The notes beneath the pieces are model-generated. The model searched no databases. It saw only the letters and a list, made by a program, of their open reading frames with translations, and was not told the DNA's origin. Shown here piece after piece: positions 1-64,000 of a stretch of 64,000 nucleotides of DNA. The translations under genes and the position numbers were made by a program. Where the stretch lies: positions 62,001 to 126,000 of the IMG/VR virus record IMGVR_UViG_3300042549_005931; one strand, given 5' to 3'. How positions within the stretch are numbered: the first letter of the stretch is position 1; each line of letters begins with the position of its first letter.

Positions 1-1047
1 TGCGTTATCAAAATCTAATGGAGTGTAGAACTTATTGAATGGTGTATTAATTGCTGAACAGTTTTGTACATATGGTGATGTTGAAATGTATGCACCGGGT
101 GCAAATGCGAAGAAGAAACCACTTCTTGGGTCTTCTAAATCATCAATTTCACAACCTTCCAATCTTAATCCTTGTGCATAACAACCATTATTCATTAAAA
201 ATAGATTATTACCTTTTGTTCCATTAGTAGGTCGTACAACTACAGACCTTAAATCATCACCTAAAAGTGAAACATTACTTACTAATGTAATTGGTGCCTC
301 TTCAACATAGTATCCACTTTTAACACGGATACTTGTTCTGTAAGGATAAGGATTTGGTGGATTTAATGCGAGTGATGCGGAAGCCGCTTGTGCCGCCACT
401 TTAATTGTTCTAAATGGTGTCGATAATGTTTTTCCATCATTTGAATCACTACCATCTTCACTAACATAAAATACTTTTTCAGTATAACCTACGTTAGTTA
501 AATTACTTCCATCACCATAAATTGAACCTGATACCTTTAACGAACCCGTAATTTCTGTTTTAGTGTTTATTCTTAAACCTTCGGTATTTGATATTGAAGC
601 CGTTGCGTTACCATCGGCAATTCTTGTTGTATTTAATCCGGTAACTCCACTTATTGGTATATTAATTAATTGACTACCGTCACCTCTAAATGAACCACTA
701 ATGTATCCTGTATCTTGTACGTGTAGATTACTACCACTTGTTAATATTAAATCACTATTTTGTGCAATTAAACCAGTATCAATATAACCAATTCCATCGG
801 TAACTATCAATGAACCTGTTATTCTTTGAGTACCTTCTAATCTAATACTACCACTAAGATTTATAGAACCCGTATTCGATGCGTTGGTGATAATTAGTTC
901 TTCAATCGATGTTCCTAATGAACCCGATTTTGCCATGAACGCCTTACCGTCAGTTGTGTTTAATGCTAATTCACCTAATTCAAGATTTGAATTTGTTGGT
1001 TTTTGACCTGATACACTACTCCTACGCAGTCTAATGATTTGTGCCAT
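1..1047 (-). CDS. Tail fibre/spike protein (3' truncated by window edge); N-terminal virion-attachment motif plus beta-helix (pectin-lyase/DUF1565-like) domain
   Basis: Not in ORF track. Read by hand from ATG at 1047: MAQIIRLRRSSVSGQKPTNSNLELGELALNTTDGK...VFYVSEDGSDSNDGKTLSTPFRTIKVAA...IRVKSGYYVEEAPI; open to position 1. Confidence 0.75.
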   Translation of the reverse strand, partial: MAQIIRLRRSSVSGQKPTNSNLELGELALNTTDGKAFMAKSGSLGTSIEELIITNASNTGSINLSGSIRLEGTQRITGSLIVTDGIGYIDTGLIAQNSDLILTSGSNLHVQDTGYISGSFRGDGSQLINIPISGVTGLNTTRIADGNATASISNTEGLRINTKTEITGSLKVSGSIYGDGSNLTNVGYTEKVFYVSEDGSDSNDGKTLSTPFRTIKVAAQAASASLALNPPNPYPYRTSIRVKSGYYVEEAPITLVSNVSLLGDDLRSVVVRPTNGTKGNNLFLMNNGCYAQGLRLEGCEIDDLEDPRSGFFFAFAPGAYISTSPYVQNCSAINTPFNKFYTPLDFDNA

Positions 1048-1113
1048 ATATATGGTTCTATTTTATATAAAATCTTGTGATATATATCACATTTAATTTG
1101 ACCTATATAGGTC
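1044..1113. repeat. Four consecutive perfect palindromes, each centred on TATA
   Basis: CCATATATATGG 1044-1055; ATTTTATATAAAAT 1060-1073; TGTGATATATATCACA 1076-1091; GACCTATATAGGTC 1100-1113. Confidence 0.9.
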
Positions 1114-1117
1114 TCTA

Positions 1118-1125
1118 TATAAATA
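1118..1125 (-). promoter_or_regulatory. Putative late promoter TATTTATA
   Basis: Motif recurs just upstream of many structural genes in the window. Confidence 0.6.
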
Positions 1126-1164
1126 CACAAAATTTCTATTTAAATAAATAAAATGTGAAAAAAA

Positions 1165-2934
1165 TTATAAACCGTATTTAGATTTTGTAACGTTAAAATT
1201 ATTTGTTACATCCAACGCACTTAATCCTTTGGTGTAAAAATAAGCGGCTCCTATTTTACCATCTAAGAATGTGGAACTAATTCCAGTTCCAATGTATCCT
1301 AAATATAATGGATTGGTTTCACCATATCCGTCACTACCATGTGCGGTTGAAGATACTTCAGTTGTATTAATGTAAACTTTTGTAGTATTTACGGTTGCGG
1401 TTATTTGTGATATAAATGTATATAAATACCACGTATTAACAGATACTGGATTAGTGGTGGAATCGGTTATCTTTTGAACTCCAGTTCCATTTGTTACGAT
1501 TCTTGTCTTACCGGCATTTGAAAACAACCCACCCCAATACCCATCAAATCCAAACGAAGATGATAACTTTCCAAACACGGGTTGTCCTTGTGTATTTAGT
1601 GCGGGTAATGTATCAAACTTAACCCAAACTTGAATAGTTCTTTGAGTTGATGTGTTTAGTGAAAAATTTGATTTATGTGGAATTTGAATAGTATCGTTTA
1701 CACCATCTAAATCAAATATACCACCATTGTCACTCAACCAAGTTGCACCATTTATAGTTGCATTATTTCCATTAACCGTTCTATCATTCCAATTACCCGA
1801 TATATAATCCGTAGCATTCAATTCCATGAATAATCCATCAGTTATAAGTGTTGAAGTAACCGTTGTTGGCGTTATACTTGGTGTAACACTATTTGTTGGT
1901 GTTATTGTTGTAGTAACACTTGGAGTTGGTGTAACACTGTTTGTTGGTGTTATTGTTGTAGTAACACTTGGAGTTGGGGTAACAGTGTTTGTGGGTGTAA
2001 TAGTATTAGTAGGTGTTACACTATTTGTTGGTGTTGGTGTTGGTGTTGGGTCTATAAATCTTGAATTATATGTTGCGTGTAATGATTGTATTTCAGCCAA
2101 TGTTAATGCTCCATTATATACTTTTACAAATGCAACATCCGCAGTTACAGGTTCAGAATTTGTGGTAGAAGTTGAAAATCTACCAAATAATCTTAATCCG
2201 TTAAATCCACTACTTCCATTACGAGTTCCATTTGTAGTTGATGGTGCGGTGGTTGTTGCGATGTATGATTTTGTACTGTTAGTTGTATTTAACCCATCAT
2301 TAGTCATCCATATAAAATGCCAAGCAGTATCTGCAGCAGTTGTATTACTTCCAACAAATGCATCATTAAAGGCAATATTCATTCTCGATGCGGGTGAACC
2401 CCACAATCCCATTAAGAAATCGGGTGAAGCGGTATTGGCGTTTAATAATCTACCTGCAGTTCCACCATCCCATTTATAAGCCATAAATACCGTCCAAGGT
2501 TGAGATGACGTTGAGTAATTTAAACCACTCACATAGAACATATCGGATGTACCCGTTGATGATTTTCTAAACACACCACCATTTGCACCATTCCAAGCCA
2601 TACTATTACCCGTATTTGTCATTGTTATAGTATATGCACCTGTTCCCGCAATTGTTGAGCCATTTGTTGGCATTGCCGAATAGTTTGCACCATCCAAATC
2701 AAATACTAAAGTAGCACTAATTGATGCTGGTGTTTTGCTTGGTGTTGGTGTAACCGTTTTAGTAGGGGTAATAGTATTGGTAGGTGTTACACTATTTGTT
2801 GGTGTTATGGTTGGTGTAACCGTTTTAGTAGGGGTTATTGTATTTGTTGGTGTAACCGTTGGGGTGGGTGTTGATGGCGGTACAAACGCATCAAGACTAC
2901 CAACTACAAACCCATTTTTAAAAATTATACCCAT
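1165..2934 (-). CDS. Virion-associated protein with two LamG/concanavalin-A-like domains joined by Thr/Pro repeats
   Basis: TPTNTV repeats; LamG-type motifs (FDLDGVNDTIQIP, TIQVWVKF, LDGKIGAAYFYTKGLS...NFNVTKSKYGL). Confidence 0.7.
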   Translation of the reverse strand: MGIIFKNGFVVGSLDAFVPPSTPTPTVTPTNTITPTKTVTPTITPTNSVTPTNTITPTKTVTPTPSKTPASISATLVFDLDGANYSAMPTNGSTIAGTGAYTITMTNTGNSMAWNGANGGVFRKSSTGTSDMFYVSGLNYSTSSQPWTVFMAYKWDGGTAGRLLNANTASPDFLMGLWGSPASRMNIAFNDAFVGSNTTAADTAWHFIWMTNDGLNTTNSTKSYIATTTAPSTTNGTRNGSSGFNGLRLFGRFSTSTTNSEPVTADVAFVKVYNGALTLAEIQSLHATYNSRFIDPTPTPTPTNSVTPTNTITPTNTVTPTPSVTTTITPTNSVTPTPSVTTTITPTNSVTPSITPTTVTSTLITDGLFMELNATDYISGNWNDRTVNGNNATINGATWLSDNGGIFDLDGVNDTIQIPHKSNFSLNTSTQRTIQVWVKFDTLPALNTQGQPVFGKLSSSFGFDGYWGGLFSNAGKTRIVTNGTGVQKITDSTTNPVSVNTWYLYTFISQITATVNTTKVYINTTEVSSTAHGSDGYGETNPLYLGYIGTGISSTFLDGKIGAAYFYTKGLSALDVTNNFNVTKSKYGL

Positions 2935-2940
2935 TATGTT

Positions 2941-2948
2941 TATAAATA
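2941..2948 (-). promoter_or_regulatory. Putative late promoter TATTTATA
   Basis: 6 nt upstream of ATG at 2934. Confidence 0.6.
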
Positions 2949-2986
2949 GAGAATTTTTTAATTTAAGTAAATTAAAAATTGAACCA

Positions 2987-3901
2987 TTATGTTATTTGAG
3001 TAACTGTTACAATTACCGATGGTGTTGCGGGTCTGGCAGGTGCCGATTGTGTTCCTTTATACTGTAATCGTCCATTTGCCGTTGTTTTTGACCAATACAA
3101 TTCTACATAACTACCAGATGAAATTGGAGTTAAAAAGTTTAGTGCCGCCACCGAAAATCCACCACCACTTACCTTTTCAATAGAGAAATCGGTATTTGAA
3201 TTATCTATATTAGAACCTGTCATAGCAAACCAAACAGAAAAATCAACTGATTCGTTTGATGTGGTGTGCAATTGTGCTGAAAATTGAATGTTATATAATC
3301 CCGTATTTTGTACATAAATTCTAGTTGGAAATCCACTACCATTATTTCCAACGTACATACCAGATATATCGGAAGTCGGTACTTCAAATTTCATAGAATA
3401 TGCAGTATCCGCAGAACCAGTTTGATTTTCTAACGAATACCATTGTCCGTAGTTGAATTGTTTGTTTCCGTTTTTATATATTGAACCATTTACATTTAGG
3501 GAACCTGACATGTTAATTGAACCCGTTATCCACTGTGAACCTGTTAGGTATTGTGAACCTGTCACGATGAATATTGAATTGTGAAAATTAGAACTACCAC
3601 TCACATCAATACTACCACTAATTGTGGTGTTACCCACAATTGTGTTTGTTCCTGTCATAAGAGTATTACCCACGATTGTGTTACTACCACTTAAATTATG
3701 GACACCTTTAAATGTTGTTGAACCACTCACATTAAAAGAACCGGTTACTACTTGGTCTCCGTGAAAATTATTATTACCATCTAATAATGTCTCTTTTGTT
3801 ACAGTATATGTTGTTGTGTTACTTGCGTTGTTCATTACAACATGAACACCACTGGTATCTCCACTAAATTGTGGTAATTGGTCTATTTTTCTATTTGACA
3901 T
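2987..3901 (-). CDS. Tail fibre-like protein with C1q/BclA-like C-terminal beta-sandwich
   Basis: MSNRKIDQLP N-terminus, G-S-x-x-I/V-T/S fibre repeats, C-terminal GLYNIQFSAQL...YVELYW...PSVIVTVTQ. Confidence 0.6.
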   Translation of the reverse strand: MSNRKIDQLPQFSGDTSGVHVVMNNASNTTTYTVTKETLLDGNNNFHGDQVVTGSFNVSGSTTFKGVHNLSGSNTIVGNTLMTGTNTIVGNTTISGSIDVSGSSNFHNSIFIVTGSQYLTGSQWITGSINMSGSLNVNGSIYKNGNKQFNYGQWYSLENQTGSADTAYSMKFEVPTSDISGMYVGNNGSGFPTRIYVQNTGLYNIQFSAQLHTTSNESVDFSVWFAMTGSNIDNSNTDFSIEKVSGGGFSVAALNFLTPISSGSYVELYWSKTTANGRLQYKGTQSAPARPATPSVIVTVTQIT

Positions 3902-4023
3902 TATTCGTTAGGTTGTAATTGTTCATCATCTTGACTTGTTACTATAACATTATCTTCGGTTAATAGTAATCCATTAACTTCTGTTATTGTTAAAATAAAT
4001 CCTTCTGTCATTATTATTGCCAT
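3901..4023 (-). CDS. Small acidic 40-aa protein, probably structural
   Basis: Below ORF-track cutoff. MAIIMTEGFILTITEVNGLLLTEDNVIVTSQDDEQLQPNE; TATTTAT box at 4027-4034; TAATG stop/start coupling to the 304-aa gene. Confidence 0.7.
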   Translation of the reverse strand: MAIIMTEGFILTITEVNGLLLTEDNVIVTSQDDEQLQPNE

Positions 4024-4058
4024 AACAATAAATACCTTAGAAAATAGAATTAGTAAAT

Positions 4059-4088
4059 AAAAAAGGAAGGATTTGAATCCTTCCTTTT
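4059..4088 (-). terminator. Intrinsic terminator (possibly bidirectional)
   Basis: AAAAGGAAGGATT-TG-AATCCTTCCTTTT inverted repeat with T-tracts on both strands. Confidence 0.8.
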
Positions 4089-4112
4089 AATTAATTACTA
4101 TTATACTTTAAA

Positions 4113-5777
4113 TTACACATAAGAACCCCCGTCAATCACTGTCGAGAATACCAATGCACCATTTGAATTCTTATAACCTAAAATTCCATCCATAACATCT
4201 GTTGTTGATGTTGTTGAAACATAACCTAAAATGTTAGATGAATTTCTAAATACGATTGCAGATGAACTTAAAGCGTTATCGGTACCACCTGAATATGATA
4301 ATGTTAAATTACCTGTTATCGTAGCATCACCAGTTCCTGAATCAACACTAAATTTATTAGTGTTAAGTGCCAATGTTGTACCATTATATGTTAACAAGCT
4401 ATTACCAATCGTACCATTAGATGTTGCAATAGGGAATGTTCCGTCAGTTAAACTTGTTTCAGAGCCCATTGAACCAGTTGTTACACTAACAATTTTACCT
4501 GTGTTTCCGTTACTATATTGAACCAACCAATAATCATTTATTGCATCCCATAAGAATGAACCTGACAATCCTGCAGAACCTGAATCATATGCAGATAAAC
4601 CAGCATATCTATCAAATGGTGAATAAGCGTTAACTTGAATGATGTTATCACCGATATTAACTGTATTAGATTCTAAATTAACATTGGTTGCAGTCCCAAA
4701 AACTTCTAAATTACCTGATACATATAAATTACCGTTTACACTTGTATTATTATCCAAATAAATTCCATTTGTACTATCAATTGTTACTGTTTGTGCACCA
4801 TCGTCAATTTTTAAATAATTTGTATCATCACCAAAGAAACTATATGATGCATTACCTTTAATATGAATATCAGAAGGGGCCGTATTATATATTCTAAAAT
4901 CTCTACCATCGTTTAAATCTGGTTTCAAATATAATGAACCCGTACCTTGAATATTTGTTACTTCAAGTGCACCTGATAAATTTAAATTACCGTTATCAAA
5001 TGTTAATCCACTGTAATTTGTTAATAAACCATTAGCACCCGCAACAACTAATCTTTTTTCGGTTAAATCTTCTACATACACAGAACCTGATAATATGGTC
5101 GTACCACTTACAATTAAATCCCCCGGTAATGAGATTGAATTAATAGCAATACTCTCCAAATTAATGTTTTCAATATACGCAGTTCCACTAACATACAAAT
5201 CATTCCATGCATTATCGGCACTACCTAAATCGAAAGTATTATTTAACGCCGGAATCAATGATGAACTAATTTCACCATTAATGTTAACAGTATCACCCGT
5301 TAAGTTATCACCGATATTGATATTACCTCTTAAAGTAACATCACCTGTTAATGTGATAGAACCTGTTTGGTAAGTGTTACCGGTCATGTTTAAATCACCA
5401 TCTAAACCTAAAGTTCCTGTTAATTTATTAATTGTAAGTCCTGAAATTGTATTTCCTTCAATATTACCTGTTAAATCGATATCACTATTACCATCCTTAC
5501 TTAAGATGTATAATGTTTTGTTACCTGTAGCGTAAAAAGGTGTTCCGTCAATTACAGAACCGTAAGAACCAACTGAAATTGTTGGTGCGGTTGAACCTTG
5601 AAAAATTTTAGAAACTGGTCTATACGCACCAGCAACACCTTCAGATTCACCAATGAACACCATTGGTCCGTTTAGGTCGTTGATGGAACCGGTAGCCATT
5701 ACAAATTCACCAACCCTTGCGGTAACGTCTTTTAGAGTACCAATTCCACCTCTTCTGTGTTTAATTATTTGTGCCAT
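4113..5777 (-). CDS. Tail fibre protein
   Basis: MAQIIKHRRG...VGEF N-terminus paralogous to the 1-1047 gene; Gly/Asn/Thr-rich beta repeats; C-terminal IDGGSY. Confidence 0.65.
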   Translation of the reverse strand: MAQIIKHRRGGIGTLKDVTARVGEFVMATGSINDLNGPMVFIGESEGVAGAYRPVSKIFQGSTAPTISVGSYGSVIDGTPFYATGNKTLYILSKDGNSDIDLTGNIEGNTISGLTINKLTGTLGLDGDLNMTGNTYQTGSITLTGDVTLRGNINIGDNLTGDTVNINGEISSSLIPALNNTFDLGSADNAWNDLYVSGTAYIENINLESIAINSISLPGDLIVSGTTILSGSVYVEDLTEKRLVVAGANGLLTNYSGLTFDNGNLNLSGALEVTNIQGTGSLYLKPDLNDGRDFRIYNTAPSDIHIKGNASYSFFGDDTNYLKIDDGAQTVTIDSTNGIYLDNNTSVNGNLYVSGNLEVFGTATNVNLESNTVNIGDNIIQVNAYSPFDRYAGLSAYDSGSAGLSGSFLWDAINDYWLVQYSNGNTGKIVSVTTGSMGSETSLTDGTFPIATSNGTIGNSLLTYNGTTLALNTNKFSVDSGTGDATITGNLTLSYSGGTDNALSSSAIVFRNSSNILGYVSTTSTTDVMDGILGYKNSNGALVFSTVIDGGSYV

Positions 5778-5818
5778 TCTTTGTTGTTTGTTTTATATTA
5801 TAAATACTTTATTTTTGT

Positions 5819-6634
5819 TTAGAAAAACCCATCCCCACAGTCAATTATATTCACATTTGTTTTATGTTCAGCCAATATAATATTTTGCATTTTAATTGAC
5901 GCCGATACTATCTGTGCATTTATTTGGTTTTCAACTATACTCATAGCTCCTGAAACTACTAATGATTCCATATTAGGGTTTAAAGTTTGAACCAATGTAG
6001 TCATACCCTCAACTCTTAAATTACCTTTAATAGTTACCGAACCACTAAGTAACATTGAACCAGTGTCAGTGGTGTTAATGATAACATTTGTACCGTCATC
6101 ATAAATCCTTGAATCGACTAAAATACCACTACCTGAAGATTTTTGTATGTAATTTAAATTACCACTACCAGTTTTTTGTAAAACAATTTTTTGTTCAGAA
6201 CCCGCAGGACCCGCTTTCCAATAATCACCGGTAGAATCCCACAATAAAGAACCTGAAATGGTATTTGGTGCGGTTGGGTCTCTTACGATTAGACCACCAT
6301 TCATTTGACCATTACCGTTTAATTCGATAATGTTGTCACCTAACTGTATTGTATTTGAATTTATTGAGGTGGTGGTTCCTAAAACTAATAAATTACCCTT
6401 TACTGTTAAATTGGACCCCGTGGTTTGAATTGCCTCTTTTATTGATGCGGAAAATAAATTTAATTCCTCCGTACCCTGAGTGTTTAAGAAATTTGAGAGA
6501 TTTAAACCAGATACAAATACCTCATCAAAATAACCATTTCTTAGAGCACCGCTAGGTGAACCCAAATTTATAATCGAACCTGATGGTACTTCGGCTGTAT
6601 TAATTTGCAGCCAATTTATCTGTTGTAATGCCAT
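5819..6634 (-). CDS. Tail fibre-related protein
   Basis: Shares the GNL.V.G...I.S....GDNII.LN...SGS.LWD...DYW module with 4113-5777; ends IDCGDGFF; TATTTAT box at 6654-6661. Confidence 0.6.
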   Translation of the reverse strand: MALQQINWLQINTAEVPSGSIINLGSPSGALRNGYFDEVFVSGLNLSNFLNTQGTEELNLFSASIKEAIQTTGSNLTVKGNLLVLGTTTSINSNTIQLGDNIIELNGNGQMNGGLIVRDPTAPNTISGSLLWDSTGDYWKAGPAGSEQKIVLQKTGSGNLNYIQKSSGSGILVDSRIYDDGTNVIINTTDTGSMLLSGSVTIKGNLRVEGMTTLVQTLNPNMESLVVSGAMSIVENQINAQIVSASIKMQNIILAEHKTNVNIIDCGDGFF

Positions 6635-6683
6635 TAAAAAGTAAAGTCTTTTACATAAATACTTTTATCTTATTTATTGGCAT

Positions 6684-6713
6684 AAAAAAAGGGATAATTT
6701 TTATATCCCTTTT
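6684..6713 (-). terminator. Intrinsic terminator after the glutaredoxin gene
   Basis: AAAAGGGATA...TATCCCTTTT stem followed by a T7 tract on the minus strand. Confidence 0.75.
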
Positions 6714-6716
6714 AAA

Positions 6717-6986
6717 TTAAACGTATTTTTTAATAATTTCTATACACTCTTCTTTACTATTGAAGTCCCTTTCAGGTACAAAGACCGGTCCTTCGTCTGA
6801 ACCATTTATTGAAATATATACTGTTGGTAGTGAATTATGACCTGTTTGGTTTATAACTTGGTTCCAAATTTCCTCATTATCATCAACAACAATTTCGGTG
6901 TAATCAATTTCTAATTCAATTAAACTTTTTTTAAGTTCAACACAATGGCCACAACCATTTAATGTGAAAATAATAATATCGTTCAT
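6717..6986 (-). CDS. Glutaredoxin/NrdH-like redoxin
   Basis: IIIFTLNGCGHC active site; TGHNSLPTVYI cis-Pro loop. Confidence 0.8.
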   Translation of the reverse strand: MNDIIIFTLNGCGHCVELKKSLIELEIDYTEIVVDDNEEIWNQVINQTGHNSLPTVYISINGSDEGPVFVPERDFNSKEECIEIIKKYV

Positions 6987-6988
6987 TA

Positions 6989-7294
6989 TTATAGATTATT
7001 TAAAATATTTTTATAGTATGATTCTTCATTCACACCAGATGAACGGTCTACTAATTTATCACCATCGAAAATCATAACCGTAGGTACTGAACGAATTCCT
7101 GCACTCATTGCATGTTGTTGTTCACTATCTACATCTATCTTAACAAATTCAATATTTGGGTAATCTCTTTCAAATGATTCTAATCTTGGGATTAGGGTTC
7201 TACATGGTCCACACCATTTTGCCCAATAATCCACTAAAACTTTTTTTCCTTGTGATTGTAATTCTTTTACTTGTTCTGCTGTAACGTTTTCCAT
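6989..7294 (-). CDS. trxA: Thioredoxin
   Basis: VDYWAKWCGPC, KIDVD, IRSVPT motifs. Confidence 0.92.
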   Translation of the reverse strand: MENVTAEQVKELQSQGKKVLVDYWAKWCGPCRTLIPRLESFERDYPNIEFVKIDVDSEQQHAMSAGIRSVPTVMIFDGDKLVDRSSGVNEESYYKNILNNL

Positions 7295-7295
7295 T

Positions 7296-8363
7296 TTAAA
7301 ATCCTAATTTACTTGTTTTTATTGTTTTATGTACTTCTACATCTATATTATATATATCTGCCAAAGTCATTCCTTCTTTTACTTCGGTGTCCTTATTAAG
7401 ATGTTTTAATAATTTATTTGTATCTTCTACATTTAACTTATCAAATTTATGTTCGGCAATTAATCTACCCTTTCTTAATAATGCTTTATCAATATTTTCT
7501 TTTCTCATATTGAACGTTGCAATAATTTGAATTGATAAACAATCACCCAAAATACCGTCAGTTAAGTTAAGTACATTAGATACTCCGGCAGATGATACAT
7601 TACCACTCTCTCTATCTCCAATGACACGTTCCGCATCTTCAATGATAAGAATTGAATCCTTATGGTCCATTAAGAACGGAATCATTGATGGGTCGGATAA
7701 CATTTCAGCCATCGATGGTGGAATGAATAAAATATCCTTATCCTCAATTAAACTTGTTAAGTATTTGATATAAGATGTTTTACCGGTACCGTGTTGTCCG
7801 TGTAACAATATAATACCTTTATCATTTTTCTTATTAAGACGACTGATAATTGTTTGATGTACTTCTTTGAACGATTCACCATAGTTTAAATCCAATTCCA
7901 TTGGTGGGATAAACAAATCATACTCTTCAGTATCCAAATGTCCGTGTTCACTCTTTACCAAATGAATGTGTGAACGTTTTTTTGTTCTTACAAATGTTTC
8001 AATTTGAGTAAAATCTAATTGAATATTTAATTCACCATTCTTGACATTATAAAAAAACTCAACATTAACCAAGTTGTCTTTCTTTTTATTGATGTGACCG
8101 GTGATTCTTAATAGTATTTGTTTCTCATAGTTAATTAACATAGTTTGAGAACCAATTTCAAATCTTCTGTTGGTGGCATTAATTCTCATCTCTTCAACGA
8201 ACCCGATTCCTTTAAAATATTTTTCAATTTCAGGGTCGTAGTACTTTGAATCCGTATGTTTAGAAGGTAATGAATCAAAAAATAACACAAACAGTTGTTC
8301 TGTTGGCATATCTGAACCATATACGCTATCATAAATCGGATAAGATGATGGGAATTTTGTCAT
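7296..8363 (-). CDS. AAA+ ATPase
   Basis: Walker A GQHGTGKT, Walker B LIIEDAE, LNLTDG, IDKALLRKGR second region of homology. Confidence 0.85.
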   Translation of the reverse strand: MTKFPSSYPIYDSVYGSDMPTEQLFVLFFDSLPSKHTDSKYYDPEIEKYFKGIGFVEEMRINATNRRFEIGSQTMLINYEKQILLRITGHINKKKDNLVNVEFFYNVKNGELNIQLDFTQIETFVRTKKRSHIHLVKSEHGHLDTEEYDLFIPPMELDLNYGESFKEVHQTIISRLNKKNDKGIILLHGQHGTGKTSYIKYLTSLIEDKDILFIPPSMAEMLSDPSMIPFLMDHKDSILIIEDAERVIGDRESGNVSSAGVSNVLNLTDGILGDCLSIQIIATFNMRKENIDKALLRKGRLIAEHKFDKLNVEDTNKLLKHLNKDTEVKEGMTLADIYNIDVEVHKTIKTSKLGF

Positions 8364-8398
8364 ATCAAAAAATAAGATAAAAATGTGATAAGTTAAAG

Positions 8399-8731
8399 TT
8401 ACTTAGTGGTTATTTTTTCGTAACCTCTATCATCTATGTAGATAATAGTCTCTAATTCGTAATCAAAGGACAAATCCGGTGGTAATTCACTTTCATCCAT
8501 TTCAGATATTTTCATGGCGATTAGTGTTTTTCTTAACAATTCAAATTGAACTTCTGTTAACATAACCTCACCACTATCCTCAAAGTTTTTTTGAGAAATA
8601 TTACCCAAATATCTAAAAAAAGTGTCCTCATCTATCTGTGATAGAAAGTATTCACGAGTTCCTTCGTTTTTACTAAAGAAATTTTTAACTGTCTGAATAT
8701 AGATGAGAACCTCGGGTGGAAAGTCTTCCAT
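8399..8731 (-). CDS. Hypothetical protein
   Basis: 110-aa ORF coupled by TAATG to nusG. Confidence 0.7.
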   Translation of the reverse strand: MEDFPPEVLIYIQTVKNFFSKNEGTREYFLSQIDEDTFFRYLGNISQKNFEDSGEVMLTEVQFELLRKTLIAMKISEMDESELPPDLSFDYELETIIYIDDRGYEKITTK

Positions 8732-9258
8732 TAAATCTTTTGAATTTGATTCATCGTCAATGAAATAGTATTTGACCTACCAAATATTTTAATTTCAATG
8801 TCAACTTTATCATCGTCTTTTAATTCGGATACGACTCCTTCAAATGTTGCAAATGGTCCATCATTAACTATGATGACTTCACCTACCTTATATTTAGTTA
8901 ATTTTGCATCAACATGTCTATCTAAGATATCATCCTTCAAGATTTTTGATATATCACTTTCACGTAATTGGATTGGAATTCTATTACCACCCATACCCAT
9001 AACGTTTTGTGTTAATGATATTGTTTTTAATTCATCATCATTTAACGGAACATTAGATTCGAAGTAAAGATATCCACTATATAACACCTTCTCTCTAATC
9101 ATTTTTTTATTTCTTACCGTTACCTGATGTTTTTCAGTTGGGCAAACGAATCTATTTACATTTCTCATTTTACCCAATGAAATCTGTCTATTAAACTCTT
9201 CAGCCATTTGTCTTTCCTTACCCGGTAAAACTTTTACCAAATACCAAGATGTTTTCAT
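8731..9258 (-). CDS. nusG: Transcription elongation/antitermination factor NusG
   Basis: WYLVKVLPGKE, LYSGYLYFE (NGN domain); VGEVIIVNDGPFATFEG...IFGR (KOW). ATG at 9258 preferred over TTG at 9276. Confidence 0.9.
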   Translation of the reverse strand: MKTSWYLVKVLPGKERQMAEEFNRQISLGKMRNVNRFVCPTEKHQVTVRNKKMIREKVLYSGYLYFESNVPLNDDELKTISLTQNVMGMGGNRIPIQLRESDISKILKDDILDRHVDAKLTKYKVGEVIIVNDGPFATFEGVVSELKDDDKVDIEIKIFGRSNTISLTMNQIQKI

Positions 9259-9283
9259 AATATTATTTTTTAACAATATACTC

Positions 9284-10129
9284 TTAATAATTCATAATGA
9301 GAAGCTCAGTTCCCATATTTTGTGTTCCGTCTTTCTTAGCCGCCGCCGCTTTAGCGAAATCTTTTTGTTCCCATTTGTATTCATCCTTAGGAAACCATTC
9401 AGATAATTTAGGGAAGTCATAATAAGATAACCCAAATTTACCCTGAATGTTTTTAATACAATCGGCCAATCTTGTGTGGTCATTCACATCAAAATCGTGG
9501 TTGGAATAATAATTCTCAGTTTTCCAATATGGTGGGTCCATATAGAAATATGTCTTAGGAGAATCATATTGTAGAACAACACTTTGGAAATCCATATTCT
9601 CAACAAATGTGATTCTATCAAAATGTTCGCGATACTTTGGATTCTTTAACTTATCCATAAATATTAAAACCTTACAACGATACTTTCCTTTGTAGTCAGT
9701 GTATGCTGCAGTTTCAGGTTTAGACCCCGAAAATACTTGTGTCAATACATAAACATACTTGCCGGCGATATCTAAACTATTACTTTCAGTGATTACTAAG
9801 TTTGGGTCAAATACTTCTTTTTGATATTCTCTAAACATCACACTATATTCAGGTGGAGTATCAACTACACCCAATTGTTGACATGGGTATTTTGCGAGTT
9901 CATCCCATAATACGTCGTAATTTTTAGCACATTTAAATAGATTACTATTTAATCTATTGTAATCATTGTATACCACAGTTTTAAGATTAGGATACTTTGT
10001 CAAATCCATGTTAAAAAATACCCAAAACATACCGGAAAAACCTTCCACATATGTTTCAATGTCTGTTGGGATAAATGGTGTAATCCATTTACCGATACGT
10101 GCTTTACCACCAATGTAAGAAATTGCCAT
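9284..10129 (-). CDS. DNA N6-adenine methyltransferase, D12 (Dam-like) class
   Basis: SYIGGK, YVEGFSG (motif I), YNDYN, FYMDPPY (motif IV), ELLIMNY C-terminus. Confidence 0.88.
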   Translation of the reverse strand: MAISYIGGKARIGKWITPFIPTDIETYVEGFSGMFWVFFNMDLTKYPNLKTVVYNDYNRLNSNLFKCAKNYDVLWDELAKYPCQQLGVVDTPPEYSVMFREYQKEVFDPNLVITESNSLDIAGKYVYVLTQVFSGSKPETAAYTDYKGKYRCKVLIFMDKLKNPKYREHFDRITFVENMDFQSVVLQYDSPKTYFYMDPPYWKTENYYSNHDFDVNDHTRLADCIKNIQGKFGLSYYDFPKLSEWFPKDEYKWEQKDFAKAAAAKKDGTQNMGTELLIMNY

Positions 10130-10156
10130 AATTAAAATTTTTGATTATTTGTTTGA

Positions 10157-10164
10157 CAAATATA
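10157..10164 (-). promoter_or_regulatory. Bacteroidota-type -7 promoter box TATATTTG
   Basis: Exact TAnnTTTG match upstream of the MTase; related boxes at 20903-20910 (TATCTTTG) and TATATTG at 9274, 12166, 12655, 19038. Confidence 0.55.
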
Positions 10165-10224
10165 TGTAAAAGAATCGAATTAAAAAATTATTGATAAATA
10201 TCTTTTTAATGTATATATTGTATT

Positions 10225-10389
10225 ATGGCATGTAAAACTTGTAAACAAAAAAACGGAATACCAGATAATATCAAGGAAGATATTATGAATAATGTAGAAT
10301 CGACCGGTAAAATAGTTCTTTGGATTATTGGTATTTGGGGAGCTCTTGGATTATTTGGTTTGATATCGTTGTTTAGACTATTTCTATGA
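10225..10389 (+). CDS. Small CxxC membrane-anchored protein (54 aa)
   Basis: Below cutoff. MACKTCKQKNGIPDNIKEDIMNNVESTGKIVLWIIGIWGALGLFGLISLFRLFL; TATATTG at 10214-10220; ATGA overlap with the next gene. Confidence 0.75.
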   Translation: MACKTCKQKNGIPDNIKEDIMNNVESTGKIVLWIIGIWGALGLFGLISLFRLFL

Positions 10390-11024
10390 AAAATGGAAAA
10401 TATTTTATAGTTCTCTTCTGTAACAAGAAGAAAGTTAAAATATTATATAAGTGTATGAAACGTACCACTGTGTATGAGTATTGGCGTGAATTTAAAACAG
10501 AAAAGAAACCAAGATACGTAAAACAACAGGGTGGTAAACGTAATCGTGAACTAATATATGAGTTAGGTCTCATATTTCCAAACAATAGGTGGGCAACTCA
10601 AATATGGGTTAAAGATAGTTTAGGTCGTAATGAGCCAGCAATCATTGAAGACGACAAGTTTCGTATTAAAGAAATTGTACCATATTGGGAAGAAGAACTC
10701 ATCTACGATTATTCAATCAAAAAAAGAATTCGATACCATCAAATGATGGAATACATTGAAAGTGTTACAGAGATTGCCCAAATCTTTACACTTAATAATA
10801 AGTTATTTGTTCAAGTAGAGGAAGATGTTCGATTATTTGGCAATAAGAACATCAAAGATGCCGATAGGTTACTTGAATTGGTCAAAGAAGACTTATTAAA
10901 AAAGAAACGTGGTAACTTTATCTTTGTTAGAGATGTTACCACGCATCAAAGGACTTTATTATACAATTTACTTGAATCTAAAGGGTTCAAACGTCAAGAG
11001 TTGTTCAGACACTACTCTTATTAA
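10386..11024 (+). CDS. Hypothetical basic protein
   Basis: 212-aa ORF coupled to the upstream mini-gene. Confidence 0.75.
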   Translation: MKNGKYFIVLFCNKKKVKILYKCMKRTTVYEYWREFKTEKKPRYVKQQGGKRNRELIYELGLIFPNNRWATQIWVKDSLGRNEPAIIEDDKFRIKEIVPYWEEELIYDYSIKKRIRYHQMMEYIESVTEIAQIFTLNNKLFVQVEEDVRLFGNKNIKDADRLLELVKEDLLKKKRGNFIFVRDVTTHQRTLLYNLLESKGFKRQELFRHYSY

Positions 11025-11244
11025 AAACAATGTCCACAAATCCAATTGTTATAGAAAAAGAATCGTCCGGTTTATCCATTTTCCTACCATATTTTTTCTG
11101 AATGTGTTCAAATGAATAATTAAATTCATCGTTTGATAGTTCCAACACTACGGTATTTGATACTGTTTGTACCGACATCTTTTCGATTAAATCCGATATG
11201 ATTGCTAATTGATTTAATAAATCACCCTTTCTTTCCATATCCAA
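11005..11244 (-). CDS. Hypothetical protein
   Basis: 79-aa ORF in the minus-strand run. Confidence 0.65.
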   Translation of the reverse strand: MDMERKGDLLNQLAIISDLIEKMSVQTVSNTVVLELSNDEFNYSFEHIQKKYGRKMDKPDDSFSITIGFVDIVFNKSSV

Positions 11245-11428
11245 ATATCTGTGCTATTTTTTTAATAAATGTTAATTTTTCTTTAGGTGTTGGTTTTGGG
11301 ATTATTTCATCCCTTTTAATTTTTTTTATTTCGTCAATCATCTTCATCTTGTGACTCAGTATCTCCTTCTCGTCCTTCTTCATCTCCTTCGTCAACCAAT
11401 CCATACCCTGTTGTAATTTCTTGTCCAT
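11222..11428 (-). CDS. Hypothetical Lys-rich protein
   Basis: 68-aa ORF overlapping both neighbours. Confidence 0.6.
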   Translation of the reverse strand: MDKKLQQGMDWLTKEMKKDEKEILSHKMKMIDEIKKIKRDEIIPKPTPKEKLTFIKKIAQIFGYGKKG

Positions 11429-11789
11429 AATCAGTTAATAAGTTTATGTCTTTTAATTTGTCTAACGATTCCTTTTTAAATAGTTCTTGTAACTCTTTAA
11501 CTTTCTGTTGGAATAATCTTTGTTTCTCCTCTTCCTCTTTATTTTGATTGATTATCTCCAAAGCACAAGCAAAAGCGACTTCATAACCTTCTTGTGTTGC
11601 GTTTGATATTAATGATAATAATGTGAACCTCTCATTCTTATCTTGTATTTTCATTTTCAAGGAACGATACGGTTTTGCAATCTCCTCGTATTTCCAAGTT
11701 AATGGTAACTTTATATCTAAACTGACATTACTTTCAATCTCCCTAAGAGAATGAAAATATGGTCTTAATGATTTTATTGATTCAAACAC
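11334..11789 (-). CDS. Hypothetical protein with coiled coil and acidic tail
   Basis: 151 aa, GTG start. Confidence 0.7.
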   Translation of the reverse strand: MFESIKSLRPYFHSLREIESNVSLDIKLPLTWKYEEIAKPYRSLKMKIQDKNERFTLLSLISNATQEGYEVAFACALEIINQNKEEEEKQRLFQQKVKELQELFKKESLDKLKDINLLTDYGQEITTGYGLVDEGDEEGREGDTESQDEDD

Positions 11790-11793
11790 GTTG

Positions 11794-11973
11794 TTAAATT
11801 AAAAAATAAGTTATTATGTATGATAACGATGCCAAATAAGATACTTGTTCCAATTTAGTTAGCGTTAGCGGTTTTGGGTCTTCTTCTGTTAGTCTTAATA
11901 CAAACTCAACAACAAAATGCAATATGTATAAAATACATAATACAAATAAAAATAAACTAATCTCTTCCTTCAT
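11794..11973 (-). CDS. Small two-helix membrane protein (59 aa)
   Basis: Below cutoff. MKEEISLFLFVLCILYILHFVVEFVLRLTEEDPKPLTLTKLEQVSYLASLSYIITYFLI; fills the gap between neighbours. Confidence 0.7.
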   Translation of the reverse strand: MKEEISLFLFVLCILYILHFVVEFVLRLTEEDPKPLTLTKLEQVSYLASLSYIITYFLI

Positions 11974-12145
11974 GTCTTTTTATTTCATCTAAAATTTCCT
12001 TACGGAATGTTGCAATAAGTGATTTAACCTCTTGTGCGTTTTTTCTTGCTCTGATTGATGCACTGTGATTTCCTTTCACAAAAACTTTCTTAGTATCTAC
12101 CGATATCTTCTCAACCAGGTCCTTTATTTTTATTAAGGTTTCCAT
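11957..12145 (-). CDS. Histone H1-like protein (Hc1 family)
   Basis: KGNHSASIRARK...LIATFRKE resembles the Hc1 signature KGNKAAGTRARK; 62 aa. Confidence 0.7.
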   Translation of the reverse strand: METLIKIKDLVEKISVDTKKVFVKGNHSASIRARKNAQEVKSLIATFRKEILDEIKRHEGRD

Positions 12146-12183
12146 ATTATTTTGGTTTTTGATAGCAATATAGGGAAAAATAA

Positions 12184-12639
12184 TTACTTTTTCAAGTTTT
12201 GTTCTAATAATTTGTAGATTTCTGTTAACATATCAAGTTCCGACCTTGACTTTTTGTATTTAAAATCGAATAACTTATAAAAGTATTCCGAAATTTTACT
12301 TGACTCATTATCTAATTGTACAAAATAATAAGCTTCTAAAAAGAAATTCCAAAAATATTGGTAGTGTTGACCTCTTTCTTTAAAGAATATTTTTTCTTTG
12401 TTAAAGTTTTCTATTGTTTTATCCCAACACCACGTGAAATGATTCTTTTGGTCTTCTTCTGTTTGGATTACATCATTACCTAAATAAGTTTCATCAATTA
12501 GAGAATGGAATGAATAAATAAAGTCGTAAAAGAGTTCAATTCTTTCACGACTTATATTATATGCTTTGTACCAAATATCAATTTGATTCTTGTAATTCTC
12601 CGAAGTAATAAACTCTAAATAACCTTCTCTATTTTCCAT
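12184..12639 (-). CDS. Hypothetical protein
   Basis: 151 aa, aromatic-rich; own TATATTG box. Confidence 0.7.
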   Translation of the reverse strand: MENREGYLEFITSENYKNQIDIWYKAYNISRERIELFYDFIYSFHSLIDETYLGNDVIQTEEDQKNHFTWCWDKTIENFNKEKIFFKERGQHYQYFWNFFLEAYYFVQLDNESSKISEYFYKLFDFKYKKSRSELDMLTEIYKLLEQNLKK

Positions 12640-12688
12640 AATCCTACTTACTTACAATATAGGTATAAAAGAAAATAAAAAAAAGAAA

Positions 12689-13936
12689 TTACTGAGTTTT
12701 TTTGTTATACCCGTACATCTTTTTCATCTTTTCAATTTCCTCATTGATAAGATTTGTTTTTAATACTTCAGACTCATTAACCTCTTTTGTAGGTGCTGGG
12801 TCTTTTTCATACATTGGAGCCTTTTCTTGTTCTTTTTCTTTTTTATTTGCTCTGTCTGCTAATTTTTTTCCTGTGTTAGTTGGAATAACGTTTCCCGCAT
12901 CGTGTGAATTACCCATTGTAGTATCACCATCTAATGCTTTCTTTAATCTTGCTTTAAACTCTTCTGATGGTTCGCTATCATAATCTAAATCCAATAATGT
13001 ACCACCTCTAAAGTTACTTACAAATTCATCTTCTTTTTCATCATTGTTAACCACAACCTTTTCTCCCTTTTTATTTGCTTCAGGGAATTCAGGATTACTT
13101 CCACCAGGTATTTCTAACTGACCTTTGATTTTTTTCTTTACATCATTTAAGTTAGCATCGTTCTCTTTACCACTTGCAGTACGTACTTTCTTTTGAGTTT
13201 CGATACCCGGTACCGCAGCTTCACTAACCATTTTACTAATTAATGCAACTAACTCAGATTCAGTTAAACGTAAAGTTTTCTTTTTAGATTCCATCATATT
13301 ACCTGAACACTCCGTACACATACCTTCTTCATTCATCATACCACCACACTCGTTACAAGTTTGTGACATTTCGTTAATTTCTTCTTCCATGTATCCGCTA
13401 CCACATTCATCACATTCTTCCTCTTCTTCTTTGGTATCTTGTTTTTGACCTCTAAGAATTTTGAAATCTTCAGCATCTATTTCACCATTATCATTTTTAT
13501 CCAGTTTCTTTTGTCCACCGATTAATTCTTCTTTAGTATCTTTTTTGTTACCTCTAAGAATTTCAAAATCCTCAGCATCAATTTTACCATTGTGATTCTT
13601 GTCTATTTTTTTTTGACCACCTTTTAATTCTTCTTTCATATCGTTGTTTTCTGTTTCTTCTAAATCTTCACCCATTTTATCTAATTTTTCAATCATATCA
13701 CCATGAGACTCATAATTTGCTTTCTCAATGATAAATTGTTTTCCCGGGTGTTCTTTTGCCAATTTATCAACATGTTCTTCAGCTTCTTCTTGTGTGTCAC
13801 AAGTAACAACAGGTTCACCTTCACATGTTACATGATATTTTTCCATCATACCACCGGTAGATTCTTTAAGAATACTTTTCTTAATTTCATCAAAAACGAT
13901 GCTTTCCATGATTGCGTTTAATTCTTCAACTTTCAT
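12689..13936 (-). CDS. Acidic putative head/internal virion protein with two EF-hand-like repeats and a Cys cluster
   Basis: DKNHNGKIDAED and DKNDNGEIDAED; CDECG, CNECGG, CTECSG; RLTESELVALI; TATTTAT box at 13941-13948. Confidence 0.55.
   Translation of the reverse strand: MKVEELNAIMESIVFDEIKKSILKESTGGMMEKYHVTCEGEPVVTCDTQEEAEEHVDKLAKEHPGKQFIIEKANYESHGDMIEKLDKMGEDLEETENNDMKEELKGGQKKIDKNHNGKIDAEDFEILRGNKKDTKEELIGGQKKLDKNDNGEIDAEDFKILRGQKQDTKEEEEECDECGSGYMEEEINEMSQTCNECGGMMNEEGMCTECSGNMMESKKKTLRLTESELVALISKMVSEAAVPGIETQKKVRTASGKENDANLNDVKKKIKGQLEIPGGSNPEFPEANKKGEKVVVNNDEKEDEFVSNFRGGTLLDLDYDSEPSEEFKARLKKALDGDTTMGNSHDAGNVIPTNTGKKLADRANKKEKEQEKAPMYEKDPAPTKEVNESEVLKTNLINEEIEKMKKMYGYNKKTQ
13430..13635 (-). 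repeat. Tandem 102-bp (34-aa) duplication encoding EF-hand-like units
   Basis: cctctaagaatt at 13449 and 13551; EEL.GGQKK.DKN.NG.IDAEDF.ILRG twice. Confidence 0.8.
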
Positions 13937-13937
13937 A

Positions 13938-15260
13938 CTAAATAAATATCTGTTTTATTTCATTTAATACAATTTTTTGAATTTCATTTTTAGGAATACC
14001 CGTATTTTTTGAAACTTCATTAATTGCATCTTGTAATTCTTTATCTTCTTTAATAAATTCTAATGCTCCGGTGTTACCTTGATTACAATACGGGAACTTT
14101 TTACACTTTTCCTTTATCTTAACAAAAACACCACCGGGTCCACCCCATTTAGGAAAATTTTTATCTTTAACCGCTCTACCTTTGTAGATACTATCAGGTC
14201 CATCAATCTTCAATGGGTCCTTACGTCCACCCTTTGGTGTTCTACCAAATGCAGGAACATCATATGCTCCTGACGATGACGCATCCATTGCTTCTTCAAG
14301 TTCTTCTTCGTTCTCGTTTAAATTTGCATTATGTATTGTATGGATTTTTCTTTTTACCATACTACCAAATGCGGGACCTTCAAATGAACCAGATGAACTT
14401 GCATCTGTTTCATCAATATCTTTTTTACCGGATTTTAATCCTGACATTCTTGAAAATTCTTTTTCATTAAACTCCACATTTTCTTTGTGAAATTTATCTT
14501 TCATGTTCTTGAACACTTTTTTTCTGTTTTTGGTGTCTTCAATTTGTTTTAAAATTTCCGCAACACCTATAACCATATCATCATCATGTTCATGAGAATT
14601 TTTACCTTCTTCTATTTTGGATAGTTTACTGTAATATTTTGGGTCTTCCCATAAATGGTCAAACGCAATTTCTTTTGCCTTATCTTTATCATCGGTATGT
14701 TCGGTTTCCACCTTCATTCCCATTTCAAGTTGTTTTTTTAATGACTTAACCATATCATCCATCTGATAATAGTTTTTTGCATTATGTTTTTTAGCAATTT
14801 GAATCAACGATTTATTGTCGGCTAATCCACCCTCTAATTTGTTTGATTCGTTCATATTTTCTATTTTGGCAATAAACACTTTAGGACTTACACCAATTGC
14901 AGCTGCGGTACTTAATCTTGTGTTACCGGCTATTAAGATATATCTATCCCCCAATTTTAATATTAAGGGTCTATTATATTCACCTTTCATAATAGCCTTT
15001 GCTAAAATTTTCGGACTGGTCTTATTATACATTTTGGCAATCTTCATTACCGTATTTGTATCACCTTTTTGGATTTCATTAGATTCAGTGTTCTCTAATT
15101 TACCCCATATATCATTTGTTAATGTTTCTTCTTTAGAATTGTTGAAAGCATTAACCAATTGTTCTACACTAATTTTAATATTTTCGTCACGACTTAGGTC
15201 TTGAACAGCTCTTTGCAGTTCATCCATTTCACCTTCAATGTCGGGTCTTTTATTGTTCAT
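13938..15260 (-). CDS. Multidomain putative head protein: ParB/Srx-like N-terminus, DUF5661-like domain, acidic C-terminal modules
   Basis: PLIL...YILIAGNTRL; QLEMGMKVETEHTDD...AKEIAFDHLWEDPKYYSKL; duplicated DASSSG. Confidence 0.55.
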   Translation of the reverse strand: MNNKRPDIEGEMDELQRAVQDLSRDENIKISVEQLVNAFNNSKEETLTNDIWGKLENTESNEIQKGDTNTVMKIAKMYNKTSPKILAKAIMKGEYNRPLILKLGDRYILIAGNTRLSTAAAIGVSPKVFIAKIENMNESNKLEGGLADNKSLIQIAKKHNAKNYYQMDDMVKSLKKQLEMGMKVETEHTDDKDKAKEIAFDHLWEDPKYYSKLSKIEEGKNSHEHDDDMVIGVAEILKQIEDTKNRKKVFKNMKDKFHKENVEFNEKEFSRMSGLKSGKKDIDETDASSSGSFEGPAFGSMVKRKIHTIHNANLNENEEELEEAMDASSSGAYDVPAFGRTPKGGRKDPLKIDGPDSIYKGRAVKDKNFPKWGGPGGVFVKIKEKCKKFPYCNQGNTGALEFIKEDKELQDAINEVSKNTGIPKNEIQKIVLNEIKQIFI

Positions 15261-15499
15261 TATTTAACATTCTTTAATGCACCCTCCCAAAAAGATTTAC
15301 GTTGCCATAATGTTTTGAACAATTCAACAACAACCTTGGTAGATAAATCAATTATTTTATCGTCAATATTTTTTGTACCCAATTCTTTTTGAACCATTTT
15401 AATTACTTGGCTATGAGCTTGGGTAGTGTCCAAGAAATCTTTAATTTCTTTTCTGGTGATTCTTTCGATTTCTTTTTTATCTTCGTTACTAAGTGCCAT
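15260..15499 (-). CDS. Hypothetical protein
   Basis: 79 aa, TAATG coupling. Confidence 0.7.
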   Translation of the reverse strand: MALSNEDKKEIERITRKEIKDFLDTTQAHSQVIKMVQKELGTKNIDDKIIDLSTKVVVELFKTLWQRKSFWEGALKNVK

Positions 15500-15500
15500 T

Positions 15501-16010
15501 TTAGTTATTATTTCTTTGACTAATTATTGGTTCCATTGAAGTTTTAAACACTTCGTTAAACTTAGCTAACTTCTCTAATGTGTTTGCAACGTTTTGTTCT
15601 AATTTTAACATATCCGCAATAACATATACACCACCATCTTTACCGGCAATAAAAACAAATTTCATATCTTCATCCGTTAATTTACCATCTAATCTAATTT
15701 GGTCAGGGAATATAGAAAACCCAGGTTCGAAGTTTACTATTTGTGAAACTTGTTGTTTGAAATTATCAATGATACCTGAAATTTCTTTCTTTTGTTCATC
15801 CATTAATTTCATATCGGCATCATCTTGTGAATTCATTTTAACGTCAACATCATTCACAACAAGAATATCATCTTTCATGCTTTGTTGTGGTTGAGGCTCA
15901 TCTTGTGCCATTTCAACTTGTTCTCTTAAAATTTTATTCGAAGCGGTTGATTCATTGAGTTTCCTCATCATGTTCAACATTTTCTTATCAAAGTCGTAAC
16001 TATTTTTCAT
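15501..16010 (-). CDS. Hypothetical protein, possibly virion
   Basis: 169 aa, tightly packed. Confidence 0.7.
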   Translation of the reverse strand: MKNSYDFDKKMLNMMRKLNESTASNKILREQVEMAQDEPQPQQSMKDDILVVNDVDVKMNSQDDADMKLMDEQKKEISGIIDNFKQQVSQIVNFEPGFSIFPDQIRLDGKLTDEDMKFVFIAGKDGGVYVIADMLKLEQNVANTLEKLAKFNEVFKTSMEPIISQRNNN

Positions 16011-16011
16011 T

Positions 16012-16617
16012 TTATCTTGGATTGCTAAAGAATACCCTAAAATTAAAAGAAGGGTTTATATCAGTATAAATACTTTCAAAATTGGATTTGCATACAATTC
16101 CGTTGAAATTAGATGCTTTTTCTAAGTATCCTTGTGACGGTACCGTTTGTTTATATATGTCATGTTTTTCACATAACATCTCACAGAGTTCTGCAAGTGA
16201 ATTTAATTGTGTTTCACCGTACTTATCCCAAAAATAATAGTTTCTCCAATTACGTATATGTGGTTCGGACCTATATGGGTCTCCAATCCAATTATGTAAT
16301 ATACCGGTGATTGTGTTTTTATTTAACCAACCCAAATTTTCAATGGCAATTTTTATTTGCTTTCTATCAACCTTAGGGTCGTCAAATGTATTTGAACTGT
16401 AGTCGGTGTCGTATAGTTGATAAACCATACCTAGCTTAGAAACAACAAAATGGGGTACGTCTTCGTACTTCCCATTTTTGCGATACTTTATCTTATTAAT
16501 AAAATCATCTACACGTCTTTGTGTATCATACAGTAAAATCTGTGTTTTTTTAGATTTTCTTTTATGTATGTTAAGTTGTTTGGTATCTAATGTTTCGACA
16601 TTAAAGATTTCTAACAT
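16012..16617 (-). CDS. N-acetylmuramoyl-L-alanine amidase (Amidase_2)-like protein, Zn ligands apparently degenerate
   Basis: PHFVV..LGMVYQL, IAIENLG, YGETQLNSLAELC..L...H.I, TDINPSF; expected His positions read LLYDTQ and VCKSN. Confidence 0.65.
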   Translation of the reverse strand: MLEIFNVETLDTKQLNIHKRKSKKTQILLYDTQRRVDDFINKIKYRKNGKYEDVPHFVVSKLGMVYQLYDTDYSSNTFDDPKVDRKQIKIAIENLGWLNKNTITGILHNWIGDPYRSEPHIRNWRNYYFWDKYGETQLNSLAELCEMLCEKHDIYKQTVPSQGYLEKASNFNGIVCKSNFESIYTDINPSFNFRVFFSNPR

Positions 16618-16719
16618 TTTATGATTTTTTATCGTCAACTTCCCAATATATGTTCTTATATCCTACTGAATTTAACGTTTCCTCCCGGTGGTTTTCTATT
16701 ATTTCTTCGGATGGTTCTG

Positions 16720-17937
16720 TTATTTTTTTTTTTCGTCAATTGCTTCATCAACAATATCTAACATTTTATCTAATTCCTTGGAGTCCGTTTGATAAATTGG
16801 TTCGTCATCTTTATCAATTGGGTCAATACCAATATCCCAAGATTCATCAACTTCGGGTATCTCATCTTCACCCATCGAATATGTTTGTTCTAAAGTTTTT
16901 TTATCTAAATTTTCTAAAAGTTCAATAGCATTTAAATAAGATTCGGGTGAAGATTCTTCCATAGCCTCCAAAATTTCCATTTGATTAAATTCCGCAATTG
17001 CTTGGTCAATTTCTTCATCAGTTAAATCAATTTCATTACTTTCCCAACTTTCAATTTTTTTTAATACTTCATCTTGTTTATCAAGATTTACAATATTTTC
17101 TTTTTCATCCTCCAATCTATATTCACTGTTAGCTAACGCACCAACAGGGTCTTCACTATCATCCTCATATCCTCGTATTTCATTTTGAATTTCTCCAATT
17201 TTTTTCATACGTTCAGCAATTCTTTTAAATTCAATTTTTTGTGCGCGTTCCAATATTTCTTCATCACTTAAAGTCACTTCATCTTTTAAGGAAGCTTTTT
17301 GAAGTTTTTCATATTCTTCTTTCGGTTTTCTATGTAATAGACGTTCTTCAAGTAATGTCAAATCTTCTTCAGACAATCTAACTCTTGAAATCTCCCCAAT
17401 TAAATCAGACGCATCTACTTTTGTTGGTTCTTCTTTCTCTTTTTTATCATCAACAACTAATTCAACTTGTCTTTCACCTTCACTGAATTTTACTAACATA
17501 TGAAGGAATGATAATGATATTAGTGGTAACATACCACCTGAGAAGAACGCCAAGAATCGTTTGTGTCCTATGAAGTCCGTAGGCTCCACCCCCGTTATTT
17601 CTAACAATGGTGATACTAGCTCAACCCAAGATTTAAACGAACTGGCGGTTACATCAATAAATGAATAAGCAAAGAATATATTGCCTATAAATTGTATTAA
17701 TGTAACGATACCGAATGGGAAATAAATTTTCTTTCCCATATTTGCCGAAATTGCGGCAAGTGCTGACAACGCTGCAATTTCAATACCTACTGATAGATAG
17801 ATTGCCCACGTAAAAGGATTTGATATACCGTACCATTGAGTAACGTGTGATATTGAAACCACCGCTACCGTAATGATTGGTATCAAAAACGCTAATATGA
17901 TTATCGTTTTGTAATTATTATGAAACCAAACTTTCAT
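16720..17937 (-). CDS. Multi-pass membrane protein with long acidic tail; possible -1 frameshift extension to 16619
   Basis: About four hydrophobic segments in the first 150 aa; ends GAA AAA AAA AAA TAA. Confidence 0.75.
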   Translation of the reverse strand: MKVWFHNNYKTIIILAFLIPIITVAVVSISHVTQWYGISNPFTWAIYLSVGIEIAALSALAAISANMGKKIYFPFGIVTLIQFIGNIFFAYSFIDVTASSFKSWVELVSPLLEITGVEPTDFIGHKRFLAFFSGGMLPLISLSFLHMLVKFSEGERQVELVVDDKKEKEEPTKVDASDLIGEISRVRLSEEDLTLLEERLLHRKPKEEYEKLQKASLKDEVTLSDEEILERAQKIEFKRIAERMKKIGEIQNEIRGYEDDSEDPVGALANSEYRLEDEKENIVNLDKQDEVLKKIESWESNEIDLTDEEIDQAIAEFNQMEILEAMEESSPESYLNAIELLENLDKKTLEQTYSMGEDEIPEVDESWDIGIDPIDKDDEPIYQTDSKELDKMLDIVDEAIDEKKK

Positions 17938-18203
17938 TATTTGTTAGATTCTAATTTTTTTATTTCTTCGTCAATCTGTGTTTGTCTTTGAACATCTAAA
18001 ATTTTTCTATCAGATGCTTGGATTGAACGTTTCTCGGATTTTAATCCTTCGATTTGCATTTGTTTATTTAAACGGCCTTCTAATTCGGTCATTTCTTTTC
18101 TAACCTTAGTTATTTCTCTTGTGTCACCACAACTTTTTAAAAAACCTAATAATGATATCACTAATACAATCATAGTGAATTTTTCTTCGATAAATTTTTT
18201 CAT
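17937..18203 (-). CDS. Membrane-anchored or lipoprotein coiled-coil protein (spanin-like?)
   Basis: Hydrophobic stretch ending FLKSC, then heptad-rich helix; TATTTATA at 18207-18214. Confidence 0.5.
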   Translation of the reverse strand: MKKFIEEKFTMIVLVISLLGFLKSCGDTREITKVRKEMTELEGRLNKQMQIEGLKSEKRSIQASDRKILDVQRQTQIDEEIKKLESNK

Positions 18204-18205
18204 GT

Positions 18206-19015
18206 CTATAAATAGTTTAATAGATTGAAACTCTCGTTTCTTAATTTCTTTATTGCCTTGTCTCTCAACTGTCTAATACGCTCTTTGGTACATCCAAACT
18301 CATCACCTAAGTCGTCTAAATTACATTCAATACCGTTTAATCCATAATATTTCTCGATAATAACTTTTTCTCTATCATCAAGTACGTTTAACATTTGAGC
18401 CACACGTTTTTTGATTTCTTCAGGAGTATTGAATATTTCTTCAGGATTTCCCGCATCCTTGTTTGGTATTAAATCAATCAATTGGTCACCATCTTCATTG
18501 ATTTCCTTAAACAATCCAACACAATATGGTAATGTGGTCGTATTGTCATTATTATTATCAATGTGGAACTTATCAATTTTATTTGTTTCGTTCTTCTTAT
18601 TTTTTTGAGCCTCTTGAACTAAGTTAGATGGTAGTCTAATTGTTCTTGCATTATCATTTAATGAAGCCATGATAGATTGTTTAACCCACCACACCGCATA
18701 TGATATGAATTTTAAACCACTTTTAGGGTCGAAACGTTCTGTTGCTTTGATTAATCCGATATTACCTTCTGATATTAAATCTAACAAGTCTAAACCCTGT
18801 CCTTGGTACATTTTGGCAACAGAAATAACAAATCTTAGGTTACCTAATACAAGTTCTTCTAATAATTTATCCTTTTCTTTCTTGGTTGTATTAGAATCAA
18901 GTAACAATTTAAATATTTCGTCTTGTCTTTGGTGACTTACGATGGGTATTTTACGAATGTCTTTTATATACTGATTTATTTCATCGGTACTGATAAGAAC
19001 GGCAGGTTTTCTCAT
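18206..19015 (-). CDS. RNA polymerase sigma-70 family factor (RpoD-like, no region 1.1)
   Basis: NLRFVISVAK.Y, DLISEGNIGLIKA.ERFDP..G.KFISYAVWW, RTIRLP, TKERIRQ...AIKKLR. Confidence 0.92.
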   Translation of the reverse strand: MRKPAVLISTDEINQYIKDIRKIPIVSHQRQDEIFKLLLDSNTTKKEKDKLLEELVLGNLRFVISVAKMYQGQGLDLLDLISEGNIGLIKATERFDPKSGLKFISYAVWWVKQSIMASLNDNARTIRLPSNLVQEAQKNKKNETNKIDKFHIDNNNDNTTTLPYCVGLFKEINEDGDQLIDLIPNKDAGNPEEIFNTPEEIKKRVAQMLNVLDDREKVIIEKYYGLNGIECNLDDLGDEFGCTKERIRQLRDKAIKKLRNESFNLLNYL

Positions 19016-19055
19016 AAATTTATGGTATTATATTATACAATATAACTAAAAAGTC

Positions 19056-19499
19056 TTAGTTTTCAAAATTATCTAAGAACTTTTTTTCTTCGGAGGTAAG
19101 ACTATCCATTCCGGTCTTTTCAATCTTTTCCAATAAATCATCTAATTCGAACACTTGTGATGATTCAGGTTTTACATACTCTAAATTCATAAACTTTGCG
19201 TTAGAAGGCTTGTAAATGAAATCTTTTATTTGTTGTGGAACGTGTGCACTAACTAAATTACTTCTGTCAAATATAAAATAAAACCTAACACTGTCATTTT
19301 TTAGAACATCAAACATATCTTTAGATAACTTTTGTAATTCACTATCTGAATCAAATATTACTATAATATTTTGAGAATTTTCAATCACGTATCTAACAGA
19401 TTTAACACAATCCATTTCACCGATGACATCCATGCAAAAATATTCTATATCTTCGTGGTCTTCAAACATCCCGAAAATAAATAAAATAAAGGTATTCAT
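19056..19499 (-). CDS. Hypothetical protein with DUF6576-like C-terminal motif
   Basis: LDDLLEKIEKTGMDSLTSEEKKFL. Confidence 0.55.
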   Translation of the reverse strand: MNTFILFIFGMFEDHEDIEYFCMDVIGEMDCVKSVRYVIENSQNIIVIFDSDSELQKLSKDMFDVLKNDSVRFYFIFDRSNLVSAHVPQQIKDFIYKPSNAKFMNLEYVKPESSQVFELDDLLEKIEKTGMDSLTSEEKKFLDNFEN

Positions 19500-19503
19500 A
19501 AAA

Positions 19504-20160
19504 TTACTTTTTAAGTTTTATTTTCCAATACATACCAAATCCAACATATGGTGACATTTTGTTACCGGTTGGTGTGTTACTATTGGCAACTCCAAGATTT
19601 AATTGAACTAACTTATCTCTCTTAGTTTTTAGTATTAAACCAGCAGATACGTTACTAACAACATCTTCTTTGTTAAATCCACCATTGAATCCCCAATATA
19701 CTTGGTTCTTTGGTAATTCTTTTACTATTGTTGTTTCTTTAACGGTTCTTTCTTTTAGATATGCGTTCCATTTTCTACCTAATACTTTATTCTTATAAAT
19801 TGTATCGGTAATTGAAATCATACCTAAATCATTATCTAATTTTAATGAATCTTTATAAACAACTTTCTTATAAAAATCTCTAAGAATTGTTAGGGTATCC
19901 ACTTTTGTTAATACGGGAACCTCGACATTCTTTTCAACAACCGTTTCATGATAAATGTCATCACCTTTAACGTACTTTGTTTTATAATGGTCTACAACAA
20001 ATGTATCAACCTTACGGCTTAACAGTTCGTATTTTTTACCGTTAACTTTTACGGTTTCACCAGGAATGTCACCACTTTTATCTGTGAAGTAGTAATAGGC
20101 AACAATGCATGCTAATATGATTAGGACGATTGTTTTGATGTCGAGTTTAAAAGTGTTCAT
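19504..20160 (-). CDS. Membrane-anchored protein with beta-strand-rich C-terminus
   Basis: N-terminal TM helix; ends YVGFGMYWKIKLKK; TATTTATA at 20176-20183. Confidence 0.6.
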   Translation of the reverse strand: MNTFKLDIKTIVLIILACIVAYYYFTDKSGDIPGETVKVNGKKYELLSRKVDTFVVDHYKTKYVKGDDIYHETVVEKNVEVPVLTKVDTLTILRDFYKKVVYKDSLKLDNDLGMISITDTIYKNKVLGRKWNAYLKERTVKETTIVKELPKNQVYWGFNGGFNKEDVVSNVSAGLILKTKRDKLVQLNLGVANSNTPTGNKMSPYVGFGMYWKIKLKK

Positions 20161-20188
20161 TATATCTATTTTATATATAAATATAATG

Positions 20189-20210
20189 AAGGGGACTTTT
20201 GTCCCCTTTT
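20189..20210. terminator. Stem-loop/terminator after clpP
   Basis: AAGGGGAC-TTTT-GTCCCCTT; short T-tail on the minus strand. Confidence 0.65.
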
Positions 20211-20211
20211 A

Positions 20212-20883
20212 TTATTTCTTCTTAACTATCTCGTCAATGATACCATAAGCCAAAGCTTCGTCAGCACCTAACCATAAATCTCGACTTGCATCGTTCTTAA
20301 CAGTTTCCGCATCTTTACCACAGTATCCACCCAACAATTCAAATAATGTATTGTTAATTTTTTCCCACTCAACCATAGTGATACGAGCATCTTGAATATT
20401 ACCACCCGCACCTCCTGATGATTGGTGTAACATTGTACGAGAGAAACGTAATGAACCACGTTTACCTTTTGTACCTGCACCTAATAGAACGGAACCCATA
20501 GATGCCGCCATACCTGTGTTAATTGTACGAATGTCTGAACCAATGTAATCCATAACATCAACCATTGATAAACCCGACTTCACACTTCCTCCTGGTGAGT
20601 CGATATGCATCGTGATGTCTGTACTATCCAAACTGTCTAAGAACATTAATTGTGCTTGAACTATGGTGGACATATGGTCATTTACCTCGCCAGCAACCCA
20701 AATAATTCTTTCCATCATCAAACGTGAGAAAACATCCATTACAGTTACATTCATACTTCTTTCTTCAAGAATATATGGTGTCATACTATTTTCAATGTTT
20801 GTGTTGAATCTGTGTAAATCTAACGAACTGATTTTGTGGTCTTTAGCGTATAGACCAAAACTATTTAATTCTTTCGGTGTCAT
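20212..20883 (-). CDS. clpP: ATP-dependent Clp protease proteolytic subunit
   Basis: DVFSRLMMERII, IDSPGG, AASMG (Ser), MLHQ (His), RDLW (Asp), YGIID. Confidence 0.95.
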   Translation of the reverse strand: MTPKELNSFGLYAKDHKISSLDLHRFNTNIENSMTPYILEERSMNVTVMDVFSRLMMERIIWVAGEVNDHMSTIVQAQLMFLDSLDSTDITMHIDSPGGSVKSGLSMVDVMDYIGSDIRTINTGMAASMGSVLLGAGTKGKRGSLRFSRTMLHQSSGGAGGNIQDARITMVEWEKINNTLFELLGGYCGKDAETVKNDASRDLWLGADEALAYGIIDEIVKKK

Positions 20884-20925
20884 ATATTTATTATTTAGGT
20901 AACAAAGATAGTAAAAAATTTCAGA

Positions 20926-23259
20926 CTACGAAATTTTTGTTGTGATAAAATCAATTGACGAGACATTCTCATCTTTCTTAATCATAATAAGATTATCCGA
21001 CCAGTTACGAATCAATGGATTATGAGAAATAACGATAATATGTTCAAAGTAGTTTTTAATCTTCTTAAAAAATTCACCAACCATTTCAAGGTTTTCATCC
21101 GCAATTTTGCCAAAGACTTCATCCATTACAACGATATTAGGCTTTGGTAATGATGAGATTTTGGTCAACACACTACGAAGTGCTAATGACGAAATTGTTC
21201 TTTCATAACCTGAACCGGCATTAAGAGGTTTTGCAATTCGTGATTCATTGTCAATCATAATGAATTCAACCTCATTCTTATCGTTAATGTTCATCTCCAA
21301 AATGAAATGACAACTATCAACTAATAAACGATATAGTTCTTGGTTAATTAACGGAACCATATTTTTAAGTATAACTTTTGAAATACCATTCTTACCATAA
21401 ACTGTAAGATATACTTTAAACACTTGCATCAATTCTTCCTCCGATTTAATTTTCTTGATTAAATCTTCGTTCACACCAATCTTTTCTTTCATATTGGTGA
21501 TGTTGTTCTTATGTTTCTCAGTATTTGTACCGTTTAAACGAATGTCAGCGTTTGCCGTTTCAATCTTGGTTCTAATACCAACAACCTCCGCGTCGATTTT
21601 ACGATTATCCTCAAGTTTCTTCTTGTTGTTCTCGTAATTGTCTAACTTTAATTGTTTTGCATCAATCTCAACTTGTTTTTGTTCAACCTCCAATTCATAA
21701 CGAGCTTGGATTAACTTATTTCTTTCATAAGCATCGAACTCATCTTTCAAACTTTTAAATGACTTATTCTTTTCTTCTAAATCATCTTGTTTGATTTTAC
21801 GTTCTTCACGTTTGTTTTTTAATGATTCAATAAGTTCTTTAATCTTATTAATCTCATCAGTATGGTCAACATCTTCAAGTGCTCTATTACATGTTGGACA
21901 TATAGAACCTTCCTCAAATTGTTTGATAAGTTTTTCATTTCTTGCAATGGCATCAACATCTAATTTATCCTCAACCAATAACGAGTTAATTTCTTTTTTA
22001 ATTAACTCATGTTCTTCTTCTAAATAATATTGAGATGGTTCTACAACGTTTACATTATTGGCGTTGGTTCTACTTGATGATTGTTTAGTTTTTAAATCCT
22101 TAATATCATTCTCAAGTTGATTTGGATTGGTATTAATTAGTTCGGTATCAATATTATTGTTTCTTGACCCGAGTAATTCATCTCTCCTATCCTCTAAACC
22201 TTTTAATGTTTTAGTATGTACATCTAGTTCATCAGCTAAAATAATTAGCAGTTCTTCTGAATTAGCTATACTATCACTATAAGTTTGGTTATCAATTTCT
22301 AATTGAGCAATGTTGTGAGTATTTGAAATTAATTTCTTACTCCAATCATTATAGATACCTTTAGCAACCTCTTCTTTTAATTTAAGAGACTCTAATCCCA
22401 TAAACTTAGTCAATATCTGTCCACGAGCGGTTGGCTTCGACTCAATCAATTCCTCGAGGTTATAACCGGTAGTTAAGATAGTTGACAAGAAGTCTTCCTC
22501 AGTACCAATAGCCGATTCAATAAACGCTTCGGTTTCTCTACGTTGTTCACCAGCTAAATTTTCAATTGTACCGTCTTCCTTACGTTTGTAAAACTCTAAC
22601 TTATTGGTAACGGTATAATCACCTGACTTTGATTTCTTTCTTAATGTTTTTCTTTCAATAACATAATCACCACCATCGATTGTAATTTCACCAGTTACAC
22701 TAACCTCATCTTTATCTGTGAATCGATTAAAGATTTCTGCATTGGTTTTGGTCTTAGTCGTTGAGTTAAAGAATAAGAACATTAATAGGTCTACGGTTGA
22801 AGTAGATTTCCCACCAAAGTTTTTAGGTGTGGACTCAACAACTGATATTCCATCCAAATTAGTAAAATCAATAACATTATTGTCCCCGAAAGATAGAAAA
22901 TTAGAAAACTCGACTTTCTTGATGAACCATTTGTTGTATCGTACTTTATTTTCATTTTGTTTTTCTATTTCTCCATTAACTCTATTATCTAATCTATCAA
23001 CAAGTTCCCATTTAGTAGTCATCTTATTCTCATCCATGAATTCCTTCATCAATGTTTTTTGATATTGACTATCTAAAATGTTATCCGAAACTTCTAATGA
23101 TTGTAATCGAGTATTTTGTACATTAGTTAAAGTCTTGGTAATGATTTGTACACTGGCTCCATTATACTTGTTCTGAAAGTATGACTTTACCCTTTTAATT
23201 TTCTCCGGTGTGAAATTTTCGGCAGTATCCTGCCAAGTTACCTTAATGAATGGACTCAT
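20926..23259 (-). CDS. sbcC: SbcC/Rad50 (T4 gp46-like) recombination ATPase
   Basis: NFLSFG, Walker A GGKST, coiled coils, CPTC zinc hook, GSGYE signature, VVMDE Walker B, ISH; ATGA coupling at 23256-23259. Confidence 0.9.
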   Translation of the reverse strand: MSPFIKVTWQDTAENFTPEKIKRVKSYFQNKYNGASVQIITKTLTNVQNTRLQSLEVSDNILDSQYQKTLMKEFMDENKMTTKWELVDRLDNRVNGEIEKQNENKVRYNKWFIKKVEFSNFLSFGDNNVIDFTNLDGISVVESTPKNFGGKSTSTVDLLMFLFFNSTTKTKTNAEIFNRFTDKDEVSVTGEITIDGGDYVIERKTLRKKSKSGDYTVTNKLEFYKRKEDGTIENLAGEQRRETEAFIESAIGTEEDFLSTILTTGYNLEELIESKPTARGQILTKFMGLESLKLKEEVAKGIYNDWSKKLISNTHNIAQLEIDNQTYSDSIANSEELLIILADELDVHTKTLKGLEDRRDELLGSRNNNIDTELINTNPNQLENDIKDLKTKQSSSRTNANNVNVVEPSQYYLEEEHELIKKEINSLLVEDKLDVDAIARNEKLIKQFEEGSICPTCNRALEDVDHTDEINKIKELIESLKNKREERKIKQDDLEEKNKSFKSLKDEFDAYERNKLIQARYELEVEQKQVEIDAKQLKLDNYENNKKKLEDNRKIDAEVVGIRTKIETANADIRLNGTNTEKHKNNITNMKEKIGVNEDLIKKIKSEEELMQVFKVYLTVYGKNGISKVILKNMVPLINQELYRLLVDSCHFILEMNINDKNEVEFIMIDNESRIAKPLNAGSGYERTISSLALRSVLTKISSLPKPNIVVMDEVFGKIADENLEMVGEFFKKIKNYFEHIIVISHNPLIRNWSDNLIMIKKDENVSSIDFITTKIS

Positions 23260-23864
23260 ATGTTTTTGTTTTCTATCCAATTACCATTTACTAAATCTAA
23301 TGTTTCAACATCTGAACGTTGAAAACATCTGAATGGTTCGTATTTTCCTGAATTGTGGGCGTAAATCATTTTTTTCTCAAATTTTCCATCAAAAACAGTT
23401 TTGGGTCTTATAATAATCATTTGAGTTAATTGTCTATTTGTCCTAATATATATATTGTTTTTATATGTTGGGTTGTCTTTTTGTTTAAAGATTGGTTTTT
23501 TATTTTTATCAGGTTCTAAATTAACCCAATAAGTTGGTTTGTACCATTTATCTTTTCTTTCCGGCATATTAACATGTGGGTAATCTAATTCTTTAGATTT
23601 ACGTGAATAATATTCATCCTCCCAAAAATTATTATCCCAACCACCATGTTCTAATTCAACACCAAATGTTCCATCAACCGATAATAAATCAACACCCATT
23701 TCATCGGGGTTAATATATAAATCCCAATTAAATAATCTTTTTAAAATTATTATCATTTGTTCTTTCACATACGAATCATCATATGCTATTACATTTTTTG
23801 AACCATCTTCATTGACCAGATTATTATGATAATTCTCTGCGGTTCTCGCTTCCGTATTTGACAT
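23256..23864 (-). CDS. Hypothetical protein, possibly PD-(D/E)XK-fold endonuclease
   Basis: E...GVDLL.....GVELEH pattern; lies between sbcD and sbcC. Confidence 0.4.
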   Translation of the reverse strand: MSNTEARTAENYHNNLVNEDGSKNVIAYDDSYVKEQMIIILKRLFNWDLYINPDEMGVDLLSVDGTFGVELEHGGWDNNFWEDEYYSRKSKELDYPHVNMPERKDKWYKPTYWVNLEPDKNKKPIFKQKDNPTYKNNIYIRTNRQLTQMIIIRPKTVFDGKFEKKMIYAHNSGKYEPFRCFQRSDVETLDLVNGNWIENKNI

Positions 23865-23867
23865 AAA

Positions 23868-24179
23868 CTATTTGATTCTACTCTCTTCGAAAAATTCAAC
23901 GATAGCGTTAACCATCCAAACTGCTCCGGCGGTAAACATCCCATCAAAAAATATAGTAGGCATCATAGGTAACTCAATATAAGTATTTACTAATCCACCT
24001 AAAATTATTGACATAAAGAAACCGACCCAAGTTCCTGTACATAATGTACATGATATTAAGTCACCGAAAAACTTTGAGTGTTTCTTTATAAAATTACGAG
24101 CCTTTTCAAAAATAGACCCCCAAACAAGGATGGAGGTCATACCATAACCTGCCAAAATCCAAAAAATAATTAGTTCCAT
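23868..24179 (-). CDS. Small membrane protein, DUF1360-like
   Basis: Three hydrophobic segments; LISCTLCTGTWVG motif. Confidence 0.6.
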   Translation of the reverse strand: MELIIFWILAGYGMTSILVWGSIFEKARNFIKKHSKFFGDLISCTLCTGTWVGFFMSIILGGLVNTYIELPMMPTIFFDGMFTAGAVWMVNAIVEFFEESRIK

Positions 24180-24215
24180 ATTGAAATATAGATAAAAAAA
24201 ATGAATTAAAAAAAT

Positions 24216-24890
24216 CTATTCGTCATAAAGTGAATTTAAATTACTATTTTTCATATACTTGGCTCTATTAATTTTACCAAGACTTTCTGTAATAGCATCC
24301 AATTCTTTTTGTAATTTTTCATTTAGCCCTTTTAGACGAATAATTTCAGTTTCGTCTATTTTAACGATTTCTTTTATAACTTCAACAGGTACTTCTTTGA
24401 TAACCTCTTTGATTACTTCGATTGGTACTTCTTTAATAACTTCAATAGGAACCTCCTTTATTACTTCAACCGGTACCTCTTTGATTATTGTTTTGGTTTT
24501 CGATTTACCCTGTACTTCTTTTATAACTTCAACCTCGATAGGAACTTCTTTTATTATTTCCTTAATGACCTCGACTTCAATGGGAACTTCTTTGATGACT
24601 TCCTTAATAACCTCGACCTGTACTTCTCTAATAACTTCCCTAATAACCTCAACTGGTACTTCCACAAGCTTTTCAACTGTGACTTCAACGATTTTTTCGA
24701 CTTCTTTGATGATTTCTTTTTCAATTGTTACCTCCTTTCCTTTTATATGTGATGGAGTCTCACCATACTTTAAAAGTGTGAAACCCCTGTTAAATGTTTC
24801 TTTAGCTTTCTTATCTACGTCTTGAATGTTATTTAATTCACAATATTGTATGAATTCTTTATCCAAGGTTAAGGTGTACTTCTTTACCAT
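24216..24890 (-). CDS. Protein with (VP)IEVIKE repeats and C-terminal coiled coil
   Basis: Many EVIKEV(P) units between about 24350 and 24730. Confidence 0.75.
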   Translation of the reverse strand: MVKKYTLTLDKEFIQYCELNNIQDVDKKAKETFNRGFTLLKYGETPSHIKGKEVTIEKEIIKEVEKIVEVTVEKLVEVPVEVIREVIREVQVEVIKEVIKEVPIEVEVIKEIIKEVPIEVEVIKEVQGKSKTKTIIKEVPVEVIKEVPIEVIKEVPIEVIKEVIKEVPVEVIKEIVKIDETEIIRLKGLNEKLQKELDAITESLGKINRAKYMKNSNLNSLYDE

Positions 24891-25677
24891 CCTCTATATC
24901 GGTTATATCTTTTATTTCAAAATGGAGAAATGGTTGTTCATTTGGTAAATCGTGAAATGTATATCCATCAGTCTCTACATTATATATACCATAACCATGA
25001 TGTTTCACCGTCTCACCAAAATTTTGTTGAATAAGACTTCCCGGCATTACCGCCTTTCCACCTTCAGGTAATGTAAATGTTTGTCTCTTATGAATGTCAC
25101 CACATAATAATAAATCCAAACCAACAAAGTTTAATCTATCATAAGCATCTTCAAACTCAAATCCCATATCCGTAGATAATCCTTGAATTGGTCCGTGGAA
25201 TAAACCTACATGAAATTTACCTTCTTCCTTCTCGTACTCAGGTTTTACATTATGTTGATACAATGAATAAACAACCCAATTGATATTCTCGTCAGGATAT
25301 ACACCACTATCTTTATAATATGTGATTGGTTCATCATATAATAGTTCAACAATTGGTGTGATACTATCTAAACGTTGTGTATTGTTCTCTAAGAAGTCGT
25401 GGTTACCCGGTATGATAACAACCCTACCAAACTCACCTAATTGTTTTAGGAACCAACTTGTTAACATCAATTGTTCATTGGAGATATTAATTTTTTGATG
25501 TGCAATATCACCCGCAACAACAATACGAATGTTTCCCCAACCAAGACCTTCATCCACCCAACCTTTATATTGGACTTTTAGTTCTTCAATTAATCTTTCA
25601 AATTGTTTTTTATACAATTCATGATATTGAAATGTTCTAATATGGATATCGGCAATGTGTACTATTCTTTTTATCAT
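24859..25677 (-). CDS. sbcD: SbcD/Mre11 (T4 gp47-like) metallophosphoesterase nuclease
   Basis: ADIH, AGD, PGNHD, FHG, GDIH, PGSL.QQNFGE. Confidence 0.9.
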   Translation of the reverse strand: MIKRIVHIADIHIRTFQYHELYKKQFERLIEELKVQYKGWVDEGLGWGNIRIVVAGDIAHQKINISNEQLMLTSWFLKQLGEFGRVVIIPGNHDFLENNTQRLDSITPIVELLYDEPITYYKDSGVYPDENINWVVYSLYQHNVKPEYEKEEGKFHVGLFHGPIQGLSTDMGFEFEDAYDRLNFVGLDLLLCGDIHKRQTFTLPEGGKAVMPGSLIQQNFGETVKHHGYGIYNVETDGYTFHDLPNEQPFLHFEIKDITDIEDGKEVHLNLG

Positions 25678-26531
25678 CGTTTTAAATATTTTTTTAAATC
25701 CATAGTTAAGATTGTGTCACTTATTTCTTTTGGTACTCTGAATTCTTCAAATGTACCATTTTCCTTTAAAAGAACAATAACACTACCCATTAATTTTGTT
25801 TTATCAAATTTGGTACCTTGTAACATTTTTAAAATCAATCTACCGTATAGTGGTAATTGTAAGTAATAGTGACCCAAGGCATTATCATGATAATTACCAA
25901 ATGGTGGATACAATCTACCAGTGTAATATTGAACTTCAAAGTTCTTTGGTTTATTAGTTTTCCAATCTGTGATAACTAAACCGTAATCAGTTTTTTGTCT
26001 GTTCATCATCAACCATACCTTATCGGGTTGACCGGTATATCCTTCTTCAGGGTCACCTAATACCATCTCAGTATCTAATAATACACCACCACGTTCCAAC
26101 ATTAAATCAAGAAACTCTTTACCTGCACCAATCATCGCATCACTCTTACGTTGTTGTTCCTCATTGATATCAAATATTGGTTGTCTCACATTTTTGTAGT
26201 TACCAAATCTATCAATGGTATCGGTTTCTAATTCAAAGTGAACACGACTACCCATATTGGTTGATAAATCACCGGCTTGTTTCCATTCCGCTAACAATTC
26301 TTTTGCACCTTCAGGGTCACCTTTACACATCTGTAATGCCTTACCTTCTGAATCAAAGTGTTTATGGAACTTGGATATTAGTCTTGAAACTGACGGGAAA
26401 TTACTTTTAATTTCACCGTTAAGGTCTCTCATATAATAAATGTGGTCTTCCTCAATAAAGGACAACTCTAATTGTTTCCTTTTTTCCTCCAACGTGTCTC
26501 TCATCTCTAACGAGATATCATATAAATTCAT
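25674..26531 (-). CDS. PD-(D/E)XK (RecB/Cas4-like) exonuclease
   Basis: PSVS, GSRVH, GQPDKVW, ITDWKT, YYLQLPLY. Confidence 0.8.
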   Translation of the reverse strand: MNLYDISLEMRDTLEEKRKQLELSFIEEDHIYYMRDLNGEIKSNFPSVSRLISKFHKHFDSEGKALQMCKGDPEGAKELLAEWKQAGDLSTNMGSRVHFELETDTIDRFGNYKNVRQPIFDINEEQQRKSDAMIGAGKEFLDLMLERGGVLLDTEMVLGDPEEGYTGQPDKVWLMMNRQKTDYGLVITDWKTNKPKNFEVQYYTGRLYPPFGNYHDNALGHYYLQLPLYGRLILKMLQGTKFDKTKLMGSVIVLLKENGTFEEFRVPKEISDTILTMDLKKYLKR

Positions 26532-26532
26532 A

Positions 26533-27477
26533 TTAATCTAATTTAATTTCTTTATAACCACTTAAATCACCAGCCAAATCTGCAATGTCTTTATCACCCT
26601 CCAATTTAATGATGTTAACTCGACCCATTAACTTACCACAATTAATTCTATGATAAAGTCTTTCAGCATCGTTCCACGCATCAGGGTCCAAGACAATAGT
26701 GAGTTCCCCCTTTGCATCATCGTATAACTTATAAAAAAGGTGGTCTGACATAAATTTACCCAACATTGGTATTGAGTTGGGGATAAATATGCTATCGAAA
26801 GCACCTTCAACGATGTATATTTTTTCATTCCATTTAACTAATTTCTCATTGAAAATAATAATCTCCTTTTGTACCTCGGGATTTTTATACTTCAATTTAG
26901 TGTATGATAGGTATGACCTTGCAATAAAATAATTTAAATAACCTTCCTCATTGTAAGATGGAATAATAATTCTATTTGCAAAGTCTCCTTCGTAACAAAA
27001 TCCAATGTTATATCTCTCTAACATTTCATCTGTAATATTTCTTTTCTTAATATAAGCCCACGCTTGTTTGAATTGTGATGTTAACCTCAATCCTCGACTT
27101 GCGTCTTTAAATAAGATAAACTCCTTTGGTAATTTTACATTTTTATAGACTCGTTTTGGTGCTTCACCATCCTCATCAGGTCTCAATATGATATATTTCT
27201 TGAGTTGTTTAGGATTACCGTGTTGTTTTATTAACTTATATAACGTACCATGAGTTCCGTGAGTCTCAGAACACGACCAACATTTAAAAACACTTTCTTT
27301 GTAGTTGATTTCAAGGTTTCCTTTCCCATCTCCGTGGTCAAGTTCCTTAATATCATATGAACAAACAGGACAATCAAAAGATATTTGTCCTTTGTAATCG
27401 TTGTGGAGTTTAGGTTCCCCTAAAATGTCCTCAAGGATATCAATTACCGGTGAATAATCTACTTTTTGGTCAGTCAT
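26533..27477 (-). CDS. dnaG: DNA primase (Zn ribbon + TOPRIM)
   Basis: CPVC...CWSC, RIIIP, KYKNP, VEGAFD, LDPDA. Start moved to ATG 27477 because the longer TTG frame crosses a terminator hairpin. Confidence 0.88.
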   Translation of the reverse strand: MTDQKVDYSPVIDILEDILGEPKLHNDYKGQISFDCPVCSYDIKELDHGDGKGNLEINYKESVFKCWSCSETHGTHGTLYKLIKQHGNPKQLKKYIILRPDEDGEAPKRVYKNVKLPKEFILFKDASRGLRLTSQFKQAWAYIKKRNITDEMLERYNIGFCYEGDFANRIIIPSYNEEGYLNYFIARSYLSYTKLKYKNPEVQKEIIIFNEKLVKWNEKIYIVEGAFDSIFIPNSIPMLGKFMSDHLFYKLYDDAKGELTIVLDPDAWNDAERLYHRINCGKLMGRVNIIKLEGDKDIADLAGDLSGYKEIKLD

Positions 27478-27521
27478 ACTCGAAAGGTAAGGAAAATATT
27501 CGAGAAAAAAAAATTGAGCAT

Positions 27522-27593
27522 AAAAAAAGAGAGCCGAACACCACCCCGACTCTCTACCAACCAAGAATGTATTTCTACATTCCCGACCTACAT
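27522..27593 (-). ncRNA. Candidate small structured RNA or attenuator with its own promoter and terminator
   Basis: TATTTAT boxes at 27595-27608; hairpin GGUCGGGAAUGUA-GAAA-UACAUUCUUGGUU; terminator AGAGAGUCGG-GGUGGUGU-UCGGCUCUCU-U6; all stem mismatches are G-U wobbles on this strand. Confidence 0.65.
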
Positions 27594-27629
27594 TAATAAA
27601 TATAAATAAAAGAATTTAAAAAACAAAGC

Positions 27630-28244
27630 CTACTTCGTATTTTTTTCAGTTTCTTTTATCATATTTACATATCCTATCACACAACACGCAGCATCTGCCA
27701 TGTCGTAGTTCTCTTTCTTTAAAGCTCCTGTCTTTCCGTATAACCAATTAATGTCAGGACAAACCTCATTAACGTGTTCCCATATAACATGTTTTTTATC
27801 GATGTCTTTTGGGTATCCACCAAACAAAACATTACGACCTTTGTCATTTGGTCCAACTAAATCAGGAAAAGCGTATTTTCTTGAGTTGTATGTTGAAATA
27901 AATGTTGGTAAGATTCCTAATGCGTCATAACATACTTTAAGAATTAAAGTGTTGTAACGTAACAATGTACCAATTGTGTAAATGTTATTAGATTGAAGTA
28001 ATGGTTCTTCTATAATGACACGGGTGATACCCATTCCTTTATAATTTTCGATGTGTGTCTTAAACGCATCAGCCTTCTTAATTAATTCTTCGATTTTATC
28101 TTCGGGTTGTGGTTTAATTTTTGGGGAAAAGTGTGTTAACTCCAATAATTTTGACCCTGAGATATCAAATAACGCAAACCCAATTGTTTTGGTGCTGATA
28201 TCTAAACCAAGAATTTTAGCCGACTCAAGTATTTTTTTGCTCAT
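27630..28244 (-). CDS. ruvC: RuvC-like Holliday junction resolvase
   Basis: ILGLDIST..IG, VIIEEP, YDMADA: D/E/D/D catalytic set. Confidence 0.8.
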   Translation of the reverse strand: MSKKILESAKILGLDISTKTIGFALFDISGSKLLELTHFSPKIKPQPEDKIEELIKKADAFKTHIENYKGMGITRVIIEEPLLQSNNIYTIGTLLRYNTLILKVCYDALGILPTFISTYNSRKYAFPDLVGPNDKGRNVLFGGYPKDIDKKHVIWEHVNEVCPDINWLYGKTGALKKENYDMADAACCVIGYVNMIKETEKNTK

Positions 28245-28283
28245 GTAAACTATAATAAATAATTTAACATGAAATGTAAAGTC

Positions 28284-30227
28284 TTAGAAATCTAACTGTA
28301 CATCAATTGTTTGGTCACCAGTTCTTTCTAAAGGTTCAGACATCTTAGCCATTATTAATGTTTCTTTGTTTGAATTTAATAATGCCACCTCAGTTATCAT
28401 TGGATTACCTGATTGATGAGTTGGGTTTACTGATGTTGTGAACTTATCTGCCGGTAAATTTGCTCTAAATGTCAATGTTTGTATTTCAGTACTTCTAACT
28501 ACATTAACACTACCGGGGAATGGTTGTTCATCACCAAAATATGGACCTGAAGACGTAGTAAAATCACTTGTCATGAAGTCACCTAAATTAAATGAACTTG
28601 TTGCACTTGATACATCACTTTCATTTATTGTAAATGTTTTGTTCGATAATTCTGTTGATTCAATTAATCCCGCACCATTTAATGTGATACCAGTTTGTTT
28701 ATAATAACTCCAAGTGTCCGAATCAGGATACTCACCATTATTTGTTATTTGGAATAATAAATAAAATTCATTTGCTATGTGTCCATTAATTGTGTTACCT
28801 GTAGTTGTTTGTAAGTATTGGAATTCATCACTACCAAATTTAACTGAAACACTGTGTGGTGTTGTTGAACCTGTTAATTTAGTGTAGTAGTTACAAGGTA
28901 AACTATTAGTATTTGTATCTCCCGAATAACTTAACATATATGTAATCCACATAGTTTTACCAGTGGTTAAATCAGTTATTGGGTCATTGGTAATAATTGC
29001 ACTTACCTTTGGTGCCGGTAATGTGAACTTTCTATTTGATTTATAATCTAAAGCCGCAACGATTTCTTCATCATCAAATACAATTACTTGTTGATTGTAG
29101 AATATTTTACCTACTCTCACATCTTGCTCGTCAAGTAAATCTCTATATTTCAAAACAAATCTTGAATTGTATGTAGAAACCATTTCTTTATCTGTAAGAC
29201 CCATATGGAATATTTCACCAACAGTTGAACCTGTTGGATTTCTATGGTACAATAAGAATGGTATGTTTATTTGGAAATACTCTTCATCAGATAAGTCAGA
29301 TGCGTTTGGTGATGTAAATCCTGTACTTGTACTTATGTGGTCATCGTATTTAAAGAATCTATTTGGGTCAACGTTATCACCATTTTTTGAATAATGAATA
29401 ATTGCAATTGCCTTTTGTTCTTCAGGTGTTATTGTTATTAATTCATCAACAGTATTTGTAATGGTGGTACCTGTATTATATGTTTGACCTTCAGATAATT
29501 TGTATCCAAAAAATTCTTTAGTTCCTACATAACCATTGCTTGCATAACCAGTGATACTTCTATCTGTGTTACCTAAACCAATTGGTTTTTGGTCCCAAAC
29601 TACATTTAATGTCCAAGGGTTATGTTGTTCGGTTGTGTCTGTCGGTACAGGGTTTTCAAACTCATCATCATTTTGAATTACAACAACATTAGTACTTGGT
29701 AATCTTGGAACCTCTCTATCTAATGTTATTGATGTTGAGCCAGTTGATACTACTTTATAGACATAACTATTAGTTTTACCTGTAATTAAATCATCGTCTA
29801 ATTTATTTGCATTTAATGCCAATGTAATGAAACTACCAGTTGCATAATTTGAACCGGCACCAACTGTAATTGTATCAGTGTTACCAACAAATGAACTAAC
29901 CGTTTCATAACCTGATTTAATATATGAACTTGATACAAATCCCGCAGGTCCCATAACATTTGAACATTCTGTCATTTCCATCAATGAAACAGGGATACCA
30001 TATGGTGAACTACCCGAAACATAAGAAAGTGGGTATTTTACATTACCATAATCATCAAATGGTGCCATTACTATTTGACCGGTGGTTGAATCCGTGTATG
30101 AATATTCTGAATCACCTACAGCAAAGTGTGTAATCACAAAATTACCATTTGCAATACTTTCTCTACCCTTTTGTGTAAGTCTCGTGGCTATTGTAAAACC
30201 TTTATAATTTGTATCTAAAAAACTCAT
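28284..30227 (-). CDS. Baseplate/tail-associated structural protein
   Basis: LTQKGRE.IA.G...ITHFAVGD N-terminus and ITEVALLN....LIMAK C-terminus as in tail-collar-type proteins; TATTTATA at 30232-30239. Confidence 0.6.
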   Translation of the reverse strand: MSFLDTNYKGFTIATRLTQKGRESIANGNFVITHFAVGDSEYSYTDSTTGQIVMAPFDDYGNVKYPLSYVSGSSPYGIPVSLMEMTECSNVMGPAGFVSSSYIKSGYETVSSFVGNTDTITVGAGSNYATGSFITLALNANKLDDDLITGKTNSYVYKVVSTGSTSITLDREVPRLPSTNVVVIQNDDEFENPVPTDTTEQHNPWTLNVVWDQKPIGLGNTDRSITGYASNGYVGTKEFFGYKLSEGQTYNTGTTITNTVDELITITPEEQKAIAIIHYSKNGDNVDPNRFFKYDDHISTSTGFTSPNASDLSDEEYFQINIPFLLYHRNPTGSTVGEIFHMGLTDKEMVSTYNSRFVLKYRDLLDEQDVRVGKIFYNQQVIVFDDEEIVAALDYKSNRKFTLPAPKVSAIITNDPITDLTTGKTMWITYMLSYSGDTNTNSLPCNYYTKLTGSTTPHSVSVKFGSDEFQYLQTTTGNTINGHIANEFYLLFQITNNGEYPDSDTWSYYKQTGITLNGAGLIESTELSNKTFTINESDVSSATSSFNLGDFMTSDFTTSSGPYFGDEQPFPGSVNVVRSTEIQTLTFRANLPADKFTTSVNPTHQSGNPMITEVALLNSNKETLIMAKMSEPLERTGDQTIDVQLDF

Positions 30228-30253
30228 ATATTATAAATATTAATTTAATTTAA

Positions 30254-32665
30254 TTAGCACTCTGAATTTAAATTAGAATCTCCACCATAATTTGGTCTTA
30301 GATATCTATATTTGGACCTGTTAAATTTGGTATTCTTTAATAACACACCACCTGACCATAGAGTAGTTGCCGGAACAAATTGTTCAATAACTTTAACCCA
30401 ATATGGTGACATCTTTTTTATGTATTCAGTTAATGTTGTATATTTAAATGGGGTTATATCAACACTGTTAATATAATCTCTATAAATTTCATCCAATATA
30501 GTATATCCTCTATCAAATTTCATTGAACTACTATTAGTTAATACGTTTTTCAATGTACTATCCAAATATTCTGCAAATGTAAAACCAGTCTGTGGTGTTA
30601 AAGTACCAAATGTTAATTCCAAATTAGATGATTGTCTCCAAATATCGTATTCAATTGTTTGTGATGGTGATAAATGTACATTAAGATTTTTTCTATTTAA
30701 TGTTAAGATATTTAAATCATTTACAACGCTTACTTTCTTATTGTCGATTCTTGACTTTAAATCATAACCATAATCCAAACCTTGGAATGTTCTAAAACCA
30801 TCAAAATAATCCTCACCATATGTATATGGTTTATTCATAGTTTTAGTGTATTTGGTTCTACCAGTCAATACAGAGTTTTCATAATCAACTACTAATGGTG
30901 ACCTATGGTCTAATGTGATATCATACCATCCTGAACCTTGTTGGAAGAATACACTACCATCACTACTTGTTGCACCTTTTGGTACACCGTTTTCATCAAT
31001 TGGGTAATCTGCTCTTGTTAATGTTGTGGTAGTTGTTGCTGTAATACTATTTGTAACACCGGTAACATAACTTGGGAATGTACCACCTGTTATTATATCT
31101 GTAACAATCACACCGGTTTCAACACCATTAATATAGTTGTATAAATCAAAATTAACTTTTAAATCGGTGATGTCACCAACATCCACTAACGTAGTAGCTT
31201 CACTTGGTACTGAGGTGATATCATAAACATATTCATCAATCTTAATCATTGGTTCAGGTGCACCTAAGAATTTCAAAAAGAATTCTAAAGCTTTACGTGT
31301 GCCTTTTGATTTATATAGTTGTGCAAGATTAATTAAAATTCTTCTGTAGAATTCATATTCAGATTCTATTAGATTCTTTCCAACCGGTACTCCTAAGTAA
31401 TTACTATCTTGTCTTGTATAAAGAATATCATTTAAACTCTTCTCATCGAAAAGATTAACGGTATCAAGACCCAAGTTTTGTGATAGATTTTTTAATAACA
31501 TATCAGGTACATTACTAATACCATCATAACTCACATGTCTCATGTAAGCAATGTTGTCGATATATTTTTTTACACTATCAAAACTTTGTCCGTATAATTG
31601 AAAAACCGATTCAGCTCTTTTATCTTCCGTATCGAATTCAAATAATTGCGGTGCGGTTAAAAATCTAACAATTAAATTAGATTTGTAGTCATCAATCTCA
31701 TCTGATAAGTCATAAAGCTTTTGAATATATTGGTCATACTCAATACCAACAATTTGTGGATTCCATCCGTCTCTCGACACCGGCCATGTTGCGTCAACAC
31801 CAATTAAATCGGTTGCACTTTCATCTAAACTATCTCTCGGTACACTAAATGTTGCAGTATAGATTGGATTCGACTCCCTATCAATCAATAATTCCTCAAG
31901 GTCATCTAAATTCTTAAAGAACTCTTCAATGATACTATCATTTGGTTTGATTAAAAAATCAACATTAACATCTGTACTGCCGCTAAATAAATTACCTTCA
32001 ACCTCGAATGTTATAATAAAGTTATTGTCAAAAGTTGGTTCAATGTAATTTGTAATATCGTAAGAAACACCACTATAAATTAATGTGTAATTTTTATATG
32101 ATGAATAAAAATTTCTAATTTCATTACTTGTTTCTACTAAAGTGTTACTATTTGGTTTTGTTAATACAATTTCAAATGGATTATAAAAAATTGATTGTTG
32201 TGTTTCAAATTGGGTTGTATTGGTTCCACTATCGTAACTAATATTTTCCGCCGTATAGTTTGTTGTTCTACTTACTGTTGTACTATCCGCCAATAACGAT
32301 GCGGGAAACTTACTAATAATTCTACCAATTGATATATTGATTCTATCTTTTAATGAACCAAATAAAGACCTACCAGCATCTTTTCTTGATGGTTTGAATT
32401 TAATTGTATCATTTGTTGTTTTTGATGTGTTGGTTTTTGGTGCGTTAGTTTCTTCCTTTAATGTATCTAAAGTCAAGAAATCGGAAAACGGTGTTGTTGA
32501 AAAACTTTTACTATCTTTTTCGGGTGTAAGTCTATCAAGTACAAAGTTGGTATTGGTCAATTGACTACTACCGTCAGTTATTTGATTACCAACTAAACTG
32601 TCGCTAAAAGTTTGTGCCCCACTGGCAGCTTGACTTGGAACTTTATATTTTACTACTTTTGCCAT
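30254..32665 (-). CDS. Baseplate wedge/tail protein (P2 gpI-like motif)
   Basis: LLKNLSQNLG...RRILINL..LYKSKGT.KALE; position in baseplate block. Confidence 0.6.
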   Translation of the reverse strand: MAKVVKYKVPSQAASGAQTFSDSLVGNQITDGSSQLTNTNFVLDRLTPEKDSKSFSTTPFSDFLTLDTLKEETNAPKTNTSKTTNDTIKFKPSRKDAGRSLFGSLKDRINISIGRIISKFPASLLADSTTVSRTTNYTAENISYDSGTNTTQFETQQSIFYNPFEIVLTKPNSNTLVETSNEIRNFYSSYKNYTLIYSGVSYDITNYIEPTFDNNFIITFEVEGNLFSGSTDVNVDFLIKPNDSIIEEFFKNLDDLEELLIDRESNPIYTATFSVPRDSLDESATDLIGVDATWPVSRDGWNPQIVGIEYDQYIQKLYDLSDEIDDYKSNLIVRFLTAPQLFEFDTEDKRAESVFQLYGQSFDSVKKYIDNIAYMRHVSYDGISNVPDMLLKNLSQNLGLDTVNLFDEKSLNDILYTRQDSNYLGVPVGKNLIESEYEFYRRILINLAQLYKSKGTRKALEFFLKFLGAPEPMIKIDEYVYDITSVPSEATTLVDVGDITDLKVNFDLYNYINGVETGVIVTDIITGGTFPSYVTGVTNSITATTTTTLTRADYPIDENGVPKGATSSDGSVFFQQGSGWYDITLDHRSPLVVDYENSVLTGRTKYTKTMNKPYTYGEDYFDGFRTFQGLDYGYDLKSRIDNKKVSVVNDLNILTLNRKNLNVHLSPSQTIEYDIWRQSSNLELTFGTLTPQTGFTFAEYLDSTLKNVLTNSSSMKFDRGYTILDEIYRDYINSVDITPFKYTTLTEYIKKMSPYWVKVIEQFVPATTLWSGGVLLKNTKFNRSKYRYLRPNYGGDSNLNSEC

Positions 32666-33588
32666 TATACGTTAGTAATGTTATCTAATCCTAATGTTTC
32701 ATCAATATCCGTTCTCTCTTCACGAACCTCATATAGTGTCTCACTAAATTCGTCTTTAATTTCGTAAAGGTTGTATTGTTTGTAAATTTCATTATTCTCA
32801 TCGTAGATTGTGTAGATACCCGGAGTAATCGCCTTAGTTTGATTACCGTACAATGCATGTGCCAATGTGCTAGCATCGTGTTCTACCATATCAATCTCAA
32901 TAGTTGTTGGATTAACAAACGTATTGGTTAATATAACCTTTTGACCCGGTTGTCCAATAAAAGGAATAACGTTTGGTCTTGTTGATGGTGATGACGAAGG
33001 TGTTATCGTCATGAATATTAAATTTGTTACTTGGTCAGTATATTGATATCTAATTGCCTTATCTGTTGTGTTAGATAAATTAGATGTTATTGGTTGACAA
33101 TAAAATGAAGATGTTACAACTCTATAGAAATTTGGTATTTTTGTTTTGTTATCGTTAGTGTTAATATATTCAACACGATAACCTACCATTCCTTGTGGTG
33201 TAAATTTGTTTCTATCTTCAGCCGGTACATTTGATGTGTCAATTATCAATCCTCTTACTGATGGAAGTGATGCTAAAACACCACAATCCGTAATTGTTGT
33301 TCTAATTTGTTTTGGTCTTATATGTAATGTATAGATTCCCAATTCAGAAAAATCGTCAGCACTTAATTTTAAATTATATAAACCACCTAATATCTCAGCA
33401 TTCGGTGCCGATGCGTCATCCGTAGTATCGGAATTGTGGTAAACAGGTGTCAAAACATCTGTTGATATTAATTTTTTTAGTGTAACCGGTGTTGTAGACG
33501 TTCTATTTGATGTATAATGATAATATATCTCAACATCTCCTGGGGATACGTCTGCGGGTCTTACTATACCATATGAGCCAACTGCCAT
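32665..33588 (-). CDS. Putative structural protein
   Basis: 307 aa; TATTTAT at 33602-33609; TAATG coupling. Confidence 0.6.
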   Translation of the reverse strand: MAVGSYGIVRPADVSPGDVEIYYHYTSNRTSTTPVTLKKLISTDVLTPVYHNSDTTDDASAPNAEILGGLYNLKLSADDFSELGIYTLHIRPKQIRTTITDCGVLASLPSVRGLIIDTSNVPAEDRNKFTPQGMVGYRVEYINTNDNKTKIPNFYRVVTSSFYCQPITSNLSNTTDKAIRYQYTDQVTNLIFMTITPSSSPSTRPNVIPFIGQPGQKVILTNTFVNPTTIEIDMVEHDASTLAHALYGNQTKAITPGIYTIYDENNEIYKQYNLYEIKDEFSETLYEVREERTDIDETLGLDNITNV

Positions 33589-33615
33589 TTCTTTTTTATT
33601 TAATAAATATAAATC

Positions 33616-34131
33616 TTATTGTTTTTTCACTTTAAAATAACCATTTCCATATACACTTAATTCTCCCATATTATCAATCTCACCCAATCTTAAGTTCATT
33701 TCCATTACACCCTGTTTTCCACGTTCAACAAAAACGTCAGAATAAATCTTTGGTTCATCAACAAATCCTAAAAAATGTTCATTACGAGATAACACCTCAA
33801 ATATTATTTCTTCTTTTGTAAAACCTACTGTGTTTCCTGTTAATACTGTATATCCCTCAGGATAATCAAGATAATAAACACCATCTATTGTATAACCGGT
33901 CGTGTTTGTTTCACTATCAATATTAATTGGGATTGTATATGTATCACTACCGTATTTTTTATATTCCGATAATTTACTTAATCCAATGGCATTATAATAT
34001 GTTATACCTGTGAAATTTGTATCACCGGTATATGCACTATAATCTAAATCATTTTGATAACCTTGTTCGTAACTCGTTTCCGGAGTTACATATGGTAATG
34101 TAAATGTTAGTGAACCTGAACCAAGTAGCAT
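33616..34131 (-). CDS. Putative structural protein, possibly the C-terminal half of a split gene
   Basis: 171 aa; preceded by one copy of the 23-bp repeat. Confidence 0.6.
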   Translation of the reverse strand: MLLGSGSLTFTLPYVTPETSYEQGYQNDLDYSAYTGDTNFTGITYYNAIGLSKLSEYKKYGSDTYTIPINIDSETNTTGYTIDGVYYLDYPEGYTVLTGNTVGFTKEEIIFEVLSRNEHFLGFVDEPKIYSDVFVERGKQGVMEMNLRLGEIDNMGELSVYGNGYFKVKKQ

Positions 34132-34150
34132 AATTAATAATGTATTCTAG

Positions 34151-34173
34151 TAAATATCTTTAGAATACTTTTG
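34151..34173. repeat. Direct repeat, copy 1 (TAAATATCTTTAGAATacTTTTG)
   Basis: 21/23 identical to 47899-47921. Confidence 0.8.
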
Positions 34174-34210
34174 GATTAATATAATGAATAAATTGGTGTA
34201 AATAAATCTT

Positions 34211-34798
34211 TTAAATTGTATCGCACTGAATAAATTCAAGCATTACCTTTTTATTAATAGTGGGTGATGCTGTGGTAATGTTAAAGGTAAAATTGTATTC
34301 ACCCTTACCCAATATTATTTTACCACTATCTGAAGTTGTTGTTGATACAGTAATACTTGATGGGGTTGGGTATGGTGTGTCATCAATATGTGTCACTGTT
34401 AGTGTACTTGATACGTTAACACTATCAAGGTCATCATTTGTTACTGTTAATTTTAGAACCGGAATACCATTTGCACCAATTAAATTCGAAACGTAACTTG
34501 TAAAACAAAAATCGGTAGATTGGAATGTAATAAAAGAATCGCCACATTTTATTTGATAAAATGTATAACCGTTAACCAATTGTTGATGTGTTAAATCTGA
34601 TTTTAAAATTGTATATTCAGGTCCAATATTTAAAACATCGACTATACCTGAACTTGTTCCACCTGTAATTTCAACACTACTAACACTAATCCCGCTCATT
34701 GTAATTCCTGAAGATTCATAATGTTCCAAAGTAGCAACAAATGGACCAATAATCTGATGTGGTATATTTTTATATTTTACTTTTACATTAACCGCCAT
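34211..34798 (-). CDS. Hypothetical beta-rich protein
   Basis: 195 aa; TATTTATA at 34803-34810. Confidence 0.65.
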   Translation of the reverse strand: MAVNVKVKYKNIPHQIIGPFVATLEHYESSGITMSGISVSSVEITGGTSSGIVDVLNIGPEYTILKSDLTHQQLVNGYTFYQIKCGDSFITFQSTDFCFTSYVSNLIGANGIPVLKLTVTNDDLDSVNVSSTLTVTHIDDTPYPTPSSITVSTTTSDSGKIILGKGEYNFTFNITTASPTINKKVMLEFIQCDTI

Positions 34799-34810
34799 AT
34801 CTTATAAATA

Positions 34811-37800
34811 TTACACCGTTATTATATATGCAGTTGTTTCTGTACAACCATTATTATCGGTAACTTTAACATAATAATAACCTGCCGTAACACTACTAAA
34901 TGTTACATTTGATGTATCAGTTAATGTGTCAACTACACTACCTCCACCAACTTCGTATGGTGCTGAGAAATCTTGATACAATTCAAATGTTTTACCACCT
35001 GAAGCACCACCTGAAACGGATGCATAAATTTGGTCAAATGCAGTTTTTTGTGCAAATATTCCAAGTGCACTTGGTTGTGTTATTGTACGAGAATATTCTT
35101 CAACTTTACCCGCACTATCTTTAATATAAACAGTGTACGTACCTGCAGGTACATTATATGTTGTTGATGAGGTCCAATTTGTATATGTGGTATAAACACT
35201 ACTTAATTTAGTTTGGAAAGTTCCGCCACTTCCACCTGTTACGTTAGTGATAGTTATCGTACCGTCATTTCCATTACACGCCGCATTTGCACTTGATACT
35301 GTTGCGGTTATACAAATTGATTCATATAATGTTACGGTTTTGTCAGTATAAACACTAGTATTACAATTAGGACTTGCATTGTAAACCCTTACAGTGTATA
35401 CTTGACTACCGCCTAAACCGTTTATATATCCAGTATCAATTGTTGCATTTCCACTACCATTTATAGTTCCATCAGGTGATGTACAACCATTATTTGTACA
35501 TGAGAATGTTGCACCATTACAATATCTATAAAAGTCACCAGGGTTTCCACCTGTAATTAAAAGTTTACCAGTCGTACTTGTACCATTCGTAACACAATTT
35601 GGTTGTGTTGTACCCAAATTAAATATTGGGTATGATAAGATTGTTATATCGGTTGTTGTTGCGGCAGCACTTCCGCCAGTACCATTTAATACCACATAGA
35701 ATGATTCACTACCTTCAGATAATCCGTCAGATGAAATTGTTAATGTAAATGTACCCGTATTACTATTAATTGTAACATTTCCACTTGTTGCACTTGAGAA
35801 ATCGGCAGATGATGTTGTTCCATTATAACCAACATACCAACCAAGTGACGTTCCATTTCCAATATCTGTTGTATTAACTGTCAATGTTATAGTATCACCC
35901 TCAGCAACAGTATATGCCGATGATGTGATGCCATATGTTGGTTCCGCAACATTATTAACACTAATTGTAAATTGTTTTTCTGTGTATAGTCCACCTTGGT
36001 CAGTTGAACGAACTCTAATTGAGTATGACGATTTGGTTTCATAATCAAAAACAACTGAATTTCTAAGTGAGCTTCCTGAAATATTAAAGCTACTATTATC
36101 TCCACTACCTGTTCCCGCAACTAATGTATATGTAAATGAGTTACCTGAATCGGGGTCAATTGTTTGGAAGGTACCAATTGATGTGTTTATTGATGTGTTT
36201 TCATTTTGTGAACTATTACTTAATATAATATCTGTCGGTGTTTCATTAACATTATTTACATATATCGTAAAATCTTTCTCGTAATATAAACCACCTCCGT
36301 CTGTTGAACGAATTCTAATTGAGTAAGATGATTTTGATTCATAGTTAAATGTTCCGTTAGTGAATAAATCATCTCCCGTAATTGCAAAACTACCATTATC
36401 CACACCACCTGATGCAAATGAATATGTAAATATATTAGTACCATCAGGGTCAGTTGTTGAGAACGTTCCAACAAATGTTGTTGAACTTGAATTTTCATTA
36501 ACATATACATTAGTTAAACTAATATCTGTTGGCGATTCATTTACATTATTAACACCAATTGTAAATTGTTTTTCGTTATATAAACCTCCTTGGTCTGTTG
36601 AGCGAACTCTAATCATATACGCGGTTTTAGACTCGTAGTTAAAAACTATAGAATTTCTAAGAGCGTTTCCTGAAATATTGAAACTACTATTATCATCACT
36701 ACCTGTTCCCGCAACTAACGTATAAGTGAATGTGTTACCCACATCAGGGTCACTTGTTGAGAAAGTACCAATTGTAGTATTAATCGATGTATTTTCATTT
36801 TGTGAGGTATTACTTAAATTAATATCTGATGGTGTTTCATTAACATTATTAACAAATATTGTAAATTGAGCTTCTACATATAATCCACCTTGGTCTGTTG
36901 AGCGAACTCTAATTGTATATGATGATTTAGTTTCATAATCCAAAAATACAGTATTTCTTAGTGAGCTTCCTGAAATATCAAAACTACCATTATCTCCACT
37001 ACCAGTTCCTGTCACTAATGTATAAGTAAATGTGTTACTTGCATCAGGGTCAGTTGTTGAGAAGGTTCCAATTGTTGTATATTGTGCTGAACCTTCATTA
37101 ATATTGTTAGTACTTAACGATATTGACGCTGGTGTTTCGTTCACATTACTAATGGTTATAGTGAATATTTTTTCAAAAAATTGTCCAAGTGAATTGGTTG
37201 AGCGAACTCTAATTGAGTACGATGACTTAGCCTCAAAATTATAAACTTCAGAACTTCTTAACTGTGTTCCTGATATGTTAAAACTACCATTATCACCACT
37301 ACCCGTTCCTGTAACTAATGTATATGTATACGTCTCAGTAATTGGACTTGCGGTTTGTGATGAGAATGTTCCAATAACATAATTTATTGAACTATTTTCA
37401 GGTATTGATTCACTCGATAATGAAATACCATTTGGTGGGTATGGTGACGGTGTCGGTGTTTGTGTTGGTGTTCTTGTTGGCGTAACAGTATTTGTTGGCG
37501 TTTGTGTTCTCGTTGGCGTAACAGTATTTGTAGGCGTAACAGTATTTGTAGGTGTAACAGTGTTTGTTGGTGTTTGTGTTGGTGTTCTCGTTGGTGTAAC
37601 AGTATTTGTTGGTGTTTGTGTTGGTGTTCTCGTTGGTGTAAAAGTATTTGTTGGTGTTTGTGTTGTTGTTGGTGTAAACGTATTTGTAGGTGTAACAGTG
37701 TTTGTTGGTGTTTGTGTTGGTGTTCTTGTTGGCGTAACAGTATTTGTTGGTGTTTGTGTTGTTGTTGGTGTAAACGTATTTGTAGGTGTAACAGTGTTTG

Positions 37801-40800
37801 TTGGTGTGGTCGATGGCGTGAAAGTAGGTGTTGGTGTAACAGTATTTGTTGGTGTTTGTGTTCTCGTTGGTGTTACAGTTGGGGTAACCGTATTTGTTGG
37901 TGTTACAGTACTTGTTTGGGTTGGAGTTGGGGTTGGTGTAGGTGTTACACACGGTGCGGTTGATGTAACTTGAGAGTTACCACTAACATCGGTAATAGTT
38001 AATACATTACCACTACCGTCACTTTTTCTAATAAAAAACGTGGAAACTCCTGTAGTACCTAAAGTTGTATTTAATTCAGCAATAGTCCAAGCATCGGTAC
38101 CATCTGGTGACTGATATAAAAATTCATTTAATTCCAATGGTTGGTCAGCGTCATAAATTAAAATTTGTGTACTCGGTGAATAACAAACCGTATATGAATC
38201 TGTTGAAATATAGTAATATGCCCCATCAAGTGGATTAGACGTTGATGGTGTTATAGTAGGTGTAACGGTACTTGTAGGTGTAGGTGTTTGTGTTCTTGTT
38301 GGCGTAACAGTATTTGTTGGTGTCACCGTATTTGTTGGTGTTTGTGTTCTCGTTGGTGTAACAGTGTTTGTTGGTGTAGTTGATGGTGTAAAAGTAGGTG
38401 TTGGTGTAACAGTTGGGGTCGTAGTTGTAGTTGGTGTTGGTGTTGGAGTACGCGTAGGTGCGACATAACAACCACCAAGTGATAATATTGAAATTTGTGC
38501 AATGTTATTTTGGTCTTCAACTCTAGTTGACCCCTTTAACGTACCATAAAATACCCCCGTATTAATTGTATATATACCCTGAGATACTTCTTCATATATC
38601 GTTGTATATGTTTCATCAAAATATTCAATAAATCCACCTGAATTAACAATATACGTGATACCGGTATATGCATCACAAATTGTTGGTGGAACACATTCAC
38701 TATATGTACCTATATTAAATGTAACCCTATTAAATGGATTTGGGCTATTAAATGATGTAATTGTTACATTTGATATATCATTAAAATTCAAATCGGGTAA
38801 TGGTATAAATTTTTCACTTTCATCACTTAAAAAATTAACCGTTACCGTGGAATATAATACACTACTACCCGTATATATATTTGCATTAAAATTAACTCCA
38901 ACATATGAAACTGTTTGTCCGCTTTGCGAATCCTTTATTATAAATTTAACACCATTATCACTTAAATCACTACAAATTTCTTCTGAATCAATAACTAAAA
39001 TACTTGATTGAAAATAACTAAAAATTGTACTATCGAATGGATAAATTTCACGGTATAAACTATCGGCAGCTTCGGTGTAATCGTATGTTGATAGGTTATC
39101 ATCATACAAATAAAATGTTTCTTGGGTTGATAAATTATTTATAAATCCTCTAACAACGAGTGGGTCACTATAGAACGATGATTCATTCCAATTATTAATT
39201 ATATTGATGTTGGTATTACCGTCAAATATTAAATTATCTCGATTATTCGATGTTGCAAACCAAGCACTTGTATAATTTAAGTTTGTGTTTGAAACACTGT
39301 ACGTTCCGGTAGTTCCGGAAACTGAAGAATCCCCACTATTTACCCATAATAAAATATCCGTAACTATACCATTTGTTAATTCATAAATTTTTCTATAATA
39401 TGTTTCATCGATAACCGAATAATATCCATTTAACACACTATAAAATCCATCTCTTTCATAATATAATTTTTTACCAATTGTAACACCTTGTGTATCTGAA
39501 TTATCATAAAATAATGTATAAATATTTTGTATATTTTCTACTTTTATTTCATGTGTGAAATATGTGATAATACTGGTTACACCTGGTTTTGATTTAAATG
39601 GTAATTCTCCCGTTGTTCCAGTTAAAGATATTAAATAATTATTTGCTTGACTGTCAGCATCTTCAATTGAAATTGTTGATTCTATTAATCCACGAGGAAC
39701 AACAATTTTTTTAGGTATAAAGACATTTAAATCTCCAATTTTTTTAGTGGTAGTTGTTAATTCAAATGTTATTTCATTATTAGTATATCCACTAGCAGAT
39801 TTTTCAGGAACACCCATAGTATAACAAAGTAATATTTCACTATTATACTGTGTATCATAAAAAACCGGTGATGAATCGGGAACTGTTGATATTTTAAATA
39901 AATCTAAACTATATTCACGTACTGTATTTAAAGCATATGATACCTCTCTGGACGTTATGACTCCTGTATTTGAAATTGTATAAAAATAATCTCCGTCACA
40001 TAATGTGGTATAATAATTTTCATATGGAGTAGAACTATGTTCATTACCTGTAGTAAAATCGGCGTGTTTATAAATTGTTATTCCAGGTTTTAAATATGGC
40101 GTTGTTGTATATCGTCTTCTTAATACTTTAGAATCTTCAAACACATCTTTATTTGTTCCAAAAATACTATACAAAAATCCTAATAAAGCACCAACAATTG
40201 GTATTGAATTTAAAAAGCTAAAAATACCGAGTGCTAGAAATGCATCAGCTATATTGTCATATGTTGTTTTTGACTTAAATCCCTCACTATCACCCCCATA
40301 AAGAAAATATGACGCAATTGCTTTAACAACAGCATGTCTACTCCCCGGTATTGGAATATGTTTTTCCTCATTATAATTGTAAATTGTAAAAGCATTATTA
40401 CTGGCTAAATGTGGTGTTGAATTTGACACACCAAGAAAATATGAATAAACTATTGGTTGTGTTAAAGTACTTGGGGTAATAGTTTTAGTTATCGTTGCAT
40501 TAAATTCCGGAAGTTTAAAATCTATCGCACTCCAAAATGCCCTATCATATGAAGGTGTAATTGTTAAATCGGTGGTAAAAACATTTGTTTGTGGTATGAA
40601 TGTAAAATCTTTAGGCCCGTTATATATTGGTGTTGCTTTTAGAGGTTTAAGGAACTCATTTTTAAAATTATAATCAACTTTTGTTCCGTAAGTTCTTTTT
40701 ATGTCACCCAATCCAAGTTTATAAATGAGATTTGTATTATATATTGCGCCATAATAATATGGTAGGCATCCCCATTCAAAAAATGGGTCATTAAATACAA

Positions 40801-42145
40801 CACAATTTGACGTAAAGGTAAAGGAGGTTGGCCAATTCTCTATCAACACAGGTGTGTATACTCGTGTGATTACTTTTGGGTTATAGTATGAATCGTATGG
40901 TGAATATGGGTGAAGTCCAAGTCTATAATTATAAATTTCGGTACCACAAGGAGCATCAATTTCATAGGGTGTATTTGGGGGGTCAGCACAATCATCCCTT
41001 GTATTTATTGGATATTCAGTTGCCACTCTAAGATGAACCATTCCGGTTATGGTTACTATACTAACAGTTTCATTCGCTTCAAATAGTGTATCAAACCTTA
41101 CTTTATTAAAATCACAACCACCACCAACACTAAGTTGTCCAGGTTCATCTAAATTTAGACCATCACCAACTGTAAAAAAAACTCGACGAGTTCTTTGCGG
41201 AGTTGTTGGAATTTTATTTACACTTATTTGAACTAATCTATGATTTGTTGGATAATGAAAAATATAATCGACAATTTGATATTTGTATCCATTTGTTTTA
41301 ACGTTAGTGGCATTTCGATAATATGGATGTGGAACCATTTTACAAGGTATTCCACCACCACTAAAAGATTCATCCCTACATTGGTTTGAAAATCTATATT
41401 CGGTACTACATGTATAAGCCACCATGGTGTGTGATACATTATTATATACATAATAAAAAATGATAGGTGTGGCAACACTAGCCCTCAACTTTGAGTTATC
41501 GTAATGTGTTTTAGGTACAAAAGTGTCACCGTTAGATACTTCATTAGCCAATAAATCATCATAATACCACCTACTATTTATGTAACTGTTATTTGAAGAA
41601 CTATCTGTTTTTTCTTTATATAATGTGACAACTTGAGGACATGTTGTACATACATAATCATTATTAGTATATCCACTACAAAATTCTTCAAAGTATATCG
41701 GAGGGTCACAATCAAATTTTATTTTAAAACTTCCTGAAGTACCACCCGTGGTCTTAAAATCTATGGTAAAATAAATGTCATTTGTGTTATCGACATCTAC
41801 TGAAAAATGAAAGTACTTATTAACTGCAGTTGGTAAAGTATTAATGTCAATTGTTGAAATTACCAAATCTTTACCATTAACTAATTGTTTTATGTAAATA
41901 ATGGTATTTGCTCCACCCATACTTATGGGTGTCATTGTTAATCTAATTAATTTGCGTAAAGAAGGTGGGGTTGTTGATACGTCTTTTTTTAAATCTTTTA
42001 ATTCATTGTATTTTAAAAAAAAAGTGGTGCCTGACACATGTAATCCTTGAGTGCTCCATGTTAAAGTTTTTTCAACACCACATTCATTTGCTATGGGTGT
42101 TGAACTATCAATAGGTACCGGACAATTAAAATTAAATTCACTCAT
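34811..42145 (-). CDS. Giant adhesin-like protein: Thr/Pro stalks, five cadherin-like repeats, Calx-beta-like and SprB-like modules
   Basis: Five units of EN...IGTFS..DPD...FTY.LV...DN.SF.I.G..L......YE.KSSY.IRVRSTD.GG...EK.FTI.VNNVNE.P; VAEGD...[10 protein letters not shown]; CNGNDGTI...GG...YTVYIKD. Confidence 0.8.
37445..37950 (-). repeat. Thr/Pro coding repeat ([12 protein letters not shown])
   Basis: Degenerate 18-bp units gttggtgtaacagtattt; a second block lies at about 38240-38460. Confidence 0.9.
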
Positions 42146-42157
42146 TCATTTTATATT

Positions 42158-42451
42158 TTATGATATTTTAAGACCATATATTGTACCCATTTTATTTGGT
42201 ACATGTATTATTTTTGTACTTTCAATAATTGTATTTGTATCTTGAGATTTATTATATGTTTTTTTAAATAAAGTTAATTTACTTATATAATTAAATATCT
42301 CAATATTAATATCTCTTGAGTTATTTGGTGTTATATAAAAGTTTATATCATATATTGAATTATTATCGTCAACGTTAAACCAAACTATTTTATTAATCTG
42401 ACCAAAGTTCACACTAAAAGATACATCAGGAATGTTAGTATATGTACTCAT
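42158..42451 (-). CDS. Hypothetical protein
   Basis: 97 aa, very AT-rich, between the two giant genes. Confidence 0.55.
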   Translation of the reverse strand: MSTYTNIPDVSFSVNFGQINKIVWFNVDDNNSIYDINFYITPNNSRDINIEIFNYISKLTLFKKTYNKSQDTNTIIESTKIIHVPNKMGTIYGLKIS

Positions 42452-42464
42452 TTTATTTTTTTAT

Positions 42465-45400
42465 TTAAAGTAATTCATCATATATTATTCTAATATCATC
42501 TCCACTTGAGGTTGCACTACCAAATATACCCGGTGTTAAGAAATTTTCGTATGCACTAATACCTCTCTTTCTTTCAATACCATTACAATCAATCCAGAAT
42601 ATATTTCCACCCGTATAAGACGCGTTAAACGATATCATAACACAATCTCCAATTTGACCCGCATAATTGGTACATGTAGTACCACTACTTGTGATTGTAA
42701 ATGTTGCTTGATTGTCAAGAATTGAAGGTGATTTCAACGATTCAACTATAATACATTCAGAAATTGTGTATGTACCAAGAGGTGCAAAGAATGATTTTTG
42801 TCCATTTTCAGTATTATAGATAATGTAACCATCATCAATTATGTTTAATGTAACATTCTCTCTAAACGTTTCGGTACCACCTGTCACAACCTCATTACAA
42901 ATTAATGTAGTTGCACATGATGTTGTTGTTTTAATATCAAATGGTTGGAAAGTTGTAGTATTTTTTGAATAAACCACAATATCTAAAACTTTCGAATCGT
43001 CAGTTCCAATAAATCCAACTGTTTTTGTTATATTATTACTTCCATTATATAAAACAAAAATTTCACCAACTTTCTCAGCGTAATTACCAACAAACACTTC
43101 TGTTGTTGAATTATATGTTATTGCACTAATTGTTACCTCATAATTACCATAAGAATTGTCTAATATGAACGTATTATTAAGTATGGTCGTACCCGCATTT
43201 AATACAGTATTAGTCACATTACCTTCATTACATGCCGCAGTTCTTAATGTATTACCTGAACAATCACCTACTAATTCAACTAATCTTGAAGTTATATTTT
43301 GATAATGTGAACCACCGCTATAAAGTACATCAAAATATGGTTCCGTTAATGAACAGTTATCATAACAAATATCACTTGGATACGTACCCGCAACTTGATA
43401 ATCAATAGATGCTATGGTTGTAGTTCCACATGGGTAATAATATAACGTAACTTTTTTATCATCACTTACATCAATATCATTTTGAGTAATTATAACATCA
43501 TAGCTAGTACATCCCGTACATTCTCTTGGTGTGGTTGTTAATGTAGGTGTAGGTGTGTTTGTAGGTGTAATCGATGGTGTGAAAGAAGGCGTAACAGTAT
43601 TTGTGGGTGTAATCGATGGTGTAAAAGTAGGTGTTGCCGTTACGGTTACTGTTTGTGTTAAAGTAACTGTTGGTGTAACAGTATTTGTTGCAGTAACACT
43701 CGGTGTGATACTGTTAGTTGGTGTAATGGTATTAGTTGGTGTAATAGTATTAGTTGGTGTAATAGTATTGGTTGGTGTAATAGTATTGGTTGGTGTAATA
43801 GTATTGGTTGGTGTAACTGTTGGCGTTTCAGTAACAGTTGGTGTGTTTGTGTTAGTTGGTGTAACGGTACTTGTAGGTGTAACAGTTGGTGTCTCAGTAA
43901 CACTTGGTGTAACGGTATTTGTAGGTGTAACAGTGTTTGTTGGTGTTTGCGTTTGTGTTTCAGTAACACTTGGTGTGATTGTGTTAGTTGGTGTGATTGA
44001 TGGGGTAACCGTAGGTGTTTCAGTATTTGTAGGTGTTGGTGTATGAGTTAAATCAGTTGTTGACGTAATTGATGGTGTTGGTGTCGTTGTTGGTGTAACA
44101 GTTTCGGTAGCTGTTGGTGTAACAGTATTCGTTGGTGTAACAGTTGGTGTAACAGTATTTGTCGCCGTAACAGTTGATGTAACAGTATTTGTTGGTGTAA
44201 CAGTTTCGGTAATAGTTGGGGTTACTGTATTCGTTGGTGTAACTGTTGGGGTTTCAGTAACTGTAGAAGTAACTGTATTTGTTGGTGTAATTGTTGGCGT
44301 TTCAGTAACAGTTGGGGTAATACTATTTGTTGGTGTAATTGTTGGCGTTTCAGTAACACTTGGAGTAATTGTGTTTGTCGGCGTAACTGTTATCGTTTCG
44401 GTAACAGTTGGAGTAACAGTATTTGTTGGTGTAATTGTTGGCGTTTCAGTAATAGTTGAGGTAACAGTATTTGTTGGTGTAACTGTTGGAGTTTCAGTAA
44501 CACTTGGGGTAACTGTATTTGTTGGTGTGGTGGTGTTGGTAGTAGTTGGGGTAACAGTATTTGTCGGTGTAATTGTTGGGGTTTCAGTAACTGTAGAAGT
44601 AACGGTATTTGTTGGTGTTACAGTTTCGGTAACTGTATTTGTTGGTGTAATTGAAGGTGTAGACGTAGTTGTTGGTGTAACAGTTTCGGTAACTGTTGGA
44701 GTAACACTATTTGTTGGTGTAATTGTTGGCGTTTCAGTAACTGTTGATGTGGGTGTTGGAGATAAACCAGTGGTTGCACTAACACTTGGAGTAATACTAT
44801 TTGTTGGTGTAATTGTTGGCGTTTCAGTAACAGTTGGTGTAATACTATTTGTTGGTGTAACAGTTTCGGTAACTGTTGGAGTAACACTATTTGTTGGTGT
44901 AATAGTATTGGTTGGTGTAACTGTAGGTGTTTCAGTTACCGATGGGGTAATACTATTTGTTGGCGTTATCGTAGGTGTCTCAGTAATAGTTGGTGTAACG
45001 CTCGATGTTACAGTGTTGGTTGGTGTGGGTGTATGTGTTAAATCAGGTGTTAAAGTAACTGTTGCAGTAACGGTGTTTGTAGGTGTTACAGTTGGGGTTT
45101 CAGAATTTGTCGGTGTGATACTTGGTGTAACTGTTGTAGTTTCGGTATTTGTAGGTGTTGTCGTCATTGTTGACGTAACAGTTTCAGTAACACTTGGTGT
45201 AACTGTATTCGTTGGGGTTAAGGTAGGTGTTTCTGTATTTGTTGGAGTTACACTTGGTGTGATTGTGTTTGTAGGTGTTACGGTTTCAGTAACAGTTGGG
45301 GTAATAGTATTTGTCGGTGTAACTGTTGGTGTTTCAGTATTTGTAGGTGTTGGTGTAACGGTATTACTTGGTGTAACACTTGATGTGACAGTATTTGTAG

Positions 45401-47888
45401 GTGTTGGTGTATGAGTTAAATCAGGTGTTAATGTAACACTTGGTGTAATCGTATTAGTTGGTGTAACACTTGATGTAATCGTATTAGTTGGTGTAACACT
45501 TGATGTTACAGTGTTAGTAGGTGTGATACTTAAAGTAGGTGTTATTGATGGTGTTACAGTATTTGTAGGTGTAGCAGTTGGCGTCTCAGTAACGGTTGGT
45601 GTTTGAGTAACTGTTTGTGTTGGTGTTTCAGTTATTGATGTTGTAATGGTTGGCGTAACACTATTTGTTGGAGTTACACTTGGTGTAATACTGTTTGTTG
45701 GGGTTACACTTGGCGTAACACTATTTGTTGGTGTTTGAGACGGTACAAAATTCTCTGTTAGAGTTGGCGTGTTTGTTGGTGTAACACTATTTGTTGGAGT
45801 AGTGGTTGTGGTTGGTGTAATCGTCTTAGTAGGTGTTACCGTTGGTGTTGGTGTTTTAGTTAAATTAGGTGTCAATGTAACACTTGGTGTAACCGTTTTT
45901 GTTGGTGTGGCGGTTTGTGTTGGAGTTTTAGTTAAATTAGGTGTTAATGTAACACTCGGTGTAACTGTTCTTGTTGGAGTTACCGTGTTGGTTGGTGTTA
46001 CAGTTGGTGTAGTTGTTTTTGTCGCAGTAACACTAGGTGTAACTGTTCTTGTTGGTGTAGCACTTGGAACAATTGTTCTCGTTGGTGTAACACTCGGTGT
46101 AACTGTTTTTGTTGGTGTAATTGACTTAGTAATCGATGGTGTTACGGTATTTGTTGGTGTTAAAGTTACTGTTGGTGTGATAGTACTTGTTGGAGTCACC
46201 GTTGGTGTTGGTGTTGGCGTTTTGGTTAAATAATTTGGACATTGAACATTAAAATTCCATAATGTTTCAGGGTCAGTGCTAGCATTTACAACAACTTTTA
46301 CGGTATTTTCAACAGAGGTTGAACCTGTTATTAAAATGTTACTAATACCTGAACCGGTATATGTTCCAATTAAATTATTTATTGGGTAATAAACACTAAA
46401 TGAATCATTAATAGTATATGAGTTGTATTCAAATATAGATTCACCAGAATAAACATTACAATTTATAAAATATGTTTGTCCCGTACCCGGCCCACCATAA
46501 ACAGGAGCGTCACATAGATAATCTCTTGTTGGTGTAACAGATGGTGTTGCAGTTTTAGTAGGTGTAACAGATGGTGTCACAGTTTTAGTTGGTGTTACTG
46601 TTGGAGTTGTTGTTTGTGTTGTCGTTGGTGTTGGTGAATTTGTAGGTGTTGGAGTTGGTGTAAATGGAATAATACATTCAACCATAAACGACCATAATGT
46701 TTCAACTTCACCACTATCCACCGGATTAACAACAACTTTCACTACATCCGATGTACCATCAAGAGATAATGTATATGTCGATACACCCGATAATGATGTG
46801 AATCCTGTTAAATATGTGTTTATAGGGTAGTAAATGTCAACAGAATCAGATATCGTAAAACCACTGAAACTAAATACTGATGTACCAGGACTATTACCAA
46901 CATTGATATAATTCTCTAATGGCATTGGTGAATATCCACCCGAGTAAATAGTGTTACATTCTGTACCTTCAACGATTGGTATGATTTCAACATCGATTTC
47001 AAACGCACAAAGTATGGTTGGCGTCATTGTTGGTGTTGGTGTTAATGTTGGTTCCATGGTCACCGTAGGTGATACCGTCGGGGTTACACTTAATGTTGGG
47101 GTTGGTGTAAGTCTTATAGTTTTTGTTGGGGTTGGTGTTACCGTATTTGTTGGAGTTACTGTTGCAGTTATAGATGGGGTAACTGTATTTGTAGGTGTTA
47201 CGGTATTTGTTGGTGTTGGAGTTTGTGTTACAAACGTTTCACAATCAATCATCATCTCTTTAGACAACGAATTGTTAGTCCAAGGTGAATCTAATTTAAT
47301 TGTTACGTGTTTTGTTCCAACCGTATCATATGATTTATATGCTTTGTAACAATTAACACCACTACAAACACCTTCAACACCAATAGGGGATGTTGTTCCA
47401 TCACCCCAATCTACTGTAAATATAATTTCACCAACACCAGCAATATTTTTTAAATTAGTTGTGTTAGTTACCGTTACATTATTACAATCAACTTCGTAAA
47501 TAAAGTTCGCATTTATTTGATTTTGTGTTGATTCAACACCAACACTACCATCAAATGCCAACATGACACCATATTCATCGGCCGTAGATTCTAAAAATAA
47601 AGGTATTTGTTGTGTGTCGTATATTTGAGAATTAATTTCTGAGGGTGTTCCACTTATTAAATTCCAAGTACCGCTTGTTGGTTCTCCCCATCTGTAGTAA
47701 CCACTATCTTCTGTTCCACCTGAAACATTAAAAACAACTAAACCCACACTAACTTGACTGTCAGTTAAACCGGACCAATCAATGGTGGATGTGTAAGTAT
47801 CGTCAGCATACCATGTTTGACCGGTCAAAGAAACCAATCTAACATTCGCAATGTTTTTACGTCTAAGGGTATACTTATTTTTCTTCAT
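42465..47888 (-). CDS. Giant mucin-like protein: PKD-like N-terminal region, Cys-bracketed beta modules, ~900-aa Thr/Pro stalk
   Basis: FTVDWGDGT; duplicated C...DS...YYPIN...VKVVVN....ETLW.F.V.C module; long (T-x)n tract. Confidence 0.8.
43530..46230 (-). repeat. ~2.7-kb Thr/Pro low-complexity coding repeat
   Basis: Continuous [12 protein letters not shown]-type units, G+T-rich on the + strand. Confidence 0.95.
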
Positions 47889-47898
47889 CTATATAATT

Positions 47899-47921
47899 TA
47901 AATATCTTTAGAATGGTTTTG
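47899..47921. repeat. Direct repeat, copy 2 (TAAATATCTTTAGAATggTTTTG)
   Basis: 21/23 identical to 34151-34173. Confidence 0.8.
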
Positions 47922-47932
47922 TAGTGGACATA

Positions 47933-49126
47933 TTAAAAACATCCAACATCAAAACATCCACTTAGTGTACCCGAAATTACACCCGCACCAACAGGTAGAT
48001 ATACATTACCAGGACTTAAGAAAGTTGGGCCACCGTAAATTCCATTATCACCCGTTATAGTTACACAAAATTCACCTTGACTAACACCGTAAGAGTCGTA
48101 AAAAATAACTCTAACAACATCACCATTTGTATGCCCTAATAATGTACCATATGAATAAAATGATTGTACATTTATTGAGCTACTATCGCTACATTTAGTT
48201 GCAGTATATGAATAGTGTGTTGGATTTATGGGTGGTGTGGCTGACGGTGTTGGTGTTGGTGATGGGCCAGCTGATGATGCCGATGGGCTTGGTGGTGTAG
48301 ATTGTTGAGTTAAAAACTGTTTTTCATAAAATTTAATCGCATTATTCATACCTTTTCCAACTAAATTATCTTCAGTTGTCGTTTCACCCGAATATTGGTA
48401 GACTTTATAAGAATAATTTGTTTTATCTATATTGATTTTATAGTACATATCTCTTTCTTCAACAAGTTGTTGGTCAACAGTTAATTCGGTTGTTGTAAAA
48501 TCTAATATTGAACCGTCTAACGCGTTCATAAACTTTGCGGTCATGAAAAATGTATTACCACTCAATGTTGAATCACTTAAAACAGTATCATCTTGAAACC
48601 AAAATAGATACATATTTTCTTTGTTTTTATAATTCGAACCCATAAACACCGGAATATGGATATTTTGTCTAAGGGTATTATAATAAAATTTTTCCCCTAA
48701 TGGTAGTGATAAATTTTTTGAAAAAACCAATTTTCTATTTACCCTTGTAGGTGGTTCATTATTTGGTGTTTTGAAAAATTCTAATCTAAAAAAACTTTCA
48801 GAAGAAACTTTGGTCATTAATGCGTTGTCTTTTGGTGAAATACCAACCAAACTATAATCTAACCCATTAGTATATGTACCATTTGAATCAGTAAAATAAA
48901 ATTTATACCAAATATCACATTGGATATCATCACTATTACCAGTTAAACCAGAATATGATTCATGAATAAATCTTACAGTTTCGTAATTGTCAATTGGGTT
49001 TATAATTGTAGATAAAATCTCCTCTTCAAATATATCCATACCTTCTTCCCAACCTAAATTTGTTTGGAAGTCATTTTCTTGGTTAACAATTATGTTGTAA
49101 TCACCGGTTTTTCTTAAAATTTTCAT
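47933..49126 (-). CDS. Putative structural protein with Pro/Ser/Thr linker and appended Cys-containing module
   Basis: 397 aa; SFFRLEFFKTP core; TPPSPSASSAGPSPTPTPSATPP linker. Confidence 0.6.
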   Translation of the reverse strand: MKILRKTGDYNIIVNQENDFQTNLGWEEGMDIFEEEILSTIINPIDNYETVRFIHESYSGLTGNSDDIQCDIWYKFYFTDSNGTYTNGLDYSLVGISPKDNALMTKVSSESFFRLEFFKTPNNEPPTRVNRKLVFSKNLSLPLGEKFYYNTLRQNIHIPVFMGSNYKNKENMYLFWFQDDTVLSDSTLSGNTFFMTAKFMNALDGSILDFTTTELTVDQQLVEERDMYYKINIDKTNYSYKVYQYSGETTTEDNLVGKGMNNAIKFYEKQFLTQQSTPPSPSASSAGPSPTPTPSATPPINPTHYSYTATKCSDSSSINVQSFYSYGTLLGHTNGDVVRVIFYDSYGVSQGEFCVTITGDNGIYGGPTFLSPGNVYLPVGAGVISGTLSGCFDVGCF

Positions 49127-50868
49127 TAACAGATTATATTATTTGTATTTGTTCTTGAATTGAAACTAGCAACTCCATTTTGTTTATTGGTATAATATCT
49201 TTCGTTTCTTAGATAAAGATTAATTTCATTTTTTATGTAATGTATATTATTAACATACGGGAAATTTGTTCCAAAACCATCGGGGTCAATATAACCATGT
49301 GTATATAAATCTCTCCATCTCCAAACATTTTCATCTTTATCATAGACAGTGTTTTCAGGTAGGTTATAAATTTGATTTGTCTTTGCGGTTTCCAAATAAG
49401 GAGATAATTCTCTTAATTTAATCCTGTGATGTGCCTGATAATATAAACCAATTGGATTTGTTTCAGTTGCCCCCGAATAAATGGTATCATCTGTTTGTCC
49501 ATAATCAAACAATTCCGTTGAGTTATAGATTTTATGGAATGTATTGCTTACAATTCTTTCTTTTAATTCTTTTTTATTGTATTCCACAAAATCACCAATC
49601 AATTCACTACCAATTGATAATGTTTGACCCGGAGTAAATGTGTAACCGGATTTAGTAAATGTCGTTCCACTGATGTTTGTTTCTTTGGAAGTGTTACCAT
49701 CGAAATGTTCATCAACCCAAGTGTCATGAAAATTAAATTTATAACCAACTTTTGGTGGGTATTCAAAATAACCATTTCCGTTTCTAAAAATTGTGGTGAC
49801 AAAAACTTCTGTTGGTGTAAATCCTAAATTGTTTTTTAATCCATTTAATACAAATGGTTCTTTAAAATCAAATAAAACCGATTCGGGTCTATTTCTTTCA
49901 ACCAACACATCATTTGTACCTTTACTATTTTCAATTAATAATTTTCTTTCATGTTCAAATATTGGATTTTCAAACCCAACATTATCTAAAATGTAATCTC
50001 CAACATCTGTTAATGTTTTATGTTTTCTCACATAATATGTAGATGTTGCTCCGGTTACATTATTTACATCCAAACATCTTTTACCCAAAACAACAGTACT
50101 ATCATTAAATAAATCGACGGTTTTAAATTGTGATTTATTAATTACAATAACATAATTTTCGGAATCAAATATTTCATTTCCTACATTGTTAACATAGTAC
50201 GGTTTACCATTTATAACAATATATTCACCACTACTTAAACCGTGTGGTACGGGACTTATTAATGTAAATGTTTTGGTGTTACTCGTAACTCTAAAAGGAA
50301 TCCCATCAGATGCAACAAATTCATATGTTGTTCCACCACTTAAAGAATATTTCATGGGATATTGAGTATCACCGGTATATGCGTAACTTAAATAAATGTT
50401 CCAATTTTGATATGGTGCACTCATAGCGGTGATTGTTGTATGGTCAGTTGAACCTACAGTAGTTGTTATGGGACTATATTCACCACCTAATGTCGTACCT
50501 GTTGGTATAATTATGGTTTGTCGATATAAGTCTTTTCTTAAAAATGCAAATTCATCATAAGGAATGTACCCTGTAAAATCATTGTTACTTCCGTCACCAA
50601 CCAAATAAAGTCTTTCTTTAAGGTAATTATATTCAGTATTTCCACTGTACATATTACGAAACACCATATTCATTTTACCAAATATCTTATAATTTGTACT
50701 TTTGTTTCTTTCGTCATCATATAATTTCGCAACATCTAATATGATATCTCTTTCACCAACCCTTAATAGGGATTCAGATGTCTCAAGATTTAACTTAATC
50801 GATAATTCTTGTTCATCCGCATTTGCGAATCTTTTACTTGGTAATATAATTTCTTTTTTCTCTTCCAT
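49126..50868 (-). CDS. Putative baseplate/tail structural protein
   Basis: 580 aa, TAATG-coupled within the baseplate block. Confidence 0.6.
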   Translation of the reverse strand: MEEKKEIILPSKRFANADEQELSIKLNLETSESLLRVGERDIILDVAKLYDDERNKSTNYKIFGKMNMVFRNMYSGNTEYNYLKERLYLVGDGSNNDFTGYIPYDEFAFLRKDLYRQTIIIPTGTTLGGEYSPITTTVGSTDHTTITAMSAPYQNWNIYLSYAYTGDTQYPMKYSLSGGTTYEFVASDGIPFRVTSNTKTFTLISPVPHGLSSGEYIVINGKPYYVNNVGNEIFDSENYVIVINKSQFKTVDLFNDSTVVLGKRCLDVNNVTGATSTYYVRKHKTLTDVGDYILDNVGFENPIFEHERKLLIENSKGTNDVLVERNRPESVLFDFKEPFVLNGLKNNLGFTPTEVFVTTIFRNGNGYFEYPPKVGYKFNFHDTWVDEHFDGNTSKETNISGTTFTKSGYTFTPGQTLSIGSELIGDFVEYNKKELKERIVSNTFHKIYNSTELFDYGQTDDTIYSGATETNPIGLYYQAHHRIKLRELSPYLETAKTNQIYNLPENTVYDKDENVWRWRDLYTHGYIDPDGFGTNFPYVNNIHYIKNEINLYLRNERYYTNKQNGVASFNSRTNTNNIIC

Positions 50869-53800
50869 TATTCAGCAGACGGGAATGCACCTAAAGGTCC
50901 AAATCTTTTTATAAATTTATCAATCGCGGTTTTACCCGGTTTCAATCCAAAATAATAAAGGTATGGTGTTGACAATATTTGTTTTGTTCCACTATAGTTT
51001 CTTGATGTTGGTGATAAAATATAATCAATTCCATTATCCCAATTTTTTACATCCCAATTTCCACTATCTCCAACTCTTGTGTATAATTTACCATCCGTAG
51101 CACCACTCAATGTTCCGTTACCCGATGTGATATAAAGAAAAGTAAAACCTTCTTCTTGATTATTGTAGTTTGTGTGCGACCCATCAATCACATTTACCAA
51201 ATTACCATATTCGTCATAATTAAAGTATTCTATATTAAATGTGGAAGCAACTAATGGGTTAGCTATTGCATTTAATTTAATAATATCGCCACTATAATCT
51301 TTAGTCATTGGTAATAAAAGATATTTGTGTGTTGAGTCTCCATTATAATTGTAATTGTATGTCATACCTTGTAATGGTTGAGCTTCAATTGTATTTTGAT
51401 TAAATATTGTTGGGTAATACCATGCTTGGTTAACACCAGTACCGAATCCTGTACCATTTTTCTCCCATAAATAAAATGGAACCACCTGTGACGATTCCGT
51501 TAATCTACCCGGTTCATTCAAACAAGCTCTAACACGATAACCATTATCTTCATCTAATTTTAATTGTACCGGTAATGGTCCGTTATTACTGCCCGAATCT
51601 GATTTAAAAAAGTTAACATAAGTATCCGGGTCCAAAACTATTGGATTGTACATTTCATATTTCTTACTTAATAAATCAAAACCATCGATACCCGCCTCAC
51701 TATTCATTGACATTAATTGTAAGATGTCACCATTTAAAACTTGACCTCTCATCTTTAATGGTAATCTTGAGTCAAATCCGTTGTTTCTAAAGAATGCATA
51801 TATGTCACCCGTAATAGATGGACTTGCAACATCCAATTTATAATTGATATATAAACCTAAGATACCTCTGATATCTTGATATGATGTTGGTCCAATATTT
51901 CTAACCACAGAACAGTTCGGGTCTAAGTTAGGGTCAATACATATCTCCTTAATAAATTCATCTCTAGGACCCAAATCTACTAGTGTGGTTGGGTGAGCTA
52001 ATGTACCTCTAGCGGAAGCAAATTTATTTGTTAATGGATTATACCAAGATGAACGATAATAGAAACGTTTATCGGGATTTCCTAATGTACCTGTCTTAAA
52101 ATAAACTAAATCTTCACAATATGATGTGGCGTAATCACTAATATCTAAATTCTCTTCATCGTCCCATATAATTCTTGATTTGAATGGAAAGAAGTATAAT
52201 GAACCGGATAACCAGTTATCTAAGAATGAATAGTTCACTAAACCTTCACAGAATAATTTACCAACTAATTTTCTTCTACAGTATTCATCAATTGCTGCGA
52301 TATTCGCTTCCCAATTTGTAGTGTTAGCTGCCGGTATAATTCTATATAAACCATTTCTAATTTCAGAATAACCAGACCAAGTTTCACATGTTTTACATTC
52401 ATTACCTTTTTCTTTGTAGATTACTTGACCGGCCGGATTTTTACCACCACTACAACTAAAACCTGTTGTTCTAGTGATTGTCTTTAAATCGTCATATTTT
52501 TTATTAAATCCATTTACACAATATGTTTCTTTTGCGTAAAATTCATTATATAATGTCATATATTGTCCACACCCCGTAGGTAATGATTCTCCAGTTACAG
52601 TTGAAGAACTCGAAAATGATGAATTTAAAGGCATCTGTGTCGTATCGAATAATTCATATGTTACTCCTTTATTATTACTCAATGGTGAGTTATAATCATA
52701 AGTTGTATTGGCAATGAAATAATATGTATTATTATCATATGGGTCTTTTTCTTTATTGTCATATGGATAGACATAAAAAGGATTACCAAAACCAACACCA
52801 TTCAATCTAATATAATATTTTGATGAATTTTGTGCAATTTGACTCCATGTTGGTTCGCCAGGAGCATCTGATGGTTTTGGATATACGTTATTTGGAACGG
52901 TTATATATAATTTTTTTATTGTTGCGTCACTATTGTTGATATTACTATCATATGAACCCGCATCAATTATTGAAGAATTTAATGTGTCAGGATAAATTGT
53001 ACCTTTTTTTACTATGGTGTATAATTGTGTTGGGTCGGATACACCAGGAGATGGAATAACAACATCTTCACCATTAACATTGTTACATTGTACACAATCA
53101 GGATATGGTGTAATACCCAATCTAACGGTTCCAAATCTTTGTAAAGGTTCAACCACCAAATCATCAAAAAATTTGAATGGTTGAAAATCTATACTTAACC
53201 AAGAAATTCGTAATCTCACCTTATCAATCATAAATTGAAATGGTATTATTAATACCTGAATAGCGGCTATAAAGACTTGATAAATAATCCTTTCAAATAT
53301 ATTAATTGTTATTGCAAGTAAAATTGCAAAATTAATATTCATCATACCCCAGTTAGCGGGAGGTGTAACGATTGAACTGTCACAATCATCTTCTTTTTTT
53401 GGTGCAATTTCTTTAATACCAAGATATGTATGTGTTCCAAGTCCATTTGAACTGAAATAAGAACCCATGAACGATGACAAGGTGTATACCTTATTGTATG
53501 TTAATCTAAAGAAATAATCTTTTGGATAAAATGAACCTTCTATGTTACTGAATACAACATCATTGGTAGTTGCACCCGTTGGATAATCCTCCCAATTTAA
53601 TGAGAAGTTATATGACAAACTAGTATCTTCGTTACTATATTCTCTAATGTTAGGAACCAAATAAGAACCCATTGAATGTTTACCACCCGTTTGTGTGTTC
53701 TTCATTGTTATTCTAAAACGATAACACGCCGAAGTTGGTACACCTTTGTTTGGGTCATTGGTAATTTCATTTTCACCAAATTCATTTGTATAAAGATACT

Positions 53801-54794
53801 CCATGTTCATAGGTAAATTCATAACAAATGAACCGTCCTCATCAATATCTTCTTTTAAATCAAACTCTTCAAGTATTGGACGATTTTGGGTGTCCATTGC
53901 ATTTTTAAATCGAATCGCTTCTATTGTTGCCCCACCTGTTACCAATGAACATTTTTCACCCATTCTATTATCAGCACCACATCCTTTACCCACAGCAACA
54001 TTTGCCGAATCGGTATAAACTGAACCAATGAAATAAGCCATAGGTTCTATCTTAATACCTAATGATGATAAATCAAAGTCTACTCTTGAGATTCCTAATT
54101 CACATAAATCTTGATTACCCCAAAATGGATAAACTGTAAATGACTTATCAAATGAGACTATCTGAGGTAAATCGTCAATATCAGACGATGACTTAAATTC
54201 GTATGTTGACTTAAAATCATCCACACCAGCACCTTTTCTAATAAAATCATCCGGTCTAAATGAAAAACAACTAATGTCAGATAAGTCAACATCCACGTGA
54301 ATGTTTTGCTCACCAACAGGTACACCCCATATCATGAAGTCACCAGCATCGTTTGTTCTTACTGTGTATTTATAATATTTTTCGTAAACTTCTAATATTT
54401 CTTCTCTTGTTAAGATATCTCTTTGGTCAGGAAATGTTCCAGTTGGTGTGTGACCACCATGTTGTTTTCTTGCCGGTAATAGATTGTAACGATAGTTATC
54501 CTCATTTCTCGTATCTACCGAAGTATATGGATATAATTTAGATATTACGGGGTCTTCAGCATCTTCAGTTGAAAGTGGGATAAAAATAGAAACTCTTGCA
54601 TTTGGAATACCCAATCCATTATTTGCAGTAATTCTACCACAAACAACACCATAGTCAGCACAAAGTGAAGTATATACGTCTTGTTGAGTAAATTTTAATG
54701 ATAAAATCTCAAGAAAATCGTAATCTTGTTTTAATTCGACAGTAACTAATTGGTCTTCCCCTATATTGGTAGAGATTCTATGTTTTTGTATCAT
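50868..54794 (-). CDS. Large structural protein with carboxypeptidase-regulatory-like N-terminal domain and internal hydrophobic segment
   Basis: VVCGRI.ANNG.GIPNARVSI...TNDAGDF; hydrophobic FAILLAITINIF...VFIAAIQVLIIPF; TATTTAT at 54800-54807. Confidence 0.6.
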   Translation of the reverse strand: MIQKHRISTNIGEDQLVTVELKQDYDFLEILSLKFTQQDVYTSLCADYGVVCGRITANNGLGIPNARVSIFIPLSTEDAEDPVISKLYPYTSVDTRNEDNYRYNLLPARKQHGGHTPTGTFPDQRDILTREEILEVYEKYYKYTVRTNDAGDFMIWGVPVGEQNIHVDVDLSDISCFSFRPDDFIRKGAGVDDFKSTYEFKSSSDIDDLPQIVSFDKSFTVYPFWGNQDLCELGISRVDFDLSSLGIKIEPMAYFIGSVYTDSANVAVGKGCGADNRMGEKCSLVTGGATIEAIRFKNAMDTQNRPILEEFDLKEDIDEDGSFVMNLPMNMEYLYTNEFGENEITNDPNKGVPTSACYRFRITMKNTQTGGKHSMGSYLVPNIREYSNEDTSLSYNFSLNWEDYPTGATTNDVVFSNIEGSFYPKDYFFRLTYNKVYTLSSFMGSYFSSNGLGTHTYLGIKEIAPKKEDDCDSSIVTPPANWGMMNINFAILLAITINIFERIIYQVFIAAIQVLIIPFQFMIDKVRLRISWLSIDFQPFKFFDDLVVEPLQRFGTVRLGITPYPDCVQCNNVNGEDVVIPSPGVSDPTQLYTIVKKGTIYPDTLNSSIIDAGSYDSNINNSDATIKKLYITVPNNVYPKPSDAPGEPTWSQIAQNSSKYYIRLNGVGFGNPFYVYPYDNKEKDPYDNNTYYFIANTTYDYNSPLSNNKGVTYELFDTTQMPLNSSFSSSSTVTGESLPTGCGQYMTLYNEFYAKETYCVNGFNKKYDDLKTITRTTGFSCSGGKNPAGQVIYKEKGNECKTCETWSGYSEIRNGLYRIIPAANTTNWEANIAAIDEYCRRKLVGKLFCEGLVNYSFLDNWLSGSLYFFPFKSRIIWDDEENLDISDYATSYCEDLVYFKTGTLGNPDKRFYYRSSWYNPLTNKFASARGTLAHPTTLVDLGPRDEFIKEICIDPNLDPNCSVVRNIGPTSYQDIRGILGLYINYKLDVASPSITGDIYAFFRNNGFDSRLPLKMRGQVLNGDILQLMSMNSEAGIDGFDLLSKKYEMYNPIVLDPDTYVNFFKSDSGSNNGPLPVQLKLDEDNGYRVRACLNEPGRLTESSQVVPFYLWEKNGTGFGTGVNQAWYYPTIFNQNTIEAQPLQGMTYNYNYNGDSTHKYLLLPMTKDYSGDIIKLNAIANPLVASTFNIEYFNYDEYGNLVNVIDGSHTNYNNQEEGFTFLYITSGNGTLSGATDGKLYTRVGDSGNWDVKNWDNGIDYILSPTSRNYSGTKQILSTPYLYYFGLKPGKTAIDKFIKRFGPLGAFPSAE

Positions 54795-54847
54795 ACTATA
54801 ATAAATAGAAAGCTAACGATTTTCTATTATTATAAACAAAAAACATT

Positions 54848-56680
54848 TTAATATGTAGTCGTTCCTAAAGTTTTAGTACGTACTTTTATGTCCACATTAG
54901 GGAATCTAATTTGAAAAATTTGATTAGATTTCATATTAATGGTCATATCAAATTGTTGAATTTCTTTTGTGGACGCAACTTTATATGTTTGAGAAACTTC
55001 AGAGAGTGAGTAATCTCCACCCGTTTTACCAAACACACGAATATCTACAATGTTTACAACACCGGTAACATTACCAATTTCTCTCATTAAATCACCAACA
55101 AATAATGGGTCACCCATCTTACGTTTTTCAATTGCAAAAAATTCAATAACATTTTGAATTGTGGTTTTAACAATATCTGTTGTGGTTGAATTTTTATCAG
55201 TAATCAAATCAATTTCTAATCCTAAGTCTATAACCTCACCACTTTGAATATCAATATAGTCATTAATCATTCTATACTCTGAAAGGTAGTTGATGATATT
55301 TTCTTTTAATGTATTTGATACCACGTCAGTTAAATTACCATTATCATCATATGATAATAATTTCACTCTAACTTTATTATCTTCTTCCATCACATTGACT
55401 TTAGCAGGTGCACCAAATGTTCCCGGCATAGATTCAATTAATGATTTGTAGTCATTTAATGTTACCGCTCTATTTTGTGCTGAGAAATTATAAGCAATCA
55501 TGTTTCTCAATTCTTCAATTGTTGGTTGGTCAGCACCACCAACTGCCGGTGTTACGTTACTTACACGTAATGATTGTTCTACTTGTAAATTAATTGTTGA
55601 TAATGGACCGGTGATATTGAATTCAACATTTTCCACATTTGTAATAACATCAACACCTAAATTAGAATCTTTTCCACCACCAATACGGTATCTTACAAAC
55701 AATGTAGTGTTTGCCTTAGGTATGGTTCCCAATGACATATTATTTAAATACGTTCCTAAATTAACTTTCATTGAACCATTCATGTAATCGTCAAGATTAT
55801 CCAATGGGTCAACAGTTCCCGAACCAAATGTTAATGAAAAGTAACTCTCAGGTGTAAATTCTGTGATAAATTTATTTTTTACCGGAACATATGTTCCTGC
55901 TTTAAAATTATCTTTATCTGAAGCCGTTGTTGGGTCAGGTAAAAATATCGTATCTTCAATTAAACTTTTAACCTCATACCATTTATTGGATGTTGATTCA
56001 AATTCTGAACTTGTTGGGTTAGCACCGAAGCTAGTTCCTTCTTTATGAATTACTGAAGTTACACCTAATATATTTTGTTCAGGTAAATAAATCTTTAAGA
56101 ATGGTTTTTGGTCTAAAGTTGTAATTACTCTTCTGTAAATTCTTGTAACACCGTTTACTACCGCATCTCTTTTTGTAATTGTATATGATATCAATGTATT
56201 ATTACTATCAAAATTTGGTATCTTTAATCTATTTGGTTCACCTTTACTATTAAAAGGATTAGAAAAATCAATATCTTCTAATGTTTCAAATATTTGACCT
56301 GCACCCGATACTTGAGCACCCGACTTTAAAATACCAAGATATCTTTCATCTTCTTTATCACCACGAACCGGTACATTTATTGAGAAATCACATAATGCAA
56401 CTGATGGTCTATTACCCGGTATCTTAATACCATATGTTTTTGCAATGTGAAATAACGATTGTCTTTGTTGTGCAAAATCCAACATAGTTTCTTGCCAAAC
56501 TCTATCAATATGAAAATGTAAGTTATCAGCAACGGCAGCATTTAAATCCAATAACACGGAGAATATTGATGCATCATTAGTATTTTTTACTAAGTCAGGA
56601 TAATATTCTTTTGTTAAGTTTACTAATTCTTGTCTTAATCCCGCAAAGTCTCTTGTTGCGTATGAAATCTTTTTTGCCAT
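54848..56680 (-). CDS. Baseplate wedge subunit (T4 gp6/P2 gpJ-like)
   Basis: RDFAGLRQEL, FGSG, YRIGGG..SN, GGAD..TIEELR, QNRAVT.NDY. Confidence 0.85.
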   Translation of the reverse strand: MAKKISYATRDFAGLRQELVNLTKEYYPDLVKNTNDASIFSVLLDLNAAVADNLHFHIDRVWQETMLDFAQQRQSLFHIAKTYGIKIPGNRPSVALCDFSINVPVRGDKEDERYLGILKSGAQVSGAGQIFETLEDIDFSNPFNSKGEPNRLKIPNFDSNNTLISYTITKRDAVVNGVTRIYRRVITTLDQKPFLKIYLPEQNILGVTSVIHKEGTSFGANPTSSEFESTSNKWYEVKSLIEDTIFLPDPTTASDKDNFKAGTYVPVKNKFITEFTPESYFSLTFGSGTVDPLDNLDDYMNGSMKVNLGTYLNNMSLGTIPKANTTLFVRYRIGGGKDSNLGVDVITNVENVEFNITGPLSTINLQVEQSLRVSNVTPAVGGADQPTIEELRNMIAYNFSAQNRAVTLNDYKSLIESMPGTFGAPAKVNVMEEDNKVRVKLLSYDDNGNLTDVVSNTLKENIINYLSEYRMINDYIDIQSGEVIDLGLEIDLITDKNSTTTDIVKTTIQNVIEFFAIEKRKMGDPLFVGDLMREIGNVTGVVNIVDIRVFGKTGGDYSLSEVSQTYKVASTKEIQQFDMTINMKSNQIFQIRFPNVDIKVRTKTLGTTTY

Positions 56681-56681
56681 T

Positions 56682-57134
56682 TTAAATGTTGATAATTACA
56701 AAATCCGAAGATGTAAATGCTCCGTTATTAACTGTATATTCTATTTTAACCACTGCAGTATATGGTTTACCCGACCCATCAGATACTCTGAATAATCTTT
56801 CATCTTCATCTTGATTAAATGAACGTGTTTCATCAGGGTCATCTTCAGCTGACATAACATCCAATCTTGTAATGTCAAGATTTGGAATGTATTTTTTAAC
56901 CGAGTCTCTAATTTCACCTTCAATTAAACCAAATGTTACCGCATCGTTTTGGTCAAAGATATATTGATATAGACGGGTACCAAAATCAGGTAAGAAATAT
57001 CTCGAACCTTTTTTAGTTAATAATAGATGAATAAGGTTTGTTCTAATTTCTCTTTCAGGTGAATTTGTCATTTTAACAAAACTACCATCACGACTTTCTC
57101 TGAAAGGAAATTCTATTCCATATTTTACTGCCAT
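56682..57134 (-). CDS. Baseplate gp25/GPW-like protein
   Basis: YGIEFPF, NLIHLLLT.KGSRYFLPDFGTRL..YIFD; ATG at 57134 follows TATTTATA at 57138-57145. Confidence 0.85.
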   Translation of the reverse strand: MAVKYGIEFPFRESRDGSFVKMTNSPEREIRTNLIHLLLTKKGSRYFLPDFGTRLYQYIFDQNDAVTFGLIEGEIRDSVKKYIPNLDITRLDVMSAEDDPDETRSFNQDEDERLFRVSDGSGKPYTAVVKIEYTVNNGAFTSSDFVIINI

Positions 57135-57171
57135 ATCTATAAATATAAACAATATAGAAATGGTAATAAAT

Positions 57172-57200
57172 AAAAAAATCCCGACATTCGCCGGGATTTT
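57172..57200 (-). terminator. Intrinsic terminator after nrdA
   Basis: AAAATCCCGGC-GAAT-GTCGGGATTTTTTT on the minus strand. Confidence 0.85.
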
Positions 57201-57225
57201 CTTTATACTGATGTATTATAATTTA

Positions 57226-59649
57226 TCAAGAACCACATCCTTCACACTCAAATGGTGAATCCGATGGTCGTTCAATTGTCATCTCAACCTCCGGTGTACT
57301 TTCACTAATCAACGAATTGTTAGTTGGTGTTGCGTAAACTTGTGGAGTTTCAACAGGTTTAACCGTTGATGTGTCAATACCTAATCCTTTCATCGCATCA
57401 ACAGCCGATGTTGAACGTAGATAGTACATACCCGTTTTTAAACCTAATTTCCATCCGTGTAAGTGTGCCGCCAATAACTTAGCTTTGTTTACACCACTAA
57501 TAAATAAATTCATTGATTGAGATTGGTCAATATAAACACTACGATTAGCGGCCATGTTTAATATTTTCTTTTGTGACATCTCCCATACTGTTTTATAGAT
57601 TTCTTTCAATTCAGTCGGAACCTCAGGGATGTTTTGGATAGAACCATTTTCCATAATGATTTTATTCTTAATCTCCTCATTCCATAAATCATGTTTAAGT
57701 AAATCCTTAACTAAGTGTTGGTTAATTACCACAAATTCTCCACCCAATGTTCTTCTTGCATATAGGTTTGTTGTGAATGGTTCAAAACATTCGTTGTTAC
57801 CCAAGATTTGTGCGGTAGATGCTGTTGGCATTGGCGCAACTAATAATGAGTTTCTAACACCATTGTTAACCACCTCTTTACGTAAGGATTTCCAATCCCA
57901 ACGACCTGAAGTATCTTCATCAGTTTTACCCCACATTTGATATTGGAATTCACCACGTGAAATTGGTGACCCATCAATTGATTCGTATGGACCATGTAGT
58001 TTAGCCAAATCTTTTGAAGATGTTAATGCTGCAAAATAGATTGTTTCAAAAATATCAGTTTGTAATGTGTCAGCTTCGTCCGACTCAAATGGTAATCCTA
58101 AAATACAGAACACATCTGCCAAACCTTGAACACCCAAACCAACCGGTCTATGTCTAAAGTTTGATAACTTTGTCTCCGCAGTTGGATAAAAGTTTAAATC
58201 AATTACGTTGTTTAAGTTCTTTACAATTTGGTATGTTGCATCATATAATAATTGATGGTCGAATTGTCCATCAACAATGTATTTTGGTAATGCAATTGAT
58301 GCTAAGTTACAAACCGCTTGTTCAGTTGGTGAACTATACTCAATAATTTCAGTACATAGGTTAGAAGACTTAATAGTACCTAAATTCTTTTGATTTGATT
58401 TATAGTTCGCAGCGTCTTTGTATAACATATAAGGAACACCGGTCTCAATCTGTGCCGTTAATATATCATCCATTAACTTTCTTGCCTTAATTGTTTTACG
58501 ACCTACACCTTGTTGTTCATATGATTCATATAACTCAGTGAATTTCTTTTCTTCCGGTGTATCATATACATCAGATAAACCCGGTGCTTCATCAGGTGAG
58601 AACAACGTCCAATTACCATCCTCTTCTACACGTTTCATAAATAAATCGGGTGTCCATAAAGCTAAGAACAAATCACGAGCACGTAATTCTTCCTTACCGT
58701 GATTTTTTCTTAATTCAATAAATTCAACAACATCAGCGTGCCATGGTTCCAAGTATACCGCAAATGAACCTTTACGTTTTCCACCTTGGTTAATCCAACG
58801 AGCAACTTCGTTATAAGTTTTCATCATTGGTAATAGACCGTCAGATTCTCCACCTGTTCCCTTAATATAAGAACCTTTAGCACGAACATCGTGTACGTGT
58901 AATCCGATACCACCAGCCCACTTAGAAATCTTTGCCACATCACCTAATGTATTAAACAATCCATCAATATCATCACCTTTGTTACCAATTAAGAAACAAG
59001 AAGACATTTGAGGTCTTGGTGTGCCGGCATTAAACAGCGTTGGCGTCGCATGTGTGTAATAATGCTTGGATAAATCATCATAGATTCTTAATCCTTCTTC
59101 AAGATTAAAGTTACAAATACCTAACGCGACTCTCATATAAAGGTATTGTGGTCTCTCTACAATTTTTTGTCCAATCTTAATAAGATAAGAACGTTCCAAA
59201 GTTTTGATACCGAAATAATCGAAATCAAAATCTCTATCCATAACAATTGCGGAATCAATCGCTTCTCTGTTTTCTAATACAAACTTATAAAGTTGTGTAT
59301 CAATTAATGATGATTGTTTTCCTGTTCTTGGCTCAATGAATGAATGTAATTCTTTAATACACTGTGAAAACTTTTTTGGTGTTGACTTGTGTAGACTTGA
59401 TACTTCAATTCTACCAGCCAACTTAGAATAGTCAGGGTGAGTTGTGGTCATTGCAACCGCAGTCTCTGCCGCTAACTTATCTAATTCAATTGTTGAAATA
59501 CCATCATAGATACCTTGTGTTACTTTTAATGTAACATAGGTAGGGTCAATGTATTCCATATTTAAATCATGACATAAAATACTAATCCGTTTAGTAATCT
59601 TGTCATATCTCATTTCCTCAAGGGAACCGTCGCGTTTTTTTACTTTCAT
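57226..59649 (-). CDS. nrdA: Ribonucleoside-diphosphate reductase class Ia alpha subunit with ATP cone
   Basis: VKKRDG cone, ATPTLFNAG, SSCF, SNLCTEI, VCNLAS, PTAS, GLKTGMYY, C-terminal CEGC. Confidence 0.97.
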   Translation of the reverse strand: MKVKKRDGSLEEMRYDKITKRISILCHDLNMEYIDPTYVTLKVTQGIYDGISTIELDKLAAETAVAMTTTHPDYSKLAGRIEVSSLHKSTPKKFSQCIKELHSFIEPRTGKQSSLIDTQLYKFVLENREAIDSAIVMDRDFDFDYFGIKTLERSYLIKIGQKIVERPQYLYMRVALGICNFNLEEGLRIYDDLSKHYYTHATPTLFNAGTPRPQMSSCFLIGNKGDDIDGLFNTLGDVAKISKWAGGIGLHVHDVRAKGSYIKGTGGESDGLLPMMKTYNEVARWINQGGKRKGSFAVYLEPWHADVVEFIELRKNHGKEELRARDLFLALWTPDLFMKRVEEDGNWTLFSPDEAPGLSDVYDTPEEKKFTELYESYEQQGVGRKTIKARKLMDDILTAQIETGVPYMLYKDAANYKSNQKNLGTIKSSNLCTEIIEYSSPTEQAVCNLASIALPKYIVDGQFDHQLLYDATYQIVKNLNNVIDLNFYPTAETKLSNFRHRPVGLGVQGLADVFCILGLPFESDEADTLQTDIFETIYFAALTSSKDLAKLHGPYESIDGSPISRGEFQYQMWGKTDEDTSGRWDWKSLRKEVVNNGVRNSLLVAPMPTASTAQILGNNECFEPFTTNLYARRTLGGEFVVINQHLVKDLLKHDLWNEEIKNKIIMENGSIQNIPEVPTELKEIYKTVWEMSQKKILNMAANRSVYIDQSQSMNLFISGVNKAKLLAAHLHGWKLGLKTGMYYLRSTSAVDAMKGLGIDTSTVKPVETPQVYATPTNNSLISESTPEVEMTIERPSDSPFECEGCGS

Positions 59650-59654
59650 ATTTT

Positions 59655-60632
59655 TTAAAAATCTAAATCTCCACTAAAAGCATCTTCAATACTTTCGTCA
59701 CTTTTATTATTCACTCCTGCCTTTTGATATTCCGCAACACGTTTCTCAAAGAAGTTTGTTTTACCTTGTAATGCGATGTTCTGCATAAAATCGAAAGGAT
59801 TTTCGGAATTGTAAACCTTTGAACATCCTAATGCCATTAATAATCTATCCGTAACGAACTCAAGATATTGTGACATTAAATCGGCATTCATACCAATCAA
59901 ACGAACCGGTAACGCTTCCAAAATAAATTCTTTCTCAATTGCCAATGCACTTACAATGATTTCTTTAATCTGAGACTCAGATAATTTATTTTCAATGTGA
60001 TTGTTGAATAAGTGACAAGCAAAGTCACAATGCATCCCTTCGTCACGAGAAATTAACTCATTAGAGAAAGTTAAACCCGGCATTAAACCACGTTTCTTTA
60101 ACCAGAAGATTGAACAGAATGAACCTGAAAAGAAGATACCTTCAACCGCAGCAAACGCAATTAAACGTTCTGTAAATGTTCCATTTTCAATCCATCTTAA
60201 TGCCCATTCAGCTTTCTTTTTGATTGCCGGAATAGTTTCAATAGCATTGAATAGGTTTAATTGTTCTGTCTTATCTTTAATGTAAGAATCAATTAACAAC
60301 GAATATGTTTCACTATGGATATTCTCCATCATGATTTGGAAACCATAAAACATTTTTGCTTCAGTGTATTGTACTTCATTCACAAAATTTAATGCGATGT
60401 TTTCATTAACAATACCATCTGACGCAGCAAAGAATGCTAAGATGTGTTTAACAAAGTGTTTCTCATCATCATTCAATTTGTTATCCCAATCTTGAATGTC
60501 TTGAGCCAAATCGATTTCCTCAGCAGTCCAAAAACATGCTTCTTGTTGTTTATAGTATTTCCAAATATCGTTATGTTCGATAGGAAAGAGGACAAACCGT
60601 CCTGGGTTGTCTTGTAATATTTTTTCAGTCAT
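59655..60632 (-). CDS. nrdB: Ribonucleoside-diphosphate reductase beta subunit
   Basis: [49 protein letters not shown]. Confidence 0.97.
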
Positions 60633-60635
60633 AAT

Positions 60636-62015
60636 TTAAATTGTTTGATTTTCTCTTTGTTGTCTAGCCCTAAACGCTTCTACCGCTCTGTTTGCTCTGT
60701 CTTGTGTCTTTTGTTCTTCATGACCAAGTAAAGTATTTTGACTATCGGTATCAATAATTAACATTTTATTATCGAATTTACAATTTTGGAATATAATTCC
60801 ATCTTGTCCAATACGTGATTTTAATAAACTTAACGTTGCTAAGTTATGTTCTTTCTGTTCTAATGTCTTAGCTATAGAAATAATAACGTGTGCAATTTGA
60901 GCTTTCTTAATTGAACCACCCATTTGGTCACTTGTTACAACCTCTGATGAGATTGAATCTCTACTACCTTGTGTCGCCGTCCAAATCGCCATGTTAAACT
61001 CAGTTGTCATAGATTCAAGACTTCTCATAACAGAACCCTCGCCTTTCCATTCTTCACCGTTAACACTCTTATCTGTACTAACACAGTCAACATAATCCAA
61101 AATCAACATATCAGGTACAAATCCTTCTGAGATTAGTTTTCTAATTTTTGATTTAATCTTAGATACGGTTGCGTCATCACTTGACATCTTAATCATTTTC
61201 AAAACACCTTTAGAACGAGCCTGAGCTTCAAGTACCTTTTCTTTTACCTCCTCAGCGTATTCAGGTTGGTCATCCGGTTCAACATTTGTCCAAATGGTAA
61301 AGTGTTTTCTTCTTACGTTATCACGATTATCTTCAAAGAAGATTTGTAACACATTGAAGTCATTGTTAAATGCGGTGTTTGCAAACTTGGTTAAGATTGT
61401 TGTCTTACCGGTACCAGTCGGTGCCAAGATAATACCCAATTCACCACGTCCCAATCCACCTTTCAATAAATTATCAATACCCACAATACCTGTTGGGATT
61501 GGTAATCTAAAATCTTTTTCTAATGCCGAATCAATATCATGAAACACATCAACAATATCATTATCATCGGTACCAACTTGTAATGCCTTCTGAATGATTT
61601 GTTCTATTTTATGGTACTCCTCAAAGTTACCATTTTCAATAATGTGGTTAACGTTTTTTAATTCCTTTTTAAGATTTTGTTGCTTACAGAAGTTCAACGC
61701 TCTGTCTTTTACAAAGTGTGTGTCTTTGTCATCGTTTTTGATTTGCTCTAACGTGTCAATGTGAATACGGTTTGAATCCTTATTCCCACTTTCCGACATG
61801 ATTTTTTGAGCAATTGTATCATAATTTGGAATCTTCCCATAAGATGAATACAATTCTTTCACATTTTCGATAATATATCTAAATGAATTGTTATCAAAAA
61901 ACTTTGTTTCCAAAACTTCGATAATGGTATCACCATATTTTCTATCCTCAATAATCGCTTTTAACAACGATTGTTGAAAGGAAAATCCTAGGTGTCCAAA
62001 ATTTCTTTCTTCCAT
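60636..62015 (-). CDS. dnaB: Replicative helicase (DnaB/T4 gp41-like)
   Basis: PTG...ID..L.GG...GEL, APTGTGKT, ILDYVD, WTATQ, LKSR.G. Confidence 0.9.
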   Translation of the reverse strand: MEERNFGHLGFSFQQSLLKAIIEDRKYGDTIIEVLETKFFDNNSFRYIIENVKELYSSYGKIPNYDTIAQKIMSESGNKDSNRIHIDTLEQIKNDDKDTHFVKDRALNFCKQQNLKKELKNVNHIIENGNFEEYHKIEQIIQKALQVGTDDNDIVDVFHDIDSALEKDFRLPIPTGIVGIDNLLKGGLGRGELGIILAPTGTGKTTILTKFANTAFNNDFNVLQIFFEDNRDNVRRKHFTIWTNVEPDDQPEYAEEVKEKVLEAQARSKGVLKMIKMSSDDATVSKIKSKIRKLISEGFVPDMLILDYVDCVSTDKSVNGEEWKGEGSVMRSLESMTTEFNMAIWTATQGSRDSISSEVVTSDQMGGSIKKAQIAHVIISIAKTLEQKEHNLATLSLLKSRIGQDGIIFQNCKFDNKMLIIDTDSQNTLLGHEEQKTQDRANRAVEAFRARQQRENQTI

Positions 62016-62036
62016 AATATTTTTTTAAAAAGTTAA

Positions 62037-62483
62037 TTAAAGTTGGTAATTTAAATAAGTTGTTTCCAATTCTTCAGATGATAATATGTCAGTAAGGTTG
62101 CCCAACATTCTCTTTAGTTTCGGACGAATATCCACGGTATATCTCACCTTTGGGTGAAAATAATGTGCCGGAAATATCCTTTCAATAAATACATCCTCAC
62201 CCAACTTTATTTGTAGTAAAAATTGTTCTTTATCCTTATCAGAATTTTCTTCCACATAATCAGAGGACTGGAAAAAATTTTGATTTTCACACATGTAATC
62301 GGAAGTTTTTATTTTCAAATCATTCGAAATTTCCTCACAAATATTTTTAACATAATCATAAAGGTCCAATGAACGACGTGATTTAGGGGTGTGTTCCATC
62401 ACATTAAAAAAACGTTGACATACAATATTTTTTTCTAATGTTAAGATGAATTCGAATTTAGTAATTGATTGCTCGTTACTCAT
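62037..62483 (-). CDS. Hypothetical protein
   Basis: 148 aa between exonuclease and helicase. Confidence 0.7.
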   Translation of the reverse strand: MSNEQSITKFEFILTLEKNIVCQRFFNVMEHTPKSRRSLDLYDYVKNICEEISNDLKIKTSDYMCENQNFFQSSDYVEENSDKDKEQFLLQIKLGEDVFIERIFPAHYFHPKVRYTVDIRPKLKRMLGNLTDILSSEELETTYLNYQL

Positions 62484-63495
62484 AGTTTTTGATTTTAATA
62501 ATTCTTTTATTTTTTTCTTTTCTTGTTAATCTTAGGAAAGGATTTAAGAATTTTGCAAATGCATCATCTGATTTTGGTAGGATATTATTAATCCCATCTT
62601 CCGTCATTAATTTTATTGCGTTCTTATACGACCTTCCTTCAGAGTCAAGATTCTCCCCTATTAACTGGTTAATATTTTCCTTAGCATCTTCAGTTAGTAA
62701 TGGTTCATCTAAATTAACGATTTTATTGTTAATTTCAAAAAACTCATCACCAAAAACACCATGTTTTGTTACACCGGTTAATAAATTTGTTATTAATTTA
62801 TTATTTTTATCTTGTTCGAAGATAACATTACTTTTTTTAATAATATCATCTAAAGATAATTGTTTTGTTTGTACTTCAGGGAAGAGAGAAATCAATCTTT
62901 TAATACCCATATTTTTAATACCTGAAATATTATCAGATGGGTCACCACATAATATCTTAATGATTTTTACATTTTCAATTAAGACATCTTCATGACTATA
63001 CTTAATAGTATCATTGACACTATAAAGTTTATGATGTGATGGATTATAAATTTTTGTGTTTTCGGAAACTAATTGAGTTAAGTCTCCATCTGAGGAATAG
63101 ACTATTTTCTTTTCCTCTGGTGAGTTCTTAGTGTAGTAAGCAATACAATCGTCAGTTTCACAGAATTCGTACTCTCCTTGACGAACAAATAACTCCTCAA
63201 GGTATTGTTTAACTCTATCTCTTTGATAATTGTATGAGTTTAATTCCTCATCACTACGAAGTCTGCTCTTTCTATTTTCTTTATAGAGATGATAAACTTT
63301 TCTTCGTGATGACGAACCTTCATGTCCATCCCAAAATACTACAATCTTGTCTAAGTGATATTCTTCGAAAGACCTTCTAAGGGTATTGAGGAAATGATAT
63401 ATTCCCCCAATATGATTTCCCCTATAAAAGAAGTTCTTACACCCGTAAAATCCGATTGTTAATAAATTGTCACCGTCGACAAGTAAAACGGACAT
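62476..63495 (-). CDS. 5'-3' exonuclease / flap endonuclease (T4 RNase H, Pol I N-terminal-like)
   Basis: LVDGD, FWDG, YKENR, ETDD, SSDGD..QL, GDPSDNISGI...G. Confidence 0.9.
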   Translation of the reverse strand: MSVLLVDGDNLLTIGFYGCKNFFYRGNHIGGIYHFLNTLRRSFEEYHLDKIVVFWDGHEGSSSRRKVYHLYKENRKSRLRSDEELNSYNYQRDRVKQYLEELFVRQGEYEFCETDDCIAYYTKNSPEEKKIVYSSDGDLTQLVSENTKIYNPSHHKLYSVNDTIKYSHEDVLIENVKIIKILCGDPSDNISGIKNMGIKRLISLFPEVQTKQLSLDDIIKKSNVIFEQDKNNKLITNLLTGVTKHGVFGDEFFEINNKIVNLDEPLLTEDAKENINQLIGENLDSEGRSYKNAIKLMTEDGINNILPKSDDAFAKFLNPFLRLTRKEKNKRIIKIKNYE

Positions 63496-63518
63496 TTGTT
63501 TTAATTTAAAATGTGAAA

Positions 63519-63998
63519 CTATTCTTCGTCTGAATCTGTGGCATCTAAAACATCTTCGAATTTGATGTCTTTTAAGTCAGATACTTTTTCACCAAACAAC
63601 TTGCTAATATAATCTAAATTATCTTTAACATATTGTTCACGGGAAATTTTTTCTTCAGCCGTTTCTTTTGCTCTCAAGAATCCATGTGGTGTTACCATAA
63701 TCTTACCATCAGCAAACGCAATACCATTAACGTGATTTTTCATTACGGAAATTTTACTTCTCGTAGCCACACTAATAGTTCTTTTGTTTTTTGTGATAGG
63801 TATTTTAGTTGTACCCGCATTCTTTTGATTACCAAATAAGAAAACCAATGTTGAGTTCAAATAAATTGCCTCACCACCTTTTGCTTTAATCTTTGGTTGT
63901 CCATAGATATTGTCCGGTAATTCAACCCAAGGTTGATTAACAATAATCAATGTATTTGTGTGTGGTTTCTCAGAACGACGAGAACCTGAAATACGTTG
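63519..63998 (-). CDS. recA: RecA/UvsX-like recombinase, C-terminal part (5' truncated by window)
   Basis: Frame open to the window edge: ...NTLIIVNQ...KGGEAIY...S....KNH, matching the RecA IFINQ/GG.ALKFY/KNK pattern. Confidence 0.7.
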   Translation of the reverse strand, partial: QRISGSRRSEKPHTNTLIIVNQPWVELPDNIYGQPKIKAKGGEAIYLNSTLVFLFGNQKNAGTTKIPITKNKRTISVATRSKISVMKNHVNGIAFADGKIMVTPHGFLRAKETAEEKISREQYVKDNLDYISKLFGEKVSDLKDIKFEDVLDATDSDEE

Positions 63999-64000
63999 AT

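Follow-up and report, generated by a model that had tools for sequence, protein, structure and literature searches.

The region examined lies within a 64,000-nucleotide stretch (the window, positions 62,001 to 126,000 of IMG/VR record IMGVR_UViG_3300042549_005931) of a 269-kb viral contig from lake water that has 32% G+C and is about 81% complete. The contig belongs to a distant T4-like jumbo myovirus that encodes a baseplate wedge, a gp46/SbcC-like nuclease, NrdAB, a DnaB-type helicase, a sigma-70-family factor and ribosomal protein bS21. Freshwater phages of this size that encode bS21 have been assigned to Bacteroidetes hosts, which generally lack Shine-Dalgarno (SD) use (PMC9723584), and this fits the SD-less leaders seen here; that paper provides host context only. 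A megablast of window positions 1-6000 against GenBank phages found no near-identical record.

On the minus strand, a gene for a 589-aa virion structural protein (2934 to 1165) is followed, after its stop codon, by a 117-nt spacer and then by a tail-fibre gene whose 5' part occupies positions 1047 to 1 of the window. The full fibre gene encodes 723 aa (genome 60876-63047), matches PHROG tail-fibre and baseplate families, and begins with the N-terminus MAQIIRLRRS..GELALNTTDGK, a domain shared with annotated cyanophage tail fibres and predicted to be a small beta domain of four short strands (pLDDT 79). Read in the direction of transcription, the spacer holds a promoter-like TATTTATA box (1125-1118), followed after 4 nt by GACCTATATAGGTC (1113-1100), after 8 nt by TGTGATATATATCACA (1091-1076), after 2 nt by ATTTTATATAAAAT (1073-1060), and after 4 nt by CCATATATATGG (1055-1044), the last of which contains the ATG (1047-1045). 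No terminator-like site lies between the upstream gene and the box, nor anywhere in window positions 900-1400, and a scan of the leader for sigma-70 promoters and terminators gave nothing above chance.

A first-pass annotation had noted four perfect palindromes of 12-16 bp with a TATATA centre between the box and the ATG, with centres 23, 17 and 17 bp apart and the start codon within the last, and this observation is confirmed. The total number of palindromes of 12 bp or more in the window is not elevated (22 observed, about 28 in dinucleotide-preserving shuffles), but their clustering is. Four within 80 bp occurred in 0 of 200 such shuffles of the window, and four or more occurred in 12 of 20,000 shuffles of the 121-bp spacer itself. 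It is the only cluster of three or more such palindromes in the 269-kb genome. One correction is needed: the gene at 5777, which the annotation called a paralogous fibre gene lacking such a leader, is only a weak, repeat-level relative (BLASTP E = 6e-5) and does not share the MAQIIRL N-terminus.

The box itself recurs in this phage. TATTTAT[A/T] is found on the sense strand within 60 nt upstream of 61 of 293 genes, as compared with 20 in the antisense orientation, at about 15 times the genome-wide density, and its commonest distance to the ATG is only 3-4 nt. It is taken here to be a phage promoter element that gives very short or no leaders, although this role is inferred and has not been mapped. 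Upstream of the fibre gene the box is 70 nt from the ATG, and the first hairpin begins 4 nt after it, at the spacing where coding begins in 17 other genes; the fibre mRNA therefore probably has an exceptional, structured leader that opens with hairpin 1. Two metatranscriptome runs hold only short assembled contigs, which cover the fibre ORF up to position 1039 and not positions 1200-1980 of the upstream gene; this is compatible with a separate transcript start, but such contigs neither map a 5' end nor prove transcription.

Taken one at a time, the hairpins are weak as RNA. Unit 1, GACC-UAUAUA-GGUC, has a predicted energy of -6.2 kcal/mol; unit 2, (U)GUGA-UAUAUA-UCAC(A), -4.9; unit 3, AUUU-UAUAUA-AAAU, whose stem is entirely A/U, 0; and unit 4, CCA-UAUAUA-UGG, -2.3. 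The minimum-energy fold of the whole leader (-15.1 kcal/mol, z = -3.2) buries the AUG by pairing palindrome 2 with palindrome 4, but this alternative is peculiar to this phage, where every centre is a (UA)n run, and is not predicted for its clade.

Loci retrieved through the fibre N-terminus, and through a DNA pattern built on the fourth element, showed that hairpins 1, 2 and 4 are conserved in relatives whose N-termini are 55-87% identical. The changes are compensatory: GACC/GGTC to GACT/AGTC, GTGAT/ATCAC to GTGGT/ACCAC, and G·U at closing positions. Unit 1 is 100% paired across 13 distinct homologous leaders, with C-G to U-A and G-C to A-U double changes and G·U variants, while two pairs of unit 2, which corresponds to GUGG-UAUAUA-CCAC in relatives, show G-C to A-U and G-C to U-A changes. 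In a 14-sequence clade alignment 93% of cells are paired (21-42% when partners are slid), four pairs show double changes, and 0 of 500 shuffles reach the observed covariation score; RNAalifold predicts the same three hairpins without guidance. Hairpin 3 is found only in this lineage, relatives having a purine-rich spacer or a different small palindrome in the same stretch. Nor is the spacing of the palindromes conserved, as relatives show centre-to-centre distances of 12-64 nt.

To avoid selecting on the RNA, a 13-sequence alignment of the N-terminal 70 residues was used to fetch 80 more loci. Of 69 distinct leaders in this protein-selected set, 52 carry 1-4 units, each defined by at least three complementary pairs flanking T-A-N-A-T-A and having a variable stem of 3-10 bp. 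This gives 89 units, against a mean of 2.0 (maximum 7) in dinucleotide shuffles and none in 64 coding-sequence windows of the same loci; about a quarter of the homologous leaders have no unit. When every TANATA hexamer is counted regardless of pairing, flanking positions 1-4 are complementary at 80, 75, 69 and 56% of leader sites, compared with 36-47% in coding sequence and about 37% when arms are swapped among sites. All four positions pair at 73 of 179 leader sites against 6 of 150 coding sites, with 33 different 4-nt arms. When instead every hairpin is counted regardless of its loop, 68 of 203 (33%) in leaders have a U-A closing pair plus an ANAU loop, against 3 of 468 (0.6%) in coding sequence, and no other loop type occurs more than four times. 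The third centre position is U in 62%, C in 21%, A in 11% and G in 6% of units. The constant apex is better described as U-A-N-A-U-A, an ANAU tetraloop closed by a U-A pair with its third position free, than as the UAUA loop first proposed.

The non-palindromic centres TA[C/A/G]ATA occur in 34 units and their mirror images TAT[G/T/C]TA in 2, so two positions that are equivalent in duplex DNA, position 3 of the centre and its dyad mate, position 4, are under very different constraint. Strictly internal G·U pairs outnumber A·C by 12 to 3, arms differ between sites within one genome but covary between genomes, and units are found on the sense strand of the gene. Together these features point to hairpins in the mRNA and disfavour a dimer-type DNA operator or a cruciform with a symmetric role, although a sense-strand single-stranded DNA hairpin is not strictly excluded by sequence alone.

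The units also bear a defined relation to the start codon. In 23 of 24 start-proximal units in the protein-selected set the centre starts at exactly -5, so that the last A of UANAUA is the A of AUG, as in unit 4 of the window. When the second codon is Ser (TCN) instead of Ala, the 5' arm changes to match, as in GACA-UACAUA-UGUC of one relative's locus (L240). In GC-richer phages with visible SD sequences, a single unit ends just 5' of the SD, for example GCGTATATACGC about 30 nt upstream of the ATG. In this genome, units containing G-C pairs occur in an intergenic region only in the fibre leader. Across 1.48 Mb of fetched loci, 93 units (at least 4 Watson-Crick pairs, at least 2 G-C) lie within 150 nt upstream of fibre-type starts, and about 10 genuine ones lie elsewhere.

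The interpretation offered in the first-pass annotation, an array of RNA hairpins with variable stems and a constant loop acting as a multivalent translational operator for an RNA-binding protein that sets tail-fibre stoichiometry, is partly supported. Its core, the hairpin array in the leader, is strongly supported: the annotation had specified in advance that a lack of comparable hairpins or compensatory changes in homologous leaders, or frequent clusters of this kind in composition-matched shuffles, would count against it, and homologous leaders do carry such hairpins with compensatory changes while the clusters do not arise in such shuffles. Neither the reading of the loops by an RNA-binding protein nor a purpose in fibre stoichiometry has been demonstrated. 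Its alternative, a symmetric DNA operator or cruciform, is disfavoured.

The palindromes are best explained as the DNA image of an array of small hairpins in the 5' leader of the late fibre mRNA. Transcription most likely starts a few bases after the TATTTATA box, which would place unit 1 at or near the 5' end of the RNA, where it may also protect that end. Unit 4 pairs the AUG into its 3' arm in a fixed register. The stems, especially the 4-bp stem around the AUG, are too weak to block a ribosome by themselves, yet the apex is conserved across phages of very different hosts. The most likely mechanism, which we consider about as likely as not, is therefore that a loop-specific factor binds the units cooperatively and, by stabilising the last one, occludes the start codon, making the leader a multi-site translational operator that sets or times fibre synthesis. 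The structure, its strand, its conservation, its gene specificity and its register with the AUG rest directly on the analyses above, whereas the start of transcription, the existence and identity of the factor, repression as the direction of the effect, and the biological purpose (matching fibre output to assembly) are inferences. Start-codon occlusion cannot in any case be the universal mechanism, as in SD-using phages and T4-like cyanophages the units lie upstream of the ribosome-binding site and do not include the AUG.

No binding factor was identified. The T4 RegA operator is an unstructured A/U-rich site at the AUG, whereas the site here is structured and covaries, and RegA (PF01818) does not match in this genome, which is about 81% complete. 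No informative Pfam domain was found in the small genes flanking the fibre gene. At E < 1e-3 the only genes this phage shares with the unit-bearing siphovirus S-CBS2 are the fibre N-domain genes and a sigma-70-family factor, and that sigma factor was rejected as the common reader because it is absent from five unit-bearing T4-like cyanophages. The reader would then be a factor too divergent to detect, a universal host component, or the fibre protein itself.

Comparison with described systems shows both parallels and differences. The coat-protein operators of the RNA phages MS2, Q-beta and PP7 are small, weak hairpins with the start codon of the regulated gene in the 3' arm, recognised by loop bases so that the stem sequence is largely free, and repressive only when stabilised by protein. 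The AUG is similarly placed in unit 4, but the RNA phage operator is a single hairpin with an ANYA loop and a bulged A that is read by the capsid protein, whereas here up to four units with unbulged stems and an ANAU loop closed by U-A are found in dsDNA tailed phages; binding by a structural protein of the phage was not assayed. CsrA/RsmA-regulated leaders likewise carry several short hairpins with a shared loop motif, bound multivalently by a small protein, the last overlapping the ribosome-binding site. In the present set the last unit covers the AUG itself in 23 of 73 protein-selected leaders, but the loops are UANAUA and not GGA, and the phages concerned have leaders that lack the SD sequence that CsrA targets. 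Lambdoid nut/boxB hairpins and HK022 put RNA are promoter-proximal elements whose loops carry the specificity, but they act on transcription elongation, boxB having a GNRA-like pentaloop read by the N protein; nothing here points to antitermination, and the AUG register points to translation. The 5'-terminal stabiliser hairpins of the E. coli ompA and T4 gene 32 leaders, followed by further leader structure before the start codon, need no particular loop sequence, whereas here the loop is the most conserved part. ROSE and fourU thermometers have two to four leader hairpins, the last holding the start region, but pair the SD sequence through specific internal motifs and have no constant apex, whereas this leader has no SD sequence and does have a constant loop. 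The PeSL cassettes of T4-type phages are many near-identical promoter-plus-stem-loop copies spread over one genome, unlike the single locus found here.

An alternative that seems possible but less likely is a purely cis-acting structure with no dedicated factor, in which the 5'-terminal hairpin protects the late mRNA from 5'-end-dependent decay and the hairpins around the AUG simply damp translation in a host that does not use SD pairing, or make it temperature-dependent. The position of unit 1, 4 nt after the box here and 4-8 nt after the NATAAATA late-promoter motif in five cyanophages, the burial of the AUG in the fold of the whole leader, and the failure to find a factor are all in its favour. 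It does not explain, however, why the apex is constant while stems vary freely across hosts as different as cyanobacteria and probable Bacteroidota; the AUG stem (about -2.3 kcal/mol) and the 3-bp GG/CC unit of cyanophages are too weak to act alone, and the pairing of palindromes 2 and 4 is specific to this phage. More doubtful is a processing or decay signal, with the A/U loops recognised or cleaved by a host or phage endoribonuclease that uncouples the fibre mRNA from upstream transcripts or limits its lifetime. The units do lie directly after the stop codon of the upstream gene at many loci, the single-stranded apex is strand-specific, and a widely conserved enzyme would fit the diversity of hosts, but a four-base loop is a poor substrate for the known single-strand-specific RNases, a point not tested here, and the fixed register with the AUG is not needed for processing; no read-level RNA data bear on this.

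A signal acting on transcription appears unlikely, whether as nascent-RNA hairpins or non-template-strand TANATA elements that pause or modify RNA polymerase in the manner of put or nut sites or sigma-dependent pausing, or as hairpin-type promoters. The array is promoter-proximal, TANATA resembles A/T-only -10-type elements, TAAATA is part of the T4 late-promoter motif, the phage encodes its own sigma-70-family factor, and in some relatives (loci L140, L205, L207 and L211) unit 1 is a long stem followed by a T-run. Yet a promoter or pause element has no need for covarying arms, a promoter at the last unit would start downstream of the ATG, the G+C-rich stem and T-run of an intrinsic terminator were not found in this leader, and the sigma factor is missing from the five cyanophages. 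The hairpin promoters of N4, read by a virion RNA polymerase, have a 5-7 bp stem and a 3-nt loop upstream of the transcription start; the 4-nt loop and the overlap of the last unit with the ATG argue against this type, but the polymerase repertoire of the phage was not surveyed and the comparison does not settle the matter. Least likely is a DNA-level element such as an operator for a dimeric protein, a cruciform, or a single-stranded DNA hairpin serving as a retroelement or nuclease target. All four sites are perfect DNA palindromes in this phage, which carries a gp46/SbcC-like nuclease, and fibre genes are classic DGR targets. However, differing and covarying arms are the opposite of what a sequence-read operator shows, and the 34 to 2 asymmetry of the centre and the G·U excess also oppose this reading. 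A DGR target site goes with a reverse transcriptase and template repeat in the genome and a hairpin just 3' of a variable region; the DGR idea was rejected because reverse transcriptase (PF00078) does not match in the genome, and the units are tied to the 5' end and AUG of the downstream gene.

A more speculative possibility, to be held only tentatively, is that the units are read by the product of the gene they precede. Free, unassembled fibre would bind the UANAUA loops through its conserved basic N-terminal domain (MAQxIKLKRS..GELA.N..DGK), a trimer facing up to three conserved units, and shut off its own translation until consumed by tail assembly. This would explain why the cis element travels with this one protein domain across myoviruses, siphoviruses and hosts as distant as cyanobacteria and probable Bacteroidota, although those phages share no other detectable candidate gene. 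The N-domain model shows no RNA-binding fold, giving only insignificant matches to phage fibres, hyaluronidase N-termini and collagen trimerisation domains. Direct recognition by a universal host machine such as the ribosome is an equally open variant.

The unit is widespread and appears not to have been described before. In cmscan searches of Rfam in E-value mode, no family matched window positions 900-1300 at E up to 10 or four cyanophage loci at E up to 1, and literature searches on tail-fibre leader stem-loops, cyanophage intergenic palindromes and UAUAUA hairpins found no description. It is a candidate new RNA family, best described as a protein-type leader operator, and, even without a known function, a useful annotation marker for fibre genes and their true start codons in metagenomic phages. 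Post-transcriptional control of tail-fibre synthesis in tailed phages is largely uncharted, and this element, with its clear covariation signature, is tied to a single, very widespread fibre N-terminal module. If a loop-specific factor exists, this would be a new RNA-protein recognition pair and a new example of assembly-coupled gene control. The element also bears on how Bacteroidota-infecting phages, which lack SD pairing and here carry their own bS21 and sigma factor, tune translation of individual late genes.

The N-terminal domain is found in annotated tail fibres of T4-like cyanophages and a few other phages, and 6 of 14 cultured phages examined have units upstream of the gene, making the question directly accessible at the bench. 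Units are present in P-SSM2, S-CAM9, S-SRM01, DSL-LC03, B3 and S-CBS2 (P-SSM5, whose fibre N-terminus is identical, was not examined), and absent in S-SKS1, P-HM2 gp7, S-T4, S-SCSM1, ACG-2014f, S-CAM7, Vibrio phage 1.208.B and Ralstonia phage PY059YO380. The T4-like carriers share one layout, in which a T4-type late-promoter motif (NATAAATA, as known for these phages) is followed after 4-8 nt by unit 1 with a variable stem, by a short second unit GG-UANAUA-CC, and then by 6-22 nt to the AUG. The GGUAUAUACC core is the same as hairpin 2 of the window's clade.

Genome-wide, the TATTTAT[A/T] element lies only 3-6 nt upstream of the ATG of 22 genes, an example being the copy at window positions 2942-2949, which precedes the ATG at 2934. 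If this element is of the -10 promoter type, many mRNAs of this phage would be leaderless or nearly so, which would be notable for a phage that also encodes ribosomal protein bS21 and its own sigma factor. The latter, at window 18206-19015 on the minus strand, is a sigma-70-family factor with Pfam Sigma70_r2 and Sigma70_r4 domains, and is 27% identical to the RpoD-like gp061 of the cyanosiphovirus S-CBS2; it may be the protein that reads the TATTTATA box. The bS21 homologue (PF01165, 44 bits) is encoded outside the window, at 178797-178949 (+) of the genome contig (G000:C1), and its presence places the phage among the bS21-encoding freshwater phages predicted to infect Bacteroidetes.

Many relatives (L073, L102, L109, L117, L140, L177, L181, L189 and L207 in our numbering of fetched loci) have two consecutive genes with the same N-terminal domain, of which the first has no hairpins and the second has the hairpin leader. 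Upstream genes often end with ..IDGG(S/T)(F/Y)-stop. In three cyanophages, S-SKS1, P-SSM2 and S-SRM01 (loci L253, L254 and L262, respectively), an HNH endonuclease gene sits immediately upstream of the fibre gene; the fibre leader region may be a recurrent insertion site for free-standing homing endonucleases.

Two further unit-like hairpins with 8-bp stems were observed away from the fibre leader: ctattatc-TACATA-gatgatag, at window 8427-8448 (-), inside the 3' end of a 110-aa gene, and aataaatc-TAAATA-gatttgtt, at G000:C1 160521-160542 (+), 41 nt upstream of a 408-aa gene. They could be chance occurrences or additional targets. Outside the window there are also two other groups of three palindromes. 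The group at G000:C1 33058-33187 shares an AATATT centre (ATTTAATATTAAAT, ATTAATATTAAT and TTTTAATATTAAAA), whereas that at 11980-12165 has unrelated centres; these could be operators or an origin. The longest perfect palindrome in the genome, at 28 bp, lies outside the window at G000:C1 249108-249135 and consists of an A-run, a G+C-rich stem and then a T-run, an arrangement that looks like a bidirectional intrinsic terminator.

In one DNA run, one assembled contig ends at window position 1114 and the next begins at 1148, at the edge of the palindrome array, and it is possible that short-read assemblers break here. Within the 589-aa upstream gene, at about 1860-2060 and 2740-2870 of the window, metagenome contigs show very high depth and many skip or go-back joints, which indicates a repetitive, length-variable segment that is shared with many other genomes.

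Follow-up and report, generated by a model that had tools for sequence, protein, structure and literature searches.

Organisation of the locus

The sequence analysed is a 64,000-nt window (positions 62,001 to 126,000) of IMG/VR record IMGVR_UViG_3300042549_005931, from the 269-kb, 32% GC genome of an uncultured lake-water giant phage. A row of minus-strand genes (Table 1) contains a membrane-protein gene, here called ORF0, which ends GAC GAA AAA AAA AAA TAA and therefore carries an uninterrupted run of eleven A's immediately before its stop codon. The -1 frame remains open beyond this stop up to the neighbouring amidase-like gene, and so fills a 102-nt gap that is unusual in this gene row, where neighbouring ORFs abut or overlap. 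The extension contains no ATG, GTG or TTG, and the -1 frame is open for only 1 codon upstream of the run. Logan contigs of four sequencing runs from four studies, one of which may be the source sample, cross the run with 0 gaps, indicating that A11 is not an assembly slip of this record, although contigs hide minority variants.

Table 1. Features of the locus, with positions in the window.
Feature	Position	Strand	Description
Sigma factor gene	18206..19015	-	Phage sigma-70-type factor (Pfam Sigma70_r2 and r4, PHROG 351)
Upstream gene	17937..18203	-	88-aa protein with an N-terminal hydrophobic segment (followed by ...LKSC) and a coiled-coil-like rest; no family match
ORF0	16720..17937	-	405-aa protein with four predicted N-terminal membrane helices (about residues 8-149) and a 255-aa acidic C-terminal region (80 D+E, 35 K+R); ends EKKK-stop
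Predicted hairpin	16733..16754	-	8-bp nascent-RNA hairpin (3 G-U pairs, 6-nt loop); 3' arm ends on the first A of the run
A11 run	16723..16733	-	Proposed slippage site (T11 on the + strand)
+1 frame tail	16656..16724	-	22 codons plus TAA; basic peptide ending NVKFSRI; would give a 426-aa form
-1 frame tail	16619..16723	-	34 codons plus TAA (16619-16621); holds the family motif IYWE-x-DD; ends 1 nt before the amidase ATG; would give a 439-aa form
Amidase-like gene	16012..16617	-	201-aa N-acetylmuramoyl-L-alanine amidase-like protein (Pfam Amidase_2 PF01510, E 1.3e-6)

The ORF0 protein has 4250 homologues, all uncultured or viral, and an atlas search gave only unnamed viral clusters, but it matches no Pfam or PHROG family; relatives give a weak TacA1/RHH-like hit at residues ~171-216, which we do not interpret. 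An AlphaFold model of residues 1-230 is a helical bundle (pLDDT 69.5), for which Foldseek found no solved structure with E at or below 0.001; in BFVD, two uncharacterised homologues passed E ≤ 0.001 and a 'transmembrane protein' followed at 1.6e-3. No match to the locus was found among 50,697 phage records searched at the DNA level, while a protein search found only one distant uncultured 462-kb phage (LR756500.1), without the run and with a different neighbouring gene, not an amidase. An initial reading of the sequence alone had placed ORF0 in a lysis-like cassette. ORF0 encodes four predicted membrane helices and lies next to an amidase-like gene, but no Pfam, PHROG or fold match to any holin was found and 405 aa is long for a holin; the lysis cassette remains a guess.

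Conservation of the A-run and of both alternative frames

Taken alone, the window is not significant. At the genome's off-frame stop density of about 0.073 per codon, 34 open codons have P of about 0.08, and a first-order Markov model expects about 4 A/T runs of length 11 in this genome, of which one is seen, and it is the longest homopolymer in the genome. The significance comes instead from conservation in relatives. In 89 unique related loci ORF0 ends at an uninterrupted run (A9 in 10, A10 in 59 and A11 in 20, none shorter), with the 0 frame stopping 0-12 nt after the run and the -1 frame, which has no start codon and is closed just upstream, often by a TGA overlapping the 5' edge of the run, remaining open for 33-132 codons. 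This frame always ends at, or 26-35 nt inside, the amidase gene; in most relatives the amidase ATG lies 26-35 nt (mostly 29-32) before the stop of the -1 tail. Of 93 unique long-form loci, 88 need the shift to reach the long tail. The remaining five encode it in frame, yet these still keep an A9-A12 run with the same three frames rotated (long tail, stop, basic tail).

In relatives the -1 frame evolves as coding sequence beyond its first ~20-38 codons. Downstream of the +1 stop, differences by codon position in 32 disjoint pairs are 120/92/332, with a synonymous:nonsynonymous ratio of 285:259 against 87:449 and 75:457 in the other frames, although these pairs are not all phylogenetically independent. 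The tail in the window is homologous to the long tails, its IYWE motif corresponding to their D-L-Y-W-E motif, but in the window's own subclade it is a truncated version, in which only the last ~12 codons are specific to the -1 frame and contain too few substitutions to test (about 4/3/7 by codon position). Over the whole 33 codons the -1 frame gave only a weak signal (dN/dS 0.64). A family-wide tail motif, R-N-V-x-N-S-R-R-R, was rejected as independent evidence for this frame because it overlaps the first ~10 amidase codons.

The weak signal in the subclade prompted us to examine the +1 frame, which overlaps the first 22 codons of the -1 tail in the window and is also under purifying selection. 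Between the run and its stop, differences by codon position in this frame are 52/31/99 in the family and 7/6/21 in the window clade, the latter with a synonymous:nonsynonymous ratio of 22:12 against 5:29 in the -1 frame (p=0.002). The signature persists in loci without any +1 start codon (70/41/90, p=1e-4). The -1 frame nevertheless stays stop-free through this dual-coding stretch, despite the off-frame stop density given above.

A predicted hairpin abuts the 5' edge of the run

Folding of the region 16600-16800 as a whole was not more stable than shuffled sequence (z 0.46), but a small predicted hairpin lies directly upstream of the run, with 96.9% of cells paired in 16 clade members. Family-wide, a hairpin abuts the run in 61 of 86 loci, compared to 5-22 of 86 in control windows, with a mean MFE of -6.9 against -1.7 to -2.6 kcal/mol (Wilcoxon 1e-15). 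The hairpin lies inside coding sequence, and its covariation within the window clade is not significant (175 of 500 shuffles). In contrast, no enrichment of structure was observed in the 60 nt downstream of the run (mean z -0.40 over 86 loci).

Putative mechanism of slippage

The sequence-only reading proposed programmed -1 frameshifting or transcriptional slippage at the run, two isoforms of a membrane protein and possible coupling to the next gene. Our comparative data support the run as a conserved recoding site, and favour the transcriptional alternative with probably three products rather than two, because the +1 tail is also under selection. In the most likely mechanism, the bacterial RNA polymerase realigns on the homopolymer, whose length matches the RNA-DNA hybrid, as the nascent hairpin forms behind it, yielding mRNAs with 10, 11 or 12 A's. 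Faithful A11 mRNA would give the 405-aa protein, A12 mRNA would put the -1 frame in phase and terminate ribosomes 1 nt before the amidase ATG, and A10 mRNA would put the +1 frame in phase. The sigma-70-type factor encoded nearby implies that the host's multisubunit RNA polymerase transcribes at least part of the phage genome. That no run is shorter than 9 is consistent with this mechanism, as this is the length at which selection against slippage-prone runs appears in many bacteria (PMC1088944), and hairpin-stimulated slippage is described for a Roseiflexus IS element (PMC5009743). As no RNA run holds this phage and there are no protein data, the transcriptional nature of the slip, the production and use of all three forms and the coupling of the long form to amidase translation are inferred, and we would put the probability of this reading at roughly 0.6.

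Classical -1 ribosomal frameshifting seems less likely, but the same sequence could act at translation, or at both levels. The run holds an in-phase A AAA AAA heptamer followed by a stop, on which ribosomes could slip back one base, while a +1 or -2 slip or ribosome sliding, which iterated AAA codons cause in E. coli (PMC4363877), would give the basic tail; the conservation data fit any slippage at the run. However, no run of 7 or 8 occurs among the 89 loci, although 7 would suffice for tandem slippage, and the only enriched structure sits upstream, where it would act on the polymerase. The genome does not use Shine-Dalgarno sequences (10 of 234 genes), making an upstream stimulator of this type unlikely, and the use of both alternative frames is more natural for polymerase stuttering. 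Some phage shifts need no stimulator, so its absence lowers this reading but does not exclude it. It is also doubtful that the +1 tail in the window is an independent 30-aa basic peptide gene, leaving only the -1 tail dependent on slippage. An ATG does lie in this frame at 16748, 5 codons before the run, and 32 of 86 loci have an ATG and 16 more a GTG or TTG shortly before the run, but ATG arises automatically from GAT GAx (Asp-Glu/Asp) codons of the acidic ORF0. Moreover, 38 of 86 loci have no start codon there, mostly with a +1 TAA at the run's edge, yet keep a conserved +1 peptide with a coding signature, and within the window clade the ATG is lost or followed by TAA in three loci in which the tail is conserved.

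Phase variation at the DNA level, in which replication slippage changes the run length and each genome makes only one form, appears improbable. Homopolymers are hypermutable (PMC1088944), one relative has A12 with the long tail in frame and four other lineages also have the long tail in frame. A free-running contingency locus should, however, show all registers at comparable frequency in consensus assemblies, whereas 88 of 93 unique long-form loci sit in the same 'stop' register, 15 of 16 members of the window clade have exactly A11 (one has A12), and the contigs of four runs show no indel, with the caveat that minority variants cannot be seen in assembled contigs. That nothing is recoded, the gap being an ordinary spacer or a decayed gene end, the open frame chance or A11 a sequencing error, is compatible with the statistics of the window alone and with the dN/dS of 0.64, but is contradicted by the agreement of independent assemblies and by the conservation of run, frames and hairpin in 89 loci of very different sequence. 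Neither did a sigma-70 promoter scan find a promoter-like site on the gene's strand in the gap.

More speculatively, the hairpin and run may form a terminator-like module that makes the host polymerase produce n-1, n and n+1 transcripts in a set ratio, with only the n+1 class delivering ribosomes to the start of the amidase gene. The slippage ratio would then fix the stoichiometry of three isoforms and of the cell-wall enzyme, perhaps acting as a lysis timer, and lineages that moved the long tail into the default frame while keeping the run would show that the ratio is tunable by evolution. We regard this three-way C-terminal switch as possible rather than probable.

Comparison with characterised slippage systems

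Programmed transcriptional slippage is well documented in RNA viruses, IS elements and a few bacterial genes, but in the papers searched we found no description of it for this phage family or for a membrane-protein and amidase gene pair. In Shigella flexneri type III secretion genes, slippage at a homopolymer gives a fraction of product with a C-terminal extension (112 aa for spa13), the end of which overlaps the start of the next gene, and slippage affects that gene's expression (spa13/spa32, PMC5009743), while mxiE needs one extra nucleotide to fuse two ORFs (PMC1088944). The extension described here similarly ends at, or inside, the next gene, but the host is a dsDNA phage, the protein family is unrelated, the default frame stops at once, a second alternative frame is conserved and a hairpin abuts the run; no experimental data exist for the phage gene. 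The Roseiflexus IS630-type transposase (Penno et al. 2015, as described in PMC5009743) also has a hairpin forming directly behind the RNA-DNA hybrid over a slippery homopolymer, in a terminator-like layout, and a shift into a frame with no start codon of its own. The slippery motif there is U5C4 in the RNA and the product a transposase, compared to A9-A11 here, where insertion and deletion products both appear to be used. In Thermus thermophilus dnaX a run of nine A's gives mRNAs in all three phases and products differing at the C-terminus (PMC1088944), but the faithful mRNA gives the long product and both alternative frames merely stop, while in the phage gene the faithful mRNA stops and both alternative frames encode conserved tails.

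Access to two alternative frames with functional C-terminal ends from one viral slippage site is known from paramyxovirus P/V/W and potyvirus P3N-PIPO/P3N-ALT (PMC8204654, PMC4552492, PMC4761962, PMC5009743), although these are RNA viruses with viral RNA-dependent polymerases and short G or A runs, whereas the dsDNA phage presumably uses the host's multisubunit polymerase. If both alternative frames are used, this is a rare case of a DNA-virus gene read in all three phases from one site. The tail assembly chaperone G/GT of tailed phages likewise has a minor long form arising by a -1 shift near the 3' end (PMC5009743), but that shift is ribosomal, on a heptamer such as G GGA AAG, and occupies a fixed position before the tape-measure gene. 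Long A tracts at which 12-50% of transcripts gain or lose bases are found in the AT-rich genomes of insect endosymbionts (PMC5009743), and two length variants arise from an interrupted gene in Citrobacter rodentium tssM (PMC4256274); those are read as rescue of decay or of an interrupted gene, while here the out-of-frame layout itself is conserved across a deep clade. The host probably does not use Shine-Dalgarno sequences and may belong to Bacteroidota, hosts in which recoding is barely explored, and the site offers about 90 natural variants of a hairpin-plus-run module for studying how bacterial polymerases slip. Gene callers always truncate the protein at the run, so two conserved tails are missing from every database entry of this large family.

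The A-run and its flanking frames

The 405-aa ORF (ORF0) lies on the minus strand and ends GAC GAA AAA AAA AAA TAA. Read one base back, the frame continues for 34 codons (the -1 tail, P0122) to a TAA, after which a single A precedes the ATG of a 201-aa Amidase_2-like gene (PF01510, E 1.3e-6). The extension contains no ATG, GTG or TTG and its frame is closed one codon upstream of the run, while the 102-nt gap it occupies stands out in a row of genes that otherwise abut or overlap. Contigs assembled from four public lake-water runs of four studies, one of which may be the source sample, cross the run with no gap, so A11 is reproducible, although contigs cannot show minority variants. Taken alone, the window is not significant: 34 open codons have P of about 0.08 at the off-frame stop density of the genome, and an A/T run of 11 is not unexpected in a 32% GC genome, though it is the longest homopolymer in these 269 kb.

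Coordinates of the features discussed, as window positions
Feature	Position	Strand
ORF0, 405 aa	16720..17937	minus
A11 run	16723-16733	minus
TAA ending the -1 tail	16619-16621	minus
ATG of the Amidase_2-like gene	16617	minus
Predicted helix at the run, 8 bp with three G-U pairs	16733-16754	
Region of the overlap between -1 tail and amidase seen in most relatives	16588-16617	
Terminator-like G+C-rich hairpin followed by a T-rich stretch on both strands, inside the amidase ORF	16452-16471	
88-aa protein just upstream of ORF0	17937-18203	minus
Three other A/T runs of 9, inside long ORFs (the 415-aa EF-hand/dockerin-like ORF, a 343-aa ORF, and the 2444-aa cadherin-domain ORF)	13606-13614, 27505-27513, 42015-42023	
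2444-aa protein with cadherin domains	34811-42145	minus
Class I ribonucleotide reductase large subunit with an ATP cone	57226-59649	minus
784-aa protein with a sub-threshold SMC_N-like match (23.6 bits vs 40 cut-off)	20926-23280	minus

The window is part of a 269-kb IMG/VR virus record and carries a sigma-70-type factor and a prohead protease next to the gene. Shine-Dalgarno cores are depleted upstream of genes (10 of 234 against 7.6% background) and leaders are A-rich, which suggests, but does not show, a Bacteroidota host. A/T runs of 9 or more are fewer in this genome than a Markov model expects (21 against about 41). The 405-aa protein has four predicted membrane helices followed by a 255-aa acidic region, and its 4250 homologues all come from metagenomes or uncultured phages. 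Searches for a family, fold or named relative found none, and its function is unknown. In the relatives P0042, P0084 and P0097, a weak match to the C-terminal half of Pfam TacA1 (ribbon-helix-helix antitoxin, E 1e-5 to 1e-6) lies just after the last membrane helix, at residues ~171-216 (about 165-205 of the window protein), but the window protein itself does not reach the threshold.

Conservation of the run and the -1 frame

The listed close homologues that reach the C-terminus end ...EKKK, with the exception of one (protein P0041) that carries the extension in frame, while more distant homologues end EKKN, EKKNP, LKKK and the like. Of 170 loci collected, 132 are unique around the end of the gene, and 89 of these carry an uninterrupted A-run at the end of ORF0: A9 in 10, A10 in 59, A11 in 20 and none shorter. 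In all 89 the 0 frame stops 0-12 nt after the run and the -1 frame is open for 33-132 codons. That frame has no start codon and is closed just upstream of the run, often by a TGA that overlaps the 5' edge of the run. It ends at the amidase gene; in most lineages the amidase ATG lies 26-35 nt (mostly 29-32) before the stop of the extension, whereas in the window's subclade a TAA sits 1-4 nt before the ATG. In most relatives the last ~10 codons of the -1 tail (R-N-V-x-N-S-R-R-R-x-x-R) and the first ~10 codons of the amidase (M-L-E-I-Q-D-V...) are the same nucleotides in two frames (loci L005-L162), an overlap that the window's subclade has removed.

The long extensions share a motif D-L-Y-W-E-x-D-D-x-N-P-N-Q, of which the window's IYWEVDD is the truncated counterpart, and a sister subclade (loci L087, L169 and L170) has 53 codons with the full end. 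To assess selection we compared 32 disjoint sequence pairs over the part of the extension beyond the +1 stop and before the amidase ATG. Differences fall 120/92/332 on codon positions 1/2/3 of the -1 frame, with synonymous:nonsynonymous counts of 285:259, against 87:449 and 75:457 in the other frames. That part is coding.

A third frame after the run

In the window's subclade the 33 codons of the -1 tail gave only a weak signal (dN/dS 0.64, with most variation at second positions), yet the same bases read in the +1 frame unexpectedly gave 0.22. The +1 frame after the run is open for 22 codons in the window (the +1 tail, P0121, a basic peptide ending NVKFSRI) and for 14-38 codons in most relatives. 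Lineages share recognisable motifs, with 33 of 60 unique tails fitting [NHG]-x-[KR]-[FILVW]-[STDN]-[RIV]-[ILFV].

Codon-position differences and substitution counts between the run and the +1 stop
Set	Differences at positions 1/2/3 of the +1 frame	Syn:nonsyn, +1 frame	Syn:nonsyn, other frames
25 disjoint pairs, whole family	52/31/99	101:81	46:136 (-1), 26:156 (0)
Window clade alone	7/6/21 (p=0.002)	22:12	5:29 (-1)
Loci with no start codon in the +1 frame	70/41/90 (p=1e-4)	80:121	55:146 (-1), 36:165 (0)

In 38 of 86 loci there is no ATG, GTG or TTG in the +1 frame before the run, and most of these have a +1 TAA at the edge of the run; the coding signature is retained in this set, although its pairs partly share branches. 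The -1 frame stays stop-free through the same stretch in every locus, although off-frame stops occur at 0.073 per codon. The first 20-38 codons after the run thus appear to be dual-coding, constrained as the +1 tail and kept open as the linker of the -1 tail.

Evolutionary pattern

A tree of the membrane domain separates a 'short' clade from the 'slip' clade. The short clade has 34 loci of 218-305 aa with no run and an in-frame end ...RLSY-x-RRDA that overlaps the amidase ATG. This in-frame C-terminus ([KR]-L-S-Y-x-R-R-D-A; short-clade loci L036-L081) resembles the +1 tails of the slip clade ([KR]-F-S-R-I) and the K-I-I-S-R-N end of the long tails; the basic tail may be the ancestral C-terminus, though the motifs are too short to test. 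The slip clade has 88 loci that need the shift and 5 with the long tail in frame, one of which (L082) has A12 and belongs to the window's own clade. Those five still carry an A9-A12 run, and the three frames keep the same cyclic order of long tail, stop and basic tail, with only the default differing. Keeping the run where it is not needed to reach the long tail argues that the run itself is the selected feature. Two of the in-frame relatives (L026 and L141) carry a second A10 run about 100 codons upstream of the homologous one, at codon ~255 and again after GAAG, while L012 has an A9 and an A10 run 18 codons apart.

Origin of the slippage

It is highly likely that the run is a programmed recoding site, and three points favour the RNA polymerase as the machine that slips. 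The minimum run length is 9, the length at which selection against slippage-prone runs appears in many bacterial genomes (PMC1088944), whereas seven would suffice for tandem tRNA slippage. The 33 nt before the run fold with a mean MFE of -6.9 kcal/mol (mean z -2.65), against -1.7 to -2.6 in five control windows of the same genes (paired Wilcoxon 1e-15), and in 61 of 86 loci the 3' arm ends within 3 nt of the run, against 5-22 of 86 in controls. Stem sequences differ between lineages, and the layout is that described for nascent stem-loop-stimulated slippage in a Roseiflexus IS element (PMC5009743). The helix predicted in the window is paired in 96.9% of cells across the clade, but its covariation is not significant. 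The 60 nt downstream of the run show no excess structure (mean z -0.40). Finally, both alternative frames look used, as expected when a polymerase both adds and omits a base.

Ribosomal slippage or sliding on A-runs is real (PMC4363877) and may contribute; no RNA data exist to decide. Free DNA-level phase variation is argued against by the stable run length within lineages and by the finding of 88 of 93 loci in the same register. In the window itself an ATG lies 5 codons before the run in the +1 frame (P0123), so an independent 30-aa ORF cannot be excluded here; however, that ATG is not conserved in the clade, and it arises automatically from GAT GAx (Asp-Glu/Asp) codons. We put the probability that the slip is mainly transcriptional, and that the scheme set out below holds, at about 0.6.

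Putative products and comparison with known systems

In this scheme, we infer that A10, A11 and A12 transcripts give 426-, 405- and 439-aa forms that differ only in their cytoplasmic C-terminal end, the topology being our reading of the predicted helices by the positive-inside rule. That all three forms are functional remains a tentative suggestion. Ribosomes on the A12 class would terminate at the amidase start, so part of amidase translation could be coupled to the slippage ratio, in parallel with Shigella spa13/spa32 (PMC5009743), although A-rich leaders may also allow independent initiation. A role in lysis is speculative. The gene order, a small TM plus coiled-coil protein followed by the 4-TM protein and then the amidase, is suggestive, but no holin or spanin family is matched and a distant homologue sits in another context. 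The small upstream protein has an N-terminal hydrophobic segment followed by ...LKSC (lipobox-like) and a coiled-coil-like remainder, and could be a spanin-like partner, but no family matched.

Slippage of this class is already known from spa13 and mxiE, IS630-type elements, dnaX of Thermus, paramyxovirus P/V/W and potyvirus PIPO, while we found no prior description of the present case in the literature searched. What differs here is the setting, a large family of uncultured freshwater giant dsDNA phages and a membrane-protein and amidase gene pair, together with a default frame that stops at once, the apparent use of both alternative frames with a dual-coding stretch, a conserved hairpin-plus-A-run module, and rotation of the default frame in a few lineages.

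Follow-up and report, generated by a model that had tools for sequence, protein, structure and literature searches.

Comparative analysis of a clade of freshwater jumbo phages supports the conclusion that the intergenic region between a RuvC-like resolvase gene and a DnaG-type primase gene specifies a structured RNA that is real and self-contained and is more than a terminator alone. The element is probably a small RNA of a new family, transcribed independently and acting in trans. Elements of this kind are known; this RNA family, its motifs and the phage clade that carries it are new. An independent small RNA had been the favored reading in the initial annotation, and it fits the comparative data best, the element having its own promoter, its own terminator and an autonomous cassette. 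The analysis established the structure and conservation of the element, the anatomy of its cassette and its autonomy.

Genomic Context of the Element

The window analyzed here is a stretch of 64,000 nucleotides that corresponds to positions 62001-126000 of a single-contig IMG/VR virus record from lake water. The record is 269,133 bp long, with 32% G+C and an estimated completeness of 81%. Searches for nucleotide relatives of the source phage among GenBank phages, near and distant, gave no match, and its protein-level relatives there are remote (≤34% identity).

The element lies between its upstream neighbor, the RuvC-like resolvase gene (27630..28244, minus strand; 204 aa), and its downstream neighbor, the primase gene (26533..27477, minus strand). 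These are followed by an exonuclease gene (25674-26531, minus strand) and an SbcD-like phosphoesterase gene (24859-25677, minus strand). The ruvC, primase, nuclease and sbcD surroundings that had been named from the sequence were borne out, with a strong match for the primase (phrog_47, E 1.4e-40; PF08275, E 3e-6); the RuvC-like assignment is weak (phrog_159, E 4.4e-6), as is the corresponding PDB match. Upstream of the RuvC-like gene throughout the clade stands a gene for a 647-aa protein (window 28284-30227, minus strand), the relatives of which are 647-771 aa long and 40-74% identical across the clade; this protein gave no match to Pfam or PHROG. Further along the minus strand are two very large open reading frames of 2444 and 1807 aa (window 34811-42145 and 42465-47888), each with an ortholog in just one of two complete relatives.

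Structure of the Element

Re-reading of the minus strand at 27608..27522 confirmed exactly the letters reported earlier. The whole predicted small RNA, about 66-70 nt in length, occupies 27522..27591 (minus strand). A covariance model (R1) of the conserved two-hairpin RNA upstream of primase matched window positions 27520-27587 with a score of 74.6 bits (E 3e-16).

The first hairpin, P1, is the 13-bp helix with a GNRA loop that had been proposed (27588-27576 paired with 27571-27559; GAAA at 27575-27572). The 5' strand of its lower part is a conserved box (27582..27587, minus strand) that reads GTCGGG here and GACGGG in most relatives, and the 3' strand is contained in the segment CTTGGTTGGT (27556..27565, minus strand; UUURGUUGG(U) in relatives), which consists of the lower P1 3' strand plus the unpaired GG(U). 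Upper P1 (27566..27581, minus strand, including the tetraloop at 27572-27575) is a variable stem that covaries in the alignment described below. A GGT linker at 27558-27556 joins P1 to the second hairpin, P2, which is a terminator hairpin of 10 bp (27555-27546 paired with 27537-27528), as proposed, or of 10-11 bp by fold and scan. The P2 5' arm (27546..27555, minus strand) and 3' arm (27528..27537, minus strand) were both identified by the terminator scan and by compensatory changes; they enclose an 8-nt loop, GGTGGTGT (27538..27545, minus strand), which is N-GUGGUGU in relatives. In the scan itself, P2 was scored as 11 pairs with a 6-nt loop, followed by TTTTTTT. The U-tract directly after the hairpin comprises six T here (27522..27527, minus strand) and 5-9 U in relatives, so that a G+C-rich hairpin and an adjoining U-tract stand on the transcribed strand, as in an intrinsic terminator.

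Direct reading also bore out the statement that seven pairs are non-Watson-Crick and that all of them are G.U on the minus strand, with five in P1 and two in P2. The minimum free energy of the element was -29.8 kcal/mol as compared with -13.85 ± 2.59 for dinucleotide shuffles (z = -6.16), and none of 200 such shuffles folded as well. The element forms a G+C-rich island inside an A+T-rich intergenic region. Its only open reading frame on the minus strand is ATG-TAG (27593-27588), as had been noted. An extension of the primase frame up to a TTG at 27564 was considered and rejected; it is not conserved, and across relatives the primase ATG lies anywhere from 27 to 51 nt downstream of the element, with no fixed frame.

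The lineage of this window departs from its relatives in lower P1, where one 5' nucleotide is absent and A2 is replaced by U. The pairing is consequently shifted in register, and a G x R mismatch that is typical of the family is gone.

Conservation and Covariation among Relatives

An alignment of 53 distinct sequences (A1) was prepared with MAFFT. Both hairpins were predicted from it by RNAalifold, and compensatory changes were present in 14 of the 18 predicted pairs (our own structure contains 20 pairs). When the 20-pair structure was imposed on the alignment, 97.3% of the cells could pair as compared with 70.7% in shuffled alignments, and compensatory changes were counted in 14 of the 20 pairs. 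The covariation score was 0.690 against 0.184 in shuffles, none of 500 shuffles reached 0.690, and control structures in which the partners had been slid by 1-3 columns scored 0.08-0.23.

The changes are distributed unevenly along the RNA. The P2 stem varies freely, with double (compensatory) changes in 9 of its 10 pairs. Upper P1 differs between relatives in both sequence and length, and its pairs 7-37 to 11-32 show AU, GC, UA and CG exchanges. The P1 loop is of the GNRA type (GAAA, GUAA or GCAA), or UUAAAA on longer stems. The G.U pairs, together with the GNRA variants, indicate that selection acts on the RNA and on this strand only.

Three parts are near-invariant: lower P1, the GG(U) linker and the P2 loop N-GUGGUGU. 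Lower P1 places GACGGGA opposite UUURGUU, which yields in order G.U, A-U, C-G, G x purine, G.U, G.U and A-U; G1.U, C3-G, G5.U and G6.U are invariant in A1. Part of this apparent invariance is attributable to the way in which many of the sequences had been retrieved, namely by a pattern that required the three boxes. Conservation was therefore re-measured on 49 distinct upstream regions anchored by primase alone. The 5' box was present in 45 of these, the linker box in 44 and the GTGGTGT loop motif in 45. Exceptions were an A in place of G1, by which the G.U pair becomes A-U; a tandem G x A that replaces the G x R mismatch plus G.U (L355); the P2 loop variants GUUGGUGU and GUGGUGG; and two decayed copies, described below. 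The finding of only a conserved terminator hairpin in relatives, together with the lack of a discrete ∼70-nt transcript, had been named in advance as the outcome that would speak against an RNA element; P1 proved to be kept and covarying as well.

Promoters and Predicted Transcription Unit

A -10-like promoter box, TATATTTAT, is located at 27596..27604 (minus strand) and contains the genome-wide core TATTTAT. It was found 14-17 nt before G1, the first nucleotide of P1, in 49 of 52 distinct sequences. The remaining three carry TGTATAAT at the same position, which implies that the type of promoter has changed and its function has been kept. A -35-like hexamer, TTTGTT (27622..27627, minus strand; TTTACA or TTTACT in most relatives), stands 17 nt upstream of the -10-like box, and the same 17-nt spacing was observed in 22 of the 38 distinct relatives in which such a hexamer was found. 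From the spacing, transcription is predicted to start at 27589..27592 (minus strand), ∼7 nt after the -10 hexamer and 1-5 nt before P1.

The core TATTTAT(A) is enriched ∼10-fold upstream of open reading frames in the source genome. Genome-wide, copies of the box (A/G)TATTTAT(A/T) begin 11-30 nt upstream of ATGs, 12-13 nt being a common spacing. The starts of open reading frames are depleted of Shine-Dalgarno-like motifs (6/272 as compared with 25/272 at a control position). The spacing and the depletion together point to leaderless or short-leader mRNAs, and the phage probably infects a host that makes little use of Shine-Dalgarno sequences, for example a member of the Bacteroidota. The RNA thus sits where the start of a coding gene would sit, which is the basis for the predicted start 1-5 nt before P1. 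The box is frequently found directly after a terminator, for example at window 30228-30240 (minus strand), upstream of the 647-aa gene.

The primase gene has a promoter-like box of its own, as the initial annotation had claimed. In most relatives, this is a TATATT box that lies downstream of the U-tract and precedes the primase ATG by 6-9 nt, a leaderless spacing; the version in this window, AATATTTT (27493..27500, minus strand), is a poorer match than in most relatives. The element therefore combines a promoter of its own at a conserved distance with the lack of any conserved open reading frame, as is expected of a small-RNA gene.

Distribution, Autonomy and Loss

An IMG/VR search with the primase protein returned 30 loci with 69-100% amino acid identity, and the two-hairpin element was present upstream of primase in all 30. 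A search with a primase alignment yielded 404 relatives; among the best 80 of these, R1 detected exactly one copy upstream of primase in 78, with scores of 67.7-88.4 bits. Pattern scans gave at least 129 instances (at least 52 distinct sequences) in IMG/VR and at least 79 instances (at least 34 further distinct sequences) in metagenome contigs. Viral and metagenome contigs together thus hold more than 85 distinct sequences, and the RNA is kept in hundreds of related phages. An initial, loose pattern scan had returned 120 matches, of which two were genuine and the rest mostly due to chance.

R1 found a single copy in the 269-kb source genome. Two relatives of 324 and 336 kb, 97-100% complete, likewise have one strong copy apiece. 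The gene order RuvC-like gene, RNA, primase, exonuclease was observed wherever the contig was long enough, with occasional inserted genes. The family is confined to one clade of freshwater jumbo phages and to this fixed syntenic position. At the corresponding place, the remote relative Flavobacterium phage immuto has a plain terminator and no RNA, and LR756508, a 484-kb phage that is also a remote relative, has no intergenic region and no RNA.

The insertions show that the cassette is a unit. In L029 and several other contigs, the RuvC-like gene and the RNA are separated by a UDP-glucose/GDP-mannose-dehydrogenase-like gene; in L112 and L509, a class-III aminotransferase gene stands between the RNA and primase; and L459 has insertions on both sides of the RNA. 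In all of these cases, the promoter-RNA-terminator cassette is intact. The genes that border it are auxiliary metabolic genes, for instance the dehydrogenase-like gene at L029:3021-3845 and the aminotransferase gene at L112:12218-13441 (PF00202, E 3e-69).

Two contigs contain decayed copies. In L360 (2880-2925), P1 is gone and the terminator is kept, its loop UGGUGGUG retaining the conserved motif; in L365 (2900-2970), part of the P1 3' strand and the linker remain, and the 5' half of P1 and the loop motif are missing. Both keep the RuvC-like gene, primase and exonuclease, and no relocated copy of the RNA was found in either fragment. Decay of the RNA while these three genes stay implies that, in at least one lineage, it is dispensable for primase expression and for replication, which argues against an essential cis element or origin. 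Because the ribonucleotide-reductase type is swapped in both contigs, they may be sisters, and the RNA may have been lost only once. In a comparison of the two for co-lost genes, which with two RNA-less contigs has low power, only the reductase swap and a 75-aa open reading frame differed. The window itself encodes a class Ia ribonucleotide reductase, named from sequence alone (alpha, 807 aa, and beta, 325 aa; 57226-60632, minus strand). In the RNA-less contigs, the alpha match had just 26-29% identity and beta was not found, which suggests a reductase of a different type.

Searches for Known Counterparts

The proposal that the element was undescribed was upheld by a search of Rfam 15 (4227 families), in which neither the element nor the whole window gave a match at gathering thresholds; the families covered include T-box, group II intron D5-D6, small ribozymes and tmRNA. 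The best match was McaS/IsrA (RF00115), which reached 21.9 bits against a gathering threshold of 42 (E 0.6) and involved the terminator part alone. ARAGORN detected no tRNA or tmRNA at the element, and nothing was found in the literature on this motif.

No host copy was found in the bacterial genomes searched. An exact-pattern scan of 185,579 species genomes produced 42 matches, all of which scored ≤20.7 bits with R1, and 151 Bacteroidia genomes contained only three partial matches of 27-30 bits. These three align mainly to the terminator part, and the two loci that were inspected are ordinary gene-end terminators.

Several specific identities were considered and set aside. A G-quadruplex switch (GGUUGG...GGUGG) is contradicted by the many relatives that have AGUUGG and by some that have only GUGGUGU. 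By inspection, the P2 loop has no complementarity to other conserved segments with which it might form a pseudoknot. As a candidate Chi-like DNA site, GGTGGTGT is frequent on both strands with no special pattern, and this frequency is expected from the use of GGT and GTT codons. The GACGGGA box presumably resembles helix 2a of Escherichia coli tmRNA; mimicry of that helix was rejected because the phage's own tmRNA lacks the box. Mimicry of Cas13b or other CRISPR repeats was dropped for want of a 3' CAAC. Pairing with an RNA-guided, TnpB-like RuvC protein was rejected on the grounds that the RuvC-like protein is just 204 aa long and that its gene can be parted from the RNA by other genes. A translational operator of primase is contradicted by the 27-51 nt between the hairpin and the ATG, by the promoter box in between and by the gene inserted there in L112.

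Proposed Mode of Action

The comparative data are best described by the following minimal scheme. The phage promoter, consisting of the -35-like hexamer, a 17-nt spacer and TATATT(TAT), would start transcription 1-5 nt before P1, a position predicted from spacing, and P2 with its 7-9 U would end the RNA after about 65-78 nt. Since the intrinsic terminator is strong, the RNA is expected to build up as a discrete two-hairpin species. The P2 stem and upper P1 would serve as scaffolding, in which sequence and length are free and pairing alone is kept. The working surfaces would be the irregular lower P1, the unpaired GG(U) linker and the P2 apical loop N-GUGGUGU, and the RNA would most likely act in trans by binding a partner through them. 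P2 would also double as the terminator for transcription arriving from the upstream RuvC-like operon.

The partner is more likely to be a protein than an RNA, judging from the G.U pairs and the purine-purine mismatch, which are never "repaired" to Watson-Crick pairs. A helix with unrepaired pairs of this kind is typical of shape-specific recognition. Candidate protein partners include a phage replication or recombination factor and a host factor. The RNA is always found between the same two genes, and its role may be tied to the RuvC-like gene or to primase.

A cis-acting role is a possible, although unlikely, alternative and one of the two main rivals of the preferred reading. The element would then be a leader or attenuator from whose promoter the primase, exonuclease and sbcD genes are transcribed when a factor, bound to the GU-rich linker and loop, blocks termination; the RNA would be the 5' leader of the primase operon. 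Such an arrangement would suit the immediate adjacency of the element to the downstream primase gene in nearly all genomes, the pair of conserved single-stranded boxes on either side of the terminator 5' arm and the weakness of the primase gene's own promoter box in this lineage. It would also suit a 243-nt contig from a freshwater metatranscriptome (run X20; depth 2.3, 96% identical, covering 27580-27337), which starts 7 nt into the RNA, crosses the terminator and reaches 190 nt into primase. The start of this contig agrees weakly with the predicted transcription start, and its extent fits either terminator read-through by some molecules or carry-over of DNA. The expression data consist of assembled contigs of public runs, among which no discrete ∼70-nt transcript was seen, and libraries of this sort would not capture small RNAs. 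A second contig, of 161 nt, from a run of unknown type (X26) spans 27450-27610.

Attenuation should, however, leave a conserved antiterminator, and none was detected. The switch envisaged in the initial annotation, in which a 5' copy of GTCGGG pairs with the terminator 3' arm, was not sustained. The second copy of GTCGGG is real in this genome but is not kept in relatives, and over 53 sequences the pairing energy was -6.16 kcal/mol as compared with -6.34 for shuffled arms. The terminator arms vary freely and nothing upstream covaries with them, and no conserved, mutually exclusive antiterminator pairing of the kind that defines a riboswitch or attenuator was found in the 53 sequences. Furthermore, primase has its own TATATT box at leaderless spacing in most lineages, the element is not adjacent to primase in L112 and L509, where an aminotransferase gene intervenes, the terminator and primase persist in L360 and L365 without P1 or the loop, and a tract of 7-9 U after a G+C-rich stem predicts efficient termination. 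Primase in this lineage may nonetheless depend partly on read-through, given the poor match of its own box.

The other main rival, unlikely as well, is a trans-acting RNA that works by base pairing, with the linker UUGGUUGGU and the P2 loop GGUGGUGU as seeds for C/A-rich host sites (CCAAC, CCACC). Here the weak, G.U-rich lower P1 would open and expose the first seed, and the targets would be host mRNAs or other host RNAs. The element does offer two conserved segments of 7-9 nt that are unpaired or weakly paired and alike, and its architecture of a 5' hairpin, a single-stranded stretch, a terminator and a U-tail is that of many bacterial small RNAs. The host also appears to do without Shine-Dalgarno sequences, to judge from the 6 motifs at 272 phage open reading frames, and its start regions should for that reason be A/C-rich. 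The searches for targets did not support pairing, however. No 7-mer complements were found near real gene starts in the source phage, and a comparative ranking of duplexes over three phage genomes revealed no conserved complementary site; one top match lies in the upstream coding sequence and is conserved for that reason. The 5' ends of primase genes were not enriched for complementary sites. In addition, a seed in the 3' strand of lower P1 leaves the invariant 5' strand GACGGGA and the G x R mismatch unexplained.

It is very unlikely that the element is a terminator module alone, with P2 ending the upstream operon and P1 acting as a stabilizing or insulating hairpin that has no function of its own. 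P2 is indeed the sole minus-strand terminator that the scan found in 26000-29000, the scan found no terminator of its own for the RuvC-like gene before the RNA, a terminator followed by a promoter is the usual intergenic layout of the source genome, and the lineages that lack P1 or the loop keep the terminator. Nevertheless, terminators need neither a conserved 8-nt loop nor a conserved irregular 5' helix, nor a promoter of their own at a constant spacing that has persisted through a switch of promoter type, and the corresponding position in distant relatives holds either a plain terminator or nothing.

There is a slight chance that the RNA is a free-standing, trans-acting binder of the 3'-NCCA ends of tRNA or tmRNA. 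The conserved UGGU boxes, of which two are in the linker and one is in the P2 loop, are the feature that would make contact, and known RNAs bind tRNA 3'-NCCA ends in this manner through the UGGN bulge of T-boxes and the GGU of RNase P P15. Each conserved single-stranded box contains UGGU, and GGUGGU is common to the loop and the T-box consensus; in segments composed of G and U only, UGGU is expected by chance. The phage RNA differs from these binders in having no Stem I, specifier or antiterminator and no Rfam match, and it is not in cis to an aminoacyl-tRNA-related gene as T-boxes are. Were the reading correct, the RNA would allow a jumbo phage with 22 tRNAs and a tmRNA to sense, shield or sequester uncharged tRNA ends.

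A DNA-level element, such as a single-strand initiation signal or origin hairpin recognized by primase, or a primer or R-loop RNA, is highly improbable: the element adjoins primase, a G/T-rich structure is followed by an A+T-rich stretch and the promoter could supply a primer transcript, but the conserved G.U pairs would be weak as G.T in DNA and are confined to one strand, a promoter and a U-tract are what an RNA gene would have, no turn in GC skew was found at this position, at least one lineage has lost the element, and in others it is no longer next to primase.

Comparison with Known Systems

The preferred reading, an independent small RNA, places the element beside the terminator-ended small-RNA genes of bacteria and phages. 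It resembles them in that it is preceded by a promoter of its own, opens with a 5' hairpin followed by a short single-stranded stretch, ends in an intrinsic terminator with a U-tail, lacks an open reading frame and falls in the size class of about 70-100 nt. It differs from them in that its conserved parts include the apical loop of the terminator and a non-canonical helix. McaS/IsrA, a member of this class, shows no homology to the phage RNA, the near-match being due to the terminator alone.

In phage T4, the gene 43 hairpin, with its 8-nt loop, and the gp32 and RegA sites are translational operators of replication genes. They are read by protein rather than by base pairing and overlap the ribosome-binding site of the regulated mRNA. 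The phage RNA, too, is the neighbor of a replication gene and presents a hairpin whose 8-nt loop is sequence-specific; in contrast to the T4 operators, this hairpin is a terminator with its own promoter and lies 27-51 nt upstream of the ATG. The put antiterminator RNAs of HK022 are untranslated, ∼70 nt in length and composed of two hairpins, and are made directly after a phage promoter. The phage RNA shares the size, the two hairpins and the position directly after a phage promoter, whereas its second hairpin is a U-tract terminator, and neither similarity to put nor antitermination logic is apparent. Like the orphan structured RNA motifs that comparative genomics has revealed in metagenomes and phages and that are catalogued in Rfam, it is a G+C-rich intergenic island defined by covariation; it differs from them in belonging to none of the 4227 Rfam 15 families and in being restricted to one clade with fixed synteny.

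Lytic jumbo phages are rich in proteins of unknown function, and to our knowledge very few conserved non-coding RNAs have been defined in them. The RNA described here has the kind of covariation support that is normally required for a new RNA family, and it is common across lake metagenomes; primase relatives in IMG/VR number more than 400. If its partner is a host or phage protein, the RNA would be an instrument for taking over the host or controlling replication, in phages that probably infect bacteria without Shine-Dalgarno-based translation or Hfq-type small-RNA biology. The invariant helix of G.U, G.U and G x purine and the 8-nt loop provide precise mutational handles. By-products of the analysis are a covariance model and a promoter logic for the phage clade.

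Outside the window, the source genome carries its 22 tRNA genes in a cluster, together with the tmRNA gene, at genome positions 203660-215870. The tag encoded by this tmRNA is unusual, comprising 21 residues and ending in VAVA. A promoter box on the opposite strand at genome position 216039 is followed by ∼12.8 kb devoid of open reading frames on that strand.

Follow-up and report, generated by a model that had tools for sequence, protein, structure and literature searches.

Modular tail fibres and receptor-binding proteins of phages, including T7-like gp17 and the anchor/branch systems of Klebsiella and CBA120-type phages, join a conserved N-terminal anchor to an exchangeable distal part. Ig-like, PKD and cadherin-type domains also decorate phage particles or mediate their adhesion, as do T4 Hoc and the Ig-like domains of tail proteins. 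The locus described here lies in a 64,000-nucleotide window (positions 62,001 to 126,000 of IMG/VR record IMGVR_UViG_3300042549_005931) and resembles both. As in modular fibres, a conserved N-terminal module of ~220 aa is followed by highly variable distal sequence within a baseplate/fibre module, but the presumptive anchor here corresponds to the first half of an older two-part protein whose back half has been kept, as a separate conserved gene, beyond the variable block, and that block can comprise up to four ORFs and 13.7 kb. As in decorated particles, there is a PKD-like domain in the N-terminal half and there are tandem cadherin-type repeats in a 2444-aa protein, but the proteins concerned are giant, with many domains and mucin-like Pro/Thr stalks of ~1,100 aa, and are not small capsid or tail decorations. 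A third precedent comes from the 'genes in pieces' of T4-related phages, in which the homing endonuclease gene mobE interrupts nrdA of Aeromonas phage Aeh1 (PMC3045599; reviewed in PMC2988022). Our locus shares with nrdA/mobE a conserved phage gene divided by inserted DNA into two separately translated halves, both retained. By contrast, its insert holds structural adhesin-like genes and no endonuclease, and its N-terminal half appears to have gained a new role in a giant protein.

We assign a probability of roughly 0.75 to the reading that a conserved baseplate-module gene was split in two by a hypervariable adhesin-like block, and that a 23-mer found upstream of both halves is a copied promoter-type element and not an insertion scar. 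The source phage is an uncultured lake-water jumbo phage of myovirus type (269,133 bp, 32% G+C), known from a metagenome-assembled IMG/VR record that is 81% complete and found in runs from 14 studies. Its hosts may be Bacteroidota, as weak hints suggest; an annotated Flavobacterium phage region was uninformative for comparison with the locus. When we compared the phage with moraphages (PMC12619734), sigma-family genes were present and no lysyl-tRNA ligase-type match was found in the 81%-complete record. A baseplate wedge gene of the gp6/Baseplate_J type (54848..56680, minus strand, as are all features below) lies three genes upstream of the split locus, which therefore belongs to a baseplate/fibre module. 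Against INPHARED, the gp6-like protein matched very distant phages only, at 25–29% identity near full length, with three weaker partial matches, and DNA and protein searches with the neighbours and both halves returned no match. PHROGs and Pfam held nothing for either half, for the 97-aa and 195-aa ORFs of the block or for most neighbours; searches of PDB sequences, run with the family profile and with three neighbours, yielded nothing meaningful, and a look-up in the ESM Atlas gave no named relatives.

One ORF in relatives, two in this phage

The N-half comprises residues 1–217 of a 1807-aa protein (47238..47888) and contains a small beta domain and a PKD-like domain; the C-half is a 171-aa ORF (33616..34131) whose last ~65 residues form the most conserved part of the family. 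The N-half is homologous to the first half, and the 171-aa ORF to the second half, of a 310–400-aa protein that relatives encode as a single ORF (398 aa in locus L028, 310 aa in L006, 325 aa in L019/L020 and 369 aa in L040/L041). A profile of this single-ORF family (alignment A2) has exactly two matches in the genome, with complementary coverage: the N-half over profile positions 1–221 (E 2.7e-60) and the C-half over 210–373 (E 2.9e-72). There is no fused paralogue, and in alignment A1 the halves abut exactly at the junction with no residues lost. In this genome they lie 13.1 kb apart with three ORFs between them, so the one-ORF form of the family is missing. The first-pass annotation had proposed that one ancestral gene (~220 aa plus 171 aa) was split by an adhesin-like block and had suggested a homology search as a check; that relatives without the block carry one ORF of 310–398 aa spanning both parts bears the proposal out. 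Its description of the 171-aa protein as a fragment, on the other hand, has to be dropped: the ORF is intact, is half of a gene and not a decayed remnant, and has a counterpart in the form of a separate 168–210-aa ORF in 28 related loci. In every split relative, the N-half opens the first of the variable giant proteins.

Broader searches and gene order lead to the same conclusion. A word search recovered more than 940 database relatives, of which the best 120 are all single ORFs of ~290–440 aa covering both halves, some of them without the N-terminal subdomain. An exhaustive profile search gave 1294 matches; the top 150 include 54 single-ORF forms (27 of them distant), 23 with the C-half only and 13 in which the N-half continues into a long extension. 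One single-ORF relative, P0138, carries an in-frame Fib_succ_major domain at the very junction where the gene is split elsewhere. The same flanking genes, one of 270–400 aa upstream and one of ~305 aa downstream, occur in L006, L019, L028, L040 and L042 and at all split loci. The downstream gene, a conserved 307-aa gene here (32665..33588), comes after the C-half in every split relative and after the single ORF in every other, and thus serves as a synteny anchor; upstream of the 1807-aa gene lies a 397-aa gene (47933..49126), of which close relatives have a version of 270–275 aa.

Within the family protein, only the PKD-like domain matches known folds. Our fold evidence comes from a model of the L028 homologue, which stands in for the window's N-half: residues 110–205 (AF2, pLDDT 80–87) matched 6aem_A in Foldseek (E 1.9e-4, TMt 0.73), and a VIA comparison of the PKD-like region matched 4l9d_A (Z 9.8, rmsd 2.7, 81 aligned). 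Neither the N-half nor the L028 protein had a Pfam PKD model listed, even with E values of up to 5 admitted. The earlier PKD-like call therefore holds at the level of the fold, through the homologue's model, and finds no counterpart in Pfam PKD scores. A first AF2 model from a shallow alignment reached a pLDDT of 54 and a second one 66.7, with low values at the conserved C-terminus. In a comparison with T4 gp9, gp10, gp11 and gp12 there was no PDB sequence match; PKD/FN3 matches filled the fold searches and barely covered the other domains. A complex prediction for the N-half with the C-half, run without controls, gave no verdict (score 0.00) and counts neither for nor against binding.

Direction of change and the interior block

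In a gene tree of 80 rows and 298 columns, the split forms make up one clade with support of 99, nested inside single-ORF lineages; the node that sets a distant clade apart has support of 99, and a further level has 96. Because all split forms fall in one 99% clade within single-ORF diversity, we take the split to be derived and to have arisen once. The opposite polarity, in which the two-gene state is ancestral and single ORFs were formed by loss of the interior and fusion of separate genes, can draw on the fact that split versus single-ORF is one bipartition of an unrooted tree. It can also draw on a quick tree of the two flanking proteins, in which the near single-ORF clade, after outgroup rooting, falls among the split clades at a weak support of 83, too low to tell this placement from a sister position. 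Against it, single-ORF forms are far more numerous and divergent, the most distant syntenic relatives are single-ORF and form the outgroup in the flank-protein tree as well (ingroup support 100), and the 99%-supported split clade sits several levels deep. Moreover, an exact in-frame fusion without loss of residues is less likely than insertion into a linker, and in-frame linker insertions do exist in the family. We consider an ancestral two-gene state improbable. Given a support of only 83 in the flank-protein tree and a rooting that uses few outgroup loci, there may still have been a second event, or a re-fusion by allele replacement.

A gene split by insertion suggests the following course of events. 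In its single-ORF form of 310–400 aa, the protein begins with a small beta domain; the PKD-like domain comes next, then a linker, then a second beta domain, and last the conserved C-terminal stretch of ~65 aa. In one clade, the linker after the PKD-like domain would have become an entry point for foreign coding DNA, turning one gene into two. The 217-aa N-half would then have become the N-terminus of a giant protein with a mucin-like Pro/Thr stalk and a distal globular part, and the 171-aa C-half would stand apart as a small gene preceded by a promoter-type element of its own. The N-half probably attaches the fibre to the virion, and the C-half may keep its original structural role as a separate baseplate part. 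A role of the N-half as the anchor of a mucin-like fibre would fit its N-terminal place in every split relative. If this course is correct, the locus is a clean, datable case of a structural gene dismantled and rebuilt, in which a linker takes up foreign domains and the gene then splits, one half coming to anchor giant adhesin-like fibres and the other persisting as a gene of its own.

Across split relatives, the intervening DNA measures 1.5 to 13.7 kb and holds 1 to 4 ORFs, and its content differs even among close ones. In the window, the remainder of the 1807-aa gene (42465..47237) encodes Pro/Thr-rich mucin-like stretches totalling ~1,100 aa and matches no Pfam family. The first-pass annotation had this protein switch from ordinary sequence to repeats; some 217 ordinary residues are indeed followed by Pro/Thr repeats, but there are also globular inserts of ~100 aa each at residues 292–406 and 455–550 and a Cys-rich C-terminal part of ~330 aa. 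Next comes a 97-aa ORF (42158..42451) for which no relatives or families were found and which is missing from the closest relative's block. The 2444-aa protein (34811..42145) has a large body at its N-terminus as well as Pro/Thr linkers and some five cadherin-type repeats in tandem, seen in the gene as a tandem repeat with a period of 300 nt and 4.6 copies; it matches Pfam Cadherin (PF00028) at E 6.3e-28 over four stretches (97.5 bits versus a cut-off of 28.8). Many split relatives have a version of its C-terminal ~165 aa in their last large ORF. The final ORF of the block (195 aa; 34211..34798) occurs in the nearest relatives only and matched no family.

More broadly, the conserved halves could serve as homology arms through which the interior is exchanged. 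We entertain tentatively, as a possible extension of this idea, that the linker is specialised for receiving hypervariable adhesin blocks of several genes, and that fission left a two-part system with the N-half as a universal socket for interchangeable giant mucin-like fibres, the C-half as a stand-alone structural part, and both halves together with the element upstream of the C-half as recombination arms for swapping blocks between phages. If so, the locus would represent a form of host-range diversification undescribed for tailed phages. Because the family is abundant in lakes, with hundreds of variants, and the phage recurs in as many studies as noted above, the locus could mark host-range evolution in uncultured jumbo phages.

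Two copies of a 23-mer and the true insertion boundaries

The 23-mer, which in gene sense (minus strand) reads CAAAA-nn-ATTCTAAAGATATTTA, occurs at 34151–34173 and 47899–47921, with 21 of 23 positions identical between copies. A pattern search found exactly these two matches versus 0.04 expected from shuffles, in agreement with the earlier report of the element at 34151 and 47899, before the 171-aa and 1807-aa genes. Its 16-nt core has two sites only in the 269,133-bp genome, with no other site within one mismatch. The C-copy lies 19 nt upstream of the 171-aa ORF and belongs to an intergenic region of ~80 nt shared by most split relatives; the copy itself is identical in L001, L002, L035 and L037; L030/L031 have the split gene and lack the conserved element. 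The N-copy lies 10 nt upstream of the 1807-aa ORF and is found in this phage species only. It is absent upstream of the N-half in all relatives, including the closest (91% protein identity in the flanking genes), and close relatives have unrelated sequence at its position while an identical C-copy is already present. A palindrome around the C-copy, with 8-nt arms in the window, gave no consensus structure in RNAalifold across relatives.

By homology, the true boundaries of the insertion lie near 47237 and 34132, and the N-copy lies outside them, upstream of the N-half. Contrary to the first-pass annotation, the repeats therefore do not bracket the insertion, and striking direct repeats around a block need not mark its boundary. 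Nor do the data support a promoter duplication that rescued the C-half, because the C-copy is the old one and the N-copy is the one unique to this species. The C-copy would thus be ancestral to most of the split clade, L030/L031 being without it, and the N-copy would have been added recently, most likely by copying from the C-copy, together with ~375 nt that lengthened the upstream gene. That lengthening corresponds to residues 273–397 of the 397-aa protein (47933–48310), a Pro/Ser linker and a small Cys-containing domain that are absent from close relatives and have no relatives in IMG/VR. Extension and N-copy are one new piece of DNA of ~420 nt. After this gain both halves carry the same upstream element, which would allow their co-regulation.

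Direct repeats 13.7 kb apart that flank giant genes could instead delimit a cassette that moves or is excised, as att-like sites or a target-site duplication, with recombination switching the adhesin block off. However, one of them is located before the N-half, and excision would take half of a conserved gene with it; recombination between the repeats, envisaged earlier as a way to delete the block, would thus remove the N-half and not restore the gene. The repeats are also off the boundaries, equivalent blocks occur in split relatives that have no N-copy, and the five ORFs gave no match to a recombinase, integrase, transposase or endonuclease family. Logan contigs of four runs contain no joint at the 23-mer, contigs being blind to rare variants. 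We regard a mobile cassette as very improbable. Least credible of all is an assembly artefact, a chimera at the 23-mer or in the Pro/Thr repeats. In its favour, the record is metagenome-assembled, and many unrelated contigs are drawn in by the Pro/Thr repeats. Assemblies from other studies nevertheless run across the N-copy into both neighbours and differ little: contig X4, which spans all 3 kb, shows 21 differences, and X5, over 47478–48921, shows 11. Because independent contigs bridge it, the junction at 47.9 kb is no artefact, and many independent IMG/VR contigs have identical gene order.

An extended upstream box

Within 45 nt upstream of ORFs, the most enriched 7-mers are TATTTAT (16-fold), ATATTTA (14-fold) and ATTTATA (10-fold). 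TATTTAT precedes 59 of 314 crude ORFs, and an ATATTTA/TATTTAT box stands before 40–60 genes, so the TATTTA box noted earlier in both copies is a genome-wide feature. This general box accounts for only 7–12 of the 23 nt. An extended consensus, (C)TAA(A/G)G(A)TATTTA, fits about 12 of them and recurs at ~8 other upstream regions, including the weaker match reported near 4029, present as CTAAGGTATTTAT. For these positions, identity between the copies is no evidence of copying, and the two 23-mers could be alike by convergence, as strong versions of one extended promoter consensus. That alternative, already raised in the first-pass annotation, explains the recurring part of the element but not the 11 nt upstream of it, of which 9 agree between the copies and which are not seen at other consensus sites. 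The lack of any further site for the exact 16-mer in 269 kb, even at one mismatch, also speaks against convergence, as does the unrelated sequence at the N-half position of relatives whose C-copy is identical. We therefore judge convergence rather unlikely, though still credible, and favour copying of the element from the C-half to the N-half.

Judged by its sequence, the 23-mer is a putative promoter element that combines the common upstream box (ATATTTA) with an extended upstream part. T4-type late promoters have just one −10-like box, TATAAATA, which a phage sigma factor recognises. In this phage too, one short A+T-rich box lies from a few to ~40 nt upstream of many genes, structural ones included. 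By contrast, its sequence is TATTTAT and not the T4 box, which lies upstream of only 9 genes here and does not fit a T4-type late promoter, and the 23-mer extends far beyond the box. As in the T4 late-promoter system, the genome has sigma-family genes of its own, two of them of the phage sigma-70 family.

Single-ORF relatives of the two half-genes

The first-pass annotation proposed that an ancestral gene, comprising the N-terminal ~220 aa of the 1807-aa protein and the 171-aa protein, had been split, and it pointed to proteins of ~400–450 aa in relatives that might cover both parts. Such single ORFs exist, at 310–398 aa. We took the IMG/VR loci matched by the 171-aa protein (the C-half; 32 loci) or by residues 1–220 of the 1807-aa protein (6 loci), placed every window protein on them and listed their ORFs. 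Four arrangements (L028/L029, 398 aa; L006, 310 aa; L019/L020, 325 aa; L040/L041, 369 aa) have a single ORF that spans both parts without the interior block, and in all four its neighbours are homologous to the 397-aa and 307-aa genes of the window. When the halves are aligned with the single-ORF proteins, the junction is exact. The split N-half (residues 1–217 of the 1807-aa protein) stops just past the last strand of its PKD-like domain, and separate C-half ORFs pick up at the very next positions conserved in the single-ORF proteins. When all six frames of the genome were searched with a profile built from the single-ORF family, only two ORFs matched, the 1807-aa ORF over positions 1–221 and the 171-aa ORF over positions 210–373; the same search detected no intact single-ORF paralogue in this genome. 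Complementary profile coverage, an exact junction and single-ORF relatives at the same position thus bear out the proposed split.

The single-ORF form is widespread. A word-based search with the L028 protein returned more than 940 relatives, the best 120 of which are all single ORFs of 370–440 aa, or of ~290–350 aa without the first subdomain. An exhaustive profile search of 1.84 billion cluster representatives (E ≤ 0.001) gave 1294 matches. Of the top 150, classified with the same profile, 54 are single-ORF forms, among them 27 distant ones (E 1e-27 to 1e-42). A further 23 carry the C-half only, 13 have the N-half and a long extension, 27 are short N-only proteins and perhaps contig fragments, and 26 are giant, unrelated PKD-repeat proteins.

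The first ~75-aa subdomain (N-half residues about 11–85) is absent from a large single-ORF subgroup (L006 9551–10483, L019 9548–10525 and many ~290–350-aa proteins) and is retained in all split forms; distant relatives have a different N-terminus of 45–70 aa. In L006, the single-ORF gene and the conserved 306-aa gene are separated by an extra 309-aa ORF (10502–11431) whose HTH_7 repeats are of resolvase type (E 2.3e-9), possibly a mobile-element-type gene bordering the variable locus.

Direction of change and possible intermediates

In a tree of two flanking proteins (307 aa and 803 aa), single-ORF and split loci are separated by one bipartition with 100% support, which by itself says nothing about polarity. 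Gene order is the same in the distant single-ORF loci L040–L042, which fall clearly outside the group on flank proteins (ingroup support 100; 307-aa protein 55–61% versus 73–81% identity); in the rooted tree, support for where the near single-ORF clade sits with respect to the split clades is only 83. A tree of the gene itself (80 rows, 298 columns) was built on the PKD-like domain and the C-half; split-locus halves were joined for alignment only. All split forms constitute one clade (99) nested among single-ORF lineages; support is 99 for the separation of the distant clade and 96 for a further level. A single fission event in an ancestor of the split clade explains this most simply; later re-fusion or allele replacement could also have taken place in part of that clade.

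In-frame linker insertions occur in single-ORF relatives. One such protein, P0138 (522 aa), has its insertion, a Fib_succ_major domain (E 6e-23), at precisely the junction that holds the block in the split clade; in P0241 (1134 aa), P0229 and P0246 the inserted sequence precedes the last ~60 residues. In P0241 (L042 3129–6533), ~730 aa of Cys-rich repeated modules stand in-frame before these conserved residues, and the gene is followed by a neighbour of >2700 aa. The smallest split form, L031, has its 687-aa N-half ORF in frame with its C-half ORF, the two being separated at 5990–6030 by two stop codons (TAA TAA) and five sense codons. This arrangement fits an in-frame insertion that later gained stops, a shared frame being expected by chance in 1/3 of cases.

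The locus resembles the 'genes in pieces' of T4-related phages, in which a conserved gene is split by inserted DNA and both halves are kept (PMC3045599, PMC2988022). In contrast to those cases, this locus has no endonuclease, and the insert itself is structural.

The 23-bp repeats and the upstream box

The 23-bp repeat reported before both half-genes is real: exact matches lie at 34151–34173 (the C-copy, 19 nt from the start of the 171-aa ORF) and 47899–47921 (the N-copy, 10 nt from that of the 1807-aa ORF), with 0.04 expected by chance. In gene sense it reads CAAAA-nn-ATTCTAAAGATATTTA, and its 16-nt core has no third site in the genome and no other sequence within one mismatch. As ends of an inserted cassette, the repeats failed every test. 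The N-copy lies outside the insertion's homology boundary (about 47237), and the 23-mer precedes the N-half ORF in no relative compared. Close relatives have an unrelated 12-nt spacer there, after the stop of a 270–275-aa upstream gene, and a more remote subgroup carries a TTATTTATA box of its own. Upstream of the C-half, an ~80-nt intergenic region ending in (T)CTAAAGATATTTAC-TAG is conserved in most split relatives; the full 23-mer is identical in L001, L002, L035 and L037, and the conserved element is absent from L030/L031.

The window's upstream gene encodes 397 aa, of which 125 extra residues form a Pro/Ser linker and a small Cys-containing domain. This extension, the stop codon and the N-copy make up one ~420-nt stretch that is new in this lineage; searching the extension in IMG/VR found no source for it. 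Independent contigs from other studies bridge the stretch with few differences, so it is a genuine feature, fixed in this phage species. Since no relative has the N-copy and its stretch is new, the N-copy is recent, most likely derived from the C-copy, which was already identical in the lineage. Recombination between the repeats, earlier suggested as a means of deleting the block, would remove the N-half too and would not restore the ancestral gene; no repeat-to-repeat joint was seen in the assembled contigs, which cannot show rare variants.

The upstream gene (47933–49126) has a conserved front of ~270 aa and a C-terminal extension that varies among relatives, with lengths of 266–298 aa in some, 397 aa in the window, and 424, 495 and 1111 aa in others (extended relatives at L003 1526–2800, L007 1461–2948 and L010 643–3978). 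The anchor-plus-variable-tail pattern therefore holds for a second gene of the module.

Could the 23-mer instead be an extended promoter consensus? We tallied 7-mers in the 45 nt upstream of 314 ORFs from crude genome-wide calls, and the most enriched were TATTTAT (16-fold, 59 ORFs), ATATTTA (14-fold, 39) and ATTTATA (10-fold, 47). TATTTAT or ATATTTA lies within 45–60 nt upstream of about 40–60 genes genome-wide, several in the same structural module (for example, at 28228–28240, 33600–33615 and 34800–34810). About eight other upstream regions carry a longer form, (C)TAA(A/G)G(A)TATTTA, one of them at 4029, the weaker match of the first-pass annotation, so 7–12 of the 23 nt are attributable to a promoter-type consensus, but the CAAAA-nn-ATTC part does not fit. 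Across upstream regions of the whole genome, TATAAATA has no enrichment comparable to that of the TATTTAT/ATATTTA box, and box-bearing sites share no conserved position 5′ of it. We infer promoter activity and timing for the box and 23-mer elements, and two phage sigma-70-family proteins are candidates for reading TATTTAT, one encoded at 18206–19015 (− strand; regions 2 and 4 present) and the other at genome position C1:166415–166600 (+ strand).

A small unlisted ORF starts near 4022, preceded by the weaker box at 4029; just upstream of that box, at 4060–4100 (− strand), is a terminator-like G+C-rich hairpin followed by a T run.

Block contents, predicted roles and genomic setting

Block size among relatives ranges from 1.5 kb (one ORF's extension) to 13.7 kb in the window, and the encoded proteins differ even in the closest relative, a contig of L001/L033 with 91% identity on flanking proteins (ORFs of 1455, 1850 and 196 aa versus 1807, 97, 2444 and 195 aa in the window). 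After ~217 ordinary residues, the 1807-aa protein consists of Pro/Thr repeats, broken by two ~100-aa globular inserts, and a ~330-aa Cys-rich C-terminal part. Pfam recognizes cadherin repeats in the 2444-aa protein (E 6.3e-28; tandem period 300 nt). In many split relatives, the last large ORF ends with a counterpart of its C-terminal ~165 aa. The C-terminal end of the 2444-aa protein (34814–34900) gives a sub-threshold match to Por_Secre_tail, a type IX secretion sorting domain (E 0.013, 16 bits versus a cut-off of 27). This match, not significant alone, and the Fib_succ_major insert of P0138 hint at gene flow from Bacteroidota surface proteins.

An AF2 model of the 398-aa L028 protein (103 sequences, pLDDT 66.7) is confident at residues 1–88, 110–205 and 255–330, and of low confidence at 333–398, the most conserved part. 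Low confidence of this kind is often seen for segments that fold only within an assembly. Known-fold matches are limited to residues 110–205, of PKD/FN3 type, and Pfam, PHROG, PDB and Atlas searches gave no leads on the protein's function. We propose that the ancestral protein was a peripheral part of the baseplate. After fission, the N-half would anchor a long, mucin-like fibre bearing a binding part at its distal end, the C-half would retain its structural role, and the 2444-aa cadherin-repeat protein would be another fibre or adhesin of this module. Recombination in the conserved halves could swap the block between phages. Modular tail fibres follow the same logic of conserved anchor and variable tip.

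The source record, of which the window covers bases 62001–126000, is linear (269,133 bp, 32% G+C; 81% complete by CheckV estimate), and nearly all window genes lie on the − strand. A gp6/Baseplate_J-type wedge gene is at 54848–56680, with class I ribonucleotide reductase and a DnaB-type helicase just past it. Near-identical DNA turned up in metagenomes of lake water and other fresh water from 14 studies, and in no RNA run. The closest cultured phages are very distant, the wedge protein being 27% identical in a Flavobacterium phage and 25% in a Microcystis phage. Between homologues of the 803-aa and 647-aa genes, some relatives carry 1.2–2.5 kb of extra DNA (L002 13775–16298, L003 13810–15341, L004 7548–8752), and this interval may be a second variable spot of the same module.
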